Below, one piece after another: positions 1 through 39,495 of a stretch of DNA of 39,495 bases (positions are counted from its first letter, which is position 1; every line of letters starts with the position of its first letter). The stretch is from Candidatus Omnitrophota bacterium. Its GTDB lineage: Bacteria; Omnitrophota; Omnitrophia; Omnitrophales; JACQLI01. The notes under the pieces were generated by a model. That model made no database searches, had not been told where the DNA came from, and was given only the letters and a program-made list of their open reading frames with translations. The DNA lies in contig JACQLI010000045.1 of NCBI GenBank assembly GCA_016204125.1, positions 1 through 39,495 of the forward strand. Direction: 5' to 3'. A program made the translations under genes and the position numbers.

Positions 1-537
1 CCAGTCCTCAGGAGTAATTACTGGCTTACCATCCATGTCCTTACGATCACGCTCAGCTACGGTGCTTTCCTTTTAGCGTGGGGACTCGGGCATGCAAACC
101 TCATCAGTTTTGCCTTTCGTCCAGAGAAGGAGAAAGAACATGAAGAGCTCGGCGGGTATGTTTACCGTGCTCTTCAGATTGGTGTGGTTCTTCTCGCAGC
201 GGGAACTATTTTAGGCGGCGTATGGGCCAATGATTCGTGGGGTCGTTTTTGGGGTTGGGATCCTAAAGAGACGTGGGCCTTGATCGCACTTTTTGGTTAC
301 TTAGCAGTACTCCATGCCCGTTATGTAGGCTGGATTGAACATTTCGGCACAGCCGTCGGAGCAGTGGTTGCCTTCCTTGGGATTCTTATGGCCTGGTACG
401 GCGTGAATTTTGTTCTCGCCGCTGGCCTCCATAGTTACGGATTTGGAGATGGTGGCCTTCATTACGTACTTGCTGTAGTGGGGATTGATTTGCTCTTTGT
501 TTCCTACCTCGCGTTTCGCTTCAATACGCATGGCTAA
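1..537 (+). CDS. ccsA: Cytochrome c biogenesis protein, CcsA/ResC family (System II), 5'-truncated at window edge
   Basis: Frame 1 is open from nt 1 to the TAA at 535-537. The translation carries the Trp-rich heme-handling motif WGRFWGWDPKETWALI, followed by hydrophobic helices with conserved His residues. Confidence 0.8.
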   Translation, partial: PVLRSNYWLTIHVLTITLSYGAFLLAWGLGHANLISFAFRPEKEKEHEELGGYVYRALQIGVVLLAAGTILGGVWANDSWGRFWGWDPKETWALIALFGYLAVLHARYVGWIEHFGTAVGAVVAFLGILMAWYGVNFVLAAGLHSYGFGDGGLHYVLAVVGIDLLFVSYLAFRFNTHG

Positions 538-1369
538 ACTTAAGCTTTTTTACGGGCTTTTTCTTTTTCCGCTCATCGTCGCTATTGGAATGGCAGCCCT
601 TCTCTGCACGGTTGTCTTCCTCACCCATGAGGAAGAAACACCAGAAACACTTATCGCTGCGATCAAAAGCGGCTCTCCAAGCAAGCGCTGGCAGAAGGCC
701 TTTGAACTCTCCAATGAGCTGAATCGCCACCCTGAGATGATTCGGGGGAAAGGGGTAATGAATGAGATCATTCATATCCTGAGCGATCCCGATCATTACG
801 ATCCAAAAACAAGGTCCTATATGGCGATGGCCTTGAGCCGTTTCAAAGATCCCGAGGCCGTTTACGCCCTTCGTCAGAGACTTGACAAAGAGGAGGCAGA
901 GGTCCAGTTCTATTTGATATGGGCGCTTGGCAATTTGGGTGCGCGGGAGGCAGTCCGCGATCTCGAACCTTTTCTCTCGCGCGAAGCGGCAGATTTGCGT
1001 AAAATCGCAGCTTATGTTTTAGGCATTTTGGGCGATAAAAAAACGGTATCCAAGCTCGAACCGCTATTGGATGATTCTGTTGACGATGTTTCCTGGAATG
1101 CAGCCTTGAGTCTTGCTCGTCTGGGTGATGATTCAGGAAAAGAAGTTTTGTTAAAGATGCTTGACCGAAATATTCTCGTTTCGCATCAGATGTCCAAACA
1201 AGAAATTGAGAATGTGATGGTGAATGCAGTTAAAGGATTAGCCATGCTTAAGAATGTTGAATTTATCCCTCTCCTTCAATCGTTGGCTCAGGGTGACGAA
1301 AGCCTGAAGGTGAGACAAGCCGCCATTGAAGCCATCCAATATCAAAAAGAAGGAGCCCTTCATGGCTGA
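530..1369 (+). CDS. Membrane-anchored HEAT / PBS-lyase-like repeat protein
   Basis: The ATG at 530 overlaps the ccsA stop. The protein has one N-terminal TM helix (LFYGLFLFPLIVAIGMAALLCTVVFL). It then has repeated DPEAV..AL..LG / AV..L..LL units typical of HEAT_2/PBS-lyase repeats. Confidence 0.7.
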   Translation: MAKLKLFYGLFLFPLIVAIGMAALLCTVVFLTHEEETPETLIAAIKSGSPSKRWQKAFELSNELNRHPEMIRGKGVMNEIIHILSDPDHYDPKTRSYMAMALSRFKDPEAVYALRQRLDKEEAEVQFYLIWALGNLGAREAVRDLEPFLSREAADLRKIAAYVLGILGDKKTVSKLEPLLDDSVDDVSWNAALSLARLGDDSGKEVLLKMLDRNILVSHQMSKQEIENVMVNAVKGLAMLKNVEFIPLLQSLAQGDESLKVRQAAIEAIQYQKEGALHG

Positions 1370-1925
1370 GGCCCCACCTCCTGAGAAGGTTAGCGAGGGA
1401 AGACCCACGCCTGCAACACCTCCCTATCCTCCTTACGGACAGAAGATAACGCGTCGTCAGTTTCTTTCTTGGTTTACCCTTGCCTGGGCCAGCTTTGCTG
1501 CGGCGACCCTCGGCGCTTTGTCTCTTTGCTTAAGGTTTATGTTTCCCAACGTCCTTTTTGAACCTAAGATGTCGTTCAAGGCAGGCAAACCCGAAGAGTA
1601 TGAATTGGGCGTGGACGAACGCTGGAAGGAAAAATACGGGGTTTGGATCATCAAAACAAACGTAGGGATGTATGCGCTTTCCACTGTTTGCACTCACTTG
1701 GGTTGTACGCCCAATTGGCTTGCCAACGAGAACAAATTCAAGTGTCCTTGTCACGGGAGCGGGTTCTACTCTACAGGAATAAACTTCGAAGGACCTGCAC
1801 CAAGGCCGCTTGAGCGGGTTTTAATTTCGCAGGCTGAAGACGGTCAGGTTTTGATTGATAAAAGCAAAATATTTCAACAGGAAAAAGGCCAGTGGAATCT
1901 TCCTGGCGCCTTTCTTCCTCTTTAA
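1362..1925 (+). CDS. Rieske [2Fe-2S] subunit of a cytochrome b/b6-type complex
   Basis: AGGAG lies 6 nt upstream of the ATG at 1362, and the start overlaps the HEAT gene stop. A twin-arginine motif TRRQFL precedes a TM anchor. Cluster boxes CTHLGC and CPCHGS are present. Confidence 0.9.
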   Translation: MAEAPPPEKVSEGRPTPATPPYPPYGQKITRRQFLSWFTLAWASFAAATLGALSLCLRFMFPNVLFEPKMSFKAGKPEEYELGVDERWKEKYGVWIIKTNVGMYALSTVCTHLGCTPNWLANENKFKCPCHGSGFYSTGINFEGPAPRPLERVLISQAEDGQVLIDKSKIFQQEKGQWNLPGAFLPL

Positions 1926-1946
1926 CCTCTGAGGAGTCAATAAAGA

Positions 1947-2795
1947 ATGGCTGAAGCAGAACAAGCCCAGATGCCTGGACAACCTCCTGGGCCTAAGAAA
2001 AAATTTGCCATGCCGAGTTGGGAAGAGATCAAAAAATCGGCGACGAGATCCCAGATTTGGAAATCAATCTTCCGTCATGGTTACAGTACAGATGAAAGAG
2101 ACCGCGCTCTTACTGTTCTCACAAACGTCTTCTTTCATCTTCATCCTGTCAAGGTGAGAAAGTCAGGAGCTCGGTTTGGTTTTACTTGGTGTGCGGGCGG
2201 ACTTTCCTTTTTTGTCTTCCTTACCCTTGTAGTCAGCGGGATCCTACTGATGTTTTACTACAGACCCACCGTAGAGTATGCCTATAACGATATCGTCGCC
2301 TTGAGGGAACATGTTCCTTTTGGGATTATGCGGGAACTTCACAGATGGGGTGCCCATGCGATGATCATCACAGTTTGGCTCCACATGTTTCGTGTTTTTA
2401 TGACAGGTTCCTACAAGCCGCCGCGTGAATTCAACTGGATTGTCGGCGTCATCCTCCTTGTCCTTACGATGCTTCTCAGTTTCACAGGCTACCTTCTCCC
2501 TTGGGATCAACTTGCTATGTGGGCGATTACCGTGGGAAGCAATATGGCACGCGCCACACCCTTTCTCGGACACGAAGGCCCAGGCGCTGCGCTTCTCAGC
2601 ATTGGGGATATTCAGCTTGTTCATTCAGGAAGTGATGTAAGGTTTGCTCTTCTCGGCGGCCGTTTTGTAGGTGCTGGCGCTTTGCTCAGGTTTTACATCC
2701 TCCATTGCGTCGCTATTCCTGCCGCAGCCGTTATTCTCATGGCCGTTCATTTTTGGCGTATTCGTAAGGATGGAGGAATCAGCGGACCGCTATGA
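1947..2795 (+). CDS. Cytochrome b6-like protein (N-terminal four-helix heme b core)
   Basis: The sequence aligns by eye along its length with cytochrome b6. Matching segments are [51 protein letters not shown] and RFYILH...AVHF. It ends in ...[10 protein letters not shown] like b6. WCAGG contains the Cys equivalent to the heme ci ligand. Confidence 0.92.
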
Positions 2796-3874
2796 TCGAA
2801 GCCTTTAAGACGTTTGTTAATTCGATTTCATCTCCTGTTACCATATTTACCTCTGCTGCCATAGTCTTCTTCCTTATTCTTAGCTTTCCAAGAATCACAA
2901 CGAGCAAGTGGGTAGCAGGGAGTGCCCTCCTTCTTATTCTTCTCTTTTTCGGGATCGGACTTACCGATGAAAATTTCAGAAGGATTGTGACAGCTCCCGA
3001 TAATGTCCCTATTGTGGCAATGATCTTTGTCTTCGGTTATTTCACTTGGTTTGCGCTTCGGAAGGCAACGGAGAATGATCGCCGTATGGAGCAGGGCCTT
3101 CCGACTGTTGAAGCGACAGAGGCGAATGAGAAGGTTCTCGTATTCCCTTATCTTATCTTCATCGAATTTGTGGTTGCCCTTTTTTATGCGATCGGTCTTG
3201 TGATTTGGTCCATTCTTTTAAAAGCGCCACTCGAAGAACCTGCCAATCCAACCATTTCGCCGAATCCGAGCAAAGCGCCCTGGTATTTCCTGGGACTTCA
3301 AGAGATGCTTGTCTATTACGATCCGTGGATTGCGGGGGTCCTGCTTCCCACTTTTATCATTCTGGGTCTTTGCGCAATCCCTTACATTGATCGGGATACA
3401 AAGAGCTCAGGCTACTACAGTTTTAAACAGAGGCGTTTCGCCATAACCGCATTCCTTTTTGGCTTTTGGATCTTGTGGATTCTTCTAATTGTCGTGGGGA
3501 CATTTCTGCGCGGACCCAACTGGAATTTCTTTGGACCCTTCGAGGCGTGGGATGTTCACAAGGTTGTACCCCTTCTTAATGTGAACCTCTCAGAATTCAT
3601 TTATGTGAAGTGGCTTGGCTGGGGACTTCCCAAGTTTTGGATCATTCGTGAACTTCCAGGATTCGCTGTGATCATTCTTTATTACACCGCCGCGCCTCTT
3701 CTTCTTTCGAAGACTTTCTTTAAAGTAATTCATCAAAAGCTTGATCCTGTGCGTTACTCCATTTTGGCAACCCTTCTCCTTACGATGGTTGCCCTGCCTA
3801 TCAAAATGTACCTCAGATGGGCCTTTAATTTGAAATACATCGTGGCCCTCCCAGAATTTTTCTTCAATATCTAA
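2792..3874 (+). CDS. Cytochrome b C-terminal / b6f subunit IV-like membrane protein, extended form (360 aa)
   Basis: An ATGA overlap joins it to the b6-like gene. The motif [17 protein letters not shown] corresponds to the PEWYF motif of subunit IV / cyt b helix F. Extra TM helices lie on both sides of the core. Confidence 0.75.
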
Positions 3875-3883
3875 GGTTCATCC

Positions 3884-6679
3884 GTGCCTAAAGAGTCTCC
3901 CAAACTCTACAGCGTCGACAAGACCTTCGTGTGGTTTGCAATAGCAAGCGTTACCCTGCTTATCTCACTCATCCTGATGGTTGGTCAGGATTACAGTCGC
4001 GAATGGAAAAATTGGCAAAGAAAGTTTGTGCGCCTGAAATATGAAAAGACTCAAGCCGAACTTCAGTCGGCTCAGGAGAAGGTGGATAAGGCCAAACTTG
4101 AATCTCTCGAGAAAGAATTGGCCGAGGCACACAAGAATTTCAAAGCCAAAAAGCCTGAATATAAAAAAATCCAGAAAGAAATCGCAAAGCTTGATCTTGA
4201 ACTTACCAAGGTTAAATCGAAACATCAGGATCTCAAGCAATATCAAGACTCCTACAAATACTTTATTGAGGAATACCAAAACCATAAAGACCCCCGCGCT
4301 AGTGAATATGAAAAGAAATTAGAGGCGCTCATGCCCTCACTTGAAGAGGCGAGGCTTAAGGTGGAGGACCTTGAGAAAAGTAAGGAGGAAAAAGAGGCCG
4401 AGGTTAACGCCTTAAAAGAAGAGGAGAAACATCTCACCAAGGAAATCGATCGAATCACTCAAGAAAGGGATGAGGCAAAAAAAAGGCTCGCCAAACTGAA
4501 GCCAGGTCTTGTTACCGCTCTCCTCAATGCGCCCATGATCGATTTTCTCCGTCCTACCTTACAGATTCAACAAGTGGTCCTTGAAGATCTGGAGGACGAT
4601 TACCACTTCACAAGGGTGCAGAAGGTGGACCGTTGCACCACCTGTCATCTTGGGATTGATCAAAAAGGTTTTGAAGACGCCCCCCAGCCTTTCAAGACGC
4701 ATCCCAAACTCGATCTTTTTGTAGGTTCTGATTCGCCCCATTCCCTTGAAAAGTTTGGCTGCACGGTTTGTCACGGAGGAAATGGACATTCCCTCACATT
4801 TAAAGATACGGCCCACACCCCTCAGAATGAGGAACAAGAGAAAGCGTGGGAGAAAAAATACCATTGGCATCCTTTGGAAAAGTGGACAGAGAAGATGCTT
4901 CCGCTTAATCATGTCGAGGCCTCATGCACCAAATGCCATAGGGGTGTTGTGGATATTCCTCAGGCCGAGAAGTTAAATGAGGGAAGTAACCTCGCTCGAA
5001 TGTACGGGTGTTTTGGTTGTCATAAAATAGAAGGCTTTGAAAACCAGTGGAAGATCGGCCCAGGCCTTGACCACATTAACAGTAAGGTTACCAAAGATTG
5101 GATTGTTCGCTGGCTCCAGAATCCAAAGGCCTTTCGTCCCGCCACCGTGATGCCCCGTGTCTTCCATTTGAGTAATACAAGTTCACCAGAGGACACAGAG
5201 AAGAACAACGCGGCGATCGTTGGAACTGCGACTTATTTAACCAAGCATTCAACAAGCGTTGAACTTGAAAAGGCCAAAAAGGGGGATCCTAAGGAAGGGG
5301 AGCAGCTTTTCAAAAATGTGGGCTGTCTGGGTTGTCACTCTGTTGAAAGCGCGGGCGTTAATCGATTTGGACCGAATCTTTCTGGTTTGGGAAGCAAAAC
5401 CACAGCGGACTGGATTTTCACCTGGCTCAAAGATCCCAAACATTATCACAAAGATGCAAGGATGCCCAACCTTCGTTTAAGTGATGAAGCGGCAGCGGAC
5501 ATTACAAGTTACCTCCTCACGCTTCAGAATGAAAATTTTGAGAAAGAGCCCTTGCCTGAGGTGAAGCCAGAAATCGTGGATGCCATGCTTCTCAATTTCT
5601 TAAAGACAAGGCTCCGCCATGAAGAGGCGATGAGTGAACTTTCTAAGATGGACCAAGAAAGTAAATTTGATTTACTCGGAAAAGAGATCATAGGAAATCA
5701 AGGGTGTTTTGGCTGCCACAGCATACCAGGCTTTGAGCAGGCCAAACAGATTGGAACCGAACTCTCCAATGAGGGGTTAAAAGAGGTAGAAAGGCTTGAC
5801 TTTGGTTTCGTTCCCATTGAAAGGTCGCGGCAGGCGTGGTTTTCTCAGAAACTCAAAAATCCTCGCATCTTTGATCAGGGCAGGATCAGGGAATATTTTG
5901 AGAAATTGAGGATGCCGCATTTTGGTTTTACAGACGAGGAAGCCGAGGCGCTCACAACTTTTCTCCTAAGCCTTACTCAGGAAAAAATTCCTTTTGAGAT
6001 GTTGAGGATTCTTAATTTGAAGGAGCAGGAGATAGAGGCGGGAAGATTTCTCATCAGCAAATACAATTGTCAGGGCTGCCATATTCTGGATGGTAAAGGT
6101 GGCAAGGTAAAAGAATTGCTCGGAGATCCAGGCCTAGCTCCTCCTCCGCTTGACGGGGAAGGGGCTAAGGTCCATGAAACCTGGCTCTACTCCTTTCTGC
6201 GTTCTCCCTCAACCATTCGGCCTTGGCTTAAATTCAGGATGCCAACCTTTGGCTTTACGAATGATCAGATCCTCACACTTGTTAAGTATTTTTCCAATAG
6301 AGAAAAGCAGGAAATTTCATTTGATCAGAGCGAGACGCAACCTTCGCCCAAGATGCTTGAATCAGGCAAGAAACTTTTTGAAGCCTTACAGTGTACAAAG
6401 TGTCACCAGCCTGGTCAGGCCGCACCAGGACTCAGTGCATCCTTCCTCGCGCCCGACTTGACGCTTGCCAAAGAAAGACTCAAACCAAACTGGGTTGTGG
6501 AGTGGTTAAAAGATCCTCAAAAGCTTCAACCAGGGACGATGATGCCAACCTTTTTCCCCGAAGGTCAAACCCCCTTAACGGACATCCTTGAGGGAGACTC
6601 TATCAAGCAGACTGAGGCCATACGCGACTACTTGATGCAGTATACCCTTGAAGCCGAATCCTCACCTAAAAAGGCTTAA
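3884..6679 (+). CDS. Membrane-anchored octaheme c-type cytochrome with coiled-coil stalk
   Basis: GTG start with AAGG upstream. It has an N-terminal TM helix and then a K/E-rich heptad-like segment of about 180 aa. There are eight CxxCH motifs: CTTCH, CTVCH, CTKCH, CFGCH, CLGCH, CFGCH, CQGCH and CTKCH. The last five sit in repeated class-I-like modules that end in (R/M)MP. Confidence 0.85.
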   Translation: MPKESPKLYSVDKTFVWFAIASVTLLISLILMVGQDYSREWKNWQRKFVRLKYEKTQAELQSAQEKVDKAKLESLEKELAEAHKNFKAKKPEYKKIQKEIAKLDLELTKVKSKHQDLKQYQDSYKYFIEEYQNHKDPRASEYEKKLEALMPSLEEARLKVEDLEKSKEEKEAEVNALKEEEKHLTKEIDRITQERDEAKKRLAKLKPGLVTALLNAPMIDFLRPTLQIQQVVLEDLEDDYHFTRVQKVDRCTTCHLGIDQKGFEDAPQPFKTHPKLDLFVGSDSPHSLEKFGCTVCHGGNGHSLTFKDTAHTPQNEEQEKAWEKKYHWHPLEKWTEKMLPLNHVEASCTKCHRGVVDIPQAEKLNEGSNLARMYGCFGCHKIEGFENQWKIGPGLDHINSKVTKDWIVRWLQNPKAFRPATVMPRVFHLSNTSSPEDTEKNNAAIVGTATYLTKHSTSVELEKAKKGDPKEGEQLFKNVGCLGCHSVESAGVNRFGPNLSGLGSKTTADWIFTWLKDPKHYHKDARMPNLRLSDEAAADITSYLLTLQNENFEKEPLPEVKPEIVDAMLLNFLKTRLRHEEAMSELSKMDQESKFDLLGKEIIGNQGCFGCHSIPGFEQAKQIGTELSNEGLKEVERLDFGFVPIERSRQAWFSQKLKNPRIFDQGRIREYFEKLRMPHFGFTDEEAEALTTFLLSLTQEKIPFEMLRILNLKEQEIEAGRFLISKYNCQGCHILDGKGGKVKELLGDPGLAPPPLDGEGAKVHETWLYSFLRSPSTIRPWLKFRMPTFGFTNDQILTLVKYFSNREKQEISFDQSETQPSPKMLESGKKLFEALQCTKCHQPGQAAPGLSASFLAPDLTLAKERLKPNWVVEWLKDPQKLQPGTMMPTFFPEGQTPLTDILEGDSIKQTEAIRDYLMQYTLEAESSPKKA

Positions 6680-6754
6680 GCTGTAGCAAAAAGTTTTAAA
6701 TTAAGCACGGCCCAAAAAATGGCGATACATTGACGGGACTATACGTCCGTTAAA

Positions 6755-7549
6755 ATGAATAAAGCCGCGCTTTACTTACTGCAAAATCCCCTTCAATATA
6801 TCTTTGCTTTCTTCCAGGAGTTAGGTTCGATTTATCTTTTCACCAAAGCAGCCGTCGTCTCAGCCTTCTCGCCTCCCTATAAACGCTCCATCACGCGCCG
6901 TCACATGGATGAAATTGGTGTAGGGTCGCTTCCTATCGTCACTCTGACGGGGCTTTTTATGGGGCTTGTGCTTGGACTCCAGAGTATCGTCGAACTTCGT
7001 ACCATCGGAGCCACATCTTACATTGGGCGTCCCATCGGGACGACAGTGATTCGAGAATTGGGACCTGTCCTTTCTTCGATGATGGTTGCGGCGAGGGCGG
7101 GCTCAGCGATCGCAGCAGAACTTGCTTCCATGGCTATTGGAGAACAGATTGACGCCCTTCGAGCCGAGGGGAGCGATCCTGTTAAGAAACTTGTTGAACC
7201 TCGTCTTGTTGCCTGCACGATCATGACACCTGTTCTAACAGCCATCTGTGATGTGATTGCATTCGTGGGCGGTTGGCTTGTGGCGCGATATGCGGTTCAA
7301 ATCAGTTCCTTCTTTTATTGGGATTCTGTCTTTGAAGTCTTGACTCCCGCTTTCGTTTACGGAGGGCTTATCAAATCCCTCACTTTTGGTTTTATTATTG
7401 GCGTCGTTTCTTGTTACTCGGGAATACGAACAGGATTCGGCTCGGCAGGTGTGGGTGAAGCAACAACGCGTGCAGTCGTTCTTGCATCCATTTCCATCCT
7501 TGGGTTCGACTTCCTTTTAACCAAAGTTTTCATTGTTACATGGTGGTAA
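6755..7549 (+). CDS. mlaE: MlaE-family ABC transporter permease (phospholipid transport)
   Basis: The 264-aa polytopic protein matches the MlaE/YrbE pattern: GVGSLPIVTLTGLFMGLVLGLQ, REL GPVL, and EQIDALRAEGSDPVKKLV (the EID AL motif). Confidence 0.85.
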   Translation: MNKAALYLLQNPLQYIFAFFQELGSIYLFTKAAVVSAFSPPYKRSITRRHMDEIGVGSLPIVTLTGLFMGLVLGLQSIVELRTIGATSYIGRPIGTTVIRELGPVLSSMMVAARAGSAIAAELASMAIGEQIDALRAEGSDPVKKLVEPRLVACTIMTPVLTAICDVIAFVGGWLVARYAVQISSFFYWDSVFEVLTPAFVYGGLIKSLTFGFIIGVVSCYSGIRTGFGSAGVGEATTRAVVLASISILGFDFLLTKVFIVTWW

Positions 7550-8298
7550 ATTCAAATCCCATCATTGATCTAAAGGGCGTCACTCTTCATTATGGAGGAG
7601 ATGATGTCGTAAGGGATATTAACCTCGAGATCAAAGAGGGTGAAACGAAGGTCATTCTCGGTCCAAGCGGCGTTGGCAAAAGCACGATTTTAAAGGCGAT
7701 CCTTGGCCTCTTGAAACCTAAAAAGGGGGAGATATATATTCGGGAAAAAGCGATATCCAAGCTTCCTGAAAGCGAGCTTGTCAAGACAAGACTCCGCATG
7801 GCCATTGTCTTTCAACAGGGCGCACTTTTCGATTCAATGACAGTGGGAGAAAATGTAAGTTATCGCCTCCGCGAACATAATCTGATGGACGCAAAAGCAA
7901 CCGAAGAAAGAGTTCGAGAAGTTCTCAAATTTGTGGGGTTAGAGGGAGCCTTAAAACTTCGTCCTGCCCAACTCTCAGGGGGGATGAAAAAAAGGGTTGC
8001 CATAGCCAGGGCCCTTGCCCCCAACCCTGAGATTTTTCTCTTTGATGAACCAACCGTAGGTCTTGACCCAACGAATGCTTTTAATGTAGAGCAGTTGATT
8101 TTGAAATTAAAGACGAGAAAAGTCACGATCGTGATTGTGACACACGATGTAGGAAGCGCCTTCCGATTGGCCGATTCGATTGTGATGCTTCATGAAGGAA
8201 AATTCATTTTTGAAGGAACGCCTGAAGAGTTAAAGGGACAAAGCGACAAAAGGATTCGAGCTTTTCTTGATCCGATGAGCGTCGCTTCCTGCACCTAA
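7540..8298 (+). CDS. mlaF: MlaF-like ABC transporter ATP-binding protein
   Basis: Walker A GPSGVGKST, the ABC signature LSGGMKKRV and Walker B IFLFDEPT are all present. The gene overlaps the mlaE stop by 10 nt. Confidence 0.85.
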   Translation: MVVNSNPIIDLKGVTLHYGGDDVVRDINLEIKEGETKVILGPSGVGKSTILKAILGLLKPKKGEIYIREKAISKLPESELVKTRLRMAIVFQQGALFDSMTVGENVSYRLREHNLMDAKATEERVREVLKFVGLEGALKLRPAQLSGGMKKRVAIARALAPNPEIFLFDEPTVGLDPTNAFNVEQLILKLKTRKVTIVIVTHDVGSAFRLADSIVMLHEGKFIFEGTPEELKGQSDKRIRAFLDPMSVASCT

Positions 8299-8319
8299 CA
8301 CCGAAAAAGGAGTTCAGAT

Positions 8320-8964
8320 ATGGCTGGATATGATCAGGAAAAAGCTTGGAGTGATTTTAGAGTGGGGCTCATAACCTTTGCCGCCTTCTCTCTCTTGGTG
8401 CTGGGTGTTACCTTTGCGGGCGGAGACAAAGGTTTGCTTTTCAAAAAGACATCCGTAGTCAGGGCCTGGTTGGCCGATGTAGGAGGGCTCAAGAGGGGGT
8501 CCTCTGTGACTATGGGAGGGATGACCGTCGGAAAAGTTACAGATATTACGCTGGGTCATGGTTCTAAGAGAAGTCAAATAGAGGTGACAATGGAAATCCG
8601 TTCTGATGTGAGAGCCCGGATCAAAACCGATTCGCTGCCTTCAGTCAGAACTCAAGGGATGTTAGGGGATCGTTATATCGATATTTCCATGGGGAATGGA
8701 AAATCAGGAGTTCTTCCTGAAAAAAGGCCTCTTGTGGGAAAGGCAGCGAGTGACTTTGACACAACGCTGCGTCAAGCATCCGATGTGCTGAATGAAACCC
8801 AACAGCTTTTGAATGCGATCAATGAGAAACAGGGAACTGTCGGACAGTTCTTTTATGACGAGCGGTTTTATGACAGGTTGCTTGAGATCACAAGTGAGCT
8901 CAATGAACTCATCAAGGATTTCAAGAAGAATCCCAAAAAATACGTCAAGCTTTCTATCTTTTGA
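8320..8964 (+). CDS. mlaD: MlaD / MCE-domain protein
   Basis: AAGGAG RBS. An N-terminal TM anchor is followed by the MCE pattern GGLKRGSSVTMGGMTVGKV...GMLGDRYIDI. Confidence 0.8.
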   Translation: MAGYDQEKAWSDFRVGLITFAAFSLLVLGVTFAGGDKGLLFKKTSVVRAWLADVGGLKRGSSVTMGGMTVGKVTDITLGHGSKRSQIEVTMEIRSDVRARIKTDSLPSVRTQGMLGDRYIDISMGNGKSGVLPEKRPLVGKAASDFDTTLRQASDVLNETQQLLNAINEKQGTVGQFFYDERFYDRLLEITSELNELIKDFKKNPKKYVKLSIF

Positions 8965-8971
8965 TTCGAAT

Positions 8972-9002
8972 GTAGTAGGGCAGGTTTAAACCTGCCCCTA
9001 CA
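8972..9002. repeat. REP-like palindrome (GTAGGGCAGGTTT/AAACCTGCCCCTAC) acting as a likely bidirectional terminator
   Basis: A near-perfect inverted repeat with one bulged base lies between the convergent mlaD (stop at 8964) and the ArsC-like gene (stop at 9003). It shares GTAGGG(G)C...GCCCCTAC termini with the copies at 14849, 14886 and 37705. Confidence 0.7.
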
Positions 9003-9353
9003 TTAAAGGATCTCTTTTATCCGTTTCGCAGGACGGGCCAAGATCGCCTTGGACCCCTTTTCCACAATGGGGCGTTGGATCAAATCAGGGTGTTTGACCA
9101 TCAGATCCACAATTTCGCTCTCCGAAAGCTCCCTCGTACCCAACTTAAGCTCTTTGTAGATCGGCTCTTTTGTCCGCACGAGGTCCCGAGCGGTTATCCC
9201 CATTTTTCGAATCAATTCCTTGAGTTTTTCCTTGGGGATGGGGTCGAGGTAGTAATTGACGGCATCAAAATCAACCCCGCTTTCTTTAAGAGCAGAGTAC
9301 ACCTCTCGGCACGTTGTACAAGTCGGCTTTTGGTAAACCGTTACCTTAACCAT
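9003..9353 (-). CDS. ArsC/Spx/MgsR-family thioredoxin-fold protein
   Basis: An N-terminal YQKPTCTTCRE CxxC motif and a C-terminal HPDLIQRPIV motif resemble Spx/ArsC family members. The ATG at 9353 is preferred over the TTG at 9356. Confidence 0.7.
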   Translation of the reverse strand: MVKVTVYQKPTCTTCREVYSALKESGVDFDAVNYYLDPIPKEKLKELIRKMGITARDLVRTKEPIYKELKLGTRELSESEIVDLMVKHPDLIQRPIVEKGSKAILARPAKRIKEIL

Positions 9354-9493
9354 CAAGAGTGAGATCCCGCCTTCGCCTCATAGATTTCCATTACTATACA
9401 CCGAGAGTTTCCAAGAACAAGGAGCGTTTTCTTTTAAAAAAACTTGAAATCAAGACTTAATCTTATACTATAGAGGGCCACCATTTACCCCAG

Positions 9494-11074
9494 ATGATAA
9501 AATTTCTTAGAGCAACATTTCAAGTTTTGATTTCAAGTCTCCTCCTCTTTGTGGTTCTCGAGGCAGCATTTCGGATTGGGGAGGCGCCTCCAGGGACCGC
9601 CCGTTTTATCGAGAGGATAGTCTATCAAGAAAAATTAAGCACTCAGAAGCCAAAGGACGAGTACAGGATTTTTGTTTACGGCGAGTCAACCTTTCATGGC
9701 GCTCACTATGCGCCCATTTCAAGCCCCCCCAAGTGGCTTGAGGCTTACCTTAAGGACTTCTTGCCTGAAAGGAAAATCCGTATTGTTAACTTCTGTCGAT
9801 TGGGTCGAGGGACCGATTTCGCCCTCAATGCGTTTAGAGACACCTTAGCCTATAAGCCTGATCTGGCTGTCTTTTATCTCGGACATAATGACTTCCTTTA
9901 CCGAAACCGTAAGGATTGGGTAGCAGCTGAGAATCAGAAATTTGGAAAGAAGGCAGAGAAATTGATAAGAAAGAGTCGCTTCGTTTCGTCAATCTCTCGA
10001 TGGATCTATAGGTCACGATTCAAATACAAAAGGGAGAAACCCGAGGATACTATTGAATTCGGTTCCATCGAAGTATCGCCATTGACGCAGGGAGCTGAGA
10101 ACATAACTCCCAGAAGCAAACCCTTTTATTGGGAGAATGTCACATTTTTTAGAGAAAATATCCTTGCCATTCACAGGTTGGCTAGAGCAAGAGGTGTTCA
10201 TACCTTATTCTTTAAGCCTGTATCCAACCTGAAAGACTTTGCACCTTTTCACTCTGTTCATATGAAAGAACTCACTCGCGAAGAGCTATTGAAGTGGAGG
10301 CGACTCAGAGAAGAGGGGATAAAGAAACAGAAACAAGACAAGCTGGACGAGGCTTTGGCACTTTTAACTGAGGCCTACTCCGTAGATCCTACTCGGGCGA
10401 AACTCTGTTTTCGCCTGGGTCAAATTTATTTCGCCAAAGGAGAATTTGAGAAGGCAAAAAAGTTTTTTGAGGAGGCTAGAGATAACGATGCGATCGTTTT
10501 TCGGGCTACCAAAGATATTTTAGAGAGCTACGAGGAATTTCGAAAAAAGGAAGGGCTTGAATTGATTGACACGGAAAAGATTCTGATCCAAGAAGTGCCC
10601 AGTGGCATTCTGGGCGAACCCGTCATCGAAGACAACGTTCATTTTTCGCTCAAGGGTCACTCTCTCGTTGGTCGTGCGCTAGCCCAGGAAATTGCCGATA
10701 GAAATTGGATCGCTCCCGAAGGAGAGTGGAAGTTAGACAAAGAGAGACCTTATGATGAGATTGCGAAGGAGCTTGGAATTGATGAGGAACTTCAATTCTC
10801 AGCTGATCTACGTATGGTTCATTATTCGGGAAGCCGTTACGAAAATAGGATTCGTTGGGCTAAAAAAGCTTTGGAAACCCACCCTCATCATCCGAGTGCA
10901 CTTCGGCATCTTGCATGGTCTTATTGGCTCGATGGGGAGGTCGACAAAGCTTTAGAAGTCTACCAAGAATTGAAGGAACTCAATCCTCAAGCTTTTTATG
11001 AAGTGATGGATCACGAGCCAGGAATCAAGGAAGCTTACGAACGAAACGCCGCTTTAAAAAACGGGCAATCTTAG
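9494..11074 (+). CDS. SGNH/GDSL-like hydrolase with inserted TPR region, N-terminally membrane anchored
   Basis: There is a TM helix at the N-terminus. SGNH-like blocks are VYGESTFHG (block I), YLGHNDF (block III) and DNVHFSLKGH (block V D..H). TPR-like helices (FRLGQIYFAKGEFEKAKKFFEEA) lie between them, with more at the C-terminus. Confidence 0.5.
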   Translation: MIKFLRATFQVLISSLLLFVVLEAAFRIGEAPPGTARFIERIVYQEKLSTQKPKDEYRIFVYGESTFHGAHYAPISSPPKWLEAYLKDFLPERKIRIVNFCRLGRGTDFALNAFRDTLAYKPDLAVFYLGHNDFLYRNRKDWVAAENQKFGKKAEKLIRKSRFVSSISRWIYRSRFKYKREKPEDTIEFGSIEVSPLTQGAENITPRSKPFYWENVTFFRENILAIHRLARARGVHTLFFKPVSNLKDFAPFHSVHMKELTREELLKWRRLREEGIKKQKQDKLDEALALLTEAYSVDPTRAKLCFRLGQIYFAKGEFEKAKKFFEEARDNDAIVFRATKDILESYEEFRKKEGLELIDTEKILIQEVPSGILGEPVIEDNVHFSLKGHSLVGRALAQEIADRNWIAPEGEWKLDKERPYDEIAKELGIDEELQFSADLRMVHYSGSRYENRIRWAKKALETHPHHPSALRHLAWSYWLDGEVDKALEVYQELKELNPQAFYEVMDHEPGIKEAYERNAALKNGQS

Positions 11075-11080
11075 CCCGCC

Positions 11081-11335
11081 CTATTTTTTTCGGTAGATCA
11101 AAACTGCAGCTACTACCAAACTGAAGAATGAGAAATTAACAATACAGAATACTTTCCACACAAGATCTTTTGAAACAACTCCTGACGGAAGCATTAAGAT
11201 AAGACAGACCCAGACTCCAAGGGTCCAAAGGAGACTGATATCCTTTGATGACTTTCTTTGGATGATTCGGACGACCAAAGGAATATTCCAGAGCGGCAAA
11301 AGAATAGAGGCTATCAGAGCAATCTTTTGTATCAC
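11081..11335 (-). CDS. SemiSWEET / PQ-loop family small membrane protein (3 TM)
   Basis: The 84-aa protein has three hydrophobic helices. Its segment IPLVVRIIQRKSSKDISLLW resembles the SemiSWEET PQ-loop segment (..PQ..K..k.rSa.dISl..). Confidence 0.5.
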   Translation of the reverse strand: MIQKIALIASILLPLWNIPLVVRIIQRKSSKDISLLWTLGVWVCLILMLPSGVVSKDLVWKVFCIVNFSFFSLVVAAVLIYRKK

Positions 11336-11338
11336 CTC

Positions 11339-12121
11339 TTAACTCCTTACCTCTTGGAAAATTCTTACCATGCGAGTCACGATGCTTCGGGGAAAGATTT
11401 TTGTTCCTAGCGCAGTCAATTTGTTCTTTAAGCCAGGAATCACAATGGTTTTATTTTTCATCAGTCCCTTATAACCAATCCGAGCAACCTTCCGAGCATC
11501 CATGACCATGAAATCGCTCAGTAGAAAGCTCTTCCCTATTCTTGCCTTCTCTTGAAACCCTGTTTGAGTAGGCCCCGGGCATAGAACCGTGACCGTTATG
11601 CCCGTTCCCTTCAGTTCATTAGCCAAAGCCTCGGAGAAGGATAAAACATAAGCTTTTGTTGCATAATAAACCGCCATCAAAGGACCGCCTGGCTGAAATG
11701 CAGCCGTGGATGCCATGTTAAGGATTTTCCCTTTCTTTTTTCGGAGCATCTCTTTAAGAAGGAGATGAGTCAAATGGGTGAGCGAGGTCATATTGAGCTG
11801 GATCATAGAAAGCTGATTTCTGAGATCGGAATCGGCAAATAGCCCATACGAGCCAACGCCCGCGTTATTAACCAAGATGTCGATGTGAATAGATTCTCGC
11901 TGAAGTTCTCCGAATATCTCATCTGGCGAAGAAGGATAGGAAAGGTCCTTGGGGATGAGTTTTACCGAGACACGAGAAATAGCTTTGAGTTCGTCGGCAA
12001 CCTCCAAGAGTTTTTGCTTGTCTCTTGCCACGAGAACAAGGTCGTAACCATCACGAGCCAATAACTTGCTCAATTCATAGCCGATGCCTGTGGAGGCACC
12101 TGTGACTAACGCAGTACCCAT
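11339..12121 (-). CDS. Short-chain dehydrogenase/reductase (SDR) family oxidoreductase
   Basis: The start at 12121 gives MGTALVTGASTGIGYE (TGxxxGIG). NNAG and the YxxxK motif (YYATKAY) are present. The longer ORF-track start would overlap the upstream gene. Confidence 0.85.
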   Translation of the reverse strand: MGTALVTGASTGIGYELSKLLARDGYDLVLVARDKQKLLEVADELKAISRVSVKLIPKDLSYPSSPDEIFGELQRESIHIDILVNNAGVGSYGLFADSDLRNQLSMIQLNMTSLTHLTHLLLKEMLRKKKGKILNMASTAAFQPGGPLMAVYYATKAYVLSFSEALANELKGTGITVTVLCPGPTQTGFQEKARIGKSFLLSDFMVMDARKVARIGYKGLMKNKTIVIPGLKNKLTALGTKIFPRSIVTRMVRIFQEVRS

Positions 12122-12123
12122 TC

Positions 12124-12615
12124 TTATTTTATGATTTTGAGGTGGAGTTTGACATTCTCTGCAGGAAAGAGGTACGTCCAAAACCTCTCGTAGCCGTCAG
12201 GATAGCGATTAGCGAGGAATTTAATTCCCGTTCTTCGGAATGATTTATGAAAGGTGATCTCTCTCACGAGGACTTTGCAAGAGATGGCCTTGATGAGCTT
12301 ATCAAACATAAAATAGGAGAAGAATCGGTTATGTTCAGGTTCGGAATAGGCGACGCGGCAAGAGAAATGGGGGACCTCAATGATAAAGTCACCGTCATTT
12401 TTTAAAATTCGATGGATTTCTTTAAAGATGCCGTAAAGATCATTGAGGTGTTCTAGGATATGTTTTGCGTAGACTCGATCCACGGAGCTGTCTTGAATGG
12501 GGTAGGGAAATTTGTTGAGATCAAAGACAACGTCGGGGTGGTTATGAATATCAATATCCACGCCAAACGCCTTATTTGTCTTGTTATCACTACAGCCCAG
12601 GTCCAGTGTTGTCAT
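12124..12615 (-). CDS. Small class I SAM-dependent methyltransferase-like protein
   Basis: Motif I-like LDLGCS sits at the extreme N-terminus. The acidic loop FGVDI and the post-I/II pattern VYAKHILEHL...L.DGG-like (LKNDGDFIIEV) follow. The protein is only 163 aa. Confidence 0.6.
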   Translation of the reverse strand: MTTLDLGCSDNKTNKAFGVDIDIHNHPDVVFDLNKFPYPIQDSSVDRVYAKHILEHLNDLYGIFKEIHRILKNDGDFIIEVPHFSCRVAYSEPEHNRFFSYFMFDKLIKAISCKVLVREITFHKSFRRTGIKFLANRYPDGYERFWTYLFPAENVKLHLKIIK

Positions 12616-12670
12616 TTTTGATACACAATAGCTCCAGCTCGTGAATCTATCAATAGGAACTTTTAAAGAT

Positions 12671-12679
12671 TGCTATAAT
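12671..12679 (+). promoter_or_regulatory. Extended -10 promoter element TGcTATAAT
   Basis: This is an exact TGnTATAAT match. The in-frame ATG at 12687 lies 8 nt after the hexamer, which implies a leaderless or near-leaderless transcript. No good -35 element is visible. Confidence 0.5.
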
Positions 12680-13529
12680 GGGGTTCATGCGAAGAAGGAT
12701 TTTAGCGCTAGGCATAGTGGGTTTGATTGGGACTGTATCGGCGTTTGTCTTCCATGATAAAGTTGGGCATCTGGTCCTAGAGTTGAGTCTGAATCGAAAC
12801 CTCCATGAGTTCTTTGGAGGTTCAATCCGTGTCGGGAAGTTTAACCTGGACAAACATTTTAAGATTAACATTCAAGAATTAACTGGCAGTCTTCAATCTG
12901 AAGCAGGACCCGTCCCCTTAGAGATTCTCTCAATTGAATCCATAAATCCTATCACCGATATTTTGTGGAACAAAGGCCTTGTTTTGAATTTTGAGGGCGC
13001 ACAAGTCAGGAATTCCAAATATCAAGGGATCAAAGGTGTTTTACAAGTCAAGGGAGGAGACGAAGGGTCTTTGGATCTTAAGGCTGATGTGCAAGGTGTG
13101 GGTCTTGAAGAGCTTGAATGGCTGAACCCTGAAAATCTTTCAGGATCATCAGGAGAGATGAAGGGAGAAATTATGCTTGAGAACAGCCCGAAAGGGAAAA
13201 TCCTCCTCCATTTGAAACTTCGTATCGAAGAACCGGGGGGCAGGGTGCAAGCTCGTTTTTTTGATCTTCTGACACCTTACCTTCCCCAACTGGCGATGAT
13301 GGAAAAAGTGAAGGAGATAAAAGCAAAAGGTGGAACGGTTGGGTTTCATGATGCCCTGATCGAGGTAAAGATGACTCAATCGAAGAGGATAAAAATATTT
13401 CTCCATATGGTCATTCCCGATTATAATCTTCATCTTAATTTGAATACCGAGGTACGATTCGAAGAAGAGGATACGCTTCCAGAATTAGCAAGACTTATCG
13501 GACTTTTGAAAGTGGAAAAGGCGGAATGA
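12678..13529 (+). CDS. YdbH-like (AsmA-related, C-terminal-domain-only) envelope protein
   Basis: It has an N-terminal signal anchor and a beta-rich body. It is followed directly by YnbE- and YdbL-like genes in the conserved ydbH-ynbE-ydbL order. The true start may be the ATG at 12687, because 12678 lies inside the -10 box. Confidence 0.5.
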   Translation: MGFMRRRILALGIVGLIGTVSAFVFHDKVGHLVLELSLNRNLHEFFGGSIRVGKFNLDKHFKINIQELTGSLQSEAGPVPLEILSIESINPITDILWNKGLVLNFEGAQVRNSKYQGIKGVLQVKGGDEGSLDLKADVQGVGLEELEWLNPENLSGSSGEMKGEIMLENSPKGKILLHLKLRIEEPGGRVQARFFDLLTPYLPQLAMMEKVKEIKAKGGTVGFHDALIEVKMTQSKRIKIFLHMVIPDYNLHLNLNTEVRFEEEDTLPELARLIGLLKVEKAE

Positions 13530-13702
13530 AAAAGAGATTTCTTGGACTCACTTTCTTATTGATTATCCTTGCGGGATGCACGGTAAAAGCTGTGGGCGAT
13601 CCCAACCGTCCCATTACGATCAATGCCAATGTGGTGGTGGATATTCGTGGGCTTAAGAAGACAGCCGTCGATATTGAAGATACGATTGCAAAGGGGGCTT
13701 AA
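13526..13702 (+). CDS. ynbE: YnbE-family small lipoprotein (58 aa; absent from the ORF track)
   Basis: An ATGA overlap joins it to the upstream gene. The lipobox LLIILAGC is followed by TVKAVGDPNRPITINANVVVD, matching the YnbE pattern (C..v.v..P.kPI.InlNv.i). Its stop abuts the next ATG at 13703. Confidence 0.6.
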   Translation: MKKRFLGLTFLLIILAGCTVKAVGDPNRPITINANVVVDIRGLKKTAVDIEDTIAKGA

Positions 13703-14116
13703 ATGGTTTTAAGAAAGAGACTTGTTCCTTTTGTTTTTGCATTGTTCTGGGGGGTTCTGCCTTGCGCTCATGCAGCCCAAAATTATGATCTTAAGGAAAT
13801 TACGCCCACTGTTCAAAACGCGATTCAAAGTCGGCAAGCACGATACAGCCAGTTACAACACCTCAAATCTGAGGGTGTCATTGGAGAAAGCAATCAGGGT
13901 TTTGTTTCCATGTTGAAAGAATTACCTGACGTAAGCGGAATCATTGCAGCTGAGAATCAGGATCGGGAAGTCATTTATCAAGCGGTTGTAGACCAGAATG
14001 GGCTTGGGCAAGGCGGCTTGGGTCAAGTTAAAGCCATTTTTGCCGAAGTTCAACGGGGAAAAGCTCAGCCAGGAGAGTTGATTCAGCTTCCTTCGGGTGA
14101 GTGGGTTCGAAAATAG
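13703..14116 (+). CDS. ydbL: YdbL / DUF1318-family periplasmic protein
   Basis: A signal peptide ends in AHA. The segment R.ARY..L..LK..G.IGE...G.V......AENQDRE.IY is characteristic of DUF1318. Confidence 0.65.
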   Translation: MVLRKRLVPFVFALFWGVLPCAHAAQNYDLKEITPTVQNAIQSRQARYSQLQHLKSEGVIGESNQGFVSMLKELPDVSGIIAAENQDREVIYQAVVDQNGLGQGGLGQVKAIFAEVQRGKAQPGELIQLPSGEWVRK

Positions 14117-14117
14117 A

Positions 14118-14852
14118 ATGGAAAAATATTACGGCTGGGGTCTTCCTGCCGATATCTCCACTCATGGAGCAGCCATTGATCGGCTGATTTATGTCCTGCA
14201 TGGGTTTATGGCTGTTCTTTTTGTTGGTTGGCTCATTTTCCTTGTCATCACACTTGTCCGTTTTCGTGCAAGGCCAGGCCATCAAGCTGTCTATCAATCG
14301 AATCATTTCAAGGCGCCGACCTATCTGGAGGTAGGCGTTGGCCTTTTTGAAGCTTTTCTCCTCGTCGGGTTTTCCTTTCCAATCTTCCACCAGTATCGCA
14401 ATGTTCCACCGCCACGTGATCAGGCGATGGAAGTCCGTATTGTTGCGGAGCAGTTTGCCTGGAACATTCACTATCCAGGGGATGACGGCATTTTTGGGAA
14501 AACAGACATCCATTTGATCAGCCCCGCGAATCCTGTGGGCCTTGATCGTAGCGACCCCGCAGCTAAAGATGACATTACAACGGTCAATCAGCTTCATACC
14601 CCTGTGCACAAACCTGTGATTGCCCACCTCTCTTCAAAAGACGTGATTCATAGCTTCTTTCTTCCTGTGATGCGTGTGAAACAAGATATGATTCCAGGGC
14701 AAACCGTTGACACCTGGTTTGAAGCGAAGAAAATGGGAAATTTTGAAATTGCCTGTGCGCAGCTTTGCGGGCTCGGCCATTATCGAATGCGAGGATTCTT
14801 TATTGTTGAGACAGAGGATAAATTTAAGGAGTGGATAAATCAAATGAGGTAG
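14118..14852 (+). CDS. coxB: Cytochrome c oxidase subunit II (CuA subunit, no fused cytochrome c domain)
   Basis: The protein has two N-terminal TM helices. The HSFFLPVMRVKQDMIPGQ segment and the CuA motif CAQLCGLGHYRM are present, with Gln where Glu is usual. The TAG stop at 14850-14852 lies inside the GTAG head of a REP-like element. Confidence 0.9.
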   Translation: MEKYYGWGLPADISTHGAAIDRLIYVLHGFMAVLFVGWLIFLVITLVRFRARPGHQAVYQSNHFKAPTYLEVGVGLFEAFLLVGFSFPIFHQYRNVPPPRDQAMEVRIVAEQFAWNIHYPGDDGIFGKTDIHLISPANPVGLDRSDPAAKDDITTVNQLHTPVHKPVIAHLSSKDVIHSFFLPVMRVKQDMIPGQTVDTWFEAKKMGNFEIACAQLCGLGHYRMRGFFIVETEDKFKEWINQMR

Positions 14853-14913
14853 GGGCGAACCCCCGTGTTCGCCCTGATACACATCAAGGGCAGACACATG
14901 GGTCTGCCCCTAC
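14849..14913. repeat. Two tandem REP-like hairpins in the coxB-coxA spacer
   Basis: The first hairpin is GTAGGGGCGAAC-ccccgt-GTTCGCCCtgaTAC (14849-14880). The second is GGGCAGAC-acatgg-GTCTGCCCCTAC (14888-14913). They share termini with the palindromes at 8975 and 37705. Confidence 0.7.
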
Positions 14914-14919
14914 AGCCCA

Positions 14920-16641
14920 ATGACAGGCGAACACAATTTACCCTTTTGGCGAAAATATATCTTTTCGATCGACCACAAGGTGATCGGGATTCAGTACGCT
15001 ATTACAGGACTTCTTTTTCTCCTTTTCGGTTTTTTTCTCATGATGATGATGCGTTGGCAGCTCGCTTATCCAGGACAACCCCTTCCTTGGATCGGACATC
15101 TTTTTAGTGAGAAGGCAATGCTGGGAGGCGTGATGTTACCTGAGTTTTATAACCAATTAGGAGCCATGCACGGAACCATCATGGTTTTCTTAGGCGTGGT
15201 TCCGCTTGCGGTCGGCGGATTCGGCAACTACTTCGTTCCTCTTCAAATCGGTGCGCCTGATATGGCTTTCCCCAAGCTTAACATGGTGAGTTACTGGGTC
15301 TACTTCATCGGGGGAGTCATCATGATCGTGAGCTTCTTTGTACCCCAAGGCGCTGCGCAGTCAGGTTGGACTTCGTATGCACCGCTTGCCGTCATCGCCC
15401 CGACAGGACAAACTCTCTGGCTTTTAGGAATGGTATGCTTGATCACTTCGTCGCTTCTGGGTTCTATCAATTTCATTACGACCATTGTTCAACTGAGAGC
15501 AGACGGCCTCTCATTTTTTAGACTTCCCTTCTTTGTCTGGGCTCAATTTGTGACCAGTTTTCTTCTCTTGCTCGCTTTTCCTCCCCTTGAAGCAGCAGGC
15601 GTTCTCCAGCTCATGGATCGACTTGCCGGGACGAGTTTTTTCATGCCAAGCGGCCTTGTGGTTAGCGGAAAAGTAGTTGAAGTAAGCGGAGGAGGAAACC
15701 CCGTTCTCTGGCAGCATCTTTTTTGGTTCCTCGCCCACCCTGAAGTTTACGTCTTGATCCTTCCTGCCATGGGAATCGTGTGCGAAATCATTGCCTGTAA
15801 TACTCGCAAACCGATCTATGGTTATAAAGGAATGGTCTATTCCGTTATTTTTATCGGATTCATGTCCTTCATTGTCTGGGCTCATCACATGTTTCTTACG
15901 GGAATGGGGACAAAGATGAGCGCCTTCTTTCAAATCACAACCATGATCATCTCTATTCCCTCAGTTGTCATTTTGACGGCACTTGTCCTGAGCCTCTGGG
16001 GAGGTTCTATCCGATTCACGGTACCGATGCTTTTTGCCACCGCCTTCCTGCCGATGTTTGGTATTGGAGGGCTCACAGGTTTACCTTTGGGACTTACGGC
16101 ATCGGACATTCATCTGCACGATACTTACTATGTGATTGGACATTTCCATTACGTCGTTGCTCCAGGGACACTCCTTGCTCTCTTTGCGGGGATTTATCAC
16201 TGGTTTCCCAAGGTGACGGGAAGAAAAATGTCAGACTTTTTGGGGAAAATCCACTTCTGGCTCTCTTTCCTACTTATGAATGGAGTCTTTATGCCTATGT
16301 TCATTCAAGGATTGGCGGGAGTTTCAAGAAGACTTTGGGATCCGATGCAATACGCTCATGCCCAGCCTACACAGCCCCTCAACGTTTTTATTTCCATTTG
16401 CGCCTGGCTCTTGGGGCTCGCGCAAATTCCTTTTATTCTCAATTTTTTCTGGAGCCTGATCTGGGGAAAGAAGACGGATCAAAATCCTTGGCAGGCGACC
16501 ACCCTCGAGTGGTCAGCCCCCTCGCCTCCGCCGCATGGGAATTTCGAACATGTCCCCGTTGTTTACCGCGGACCTTATGAATATAGCATCCCTGGTCAAA
16601 GGAATGATTTTTGGCCTCAGGCGATGAAAGAAGGGAACTAA
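14920..16641 (+). CDS. coxA: Cytochrome c oxidase subunit I, A-type heme-copper oxidase
   Basis: Motifs present are HKVIGIQY, GNYFVPLQIGAPDMAFP, WFLAHPEVYVLILP (with the Glu of A1-type oxidases), VWAHHMF and HDTYYVIGHFHYV. Confidence 0.95.
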   Translation: MTGEHNLPFWRKYIFSIDHKVIGIQYAITGLLFLLFGFFLMMMMRWQLAYPGQPLPWIGHLFSEKAMLGGVMLPEFYNQLGAMHGTIMVFLGVVPLAVGGFGNYFVPLQIGAPDMAFPKLNMVSYWVYFIGGVIMIVSFFVPQGAAQSGWTSYAPLAVIAPTGQTLWLLGMVCLITSSLLGSINFITTIVQLRADGLSFFRLPFFVWAQFVTSFLLLLAFPPLEAAGVLQLMDRLAGTSFFMPSGLVVSGKVVEVSGGGNPVLWQHLFWFLAHPEVYVLILPAMGIVCEIIACNTRKPIYGYKGMVYSVIFIGFMSFIVWAHHMFLTGMGTKMSAFFQITTMIISIPSVVILTALVLSLWGGSIRFTVPMLFATAFLPMFGIGGLTGLPLGLTASDIHLHDTYYVIGHFHYVVAPGTLLALFAGIYHWFPKVTGRKMSDFLGKIHFWLSFLLMNGVFMPMFIQGLAGVSRRLWDPMQYAHAQPTQPLNVFISICAWLLGLAQIPFILNFFWSLIWGKKTDQNPWQATTLEWSAPSPPPHGNFEHVPVVYRGPYEYSIPGQRNDFWPQAMKEGN

Positions 16642-16642
16642 A

Positions 16643-17239
16643 ATGTCTTCTCTTATTCGCTACATTTCAAGGCCGCATCCGATCACTGGAGTCACCAATG
16701 CCAAACTTGGCACGTGGTGTTTTCTCGCATCGGAGGTGATGCTTTTCGGAGCGCTTTTTTCTGCTTATATTTTGCTTCGCACAGGCGCGAGTTCATGGCC
16801 TCGCGGGTCCGAACTTTTGAGTGTACCTCTCGCGACTTTTAACACCCTTGTCCTTATCACTTCGAGCGTGACCATGGTTATGGCCTGGGCGTCTCTCATG
16901 ATGAAGGATCTATCGAAGTACAAACGCTACATGGGATTCACCATCCTCCTTGCATTGACCTTTCTTGTGGTGAAAGGCTTTGAGTACGGACATAAATTTG
17001 AACACCACCATTTTCCGAGCACGAGCACCTTTTATGCTATTTACTTTACCTTAACGGGTCTTCATGGGCTTCACGTATTGGGCGGAGTCATTGTTAACAC
17101 TTACTTCCTGTTGCCAGGAAGTAAACTGTGGGAAACGGAACCCGAACAGTTCACTGGAAGGATTGAATGCGCAGGTCTCTACTGGCACTTTGTGGATCTC
17201 GTTTGGATTTTCCTTTTCCCCGTGTTATACCTTTTATAG
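16643..17239 (+). CDS. coxC: Cytochrome c oxidase subunit III (short five-helix form)
   Basis: Motifs present are FLASEVMLFGALF, GFEY, the FTLTGLHGLHVLGG-like segment and YWHFVDLVWIFLF. Confidence 0.9.
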   Translation: MSSLIRYISRPHPITGVTNAKLGTWCFLASEVMLFGALFSAYILLRTGASSWPRGSELLSVPLATFNTLVLITSSVTMVMAWASLMMKDLSKYKRYMGFTILLALTFLVVKGFEYGHKFEHHHFPSTSTFYAIYFTLTGLHGLHVLGGVIVNTYFLLPGSKLWETEPEQFTGRIECAGLYWHFVDLVWIFLFPVLYLL

Positions 17240-17245
17240 AGAAAA

Positions 17246-17554
17246 ATGGAACACGCGACGCCTGAAGCGATCAAACGGCATGTCAAAGTTTACATCAGCG
17301 TTTTTGTAGCGCTCGCCTTTTTAACTGTGGTTACGGTGATCGTTTCTTATCTTAAACTTTCGCTCGTTTACGCCATCATCGTTGCTCTTTCAATCGCCAC
17401 CATCAAAGGCTCGCTTGTGGCGGCCTATTTCATGCACTTGATCTCTGAGAAAAAGATTATTTTTTGGGTGCTTGTTCTAACACTTGTCTTTTTCCTGGCT
17501 CTTTTAATCACTCCTGCTTTGACAGGCTTGGAGATAAGAAGCTATGTCTCTTAA
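17246..17554 (+). CDS. Prokaryotic cytochrome c oxidase subunit IV family protein
   Basis: The 102-aa protein has three TM helices and the COX4_pro-like segment IKGSLVAAYFMHL. It sits directly after coxC. Confidence 0.7.
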   Translation: MEHATPEAIKRHVKVYISVFVALAFLTVVTVIVSYLKLSLVYAIIVALSIATIKGSLVAAYFMHLISEKKIIFWVLVLTLVFFLALLITPALTGLEIRSYVS

Positions 17555-17750
17555 AGCGTTCCACATTTTTTTCATTATCATCTCCATCGTTTTAACAGTG
17601 GGGTTTGGCTTTTGGGGAGTTCGGGATTACTCGAATTCTAAAAACGTGATTAACTTTATTTTAGGAATCAGTTCTTTTGTTGGAGGAGGGGCTTTGGCGA
17701 TTTATTTGGTGTGGTTCTTCTCCAAGATGAAGAGGATCAGCCACTCATGA
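17544..17750 (+). CDS. Small two-TM membrane protein (68 aa)
   Basis: It overlaps the subunit IV stop by 11 nt and has two clear hydrophobic helices. I recognise no family. Confidence 0.4.
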   Translation: MSLKAFHIFFIIISIVLTVGFGFWGVRDYSNSKNVINFILGISSFVGGGALAIYLVWFFSKMKRISHS

Positions 17751-17950
17751 GCCTTCTCTTTTCAACATCTGTTTGGGCTTGTGCGGTCTGTTTTGGAGAT
17801 CCCAACTCGAGTATGTCAAAGGCTCTCATTTGGGCGGTCCTTTTTATGGTAGGAGTTGTCGGATCCGTATTGGCAGGTATCCTTTCCGTAATTTTGGTAT
17901 GGATACGTAGGGCTCAGAAGTTAGGAGCTCAGGCTACATCAGTATCTTGA
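17747..17950 (+). CDS. Small single-TM membrane protein with N-terminal CAVCFGDP motif (67 aa)
   Basis: An ATGA overlap joins it to the preceding small ORF. The sequence MSLLFSTSVWACAVCFGDPNS is followed by one TM helix and a basic tail (IRRAQK). Confidence 0.45.
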   Translation: MSLLFSTSVWACAVCFGDPNSSMSKALIWAVLFMVGVVGSVLAGILSVILVWIRRAQKLGAQATSVS

Positions 17951-18003
17951 CCCCGCCTTAGAGTTTCGCTACACTGAGATCCCCTAAAGGAGGATTTACA
18001 GCA

Positions 18004-18735
18004 ATGAAACAGACAAAGTTTTACTTTTCAGCACTTATGGTAGTCCTTGGTCTCATTGGAGTTACGATGCTTTTTTCCGTTAACTCGGCAAAAGCTGTAG
18101 AAGGTGGAACTGTCTTAACAGGAAAAGCCGTTTTTGAAGGAACGCCTCCCGCTAGAGAAAAGATACGGTTAGACGCAGACCCCGTCTGTTCCATGAAATT
18201 TCCTGAGGGACTGGAGAGCGAAGAAATTATCGTGAATCCGAACGGTACTCTGAAAAATGTTTTTGTCTATGTCAAGCAGGGGCTTGAGGGACAAAAGTTT
18301 GAAGCACCAAAAGAACCCGTCGTCTTTGACCAGAACGGCTGTCACTATACCCCGCATGTGTTTGGAATTCAGGTGAACCAGCCTCTTGAAATCCGCAACA
18401 GTGACGAAACCTTACACAATGTCCATGCCCTTCCCAAAGCAAACCAAGAGTTTAATCTTGGAATGCCTCTTAAGGGGATGAAGCTGACCAAAACCTTTAA
18501 TTCACCTGAAACCATGGTGAAGTTCAAGTGTGAGGTTCATCCTTGGATGGCCGCTTACGCGGGAGTTATTGATCACCCCTTTTTTGCTGTTACAGGTGAC
18601 GATGGAACTTTTCAGCTCCAGGGTCTTCCGCCTGGAGAATATGTCGTTGAGGCCTGGCATGAGAAATACGGCGCGCAGACGGCCACGGTAAAGGTTCCTG
18701 ATACGGGCGAGGTTTCTTTTACATTCAAAGGCTAA
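18004..18735 (+). CDS. Secreted cupredoxin-like (amicyanin-type C-x2-H-x2-M) protein with C-terminal CarboxypepD_reg-like strands
   Basis: AAAGGAGG RBS and a signal peptide are present. Candidate Cu ligands are the His in LHNVHALP and the CEVHPWM motif. The C-terminal GTFQLQGLPPGEYVVEAWHEKYG segment is typical of carboxypeptidase-regulatory-like beta sandwiches. A paralog lies at 22422-23105. Confidence 0.6.
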   Translation: MKQTKFYFSALMVVLGLIGVTMLFSVNSAKAVEGGTVLTGKAVFEGTPPAREKIRLDADPVCSMKFPEGLESEEIIVNPNGTLKNVFVYVKQGLEGQKFEAPKEPVVFDQNGCHYTPHVFGIQVNQPLEIRNSDETLHNVHALPKANQEFNLGMPLKGMKLTKTFNSPETMVKFKCEVHPWMAAYAGVIDHPFFAVTGDDGTFQLQGLPPGEYVVEAWHEKYGAQTATVKVPDTGEVSFTFKG

Positions 18736-18778
18736 ATCCCTGAGTGAGTCTTATTGGAGATATCGTTTTACCCAGTTT

Positions 18779-19594
18779 TTGGTTTTCCTGACCTTCCTTC
18801 TCCTTTTCATGGGAGGTCTTGTAACCAGCACCGATTCGGGCCTTGCTGTCCCTGACTGGCCACTTTCCTTTGGCGGTTTCCTCCCCCCTATGGTCGGAGG
18901 AATCCGCTTCGAACATTCCCACAGGGTCATTGCTTCCACAGTAGGTCTCCTCACATTGATCTTGGCGATTTGGACGGGCATGAAGGAAGAAAAAACAAAG
19001 ATTCGCTGGCTTGCTATCGCAGCCCTTGGGGCCGTGGTTCTACAGGGAATTTTGGGAGGCCTCACCGTTCTTTACCGCCTTCCAGCTCCCATTTCAGTCG
19101 CACATGCCTGCCTTGGCCCCACCTTTTTTTCTTTGGTCGTTTCTCTAGCTACTGTCAGTTCCCCAAAATGGGAAGTCAGGAGAATATCTTCTGATCAGGG
19201 AAGTTTTCATCACTTTGCTTTAATAACCACACTCTTTATCTTTCTCCAAGTTCTTCTGGGGGCGATTGTTAGACACACAGGATCTTGGATTTTGGTTCAC
19301 ATTGCCTGGGCCTTTCTTCTCCTTATAATGATTGGAAGGCTTGTTCGGAAGGCGCTGGTTGATTTTGAGGACGAAAAGGAAATTCTAAGATCCACGTTTC
19401 TTCTTGCATTCCTTGTGATAATCGAATTCTTTTTAGGGCTTGGCGCGTTCGCCTTTACACGATTAGTAGATAGTAGCCAAGCAAGGTGGAGCCAAGTTCT
19501 TATTCCAACCTTGCATCAAACACTAGGTTCACTTATCCTGGCTATGGGTGTGGTTCTAGCGCTTCGTTCAAGAAGAGACTTAGCTCAAGTATGA
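18779..19594 (+). CDS. ctaA: Heme A synthase (CtaA/COX15 family), Cys-less loop type
   Basis: Motifs present are GGLVTSTDSGLAVPDWPLSFG, FEHSHRVIA and the second-half His motifs. The TTG at 18779 is the only canonical start but it truncates TM1. The frame is open from 18692, and a CTG at 18740 is preceded by AAAGG. Confidence 0.8.
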   Translation: MVFLTFLLLFMGGLVTSTDSGLAVPDWPLSFGGFLPPMVGGIRFEHSHRVIASTVGLLTLILAIWTGMKEEKTKIRWLAIAALGAVVLQGILGGLTVLYRLPAPISVAHACLGPTFFSLVVSLATVSSPKWEVRRISSDQGSFHHFALITTLFIFLQVLLGAIVRHTGSWILVHIAWAFLLLIMIGRLVRKALVDFEDEKEILRSTFLLAFLVIIEFFLGLGAFAFTRLVDSSQARWSQVLIPTLHQTLGSLILAMGVVLALRSRRDLAQV

Positions 19595-20493
19595 AAAGCG
19601 AAATTTTCGAAATAAAAGAGGCTGTCGGGGTAGAGAAAATCAAACTCGCTGATTTTCTTGAAGTTACCAAATTACGCCTTGTTTCACTTGTCCTATGGAG
19701 TGTAGCCGTCGGCTTCTTTCTCGCTACCGACAGCCCATTCTCTCTATCTCTTTTTCTTAAGGCGCTTGGAGGAATTTCACTTGTAGCCGCAGGGGCTATG
19801 GTACTCAATCAATTTCTCGAGATGGATGCTGACGCCAAGATGAAAAGAACGGAGAATAGACCTCTTCCGAGCGGAAGACTCAAAGCAACAGAAGCTCTTT
19901 TTATCGGCACTCTCTTTTCGGTGGCTGGACTTTTGGTTCTAGGAAGTCAGGTGAATTTGCTTCTGGATTTTCTAGCTGGCCTCACCCTCATAGTTTATCT
20001 TTTTCTTTACACGCCCCTCAAAACCCAAACACCCCTCTGCGTATGGATTGGTGCGATTCCGGGAGCTATGCCTCCTGTCTTGGGTTGGGTGGCACGAAAA
20101 GGGGAGGCGGGGATTGAGGCCTGGGTTCTTTTTCTCATTCTTCTTGTTTGGCAGCTTCCTCATGTTCTTGCTATCTCCTGGGTTCACAAAGAAGATTACG
20201 TTCAAGCAGGATTCAAAATGCTTCCTCTTGGAGGAAACGTGGAAGAAAAAACAGGGCGAAGGATTGTTTTTTATTCGCTTGTTCTTATTCCAATCAGCCT
20301 GGGGCCAGTTTTAATCAAAATGAACGGTGCTCTTTATTTGATTGGGGCAATGATTTTAGGGATTTGGTTCCTCGCCTCTGCTTTAAAAACACACCGCAAT
20401 CTCGACCATCGAGCCAAGCCATTTTTTAGAGATTCCATCCTTTACCTAAGTCTTCTCTTTCTCCTTTTGCTTTTAGATAAGAGGTTCTTATGA
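19591..20493 (+). CDS. ctaB: Protoheme IX farnesyltransferase (heme O synthase)
   Basis: An ATGA overlap joins it to ctaA. UbiA-family motifs are NQFLEMDADAKMKRTENRPLPSG and YTPLK. The 35-codon N-terminal extension in the ORF track overlaps ctaA and was rejected. Confidence 0.9.
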   Translation: MKSEIFEIKEAVGVEKIKLADFLEVTKLRLVSLVLWSVAVGFFLATDSPFSLSLFLKALGGISLVAAGAMVLNQFLEMDADAKMKRTENRPLPSGRLKATEALFIGTLFSVAGLLVLGSQVNLLLDFLAGLTLIVYLFLYTPLKTQTPLCVWIGAIPGAMPPVLGWVARKGEAGIEAWVLFLILLVWQLPHVLAISWVHKEDYVQAGFKMLPLGGNVEEKTGRRIVFYSLVLIPISLGPVLIKMNGALYLIGAMILGIWFLASALKTHRNLDHRAKPFFRDSILYLSLLFLLLLLDKRFL

Positions 20494-21401
20494 GAATTGT
20501 CCTGACAGGGGGCACAGGTTTTATCGGCAGTGCTCTTCGAGAAAGTTTGATCGAGAAGGGACACGAAGTCGTTATCCTGACAAGACGAGCTTCCCGAGAG
20601 AACCAGCCTGGAATCCGAACTCGATACCGCTACTGGAATCCCGCAGAAGAGGGGGCTTGGCAAAAAGAAGTGGACGGTGTCGATGGAGTGATCAATTTAG
20701 CTGGCGAGCCCCTTGTAGGAAAACGCTGGACGCGAGCGCAGAAGCAGATGCTTCTTGAAAGTCGAACGGGTTCCACACAGGCTATTGTTCGTGCGATACG
20801 GAATGCAAAGAAAAAGCCACTTTTTCTGATCAACGCATCAGCTGTCGGTTATTACGGTGCACACGGAGATGAAAAGCTGACCGAGGAGAATCCGCATGGT
20901 AAAGATTTTTTGGGTCAGTTATGTCAAGCGTGGGAGGCCCACGCATTAAGAGCTCAAGATTTTGGAGTTCGTGTTGTTCTTATCAGAATCGGCATTGTTC
21001 TCGAAAAAGGCGGAGGAGCGCTTGCGAAGATGCGTCCCCCTTTCAACCTTGGTTTGGGTGGTCCTCTGGGGACAGGGGAGCAGTGGATGAGTTGGATCCA
21101 TCTTGCTGATTTGATTCGCCTTTTTCACCTTGCCGTTGAAAAGAAAGAAATTCAAGGTCCTGTCAACGGCACTGCGCCGAACCCCGTCACGATGCTCGAA
21201 TTTGCAAAGACGCTGGGCAAAGTGCTTCATCGGCCGGCTGTTTTTCCCGTACCCGCTTTTTTGCTTAAGATCCTTCTCGGCGAAATGGCGGATGTTCTTT
21301 TAACGGGCCAGAGAGTGATTCCTAAGAAGGCGTTTTCGCAAGGCTTTACGTTTCAATTTCCCACTCTTCGCGAAGCCTTTTTAGAGATTCTCAAAAAGTG
21401 A
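20490..21401 (+). CDS. TIGR01777/YfcH-type atypical SDR (epimerase-like, DUF1731 C-terminus)
   Basis: The N-terminal MRIVLTGGTGFIGSAL is a Rossmann motif. The segments SAVGYYG, WMSWIHLADL and the C-terminal GQRVIPKKA...GFTFQFP are typical of this family. ATGA overlaps occur on both sides. Confidence 0.8.
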   Translation: MRIVLTGGTGFIGSALRESLIEKGHEVVILTRRASRENQPGIRTRYRYWNPAEEGAWQKEVDGVDGVINLAGEPLVGKRWTRAQKQMLLESRTGSTQAIVRAIRNAKKKPLFLINASAVGYYGAHGDEKLTEENPHGKDFLGQLCQAWEAHALRAQDFGVRVVLIRIGIVLEKGGGALAKMRPPFNLGLGGPLGTGEQWMSWIHLADLIRLFHLAVEKKEIQGPVNGTAPNPVTMLEFAKTLGKVLHRPAVFPVPAFLLKILLGEMADVLLTGQRVIPKKAFSQGFTFQFPTLREAFLEILKK

Positions 21402-22015
21402 CCACCCTTCCCGCTACTCGTCAAAAGGTTTTAGGGTTTGTTTTAATAGCGTTTCTTATTGGAAATGGAGCGACTCTTCTATGGATCTTTTCAAAAGGGG
21501 GAAGGATCGACACAAAGAGATCGGCTCTGGGTGTTTATGGCGGTGCTCCTGACTTTTCTCTAACCGAGAGGAGCGGGCAGACATTTGTCAAAGAAAGCCT
21601 TGTTGGAAAACCATGGATTGCTGACTTTATCTTTACGAGGTGCTCAGGCCAGTGTCCTATGATGAGTGCTCACATGCAGAGGATCCAAGGGCTTTTTCCA
21701 AAGGAGACCGATCTACACCTTGTTTCCTTCACCGTCGATCCCAACTGGGATTCCCCCGAAGTTCTTTCTCGTTATGCGGAAAGGTATTCTGCCGAAAAGG
21801 ATCGGTGGCTTTTTCTGACAGGTCCTAAGGAGGAGATCAACCGAATCCTTAAAGGGTTTTTCCTGAGTTCTGTGGATGAGGACCCGAATATGCACAGCAT
21901 TCGATTTATCTTAGTGGATGGAGAAGGTCAGATCCGCGGGTTTTATGACGCGGGCGATCCTAGTTCTATCAAGCAACTGATTCAAGATACAAAAGTTTTG
22001 ATATCCAAGAGATGA
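21398..22015 (+). CDS. SCO1/SenC copper chaperone (thioredoxin fold)
   Basis: A GTGA overlap marks the start. An N-terminal TM helix, the motif FIFTRCSGQCP (CxxxC) and a downstream conserved His (NMHSIRFILVD) are present. Confidence 0.85.
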   Translation: MTTLPATRQKVLGFVLIAFLIGNGATLLWIFSKGGRIDTKRSALGVYGGAPDFSLTERSGQTFVKESLVGKPWIADFIFTRCSGQCPMMSAHMQRIQGLFPKETDLHLVSFTVDPNWDSPEVLSRYAERYSAEKDRWLFLTGPKEEINRILKGFFLSSVDEDPNMHSIRFILVDGEGQIRGFYDAGDPSSIKQLIQDTKVLISKR

Positions 22016-22440
22016 GCCCAGCGATTTTGTCTTTTCTCCCAGGAATGAATGCAGGTCTCAATGCAGCGAGTGCTTTGCTGATCGTCTTGGGAGTGATTTT
22101 TATACGGCAGGGAGCGTGGACTGCTCACGCACTTTGTATGTGCGCTGCAGTGGGAACTTCAACCCTCTTTCTTATTTCATACCTCGTTTATCATTTCTTT
22201 CATGGCGCTACACCTTTTCCAGGACAAGGCTGGATCAGGCCTGTCTATTTTTCCATTCTGATTTCACATACCTTTCTCGCCATTGTTAATGTTCCGCTTG
22301 TCATCGTAACTCTTACGCGAGCGCTCAAAAGCCAATTCGAACGACACGTCAAGATAGCCCACATCACCTTTCCCATCTGGCTCTATGTCTCGGTAACTGG
22401 GATAATTATTTACTGGATGCTTTATCGGGTGGAGTGGTAG
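22012..22440 (+). CDS. DUF420 (CtaM-like) membrane protein
   Basis: ATGA overlap at the start. The 142-aa protein has four TM helices. The pattern N..LN..SA.LL..G...I......H...M..A and H..IA...FPIWLYVS is typical of DUF420 proteins found with aa3 oxidase genes. Confidence 0.7.
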   Translation: MSPAILSFLPGMNAGLNAASALLIVLGVIFIRQGAWTAHALCMCAAVGTSTLFLISYLVYHFFHGATPFPGQGWIRPVYFSILISHTFLAIVNVPLVIVTLTRALKSQFERHVKIAHITFPIWLYVSVTGIIIYWMLYRVEW

Positions 22441-23105
22441 GTCAGGAGAAGGGACTTCGTTTCAGGGCTCACTTCAGCTTTAATCTCGCCAAGCTCCTCA
22501 TGCCAGACGGTCAGGGTGTACATTCCCTCAGGGATATTTTTAATCTTAAAAGATCCTGTCTCGTCTGTTAAAGCATAGAAAGGATGCTCCTTAACAATAA
22601 CAAACGCATGCATCCAGTGGTGGACGCCGCAGCGGAAGACAAAGCGGCCTGCATCATCAAAACGCTTCTTTAGGACCTGTCCTTTCTTTGGCATCGCATC
22701 ATTGAAGAGCATCTCGGCCTTCTCGTCAAAAGCCCTTACATTGTGAAGAATGGCTTCTGAATTGAGGATAGAGACAGTAGCGCCTTTTGGAATCAAGAGA
22801 ATATGGGGAGAAAATTCGCAGTTGATTTGATCAAGAGTGTAATCCTTCTCTTTTAATGAATCTTCTTCGAGAGGCAGGTTGCCTTCCAATTTAACCACTG
22901 CATTGGCAACCCATCCTTCTGGAGAAACCTTGAGTTTGGGAGATTCTTTAGTTTTTCCACAAAGGGAAGCGTGTTCTTTCGAAATCTCAAGTGACTGAAC
23001 TTCAGGAAAGGGTGGCTCTAACCTTACCTTTCCCTTGAGATCAAGAGCCAAAAGGGTAGAAGGGATGAGAAGAAAAAAGAAAAAGAGGCTACTGAAGATC
23101 TTCAA
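22422..23105 (-). CDS. Secreted cupredoxin-like protein, paralog of 18004-18735
   Basis: It has a signal peptide and aligns with the paralog at three points: DQINCEFSPHI with DQNGCHYTPHV, NSEAILHNVRA with NSDETLHNVHA, and RCGVHHWMHAF with KCEVHPWMAAY. The same C-terminal GSFKIKNIPEGMYTLTVWHEELG segment is present. Confidence 0.6.
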   Translation of the reverse strand: MKIFSSLFFFFLLIPSTLLALDLKGKVRLEPPFPEVQSLEISKEHASLCGKTKESPKLKVSPEGWVANAVVKLEGNLPLEEDSLKEKDYTLDQINCEFSPHILLIPKGATVSILNSEAILHNVRAFDEKAEMLFNDAMPKKGQVLKKRFDDAGRFVFRCGVHHWMHAFVIVKEHPFYALTDETGSFKIKNIPEGMYTLTVWHEELGEIKAEVSPETKSLLLTYHSTR

Positions 23106-23481
23106 AATATTCCCATTCTACAAGGTCGCCTGCCTTGAGATGAGATTTATAAGGACTCGCGTTTTTTGTGGTCCCGTTAATTTTAAGCCGCCACCACCTG
23201 TTTTGTGCAGGGTCGATCGCGACTCCATCGATTGCCTTGACCTCCTCTGATTTGCAGCAGGCCGCTCCGTCTACAACAGGTAGAACCTTTCGGAGGGCAT
23301 CCTTTGGAGTTATCTTTTCGGGTACAACGATTTCTCGGGACACACTTGACTTCTGGGCTGGTCCAAAATCAATCTTGACCGTGACAGGAACCATTTTGGG
23401 AGGAAGAGTTGAGATGAGCAGAAGATTTCCCGTTGTTACTTGAGGGCTAAGTAAGAAAAGAATGAGAATTACGTAACTCAT
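23089..23481 (-). CDS. Secreted DUF4430-like (transcobalamin beta-domain-like) protein
   Basis: It has a signal peptide. The pattern ...DALRKV...VKAIDGV......WWRLKINGT.......LKAGDLVEWEY matches the DUF4430 signature (sIdG...yW.y.vNG....l.dGD.i.w.y). It overlaps the downstream cupredoxin gene by 17 nt. Confidence 0.5.
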   Translation of the reverse strand: MSYVILILFLLSPQVTTGNLLLISTLPPKMVPVTVKIDFGPAQKSSVSREIVVPEKITPKDALRKVLPVVDGAACCKSEEVKAIDGVAIDPAQNRWWRLKINGTTKNASPYKSHLKAGDLVEWEYFEDLQ

Positions 23482-23545
23482 GGCCCCCGTATTCTAAGAG
23501 CCGATCTCTCATTCTGCAACTAGAAAGAAAAACAGCTAGAGGGTG

Positions 23546-23551
23546 TATAAT
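23546..23551 (+). promoter_or_regulatory. Perfect TATAAT -10 hexamer 10 nt upstream of the AOX-like ATG
   Basis: The sequence is gggtgTATAATaaatccattATG, with no SD between the hexamer and the ATG at 23561. The -35 region is poor. Confidence 0.4.
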
Positions 23552-23560
23552 AAATCCATT

Positions 23561-24217
23561 ATGGAAAGGCTCAATTTGTGGGAGTTACAGAAAATCCAAG
23601 AAGAGACCCTAAAAGCCCCAAGAAGGCGTTATGGATTCTTAAGCAAGATTCTTTTTACTTTCATGCATTTAGTCTATGGCAAGACAAAGAACCTTAGTAA
23701 GTTTAAGGTCCTAGAAGTGATCGCTCGCGTGCCTTATCAATCATGGGAACATGTTGCCTACATCGCGATCACGCATATGTATCGGAAGCCTGATTTCGCA
23801 CGTCGGATATTTGAGTTTGTAAAAGAAAGCCGCTCTCAGCAAGATAACGAACAGTGGCACCTTTTGATTCTCGAAGAGCTCGTTCACAAGAAAGAGATTC
23901 GCGAGAATTTTTTTCTCTATCGCATCCTGCCTCAAATGATCGCCTTTCTTTACTACCACATCAGCTGGATTCTTTATGTCATCAAACCCTCGTTCAGTTA
24001 CAACCTTAACGCGGACTTCGAAGATCACGCCGAACACGAATACATGGAGTATGTCCGAGAAAATCCTGGATTGGAAAAGGAGGTCTTTGAGAGTGATTTT
24101 GCAGATGATTACGGACAATTCGCTTCTCTCGCCGATCTTTTTCGTCAAATTGGATATGACGAAAGGATTCACAAGCAGGAAAGTTTAGAACGGATCGAAC
24201 ACGCAAGGTTTTCATAG
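23561..24217 (+). CDS. Alternative oxidase (AOX/PTOX)-like membrane-associated di-iron carboxylate protein
   Basis: Four AOX-type iron-binding motifs occur in order: LEVIARVPY (LET.A.VPG), NEQWHLL (NERMHL), ADFEDHAEHEY (LEEEA...Y) and YDERIHKQE (RADE..H). The GTG at 23543 is an alternative start. Confidence 0.7.
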   Translation: MERLNLWELQKIQEETLKAPRRRYGFLSKILFTFMHLVYGKTKNLSKFKVLEVIARVPYQSWEHVAYIAITHMYRKPDFARRIFEFVKESRSQQDNEQWHLLILEELVHKKEIRENFFLYRILPQMIAFLYYHISWILYVIKPSFSYNLNADFEDHAEHEYMEYVRENPGLEKEVFESDFADDYGQFASLADLFRQIGYDERIHKQESLERIEHARFS

Positions 24218-24218
24218 C

Positions 24219-24668
24219 TTGGATGCCGCTGAATCTGTAAGAAGACTTGTCTCTGAACAATCAGAGGCTTCGCTGGGTACTCTCGAAGGAAATTCCCCCT
24301 TCATCTCGGCCACGAGCTATCTTTTTGAGCCTGATAAAGGCGAAGAACTCGGAAATTTTTACCTCCTCTTAAGTCACCTGGCAAGACACACGAAGAATAT
24401 ACGGGCTAATCCCCATGCGAGTCTTCTTGTCGTCGAGGATAAGAAAGAAGTTCCTATCCTTGAAAGAGCGCGGGTCACCGTATTGGGGGTGGTAAAAGAA
24501 GTGGGGGGAGAAGAGGAAAAACGGATAAGAGGAGCTTATCTCAAGCGCTTTCCGTGGGCCAAACAGATCCTGGAATTGCCAGACTTCCGGTTTTACGAAC
24601 TCCACCCTCACGAGATTCACTGGGTGGGAGGATTTGGGCAGATTCGAAATTGGAAATTATCTTCATGA
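24219..24668 (+). CDS. Pyridoxamine 5'-phosphate oxidase-like FMN-binding split-barrel protein (HugZ/CREG-like)
   Basis: The TTG start lies 1 nt after the AOX stop. The pattern ASLGTL...PF.S...Y.......LLLS.LA.HTKN...NP.ASLLV......P....RVT..G and the tail FRFYEL.P..I.WVGGFG are characteristic. Confidence 0.6.
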   Translation: MDAAESVRRLVSEQSEASLGTLEGNSPFISATSYLFEPDKGEELGNFYLLLSHLARHTKNIRANPHASLLVVEDKKEVPILERARVTVLGVVKEVGGEEEKRIRGAYLKRFPWAKQILELPDFRFYELHPHEIHWVGGFGQIRNWKLSS

Positions 24669-24835
24669 AAATCAACTACTTCTTAGGACGCGCGCTCCAG
24701 CTTATCGGCCTTCTTGCTCTTCCTTCGGCCATCTGGATTGCAGAATTTGAAAAAAGCGAGGCAGGTGCGATTTTGGTTTTCTTAGGTTCTCTCGTTATCT
24801 TTTTTGTCGGTTGGATTTTGACGAAAGTGGGGTAA
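24665..24835 (+). CDS. Small two-TM membrane protein (56 aa)
   Basis: An ATGA overlap joins it to the preceding gene, and it has two hydrophobic helices. The longer ORF-track version is an out-of-context extension. Confidence 0.4.
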   Translation: MKINYFLGRALQLIGLLALPSAIWIAEFEKSEAGAILVFLGSLVIFFVGWILTKVG

Positions 24836-24848
24836 GATATTACAACTC

Positions 24849-25250
24849 ATGGCAGAAAATACAGCTCGAAAAGGGCCGCGTCCCCCTCTTATTGCAAGTA
24901 AACCTCCCAGAAAAAGAGATCCACGTCTTTTAGCCGTGATCGATCAACGTGGCTGCACGGGATGCGAGGCCTGTATTGTTTTTTGTCCTGTTGATTGTAT
25001 AGAAATCGTTCCTGGAGTAGAGCATGCTCAATATCAACAAGTGGTCGAAGTCGATATTGAGCGCTGCATCGGCTGCGCACTCTGCTCGAAGTACTGCCCC
25101 TGGGAAACGATTCCAATGTTTTCTTACGAAGAGGGGATCAAGCAGGCGCCACAACTTACAGTCAAGAGTGTTTGCAATCAGAAGACCGAAAGAGACGTAA
25201 TTGGCGAGGGACAAGGGTCAGGTGGCAAGGGTCAAGTGACGACCCTTTAA
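24849..25250 (+). CDS. 2x[4Fe-4S] ferredoxin-domain protein
   Basis: Two cluster motifs are present: CTGCEACIVFCP and CIGCALCSKYCP. The Gly/Gln-rich C-terminal tail (GEGQGSGGKGQVTTL) is encoded by an inverted-repeat element. Confidence 0.8.
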   Translation: MAENTARKGPRPPLIASKPPRKRDPRLLAVIDQRGCTGCEACIVFCPVDCIEIVPGVEHAQYQQVVEVDIERCIGCALCSKYCPWETIPMFSYEEGIKQAPQLTVKSVCNQKTERDVIGEGQGSGGKGQVTTL

Positions 25251-25274
25251 CCCTTGACCCTTGTTGCTTGACCC
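25212..25274. terminator. Compound inverted repeat (CAAGGGTCAAG / CTTGACCCTTG) between convergent genes
   Basis: An 11-bp perfect stem pairs 25226-25236 with 25253-25263 around a 16-nt loop. It is flanked by further GGGTCA(G/A)G / CTTGACCC copies at 25215-25222 and 25267-25274. Confidence 0.55.
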
Positions 25275-25276
25275 TA

Positions 25277-26095
25277 TTAGTTTCGGCCGTCAAGCCGAAG
25301 CCAGTTTTCTTCCGAGAAAACCCCCACTTTCTCAAGCTCCATCGGTTCAAGATCGATGATATCTTGAATCTCAAAAGGGAGCTTATCTTTTCCGTAGATC
25401 CCAAGGACCTCTCGTCCGTTTGCCACAAAGACATTCTGAAACCTTCTTCCATCTTTTAAGACGGCGGTTACAAGATGTCCCGTCTGGCCGCCTCTTTTAA
25501 GGGTAACGGGGATTTGTTTAAGCCTTTGGCTGAGCGATTCGTTAAGAAGCCTTTTCAGGGGATCAATATAAACAGTCTTGGGTCTAGGCTGGGGCGCTTC
25601 TTCTCTTTTGGCTCGAGCCTTTTCGTAGGCTCGGTCTACCTTCTGATACATGATGACAATCAGAGGCACAAGGGCGACCATCCATGTGCCAAAGACAGCA
25701 AAGATCCAATTGCGGGCAGAGGAAAGGTTGTGGATGTTTCCACCATTTCTCGCAAAAAACCATGTCCAGAAGCCTGTGGAGACGAAAAACGTGGCGATGG
25801 TTAGGGCAATCCAGCCGATCCACCAAGTGACATTCGTTTCATCCTCAGAGCTAAGTCTATTCCAGTAACGCTCCTTGGCTCGGATGATAGGAATCATCGT
25901 TACGAGCCAGCTTCCAAAGACTGCACCTACCCAAAGAATGGTCAAAGCAAAGCCTTGAATTTCACCAAAAACCAGGGTGACGAACCAGGTCCAGAAGATG
26001 GCGGAAAGGATAAATGAGCCGATCGTGACGGCAATCCAAAGAAGCCACCAGAAGAAACCACCTTTTTGTTTACGTTTAGCCGTTACATTATTCAT
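25277..26095 (-). CDS. Membrane protein with internal tandem duplication and C-terminal soluble domain
   Basis: The ATG at 26095 lies 1 nt after the kinase stop. Two homologous Trp-rich modules are WWLLWIAVTIGSF..FWTWF...AVFGSWLV and WWIGWIALTIATF..FWTWF...AVFGTWMV. I recognise no family. Confidence 0.5.
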   Translation of the reverse strand: MNNVTAKRKQKGGFFWWLLWIAVTIGSFILSAIFWTWFVTLVFGEIQGFALTILWVGAVFGSWLVTMIPIIRAKERYWNRLSSEDETNVTWWIGWIALTIATFFVSTGFWTWFFARNGGNIHNLSSARNWIFAVFGTWMVALVPLIVIMYQKVDRAYEKARAKREEAPQPRPKTVYIDPLKRLLNESLSQRLKQIPVTLKRGGQTGHLVTAVLKDGRRFQNVFVANGREVLGIYGKDKLPFEIQDIIDLEPMELEKVGVFSEENWLRLDGRN

Positions 26096-26096
26096 T

Positions 26097-28379
26097 TTAT
26101 TTTTTAGCAGGTTGGAATTTTTTGGGAAGAACAAAGGAAAAACAACTTCCTTTTCCCTCTTCGCTTTCAACCCAAATTCTGCCACCATGGAGTTCGACGA
26201 TTTCTTTAGCAATAGTAAGGCCAAGACCTGTACTGGAGACACCAGCGGGTTGCGTCAAACTGACCTGCTCAAATTTATCAAAGATTCTTTTTTGATCCTT
26301 CTCCGTGATTCCGATTCCCGTATCCTTAACACTGATTTCAATCGCATCTGGACCTAAAGCCTTGTTTTTAACCGACCGAACCTGGATCGTAATCGTTCCT
26401 CCCTCAGGGGTAAATTTGAGGGCGTTACCGAAGAGATTCGTGATGACTTGGGTCAATCGATCGGGATCTGCCTCCATGGTAAGGGCCTCATCCTCAATGC
26501 CTTCCTTGATTTCTACCTTTTTATCTTGGGCCCACGTTTTAAAGGTTTCCTTGATGTGATGAACGAGTGGAGCAAGTTGGAAATTCGACGGCCGAAGCTC
26601 GAGCTTTCCAGCCTCCACCCTTGAAAGATCAAGCAGGTCGTTGATAAGGTGACTTAATCGCTCAATATTCCTCGAAGCGATAGAAAGATATTCCTTTTGC
26701 TCGGTCTTGACTTCACCCGCTTCACCTCCCAGGAGAAGATTCAGTGACTTCTGGATCGCAATCAGGGGAGACCTCAGTTCATGGGAAACACTCGAAACAA
26801 ATTTTTCCTTGAGTGCATCCAACTCCTTTTGTTTGGTTATATCGCTCAAGACCGAAACCATACCTACTGTCCCACCATCTTCATTTTCAATAACCGCTGA
26901 ACTCGCTTGAAGGATTCGTTTGGTATCTTCTCTGGGACTACGAACCTCAATTTCTTTGGCCACCTTACCCCCTTGGTCTCGAAGAGCGCCTTTGGTTATA
27001 GCAAGGAGATGTTCCTCCTTGATGTTATTAAGAAGTTCTGTCCCTACGGCTTTATTATGCTCTTCAATACCGAGCAGTTTCTCGGCCGCGGGGTTCATGA
27101 GAAGGACCTTTCCTGCGTTGTCGACTACCACAAGACCTTCCGCAAGATTTCGAATGACTGTATCCACACGCTCCTTCTCGGCTAAAATTCGATTTTTTTC
27201 GGTTTCAACAAGACGGTGCTTTTTTTCAAATTCTTCAAACTGTTTTGCCTTCTCTCGAAGTTCCTTAAGTTCACTCTCTTCGATAAGAGTTTTTCCCTTC
27301 TGAGGTTTGGGTTCAACTTCTCGCTTCTTTGTTTTGGAAGGAATTTCTTCTTCAAGAGTTTCAAAGAGAGATTCGAAGGTTTCTCCTGAAAGGCCTTTGG
27401 CAAGGAGTTTTTCCTTAAGTGGACTTTTAATCCGCACTCTCACTTTTTCATCTTTAAGAAACTTCTTGGCCCATTGTTGAAGTGGTTTTGGGTCTTCTGG
27501 AGATCCTTCATGTGCTTTGACGAGGATTTGAATTCTGGCTTGGTCCGCACATTTTTCAAGAAATTCCGTGAAATGCGCACCGACGGATTTAAAACCTTCG
27601 GGTATGCCTGGTTGGGCAAGAGTTTTTTGATACTCAGAGGCCATTTTTTCGGCGACCTTCGGGAAATCCTTGCCCGATTCTACAAACTGAGGAATCATCT
27701 GAGTGGTGAAGAAACCTTCAAGGCGTTGTTGGATTCCTTTAAGTTCTTCAGGCGTTTGGGCACTTCTTAAGATCAACTTGGTAACAAAAGAGACGTCTTT
27801 TGCAATTTCTTCGGCTAGTTTTTCTCGGTCAAGATCAAGGCTATCAGACGGTGCCTCTTTCGAAATTTCTATGAGTTCTTTGACCGAAGTAACTTTAATC
27901 CTTTTTTTTGCTCGATCCGAGGTGACTGTTTCATTCTCTTTTAAGATGGCATATCGACCCGAAATCACCTTAACATTCTTAAGCCCCGCCTCTTCGAAGA
28001 TCTTGCGGAACCCGCCTTTTGATTCAAGCTCTTTAGGTCGAATGGCCAGAAGGGAAAGAAAGGTTTGAAGTTCTGCTATATTGACCTCTTTTTTAAGTTC
28101 GAAGGCATCGATTCCAAGCGCCTGACATTTTTCAATAACGTCTGGAGCCTTCACGTCCTTCTCCGCGAAAGCGATTTCGTCGATAATGAATCTTCCCGGC
28201 GCGAACCCCACAGTAATTGAAGATTGAGTTAGAAAAAGCTTCTTCGTTTCCTCCATAAGTGAGTGGAGAGACTGGAGTAGAATGGGATGATTCTCTGAAT
28301 AGAGTCTCATTTGGCTGAGGGCAGTGGCGAACTGCCTCAGCCATTCGCTATAAAGCCTGCTTTCTTCACGTTCTACCAT
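26097..28379 (-). CDS. Soluble sensor histidine kinase (unknown N-terminal domain, coiled coil, PAS, HisKA, HATPase_c)
   Basis: The H-box is SHELRSPL, the N-box NLFGNALKF, the G1 box KDTGIGI and the G2 box GLGLTIAKE. A PAS-like region runs VIRNLAEGLVVVD...VLSDIT. There is no TM segment. Confidence 0.9.
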   Translation of the reverse strand: MVEREESRLYSEWLRQFATALSQMRLYSENHPILLQSLHSLMEETKKLFLTQSSITVGFAPGRFIIDEIAFAEKDVKAPDVIEKCQALGIDAFELKKEVNIAELQTFLSLLAIRPKELESKGGFRKIFEEAGLKNVKVISGRYAILKENETVTSDRAKKRIKVTSVKELIEISKEAPSDSLDLDREKLAEEIAKDVSFVTKLILRSAQTPEELKGIQQRLEGFFTTQMIPQFVESGKDFPKVAEKMASEYQKTLAQPGIPEGFKSVGAHFTEFLEKCADQARIQILVKAHEGSPEDPKPLQQWAKKFLKDEKVRVRIKSPLKEKLLAKGLSGETFESLFETLEEEIPSKTKKREVEPKPQKGKTLIEESELKELREKAKQFEEFEKKHRLVETEKNRILAEKERVDTVIRNLAEGLVVVDNAGKVLLMNPAAEKLLGIEEHNKAVGTELLNNIKEEHLLAITKGALRDQGGKVAKEIEVRSPREDTKRILQASSAVIENEDGGTVGMVSVLSDITKQKELDALKEKFVSSVSHELRSPLIAIQKSLNLLLGGEAGEVKTEQKEYLSIASRNIERLSHLINDLLDLSRVEAGKLELRPSNFQLAPLVHHIKETFKTWAQDKKVEIKEGIEDEALTMEADPDRLTQVITNLFGNALKFTPEGGTITIQVRSVKNKALGPDAIEISVKDTGIGITEKDQKRIFDKFEQVSLTQPAGVSSTGLGLTIAKEIVELHGGRIWVESEEGKGSCFSFVLPKKFQPAKK

Positions 28380-28389
28380 TAACTCTTTT

Positions 28390-28773
28390 TCAGCCTGCGG
28401 GATTGGTGTCTGGAGGAAGATAACGTTTGATGGCTTGGAGAAGACTGTCTGTCTGAGTAGATTTGATGAAGTATTCTTTCACTCCTTCGATTTCAAACAT
28501 GTCTCTCATAGAGTCATAGCCTGTAAGAGCAATTAAGGGGATGGAGGACCGTTCTGCGTTCTTTCTTAAGTTTCGGACAAAAGTATACCCCTCCATTTTA
28601 GGCATCTTGATATCAAAGATGACAAGATCAGGGTTTTCGGAGCCTATTTTTTCAAGCCCTTCTTCGCCGTCACCCGCTGTAACAACCTCGTAGCCTTGTT
28701 TCTTCAGATCAAAGGCAAGAAGTTTTACGAAATCAGGTTCGTCGTCGACAACCAAGATTTTTCGCTTAGCCAT
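28390..28773 (-). CDS. Single-domain CheY-like response regulator
   Basis: The acidic pocket VVDDE, the phospho-acceptor IFDIKMP, ALTG and a conserved Lys are present. There is no output domain. Confidence 0.9.
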   Translation of the reverse strand: MAKRKILVVDDEPDFVKLLAFDLKKQGYEVVTAGDGEEGLEKIGSENPDLVIFDIKMPKMEGYTFVRNLRKNAERSSIPLIALTGYDSMRDMFEIEGVKEYFIKSTQTDSLLQAIKRYLPPDTNPAG

Positions 28774-28882
28774 GTTTTTCTAAGTTTCCCTATGATATAA
28801 CATCACATTCTTGAAAGGTATTGAAATTCCATTGTGTGTCTCACCCCAGGATGCTATTCTATCCCACCCAAGAACCGTATCT

Positions 28883-29104
28883 ATGGAACCAGAGACAAGT
28901 TACAAAAAAAGAGATTATCGATTCTTTCTTTTTCTAGCCGTAGCCTTCATAGGGTTTATCGGAGGTCTTGTTAATTTCCTTCATTTGTTTGAGCGTTGGT
29001 ATATGTGGCCTGTTGTTCGGCTAATGGGGTACAGTTCACTTCTGGTCTATGCCCTTTTCATGCTTAGACGAGCACGATATAATACTCGCAATCCATTGAC
29101 CTAA
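28883..29104 (+). CDS. Hypothetical small two-TM membrane protein
   Basis: The ATG at 28883 gives a 73-aa protein with two hydrophobic helices. It has no recognisable family and a weak translation-initiation context. Confidence 0.3.
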   Translation: MEPETSYKKRDYRFFLFLAVAFIGFIGGLVNFLHLFERWYMWPVVRLMGYSSLLVYALFMLRRARYNTRNPLT

Positions 29105-29119
29105 CAGAGGAGAAATCTG

Positions 29120-30628
29120 ATGCAAATCGACCTTATTTCCATATCTCGAAGGCGTAAACCAGCCGACCTCTTTTTTATTGGACTTTTCGAAGGCGAAAAA
29201 TCTTCAAAACTCCTCACTGGGCTAGAACCAAATTTTGCTAACTCAGCTGAAATAGCTATCAAAAATAAGCGCTTTAGTGGAAAGAAAGGAGAAAGCCTTG
29301 GTTCTTTTAATCCAGAGTATCGTGAGGCCTCCGAGATTCTTTTAGTTGGTCTTGGATCGCGTGCCAAATTTGACTCTGCGGCGCTGAGGGATGTGATCGG
29401 AAAACTGATTCAGGTGGCCGCTTCAAAAAAGGGTAAAAGGGTTCGGATTCTACTCGATAGTTTTACGGGAGGGAAAATCCAAGCCGCCCAGGGAGCTGAG
29501 ACGATTGCTGAAATGACAAGCTTAGCCAGTTATTCCTTTGATAAATACAAAACGAAAAAGAAAGAGGAGAACGACAACGCCAAAGGTCCTGAGGTCTTAG
29601 AGATTCTCTTTACGCGAAGCGGTGATGAAAAAAATATTCAGAAAAATATCGATTTCGCACAAATCGTTGCCTCGGGAACTTTAACCGCACGCAACTTAAT
29701 CAATGAACCTGGCAATGTGATTAACCCTGCGAAATTAGCTGAAGAGGCGAGACGGATTGGCAGGGGAAAGGGGGTTCGCTGCACTATCCTTGGTCCTGCT
29801 GATTTAAAACGGCTTAAAATGGGTGGAATTCTTGGAGTAAACCAAGGCTCCAAGACTCCTCCCGCACTGATTATTTTGGAATACGGCGCCTCTCACAAAA
29901 AGGGGGGCACGGTTTGTCTCGTTGGCAAGGGTGTGACTTTTGATAGTGGCGGAATTTCTATCAAGCCCGCCAACGATATGGAAAAAATGAAATATGATAA
30001 GGCGGGTGCTTGTACGGTCATTGCAACGATTGGTGCGGTCGCGGATCTGAAACTTCCTGTGCATGTGATCGCCCTTGCGCCAGCGGTAGAGAACCTTCCT
30101 AGCGAAAACCCTCAACGGCCGGGTGATATCATACGGATGTATTCAGGTAAAACAGTTGAGGTCATCAACACGGACGCAGAGGGACGGCTTATTTTAGCGG
30201 ACGCGCTGGCTTACACAGCCAAATACAAACCGAAAGCCATTATCGACCTCGCCACACTCACAGGAATGTGTGCGTACACATTCGGCGATAAGGCATGTGG
30301 AATCATGGGAAACGACCGCTCCCTCGTAGAGAAGGTGAAAAAAGCGGGCGAGCAAACGGGCGAGCGTTGCTGGGAACTCCCTATGTGGGATGAGTATCTC
30401 GAAACAATGAAAGGTCATCATTCCGATCTTCTCAATGCGGGCGGAAAACATGGGGGGACTATTACAGCGGCTAAGTTCTTGGAAGAATTTGTTCCCAAGA
30501 AAACAGCTTGGGTTCATTTGGATATCGCAGGTACTGCTTGGTGTGACACGCCGCGTTCTGACTGTCCTAAGGGAGCCACGGGATTCGGGGTTCGGCTTCT
30601 TATCAATTTTCTCCAGAACTGGCGATAA
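29120..30628 (+). CDS. pepA: Leucyl aminopeptidase (M17 family)
   Basis: GAGGAG RBS. The M17 signature NTDAEGRLILADAL is present, along with VGKGVTFDSGG, the metal-ligand context and HLDIAG. Confidence 0.9.
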   Translation: MQIDLISISRRRKPADLFFIGLFEGEKSSKLLTGLEPNFANSAEIAIKNKRFSGKKGESLGSFNPEYREASEILLVGLGSRAKFDSAALRDVIGKLIQVAASKKGKRVRILLDSFTGGKIQAAQGAETIAEMTSLASYSFDKYKTKKKEENDNAKGPEVLEILFTRSGDEKNIQKNIDFAQIVASGTLTARNLINEPGNVINPAKLAEEARRIGRGKGVRCTILGPADLKRLKMGGILGVNQGSKTPPALIILEYGASHKKGGTVCLVGKGVTFDSGGISIKPANDMEKMKYDKAGACTVIATIGAVADLKLPVHVIALAPAVENLPSENPQRPGDIIRMYSGKTVEVINTDAEGRLILADALAYTAKYKPKAIIDLATLTGMCAYTFGDKACGIMGNDRSLVEKVKKAGEQTGERCWELPMWDEYLETMKGHHSDLLNAGGKHGGTITAAKFLEEFVPKKTAWVHLDIAGTAWCDTPRSDCPKGATGFGVRLLINFLQNWR

Positions 30629-30853
30629 GAAGCATTTCGAGGCCCACGAAGTCTTAGAAGGCCTTTGGCGTGAGAGAGCTTTTTCGGACTGCGTCGGCCT
30701 ATCTTAAACCTTATCCGACCCCTTACTTGGGCCTTGATCTCTCAAAAGCGCTTGGCGATTTCAGAGAATTCTTAGAAGTTTGGTCGAGAAATCCAAACGA
30801 GCCCCAACTTGCAAAGAAGTGCCTTCCCCGTTTATTATTAAAGAAAGGAAGCT

Positions 30854-31906
30854 ATGAATAACTTTAGGGAAGTCATTCAAAAAGTTTCGCGAGGCGAGAA
30901 GCTCTCAAAAGATCTCACGCGCGAAGAAGCGCGCCAGGCCCTCGAATGGATTTTTGAGGGTCAAGCGAGTCAATTTCAGATAGGAGCCCTTTTTGCAGCC
31001 TTACGGATGAAAGGAGAATCGGCTGAAGAAACCGCTGGTTTTGTTGAGGTTGTGAGAAAAAGGGCGAAACAGCTCCACTCAAAACTTGGAGACTCCCTTG
31101 ATATAGGTGACCCTTATGACGGGAAAGTAAGGAGCCTCCATCTTACAGTTCCTGTCGCTTTGATTTTGGCGGCAGCGGGGGTGCCCGTGATCCTTCACAG
31201 CACGCCAGAGACCCCTGTTAAAAAAGGAGTGGAGACACAAAGGGTTCTTGAGGCACTCGGAATTCAAGTTGTGGAGGATACCGACAGGCTTACGGAAATC
31301 TTGGAAGAAGAGAAAATCGTCTTTCTACCGACAGAAAAACTGGTTCCTGATTTTGCCAGACTCCGTCCTTTCCGGGAAGAGTTCGGTCTCAGGCCTTTCA
31401 CGAACCACATCGAAAAAATCTTTAATCTCGCTCATGCAGAGACTCAAATGGTTGGAATTTACCACAAGCCATACCTCGAGCCGATGGGGGAAGCGCTTTC
31501 TCTTCTGGGTACGCACAGAATTTTCGTCATCCAAGGAGTAGAAGGTTTTACCGAGCTTTTTCTTTCAAGAAAAACCTTAGTGTTTCAGATTGAACAAGAG
31601 GAGAGAAAATCCTATTTTCTCGAACCCGCCCAATATGGGTTTCACGGAGAAGAAGAATCCATGCAGGGGAAGGGGATATTGGAGCATGCAAAAAGGATTC
31701 ATGAGCTCCTCAAAAGGTCTACGGGGCCAGGCCGTGACTTGATTCTTTGGAACGCTGGCGTGAAGCTATTCTGGATGAAGAAGGCATCAAGTATCGAAGA
31801 AGGAATCGAGTGGGCCAAAGAGATTCTTGATTCTGAGAAGGCCTATCATAAGTTGGAGGCATTTCGGAATGCCACGCAAGAAAAAGCCAGTTCCAAAAAA
31901 ATTTAG
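30854..31906 (+). CDS. TrpD2/YbiB-like glycosyl transferase family 3 protein (anthranilate phosphoribosyltransferase paralog)
   Basis: The N-terminal segment VSRGEKLSKDLTREEA....I..G.....QIGALFAALRMKGES.EE..GF resembles YbiB/TrpD. The canonical TrpD GTGGD motif is replaced by DIGDPYDGKVRS, as in YbiB (PSYNGARKQ). Confidence 0.65.
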   Translation: MNNFREVIQKVSRGEKLSKDLTREEARQALEWIFEGQASQFQIGALFAALRMKGESAEETAGFVEVVRKRAKQLHSKLGDSLDIGDPYDGKVRSLHLTVPVALILAAAGVPVILHSTPETPVKKGVETQRVLEALGIQVVEDTDRLTEILEEEKIVFLPTEKLVPDFARLRPFREEFGLRPFTNHIEKIFNLAHAETQMVGIYHKPYLEPMGEALSLLGTHRIFVIQGVEGFTELFLSRKTLVFQIEQEERKSYFLEPAQYGFHGEEESMQGKGILEHAKRIHELLKRSTGPGRDLILWNAGVKLFWMKKASSIEEGIEWAKEILDSEKAYHKLEAFRNATQEKASSKKI

Positions 31907-32525
31907 ATTTCCGAAGAGAGTTGCTGTTTTCCCTCTTCCTAATTTGACTCTCTTTCCAGAAGTGGAGGTCCCTCTTTATATTTTTGAACCTCGTTACCGT
32001 CAGATGTTAGCCGATTCACTCGCGGGAAATAAATTTATCGCCATCTCGCTCCTCCGTAAAGGTTGGGAAGGCGAAGAGGAGCCGTACCCTTCTCATGAGA
32101 TTGTAGGTGTAGGCTATATCAAAGCAGCACGGGAGAATTCAGACGGGACTTCTCACATCATCTTGAAGGGGGTGGCACGCGCACGCATCTTGCGCTACAC
32201 ACAAATGGAGCCCTATCGGATCGCCGAAATTCGTCGGGTGCCAGATCGAATCAAAAATTCTGATGAGCTTCAAAATCTAAACCGTGTGTTACAGGGGCTT
32301 TTTATTCAGAAGCTTCGATTTGTCAGCGAAAAACCTGGTGAAAATTTAAGTTTGCCAAAGGAATTAGAAGACCCCGTTATCCTTTCTCATTTCGTGAGCT
32401 TTATCATCAATGCGGGCCCTTATCTGAAGCAAAGCATCCTTGAGACAACCAATGTGAATTGTAGAGTTCAACATCTCATCTCGATTCTCAAAGAAGAAAT
32501 CAGTCCTCCAGGAAGTCAGAATTAA
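31869..32525 (+). CDS. LON substrate-binding (Lon N-terminal, PUA-like) domain protein
   Basis: The segment VFPLPNLTLFPEVEVPLYIFEPRYRQM is the classic LON_substr_bdg start. There is no AAA or protease domain. The ATG at 31869 overlaps the upstream gene by 38 nt. Confidence 0.75.
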   Translation: MPRKKKPVPKKFRFPKRVAVFPLPNLTLFPEVEVPLYIFEPRYRQMLADSLAGNKFIAISLLRKGWEGEEEPYPSHEIVGVGYIKAARENSDGTSHIILKGVARARILRYTQMEPYRIAEIRRVPDRIKNSDELQNLNRVLQGLFIQKLRFVSEKPGENLSLPKELEDPVILSHFVSFIINAGPYLKQSILETTNVNCRVQHLISILKEEISPPGSQN

Positions 32526-32592
32526 TTTTTCTCTTGCCTTTTCTCTTTCTAGAGTTAAAATCCCTCTGTCTTGTAACGATCTTTTCAAACTC

Positions 32593-32789
32593 GAACAGGC
32601 ACCCGAAAGGGTTTAATAGGGAAGTGAGTTTATACTCCACGGTCCCGCCGCTGTCGGCAAGATTAGAAACGAAAAGCCACTACTTGCCCCCCTCCATTCC
32701 TCCCCCCGCATTGCGGGGGAGGTTAGGTGGGGGGTAATGGGAAGGTAATCGCGTAAGACCTTCTTGCCAGTCAGAAGACCTGCCTGTTC
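32593..32789 (+). promoter_or_regulatory. Cobalamin (B12) riboswitch aptamer
   Basis: P1 pairs GAACAGGC (32593-32600) with GCCTGTTC (32782-32789). Core elements are AATAGGGAA...ACTCCACGGTCCCGCCGCTGT, GCCACT...GGGAAGG and the B12 box GCCAGTCAGAAGACCTGCC. It lies upstream of a BtuB-like receptor gene. Confidence 0.85.
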
Positions 32790-32834
32790 CAAACCATCCG
32801 CCACTAAGGCGTTGGTGGATGCGCCACTAAAACT

Positions 32835-32857
32835 TCGGCGCATTCGCCGACTTTTTG
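32835..32857 (+). terminator. Riboswitch expression-platform terminator
   Basis: The stem is TCGGCG-catt-CGCCGA, followed by CTTTTTG. It lies 32 nt before the receptor ATG. Confidence 0.55.
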
Positions 32858-32888
32858 ATGGCGAACTTCTCCGAGAGAGGGAAGAAAC

Positions 32889-34775
32889 ATGAAAACCTAC
32901 AAAATCTGTTTCCCGTTTTTTCTTTTCGTCCTGCTGTTTCCCCAAACCGTTTTTCCAGCAGAAGATGGCCCACCTCAGAAAAATCCTGAGTTGAAGGGCA
33001 AAGAAGAGCCGCCTGTTCGTGCGACGGTGACTACAACACGGCGGGAAATCTCCGTTGAAAAATCTACCCGTTTTGTCACGATCCTTACGCGCGAAGACAT
33101 TGAAAAATCGGGCGCCGTTTTTGTTGCGGATCTTCTTCGGGCGCTTCCTGGTGTAACGGTCGTTCAATCGGGCCCTCTGGGACGGACCACCAGCGTTTTT
33201 ATCCGTGGAATGAACTCAACACACACACTGATCATGATTGATGGAGTTGAGATCAATACGCCTAACCAAAGCTTTGCCGAACTATCTTCTCTTGCCACGG
33301 AGAATGTGGTGTCGGTGGAAAATATCGAGCGGATCGAAGTCTTGCGGGGCCCCCAAAGCACCCTTTATGGCTCCAATGCGATGTCTGGTGTGATCAACAT
33401 TGTGACCAAGGCGGGGAAGAGGCCTTTTGGCGCGGAAGGCAGGTTTGAATACGGAACGCACGAGACTTTTTACGAAGCCGGTATTATGGAGGGCCAATGG
33501 AAAGACTTTTCCTATTCAGGTTCCGTCTCCCGTATTGATACGGAAGGACCAGGCGACAATGACGGGTTTCAAAATACCCGAGCTGGGGGCCACACGAAAA
33601 TCGATGTGACAGATAACTCCAACCTTGACATGGCGTTCCACTATTTCAACTCCCTTGTCGGGCTCGACGACGGCTCCTTTCGGCTCGACCCGAACCGCAG
33701 CCAGAAATCGCGTGAGCAGATTTTGAATTCGGTTTACACTGTTGCGCTTGCGGACTGGTGGGAACAGTCGTTCAAATATTCTTTTTTTCACGACATGCTT
33801 TTTTCGATTGATCCCCAAAACCCCGGCACGACCGGCCGTGACCCCGAAGCAACTCCTTTCAAGCTTGATACGGACCGCCACACCTTTGAATATCAAAGCC
33901 ATTTTTTCATCAGGGATTTTGATGTGATCACCGCAGGTTATGAATTCGAGCACGCCCGGACCAACAACAAAAGTTTTGACCGGATCATACGCAATCACGG
34001 CTATTTTCTCCAAAATGAGCTTACCCTCTGGGAGGACTGGACCCTCATTGCAGGGGTTCGCATTGACGACAATCAATCCTTTGGTACCGAAGCCAATCCC
34101 CTTGTTTCAACAGGGTACTGGTTTGACAAAACCCAGACCAAAATCAAGGGAAGTTTTGGGCGCGCCTTTCGGGGGCCGTCTCTTAACGAACTTTTCTTTC
34201 CGGGATTTGGGAATCCTGATCTACTTCCAGAAGACAGCTGGGGAGGGGACGTGGGGATCGAGCAATATTTTTGGGAGAAGCGGATTACCACATCGGCCGC
34301 CTACTTCCACAATGCTGTTGAGAATCTGATTATCTTTACCGGTTCACCCTTGAGGCCTGAAAACGTTGCCCGGGCCAGGACACAAGGGGTTGAGCTTGAA
34401 GCGAAGGTTTCCCCGATTCCGAATCTGGAATTGAGGACAAACTACACCTACGTGAACGCGATTGATGAGGACACCCAGAAACGGCTTGTCCGCCGTCCAT
34501 GGCACTCTGGGCGAGCGGGCCTGAGTTACCGTTACAAAAGACTCCAGGCGAATTTCGACTGGGTCTTCGTAGGGGACCGTGAGGAGACTTCGCGCGGATT
34601 CCGCGAGAAAAACCCGGGCTACACAAGACTTGACGCCATGATCAGTTTCGATTTAAATAAGTACTTTCAGGTCTACTTTCGAGGCGAAAATTTAACCAAC
34701 GATCACTATGACGAAGCACTGGGGTTTGACAATCCTTCCACCCGGCTTTTTGTCGGAACAAAAGCGAGGTTCTAA
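32889..34775 (+). CDS. btuB: TonB-dependent outer-membrane receptor, BtuB-like
   Basis: GGGAAG RBS and a signal peptide are present. Plug-domain motifs are DLLRALPGV, the segment ending IRG, IDGV and IERIEVLRGPQSTLYGSNAMSGVINI. The C-terminal residue is an aromatic Phe (TKARF). It is preceded by the B12 riboswitch. Confidence 0.85.
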   Translation: MKTYKICFPFFLFVLLFPQTVFPAEDGPPQKNPELKGKEEPPVRATVTTTRREISVEKSTRFVTILTREDIEKSGAVFVADLLRALPGVTVVQSGPLGRTTSVFIRGMNSTHTLIMIDGVEINTPNQSFAELSSLATENVVSVENIERIEVLRGPQSTLYGSNAMSGVINIVTKAGKRPFGAEGRFEYGTHETFYEAGIMEGQWKDFSYSGSVSRIDTEGPGDNDGFQNTRAGGHTKIDVTDNSNLDMAFHYFNSLVGLDDGSFRLDPNRSQKSREQILNSVYTVALADWWEQSFKYSFFHDMLFSIDPQNPGTTGRDPEATPFKLDTDRHTFEYQSHFFIRDFDVITAGYEFEHARTNNKSFDRIIRNHGYFLQNELTLWEDWTLIAGVRIDDNQSFGTEANPLVSTGYWFDKTQTKIKGSFGRAFRGPSLNELFFPGFGNPDLLPEDSWGGDVGIEQYFWEKRITTSAAYFHNAVENLIIFTGSPLRPENVARARTQGVELEAKVSPIPNLELRTNYTYVNAIDEDTQKRLVRRPWHSGRAGLSYRYKRLQANFDWVFVGDREETSRGFREKNPGYTRLDAMISFDLNKYFQVYFRGENLTNDHYDEALGFDNPSTRLFVGTKARF

Positions 34776-34779
34776 AACC

Positions 34780-35277
34780 ATGAGAAAAACCATTCTTTTC
34801 ACCCTCTTTTTCACCGCTGTCTTTCTACCATTCACCCCACTGCGAGCAGAGGAGAGCTCATCGTCACCCGCTCTTTCCCTGAGCGCCGTACAGGGCGAAC
34901 CTGCTTCCATCAGTCTCCCTTTTGAATTCTTTCTTGGGAAGGATGAATGGGCACAAGGCAAAGCAAGCAAAGTCTTTACAACAGGGTTTCAAGCGCCTGG
35001 TTTCGTACTTCCTTCTCTCAAGGAGGACCCCGCGCCTATTCGTTATCCCCGCTGGGCCGTTCAAGAAGGATGGGAGGGCACCTTTATTATCGCGGTTGAG
35101 ATACTCACAACGGGAGAGGTCGATCGCTTCAAGGTGATGCAGTCGACAGGTTACAGCCTTTTGGATGAAGCTGCTACGGATGCCGTGCGTAAGTGGCACT
35201 TTCATCCCGCCCAGGAGAACGGAAAATCAATCGTGACCTGTATCCAGATTCCAATCCACTTTAGGCTCGAGGATTAA
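34780..35277 (+). CDS. TonB C-terminal-domain protein with cleavable-type signal peptide
   Basis: The ATG at 34780 is preceded by GCGAGG. The C-terminal segment YPRWAVQEGWEGTFIIAVEI...G.V....V..STGYSLLDEAATDAVRKWHFHPA matches the TonB_C fold signature. Confidence 0.7.
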   Translation: MRKTILFTLFFTAVFLPFTPLRAEESSSSPALSLSAVQGEPASISLPFEFFLGKDEWAQGKASKVFTTGFQAPGFVLPSLKEDPAPIRYPRWAVQEGWEGTFIIAVEILTTGEVDRFKVMQSTGYSLLDEAATDAVRKWHFHPAQENGKSIVTCIQIPIHFRLED

Positions 35278-35382
35278 CTTGACAGCCTGCCTCAAAGCTG
35301 ATACCGTGACTGGTTGTTTAGACCAAAACTGAGACCGCTCTCAGGGTAGTCCGTTCGCGCTCGGTCCTTAAATTGACGCAAA

Positions 35383-35420
35383 GCCGCTTCAGCGACGAGA
35401 TTAGCTGAAGCGGCTTTTTT
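35383..35420 (+). terminator. Strong intrinsic-terminator-like hairpin in the leader of the RNA-binding-protein gene
   Basis: GCCGCTTCAGC (35383-35393) pairs with GCTGAAGCGGC (35404-35414) and is followed by TTTTTT. It lies only 20 nt upstream of the ATG at 35441. Confidence 0.55.
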
Positions 35421-35440
35421 GTCATTTCAAGGAGGAAACA

Positions 35441-35776
35441 ATGGGACAAAAACTTTACGTTGGAAACCTGAGTTTTCAAGCAACTCAGGAAGAAGTTACG
35501 GAGCTTTTTCAGGCCTTTGGAGAGGTTGCAAATGTGAGTCTTGTGACCGATCGTTATTCGGGCAGATCACGCGGTTTTGCCTTTGTTGAAATGGCAAACG
35601 AAGAGGCTGCCACGAAGGCTCGTGAAGGTTTGAACGGCAAACCTTTTAAGGAAAGAAATCTCACGGTTGATTGGGCACGCCCTGAAGGCCAAGGCGGTGG
35701 GAGTGGTCCACGCCGCGGCGGTAGTGGTGGCGGCAATAGAGATCGTTCATCCAGAAGACCTTTTCGTCGTTATTAA
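35441..35776 (+). CDS. RRM-type RNA-binding protein with Gly/Arg-rich tail
   Basis: AAGGAGG RBS. RNP-2 is LYVGNL, RNP-1 is RGFAFVEM, and the C-terminal tail is GGGSGPRRGGSGGGNRDR. Confidence 0.9.
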   Translation: MGQKLYVGNLSFQATQEEVTELFQAFGEVANVSLVTDRYSGRSRGFAFVEMANEEAATKAREGLNGKPFKERNLTVDWARPEGQGGGSGPRRGGSGGGNRDRSSRRPFRRY

Positions 35777-35784
35777 GATCGAGA

Positions 35785-35810
35785 GCGGGCGCATGGTAAC
35801 ATACGCCCGC
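35785..35810 (+). terminator. GC-rich hairpin after the RBP gene (no U-tract)
   Basis: GCGGGCGCATG-gtaa-CATaCGCCCGC forms an 11-bp stem with one mismatch and a GNRA-like loop. It may be a terminator or a stabiliser. Confidence 0.35.
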
Positions 35811-35818
35811 CACCTCAC

Positions 35819-36727
35819 TTGCAGAAGGTTATCCATTTTCTTGAATATGTTGTAATCCGCCTCATCGGCGGCCTCATCAATCTCCTTCCTTTCTCCTTGG
35901 CGCTTCGAATCGCTCGTCCTGTCGGTCTTCTTGTCTTTCTGCTGGCGAAACGGATGAGAAGGATAGCACTTGAAAATTTGTGCCAAGCCTTCAAGACTGA
36001 AAAATCAGAATCTGAAATCCGACAAATCGCTCGCGAATCCTTCGTCTACCTTGCTGAGTTTGGTGCGGAGTGGTTACGAATGCCGAAAATTGCAAAGAAC
36101 CCCAACCGCTATCTTGGGATTGAAGATGTAGACCGAATCCACGATGCGTTAAAAGATGGAAATGGAGCCATTCTTCTTGTTTCGCATGGCGGAAATTGGG
36201 AGATCATGGCTTTAATCGGAGGATTTTTGATTGCAAAACCGATCAATGGGATCATTTATGCTTTGGCTCGGCCGCTTAAAAACCCCTATTTTTACAATCG
36301 TGTCATAGAACTTCGTAGTCTCTTGGGACTTAAGAGTATCACTAAAGTAGGAGCAGTGAGGGAGACTTTCAAGCGCCTTAAACAGAATGCAATCGTCTCT
36401 CTTTTGATTGATCAGCGTGTCGGCGAAGGGAGTGTGGAGTGTCAATTTTTTGGTCGGCCCGCACTGACCACAAGCCTTCCTGCCCTGGCCGCCCTTCGTT
36501 TGGGGACTCCGATATTTTACGTTTCTCTCCCCCGCGGAGCGGGACATCGTTACGTGATGAAGGTTGAAGGACCTATACCGATCGAGAAAACAGGAGATCT
36601 CAAAACGGATATCCAGATTAACACTCAGCGTTTCAATGATAGGATTGAAAGCAATATCCGAACGAATCCTGGCCGCTGGCTTTGGATGCACAATCGCTGG
36701 CGTGTCCAGCATGGTGCTAAGGATTAG
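35819..36727 (+). CDS. Lipid A biosynthesis lauroyl/myristoyl acyltransferase family (LpxL/HtrB/MsbB-like)
   Basis: TTG start. The N-terminal hydrophobic segment, the catalytic-type motif SHGGNWE (HxxxxE/D) and the tail NPGRWLWMHNRWR (P.Q..W.H.R.K-like) are present. Confidence 0.8.
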   Translation: MQKVIHFLEYVVIRLIGGLINLLPFSLALRIARPVGLLVFLLAKRMRRIALENLCQAFKTEKSESEIRQIARESFVYLAEFGAEWLRMPKIAKNPNRYLGIEDVDRIHDALKDGNGAILLVSHGGNWEIMALIGGFLIAKPINGIIYALARPLKNPYFYNRVIELRSLLGLKSITKVGAVRETFKRLKQNAIVSLLIDQRVGEGSVECQFFGRPALTTSLPALAALRLGTPIFYVSLPRGAGHRYVMKVEGPIPIEKTGDLKTDIQINTQRFNDRIESNIRTNPGRWLWMHNRWRVQHGAKD

Positions 36728-36767
36728 GCCATTGCAGCAGTAAAGGAACATTGCTAAGCTATTCCCG

Positions 36768-37349
36768 ATGAGACTGACTCGAATCTATACAAGGACAGGG
36801 GATAAGGGCGACACAGGTTTGGCTGGAGGGGTTCGAGTCGGCAAAGATTCAGACCGTATCGAGGCCTACGGCACGGTCGACGAACTTAATTCCATTGTAG
36901 GCATTGTTCGAAGTTTTTTTAAGGAAGTTTCCAACCGAGAAATTTTTCAAAAACTGGACCCCCGTCTTTATAAAATGCAAAATATTCTTTTTGTTGTGGG
37001 TGCTGATCTTGCAACCGCTCCTGGGAAGACTTATCCCAACCGTGTTGTCGTCCAGGAAAAACAAGTCACCGAACTCGAAAATTGGATCGATGAGTGGCAA
37101 GCGGATTTAAAGCCTCTTCCTGAATTTATCCTTCCAGGGGGAGGGAAGATCGCTTCCTTTCTTCATCAGGCCAGAACGGTTTGTCGTCGCGCTGAACGGA
37201 TCGTCATTCGCTTATCAAGGAAAGAAGAAGTTCGACCCGAAGTGATCCACTACCTCAACCGCTTAAGCGATGCTCTTTTTGTCCTCGCTCGCTGGGTTGC
37301 CTTGAAACTTAGCGAGGAAGAAACCTTGTGGGATCGGAGCATTGAATAA
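36768..37349 (+). CDS. PduO-type ATP:cob(I)alamin adenosyltransferase
   Basis: The N-terminal IYTRTGDKGDTGL motif, YGTVDELNS and LPGG....LHQARTVCRRAER are hallmarks of the family. Confidence 0.9.
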   Translation: MRLTRIYTRTGDKGDTGLAGGVRVGKDSDRIEAYGTVDELNSIVGIVRSFFKEVSNREIFQKLDPRLYKMQNILFVVGADLATAPGKTYPNRVVVQEKQVTELENWIDEWQADLKPLPEFILPGGGKIASFLHQARTVCRRAERIVIRLSRKEEVRPEVIHYLNRLSDALFVLARWVALKLSEEETLWDRSIE

Positions 37350-37351
37350 GG

Positions 37352-37708
37352 ATGGCGATACGTTGTCCCAAGTGTGGACAGGAGCATGACGTCGCCCTTT
37401 TCCAATTTGATCGGAAAATCCGCTGCACCTGCGGAAAAGAGCTTGATCTTTCCCTCATCGAAACCATCAAGGATTTTGAACGCTACTTTGAAAGTGTTGA
37501 AGAACAAGAGAAAGCTCGTGAAATCCAGCAGGAAGCAAGCCGAATCTGCCAAATGATCCTTGATGAAAACTGTCCTGAAGTGGACATTGAGATCGCCAAA
37601 GCGAAACTCAAAGATCGAGTAGTCGAACTCTTTCCAGACAAGCTTTCTCTCTACGAGATGATCTACGAGGCGCGCTTCAAACGCCTCTGGGAGCAGTTTA
37701 GACGGTAG
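37352..37708 (+). CDS. Hypothetical protein with N-terminal zinc-ribbon-like CxxC...CxC motif
   Basis: The start lies 2 nt after the adenosyltransferase stop. CPKCG...CTCG is followed by a helical acidic region. The TAG stop lies inside the GTAG head of the 28-nt palindrome. Confidence 0.5.
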   Translation: MAIRCPKCGQEHDVALFQFDRKIRCTCGKELDLSLIETIKDFERYFESVEEQEKAREIQQEASRICQMILDENCPEVDIEIAKAKLKDRVVELFPDKLSLYEMIYEARFKRLWEQFRR

Positions 37709-38498
37709 GGGCGATTCGCGAATCGCCCCTACAGCCAAGAAGTTTATTCAATCGATCAGGATAGTCTGTGATAATCCCGTCAGCCCCGTTTTTCAAAAGT
37801 CTTTCCATCTCAGGAATTTCATTGATGGTCCAATAACAGACCCGAATTCCTTGACGATGGAGAAACTCAATCCAACGAGGACGATCAAGACGGATTTGGT
37901 ATCTCTCGCAAGGGGAAAAGGCAAATCGATTAGAAAAAGAAAACTTTTTGAAGCCAAGCCGAAACGCAAGATAACCTTTGATCGCTTCTGGTGCTGAGAA
38001 GATTCCTTCAACTTCTCTTGGAGCAAGACGCTTTAATTCATTGGCAATCTTTCCGTCAAATGAGCCTATCAGAAGAGGAGCTTTTCTAGGAGAACGTTCG
38101 ATCGCACGCAGGATGTTTGACACAACTTCGACCCCTTTATCTTTGACTTCCAGACAAAACTTGGTTTCAGGAAATGTTGTTAGGATTTCTTCAAGGGTGG
38201 GAATTTTCACTCCTGCAAGACCGACATCTAACTGTTTGAGTTCTTGGAGAGAATGTTTCCTCACAAGACCCCTACCATTTGTTACTCGTTCAAGTGTCTC
38301 GTCATGAAAGACGACGGGAATGCCTTCTTGGGTCAAGCGGAGATCAACCTCAACCATATCCACTTTGTATTTGCGTATGGCGAGATCGATGGCGGGGATT
38401 GTATTTTCAGGCGCCTCGGCTGAAGCTCCTCGGTGAGCGATCCTGACAGGGAAATGCTCGAAAAAAGGGTCTTTAAACCCTAAGTTGTCTTTCTGCAT
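37698..38498 (-). CDS. Glycerophosphodiester phosphodiesterase (GDPD/UgpQ family)
   Basis: Motifs present are IAHRGAS...PENT, VEVDLRLT.DG.PVV.HD, the LEVK motif and the C-terminal GADGIITDYP. The ATG at 38498 overlaps the helicase end by 26 nt. The last 11 or so codons read through the palindrome. Confidence 0.8.
   Translation of the reverse strand: MQKDNLGFKDPFFEHFPVRIAHRGASAEAPENTIPAIDLAIRKYKVDMVEVDLRLTQEGIPVVFHDETLERVTNGRGLVRKHSLQELKQLDVGLAGVKIPTLEEILTTFPETKFCLEVKDKGVEVVSNILRAIERSPRKAPLLIGSFDGKIANELKRLAPREVEGIFSAPEAIKGYLAFRLGFKKFSFSNRFAFSPCERYQIRLDRPRWIEFLHRQGIRVCYWTINEIPEMERLLKNGADGIITDYPDRLNKLLGCRGDSRIAPTV
37705..37732. repeat. Perfect 28-nt REP-like palindrome GTAGGGGCGATTCG/CGAATCGCCCCTAC
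   Basis: The two 14-nt arms are exactly complementary. The element lies at the junction of two convergent, overlapping genes. Confidence 0.8.
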
Positions 38499-39495
38499 CG
38501 ACAATATCCCTATTGATAAGCGCCCGCGCACGTTCAGCTGCGGCCTTCAGTTTGCCTGAAACATGCGGGGCGTGTACGAGTTCTCTAAGAAGTTGGATGA
38601 CCATTCGAAGGTCGCGCACCAGTTCTCCTTCATCGACCGTTGTCAATCGAAGAAGTTTTTCAAAAGTTTCTCCTCTTGCCCAAGCCTCGATCGATTGGGC
38701 GAGGTGGAAATGAGGCGGCCTTGTAAAGGAGAAGATTCGGAATTTGGTCTCTCTTTTATGAATAGAACCGAAATAGTGGGTGACCGCACCTAGAAGTTTC
38801 TCGTGTTGTCGATTGAGACGAGGAGGATGATCCCCCTTCCTTGGTTCAAAGATAAGTCCTGCAAGGAGGACGCTGAGTTGAAATTCATCCAGCTCTTCAA
38901 GGATTCCGTTTTCGTGGAGCTCTGAGAGCAGAAGCTCGTACCCGAAAAGAGAGGCTGCAAATTCCCCTTTAGAGGTAAGCCCCTTCTCGGTAAGGTAACC
39001 CATCTCTCCCAGAAGAGCTAATTTTCTTTCGATCGATTCAAACCCCTCTTTGCGCACTTTCTTTGAGGACTGGTAATAGTGAAAGGTTCTGGGATAGATA
39101 TCGATAAGACCTCGGCCATGTTCACGGTAGAGGTTAAGAAGAGTTGCATAGGTAGCGTTGAATTGGCTTCGTATCGGTTCTGTCCTGCCATAGAGGATTC
39201 GTTCTACCTCGTGGTAGGGAATATCTTGAGGATGAATCCGAATATAGACAAAGCCCTTTTCATCCATGCCGCGCCGTCCTGCCCGTCCCGCCATCTGGTA
39301 GAAATCACGTGTCGTAAGGTTTTTGAACCGCGAGCCGTAAAACTTTTCAAGCTCATCAAAGACAACACTCCTGGCTGGCATATTGATCCCTAAAGCAAAG
39401 GTCTCGGTGGTGAAAATGAGTTTAATCAGGCGACTCGTGAATAACTGCTCAATCACTTCTTTAAGCGTAGGAAGCATACCTGCATGATGGTAGGC
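38473..39495 (-). CDS. Ski2/HelY-like DEAD/DEAH-box helicase, C-terminal part (RecA2 end plus DSHCT-like domain); 5' end outside the window
   Basis: The frame is open to the window edge (AYHHAGMLPTLKEVIEQLF..LIKLIFTTETFALGINMPARSVVF, QMAGRAGRRGMD). The C-terminal segment W..GE.F......T.VDEGELVR...R..QLL is DSHCT-like. Confidence 0.85.
   Translation of the reverse strand, partial: AYHHAGMLPTLKEVIEQLFTSRLIKLIFTTETFALGINMPARSVVFDELEKFYGSRFKNLTTRDFYQMAGRAGRRGMDEKGFVYIRIHPQDIPYHEVERILYGRTEPIRSQFNATYATLLNLYREHGRGLIDIYPRTFHYYQSSKKVRKEGFESIERKLALLGEMGYLTEKGLTSKGEFAASLFGYELLLSELHENGILEELDEFQLSVLLAGLIFEPRKGDHPPRLNRQHEKLLGAVTHYFGSIHKRETKFRIFSFTRPPHFHLAQSIEAWARGETFEKLLRLTTVDEGELVRDLRMVIQLLRELVHAPHVSGKLKAAAERARALINRDIVDAERQLRV

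Follow-up and report, generated by a model that had tools for sequence, protein, structure and literature searches.

A predicted blue-copper protein nested in a transthyretin-like domain is a candidate electron donor to aa3 oxidases that lack cytochrome c in subunit II

Membrane-tethered blue-copper proteins stand in for cytochrome c between a Rieske/cytochrome b complex (or ACIII) and a CuA oxidase in the case of sulfocyanin (SoxE), part of the SoxM supercomplex in Sulfolobus, of haloarchaeal halocyanin and of the auracyanin found in Chloroflexus. These families are archaeal or Chloroflexus-specific; each is a plain cupredoxin, and its ligand loop is longer than that of the protein described here. 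The "acidophile cytochrome c oxidase partner" of Acidithiobacillus ferrooxidans, AcoP, is likewise a single-copper cupredoxin tied to an aa3-type oxidase, and its gene lies directly upstream of coxB. Amicyanin (MauC), a free protein of 105 aa, is a partner of methylamine dehydrogenase; it has a short C-x2-H-P-x-M ligand loop and a His-Asn pair (His53-Asn54; PMC12723479).

A-type oxidases whose subunit II carries no cytochrome c are found in many abundant environmental phyla, among them Acidobacteriota, Planctomycetota, Verrucomicrobiota, Omnitrophota, Gemmatimonadota and Bacteroidota/Ignavibacteria, and what feeds them has not been spelled out. We analyzed a cluster of this type in the window, by which we mean the whole 39,495-nucleotide stretch of Omnitrophota DNA presented above. 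The DNA is present in groundwater metagenomes, and no RNA data set is listed as containing the locus. The features of this locus are as follows, with positions counted from the first nucleotide of the window.

1326..6679, plus strand: genes for a Rieske protein, for cytochrome b in split form and for an octahaem cytochrome c of 931 aa, which we propose as the source of the electrons
14097..14852, plus strand: coxB, CuA subunit II without a cytochrome c domain, the proposed acceptor
14920..17554, plus strand: coxA (HPEVY, A1-type), coxC and coxD
17544..17950, plus strand: two small membrane-protein ORFs, which accompany this oxidase type in other phyla
18004..18735, plus strand: gene for the 243-aa protein, predicted to be secreted and to hold type-1 copper in a cupredoxin that is inserted into a transthyretin-like sandwich
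18004..18096, plus strand: predicted Sec signal peptide, residues 1-31 (K2, K5, hydrophobic core, A-K-A before V32)
18103..18141, plus strand: first strand of the transthyretin-like (CarboxypepD_reg) domain, residues 34-46 (strand 36-45 in the model)
18142..18306, plus strand: inserted lid, residues 47-101, with conserved D-P-x-C62 and NVFVY motifs
18307..18570, plus strand: cupredoxin domain, residues 102-189, holding all ligand codons
18571..18732, plus strand: remaining strands of the transthyretin-like domain, residues 190-243, where the signature motifs of the family, H191-P192 and W218-H219-E220, are located
18779..20493, plus strand: ctaA and ctaB (haem A synthesis), the commonest downstream neighbours of the family
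21398..22440, plus strand: SCO1 and DUF420 (CtaM), oxidase assembly genes
22422..23105, minus strand: paralog with 35% identity and the same ligand set, matching Pfam Copper-bind PF00127

The order of the central genes is coxB-coxA-coxC-coxD, the two small membrane-protein ORFs, the gene for the 243-aa protein, and ctaA-ctaB. An initial reading of this DNA from its letters alone (hereafter the sequence-only reading) had placed a secreted protein of 243 aa between the oxidase subunits and ctaA, and we found the ORF at that position, with an ATG at 18004 and a stop codon at 18733-18735. A strong Shine-Dalgarno site, AAGGAGGA (17987-17994, plus strand), lies 9 nt 5' of the ATG, and we judge this ORF to be a real gene. 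The N-terminus of its product contains two Lys residues, a 17-residue hydrophobic core and A-K-A preceding V32, features consistent with a Sec signal peptide and a predicted cleavage before V32; residues 7-22 appear as a low-pLDDT helix in an AF2 model. At the position of this peptide, many homologs have a lipobox Cys followed by a Pro/Ala/Gly linker. As the sequence-only reading had also stated, CoxB has a CuA site with no fused cytochrome c (CuA ligands present, CAQLCGLGHYRM; CxxCH absent), and the cluster has no soluble monohaem cytochrome c gene: among real genes of at least 60 aa in the window, only that for the 931-aa octahaem cytochrome (3884-6679) encodes CxxCH. Only one other protein of the genome from which the window derives has cytochrome c domains, a molybdoenzyme subunit with two haems.

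To compare the protein with known folds, we used a confident AF2 model (pLDDT 91.9). Residues 102-189 form a Greek-key β-sandwich of the cupredoxin type, which superimposes on plastocyanin 7pcy with a Z of 11.4 and an rmsd of 1.4 Å over 84 residues, and gives a Z of 10.1-10.4 with amicyanin and of 10.0 with 5fc9. A transthyretin-like fold is detected as well: alignments spanning model residues 36-243 give a Z of 10.4 with carboxypeptidase N (2nsm, 75 residues aligned) and of 10.1 with carboxypeptidase D (1qmu), and 5aq0 matches with a Z of 9.5. In the model, strand 36-45 and residues 190-243 make up a single transthyretin-like sandwich, into which residues ~47-189, the lid and the cupredoxin, are predicted to be inserted. 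The carboxypeptidase-regulatory-like segment that had been assigned to the C-terminus does exist there (PF13620, CarboxypepD_reg, residues 195-240, 31.8 bits against a cut-off of 32.3), but the domain also includes strand 36-45, and the Pfam match is confined to residues 195-240 because the domain is split. The outer domain thus has the same fold as the transthyretin-like domain of carboxypeptidases D and N, from which it differs by the ~140-residue insertion and by its family-specific H-P and W-H-E motifs. Our guess is that it might act as a docking element or a spacer.

The cupredoxin domain contains a set of residues typical of type-1 copper sites, namely a His followed by Asn and a Cys, a His and a Met in a C-terminal loop. 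The first two, H138 and N139 (18415-18420; H138 codon 18415-18417), lie within LHNVHALP, and the other three are provided by CEVHPWM (18529-18549), in which C176 (18529-18531), H179 (18538-18540) and M182 (18547-18549) have the C-x2-H-x2-M spacing of amicyanin, C-E-V-H-P-W-M. Across 391 homologous domain instances, with denominators that differ per position, we found H138 in 379 of 381, N139 in 373 of 381, C176 in 384 of 386, H179 in 387 of 388, W181 in 387 of 389 and M182 in 372 of 389, so that conservation reaches 96-99.7% for each of these ligand-set residues (His-Asn, Cys, His, Met). A profile of the family matches the solved cupredoxins 5fc9 (E 2.7e-6), 9cck (CTLHPWM; E 3.5e-6) and amicyanin (E 6.7e-4). 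In the alignments with 5fc9 and 9cck, the upstream His, the Cys and the second His line up with the ligand positions; the Met is aligned in 9cck and is replaced by Arg in 5fc9. Together with the 1.4 Å superposition on plastocyanin, these alignments are indirect evidence for a putative convergence of the four ligands on a single site. From these residues we infer that H138, C176, H179 and M182 hold a single type-1 (blue) copper in an amicyanin-like short loop. A second conserved feature is the pair C62 (18187-18189) and C113 (18340-18342), of which both members are present in 369 homologous domains, both are missing in 3 and a single one remains in 2, a joint pattern that agrees with a putative C62-C113 disulfide. 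The sequence-only reading had called this protein amicyanin-type and cupredoxin-like, with a His, a C-x2-H-x2-M triad and a conserved Cys pair that suggested a periplasmic disulfide, and the fold comparisons, profile E-values and residue counts are in line with each of these points.

Several differences set the protein apart from the described cupredoxins that it resembles. It shares the short loop and the His-Asn pair with amicyanin, but its genetic context is that of an oxidase and a bc-type complex, and no mau gene occurs among the annotated neighbours in the window and in 75 of 80 related loci; unlike amicyanin, its cupredoxin is nested in a second domain and has a lid and a conserved Cys pair. 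The best matches in both sequence and structure are the C-terminal cupredoxins of Nitrosopumilus (5fc9, Nmar_1307; 9cck) and Thermus scotoductus NirK (6hbe), which have a C-x2-H-P-W-M/R loop. Unlike the window protein, these are free-standing or appended to multicopper enzymes, with neither a transthyretin-like host domain nor an oxidase context, and 5fc9 has no axial Met. The Pfam models of the sulfocyanin, halocyanin and auracyanin families do not match the window protein. AcoP, which differs from it in having a green site and a longer ligand loop, in lacking a transthyretin-like domain and in occurring only in acidophiles, is a weak Foldseek match (7z3g and 7z3f; E about 1e-4, TM 0.47-0.49; for 7z3g, E 1.4e-4, TMq 0.28 and TMt 0.49) with no sequence match. 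AcoP appears to be a functional analogue from a different sequence family, and we do not class the window protein as a member of it.

The family to which the protein belongs comprises about 14,000 sequence clusters. It is very widespread in bacteria, and our literature search found no paper that describes it. Its cluster members are named only "plastocyanin", "carboxypeptidase regulatory-like domain-containing protein" or "hypothetical", and none of those names comes from a cultured organism. The 243-aa protein has no NCBIfam match and no match to the Pfam cupredoxin models PF00127 (Copper-bind) and PF13473 (Cupredoxin_1) at E up to 1; its only Pfam matches are to transthyretin-like, CarboxypepD_reg-type families, all under the cut-offs. 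The paralog on the minus strand does match PF00127 (22593-22832, 22.7 bits against a cut-off of 21.2). Judged by sequence comparison, the family is homologous to PF00127 and PF13473 yet lies outside these models. What comes closest in the literature is a mention by Degli Esposti of unnamed membrane-bound "Cup" cupredoxins in iron oxidisers (PMC8239418) and of two cupredoxin-like genes in NXR clusters in the Nitrospina genome paper (PMC3578206).

To place the family in its genomic context, we surveyed the loci of the best 80 of more than 600 matches, which are the closest relatives of the window protein. Across about a dozen phyla (Omnitrophota, Planctomycetia, Verrucomicrobiia, Ignavibacteria, Bacteroidota, Acidobacteriota, Gemmatimonas, Chloroflexi and others), 75 of these 80 loci contain cox or cta genes, with coxA/coxB or ctaA-ctaB-ctaM beside the family gene. 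The next downstream gene, in 70 evaluable loci, is ctaA in 30, coxA in 12, coxB in 11, ctaB in 5 and a second copy of the family in 4; ctaA or ctaB, rather than a structural oxidase gene, is nearest to the family gene in half of the loci that could be evaluated. Upstream, the neighbour is a multihaem c gene in 16 of 59 evaluable loci, and the family gene often stands immediately 3' of Rieske, cytochrome b or multihaem c genes. About 35 linked CoxB ORFs contain no CxxCH. Five complete genomes of Vicinamibacterales have their best copy in a module-ctaA-ctaB-DUF420 operon, ~0.25-4.4 Mb away from the cox operon. The Vicinamibacterales cox operons are of the same cytochrome-c-less type and still need a donor; within 10 kb of three such operons we found no ORF of at least 80 aa with CxxCH. 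Finally, the family and COX1 co-occur in 59 of 201 Omnitrophota genomes, with the family only in 4, COX1 only in 8 and neither in 130, these being related genomes and not independent samples.

Natural fusions connect the same module to respiratory proteins. Fusions with CoxII number 67, the module being N-terminal to CoxII in 65 and C-terminal to CuA in 2 (P0233, P0163). In four proteins with eight CxxCH motifs the module forms the C-terminal end, and in three more cytochrome c fusions, with 3-4 CxxCH, it is at the end in two and within 60 residues of the end in one; one of these cytochrome c fusions, the fragment P0341, is homologous to the octahaem cytochrome of the window (E 3e-35). A PuuD-like membrane domain (DUF989/Urate_ox_N) is present in 17 of 107 long homologs, always with the module C-terminal to it, and a representative search returned one such fusion in the reverse order (P0218). 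PuuD itself has its cytochrome c domain at the C-terminus (PMC4562309). In P0233, P0163 and the 17 PuuD-like proteins, the module thus shares the position and the presumed role of the cytochrome c domains of caa3 subunit II and PuuD, from which it differs in containing copper instead of haem, in its unrelated fold and, for 65 of the 67 CoxII fusions, in its N-terminal placement. Two further proteins join the module to CoxIV. The copper ligands are retained in the CoxII, cytochrome c, PuuD-like and CoxIV fusions, and in some proteins that have two modules in tandem, one copy no longer has the motif. Four apparent CtaA fusions (P0340, P0371, P0374, P0375) are artefacts of read-through across frameshifts in high-GC DNA, as the stretches that separate their parts are out of frame.

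Given the placement beside oxidase and bc genes, the fusions, the cytochrome-c-less linked CoxB and the co-occurrence with COX1, we propose that this predicted periplasmic blue-copper protein probably stands in for cytochrome c as the electron carrier between the bc-type complex and the aa3 oxidase. The protein would be exported to the periplasm and would bind one type-1 copper. It would be reduced by the class-I-like haem domains at the C-terminus of the octahaem cytochrome c, which belongs to the Rieske/cytochrome b complex, and would hand the electrons on to CuA of the cytochrome-c-less subunit II, either as a freely diffusing carrier or as a fixed subunit of a bc-aa3 supercomplex. Its job would be equivalent to that of cytochrome c in its soluble form or, in caa3 oxidases, as a fused domain. 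We infer both the direction and the partners of this transfer, which the sequence-only reading had put forward as a shuttle from the octahaem bc-type complex to CuA and for which the sequence-based evidence of context, fusions and co-occurrence now argues well. A complex prediction for CoxB (residues 100-251) with the module gave a score of 0.01, which answers neither way. If this proposal is correct, a copper carrier and not a haem carrier would link the bc-type complex to the oxidase, respiratory chain reconstructions from metagenomes would change, and aerobic respiration in these groups would be more closely tied to copper availability. The nested cupredoxin would also be a new scaffold for electron-transfer studies, and the fusions to CoxII, octahaem cytochromes and PuuD-like proteins make the hypothesis directly testable.

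The sequence-only reading had offered copper delivery as its alternative, in which the protein would act in the periplasm, as a copper chaperone or as an assembly factor, to load CuA (or CuB). An assembly role would fit the module-ctaA-ctaB-DUF420 operon far from cox, the family gene is found in operons with ctaA, ctaB, SCO1 and DUF420/CtaM, and reviews expect still-unidentified assembly factors (PMC9145763). In addition, cupredoxin-like folds act in this way in PCuAC and CupA (CupA match, Z 8.3), and a PCuAC domain (PF04314) was found neither on the protein nor across the window's genome (73% complete), leaving a copper-handling gap that the protein could fill. However, its ligands are the rigid His/Cys/His/Met electron-transfer set with the His-Asn hallmark, and the H(M)x10Mx21HxM motif that marks PCuAC (PMC9145763) is absent from the protein; SCO1 is already encoded in the cluster; and a permanent fusion to octahaem cytochromes c or to PuuD-like proteins, in the position of cytochrome c, would make no sense for a CuA loader. 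We consider this alternative unlikely.

The frequency of ctaA beside the family raises a different question, as haem A synthase could have the protein as its redox partner in the periplasm. A role of this kind would account both for ctaA as the most frequent neighbour, directly downstream in 30 of 70 loci, and for the Vicinamibacterales operon with no cox gene nearby. CtaA needs O2 and radical/redox chemistry, and a review names no bacterial donor or acceptor for it (PMC9145763). Haem A synthesis in many phyla would then be driven or gated by a blue-copper protein, and copper supply would be coupled to haem A supply. Against this stand the 67 genuine CoxII fusions, compared with CtaA fusions that are all read-throughs, some loci such as L037 in which the family gene adjoins coxB/coxA with no ctaA within reach, and the Vicinamibacterales cox operons, which still need a donor. 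We therefore think it improbable that the protein fills this missing partner's place as a second or different job, and slightly more so that it does this with CuA delivery secondary or absent. A non-redox structural or carbohydrate-binding protein with a vestigial copper-like motif is very improbable: the sub-cut-off CarboxypepD_reg-type Pfam matches, the corresponding database name and the tandem proteins that lack the motif in one copy would fit it, but the four ligands and the Asn are near-invariant in 391 domains from many phyla, the fold and homology are those of cupredoxins, and the gene context and fusions are exclusively respiratory.

The gene at 18004-18735 was described by an earlier sequence-only reading as encoding a secreted, amicyanin-type cupredoxin, a candidate electron donor to the aa3 oxidase. 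We found this observation to be correct apart from one point of domain layout, and the interpretation to be supported. The ORF is real, with AAGGAGGA in Shine-Dalgarno position 9 nt upstream of its ATG, and it lies, as described, between the oxidase subunits and ctaA, in the order coxB, coxA, coxC, coxD, two small membrane-protein ORFs, target, ctaA, ctaB, SCO1 and DUF420/CtaM. The N-terminus of the target looks like a cleavable Sec-type signal peptide ending A-K-A, whereas many family homologs begin with a lipobox and a Pro/Ala/Gly-rich linker, the usual means of tethering respiratory carriers to the membrane. Its single Pfam match (CarboxypepD_reg, residues 195-240) is below threshold, and an NCBIfam search of the protein gave no match.

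Features of the window and of the organism's own genome
1326-6679, upstream of the target: Rieske protein, split cytochrome b and 931-aa cytochrome c with eight CxxCH motifs
14097-14852: CoxB, CuA loop C-A-Q-L-C-G
17544-17950, + strand: two small membrane-protein ORFs following coxD, of 68 aa and of about 67-79 aa
18004-18735, + strand: target ORF, 243 residues
18415-18420: L-H138-N139-V-H motif of the target
18529-18549: C176-E-V-H179-P-W-M182 motif of the target
18574-18579, + strand: H191-P192 signature of the transthyretin-like domain, strongly conserved
18655-18663, + strand: W218-H219-E220 signature of the same domain, strongly conserved
22422-23481 region, - strand: 227-aa paralog of the target (35% identity) and DUF4430 gene
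23543-24217, + strand: AOX-like gene (PF01786), after the oxidase cluster
Own-genome contig C10:18000-28000 (locus L103, 965-6083), - strand: 1146-aa molybdopterin oxidoreductase with adjacent 554-aa protein

The structure prediction proposed as a check was run with AF2 on a 44-member alignment and gave a confident model (pLDDT 91.9, pTM 0.84). Residues 102-189 are predicted to adopt a cupredoxin fold, superposing on plastocyanin (Z 11.4, rmsd 1.4 A, 84 residues), amicyanin (Z 10.4) and the Nitrosopumilus cupredoxin 5fc9 (Z 10.0), while strand 36-45 and residues 190-243 jointly match the transthyretin-like domain found in carboxypeptidases N and D (Z 10.1-10.4). These superpositions point to a cupredoxin and a 55-residue lid inserted in a transthyretin-like domain; the carboxypeptidase-regulatory-like segment reported at the C-terminus is there, at residues 190-243, and is not solely C-terminal, as strand 36-45 belongs to it too. 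Among 48,161 solved representatives searched, no chain covers both parts. Against solved-structure sequences, the family profile matched 5fc9 (E 2.7e-6), 9cck (loop CTLHPWM; E 3.5e-6) and amicyanin (E 6.7e-4), with the ligands in register in the first two alignments, and the window paralog scores above the cut-off for Pfam Copper-bind.

The family is huge, with 7,874 matches in a word-indexed search and, at 50% identity, 13,851 clusters at E of 1e-3 or below (1,710 at E of 1e-30 or below). The His (LHNVHALP) and C-x2-H-x2-M (CEVHPWM) motifs noted from sequence are near-invariant over 391 domain instances (H138 379/381, N139 373/381, C176 384/386, H179 387/388, M182 372/389); in the alignment of 44 diverse members, H138, C176, H179 and W181 are invariant and N139, M182, C62 and C113 nearly so. 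The proposed conserved Cys pair, C62 and C113, also held up: both residues are present in 369 instances, both are missing in 3 and just one is kept in 2. The window paralog shares both the His/Cys/His/Met set and the Cys pair. Retention is also strong for H191 (359/389 domains) and H219 (369/385), and both signatures recur in the paralog and all fusions. Distant in sequence from the type-1 site, they may serve as a domain interface, in docking or as a second site.

The window's CoxB carries a CuA site (CAQLCGLGHYRM) and lacks CxxCH, in agreement with the first reading. No small cytochrome c gene lies in the window; the first reading had noted that the cluster lacks a soluble monoheme one. CoxA is A1-type (HPEVY). 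The only cytochrome c domains in the 1.1-Mb own genome (73% complete) are in the octahaem protein and the 554-aa dihaem/EB_dh protein. Of the 80 most similar loci from species-representative genomes (Omnitrophota, Planctomycetia, Verrucomicrobiia, Ignavibacteria, Bacteroidota, Acidobacteriota, Gemmatimonas, Chloroflexi, Acidimicrobiia, Rhodothermales, Myxococcales and Bdellovibrionota, among others), 75 have cox or cta genes. The immediate downstream gene, evaluable in 70 loci, is ctaA in 30, coxA in 12, coxB in 11, ctaB in 5 and a second family copy in 4; in 16 of the 59 loci where the upstream neighbour could be evaluated, it is the multihaem cytochrome c gene belonging to a Rieske/cytochrome b cluster. 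CxxCH is absent from all of about 35 linked CoxB ORFs. Across a sample of 201 Omnitrophota genomes, in which relatives are not independent of each other, the family occurs in 63 and COX1 in 67 (both 59, family alone 4, COX1 alone 8, neither 130). The best copy in each of five complete Vicinamibacterales genomes is the first gene of a module-ctaA-ctaB-DUF420 operon (the module being the target-type unit), which lies about 0.25 to 4.4 Mb away from the cox operon. The latter reads coxA-coxC-coxD, two small membrane-protein ORFs, coxB, and encodes the same cytochrome-c-less oxidase type as the window's; around three of these cox operons, no ORF of at least 80 aa with CxxCH was found within 10 kb.

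We examined natural fusions among 107 long homologs and long matches from a representative search. The module is N-terminal to CoxII in 65 proteins and C-terminal to CuA in two (P0233, P0163), the position of cytochrome c in caa3 oxidases. Four proteins of 1,629-1,955 aa, each containing eight CxxCH motifs, have the module at their C-terminal end; three more cytochrome c fusions have 3-4 motifs, and in two proteins the module follows CoxIV. In 17 proteins it is C-terminal to a DUF989/Urate_ox_N membrane domain; in PuuD, a characterised urate oxidase, a cytochrome c is attached at the C-terminus of that domain (PMC4562309). Copper ligands are intact in all fusions checked, and ESM Atlas clusters show the same two-domain fold within CoxII, cytochrome c and PuuD-family proteins.

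The simplest interpretation is that the target is a type-1 copper electron carrier, which would be reduced by the terminal haems of the bc-complex cytochrome and would in turn reduce CuA. This interpretation is favoured because the module takes the place of cytochrome c in two unrelated enzymes, is fused to one or the other of its proposed partners depending on the lineage, and is linked to CoxB that never has its own haem. A copper chaperone would suit the neighbouring assembly genes and a genome (73% complete) in which PCuAC was not found, but it matches neither the ligand chemistry nor the cytochrome and PuuD fusions, and we consider it unlikely. Adjacency to ctaA would fit a redox partner of haem A synthase, whose donor is not named in a review (PMC9145763). 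This role is similarly improbable, as it leaves the CoxII fusions unaccounted for and has lost its own fusion support: the CtaA fusions P0340, P0371, P0374 and P0375 were rejected because they are read-throughs of frameshifts in high-GC contigs, in which module and CtaA parts are separated by out-of-frame Arg/Gly/Ala-rich stretches, and are unsuitable as Rosetta-stone evidence. A non-redox protein is contradicted by the conservation pattern and is very improbable indeed.

Sulfocyanin, halocyanin, auracyanin and plastocyanin are known blue-copper carriers to terminal oxidases. AcoP is a further such carrier (PMC4059628). The family would act like these proteins but is assigned to none of them. 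Its cupredoxin carries an amicyanin-type loop and lies within a transthyretin-like host domain. The family is bacterial, very widespread and outside the Pfam cupredoxin models, and our literature search found no published description of it.

Several minor observations accompany these results. PuuD-like DUF989 proteins with the module in place of the C-terminal cytochrome c (among P0342-P0367, P0218) include a Bdellovibrionota Atlas cluster named 'urate hydroxylase PuuD family', and may be a copper-dependent variant of membrane urate oxidase. Two tandem modules occur in P0122, P0123, P0125, P0140, P0153, P0210 and P0337; as most retain C-x2-H-x-W-M in one copy only (P0210 in neither), the copper site degenerates in duplicated copies. 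Most subunits II have Glu where the CuA loop here has Gln, which is also the consensus of 29 linked CoxB sequences (alignment A3). The two small ORFs, the second with C-x2-C preceding its helix, accompany the same oxidase type across phyla (L105-L107; 16 and 11 of loci L014-L093), always between coxD and coxB or ctaA, and are likely extra subunits or assembly factors. In the L103 pair, the 554-aa protein combines an ethylbenzene-dehydrogenase-type haem b domain with two cytochrome c domains; the pair makes up a periplasmic enzyme resembling NXR and type-II DMSO reductases, which could be a further electron source to the same chain. A CREG/PNPOx-like gene follows the AOX-like gene, as in the closest relative (L001). 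The paralog gene overlaps the upstream gene for a 130-aa secreted DUF4430 protein; this pair converges on DUF420 and recurs in L001, and similar paralogs follow DUF420 in Verrucomicrobiia loci L019, L021 and L022.
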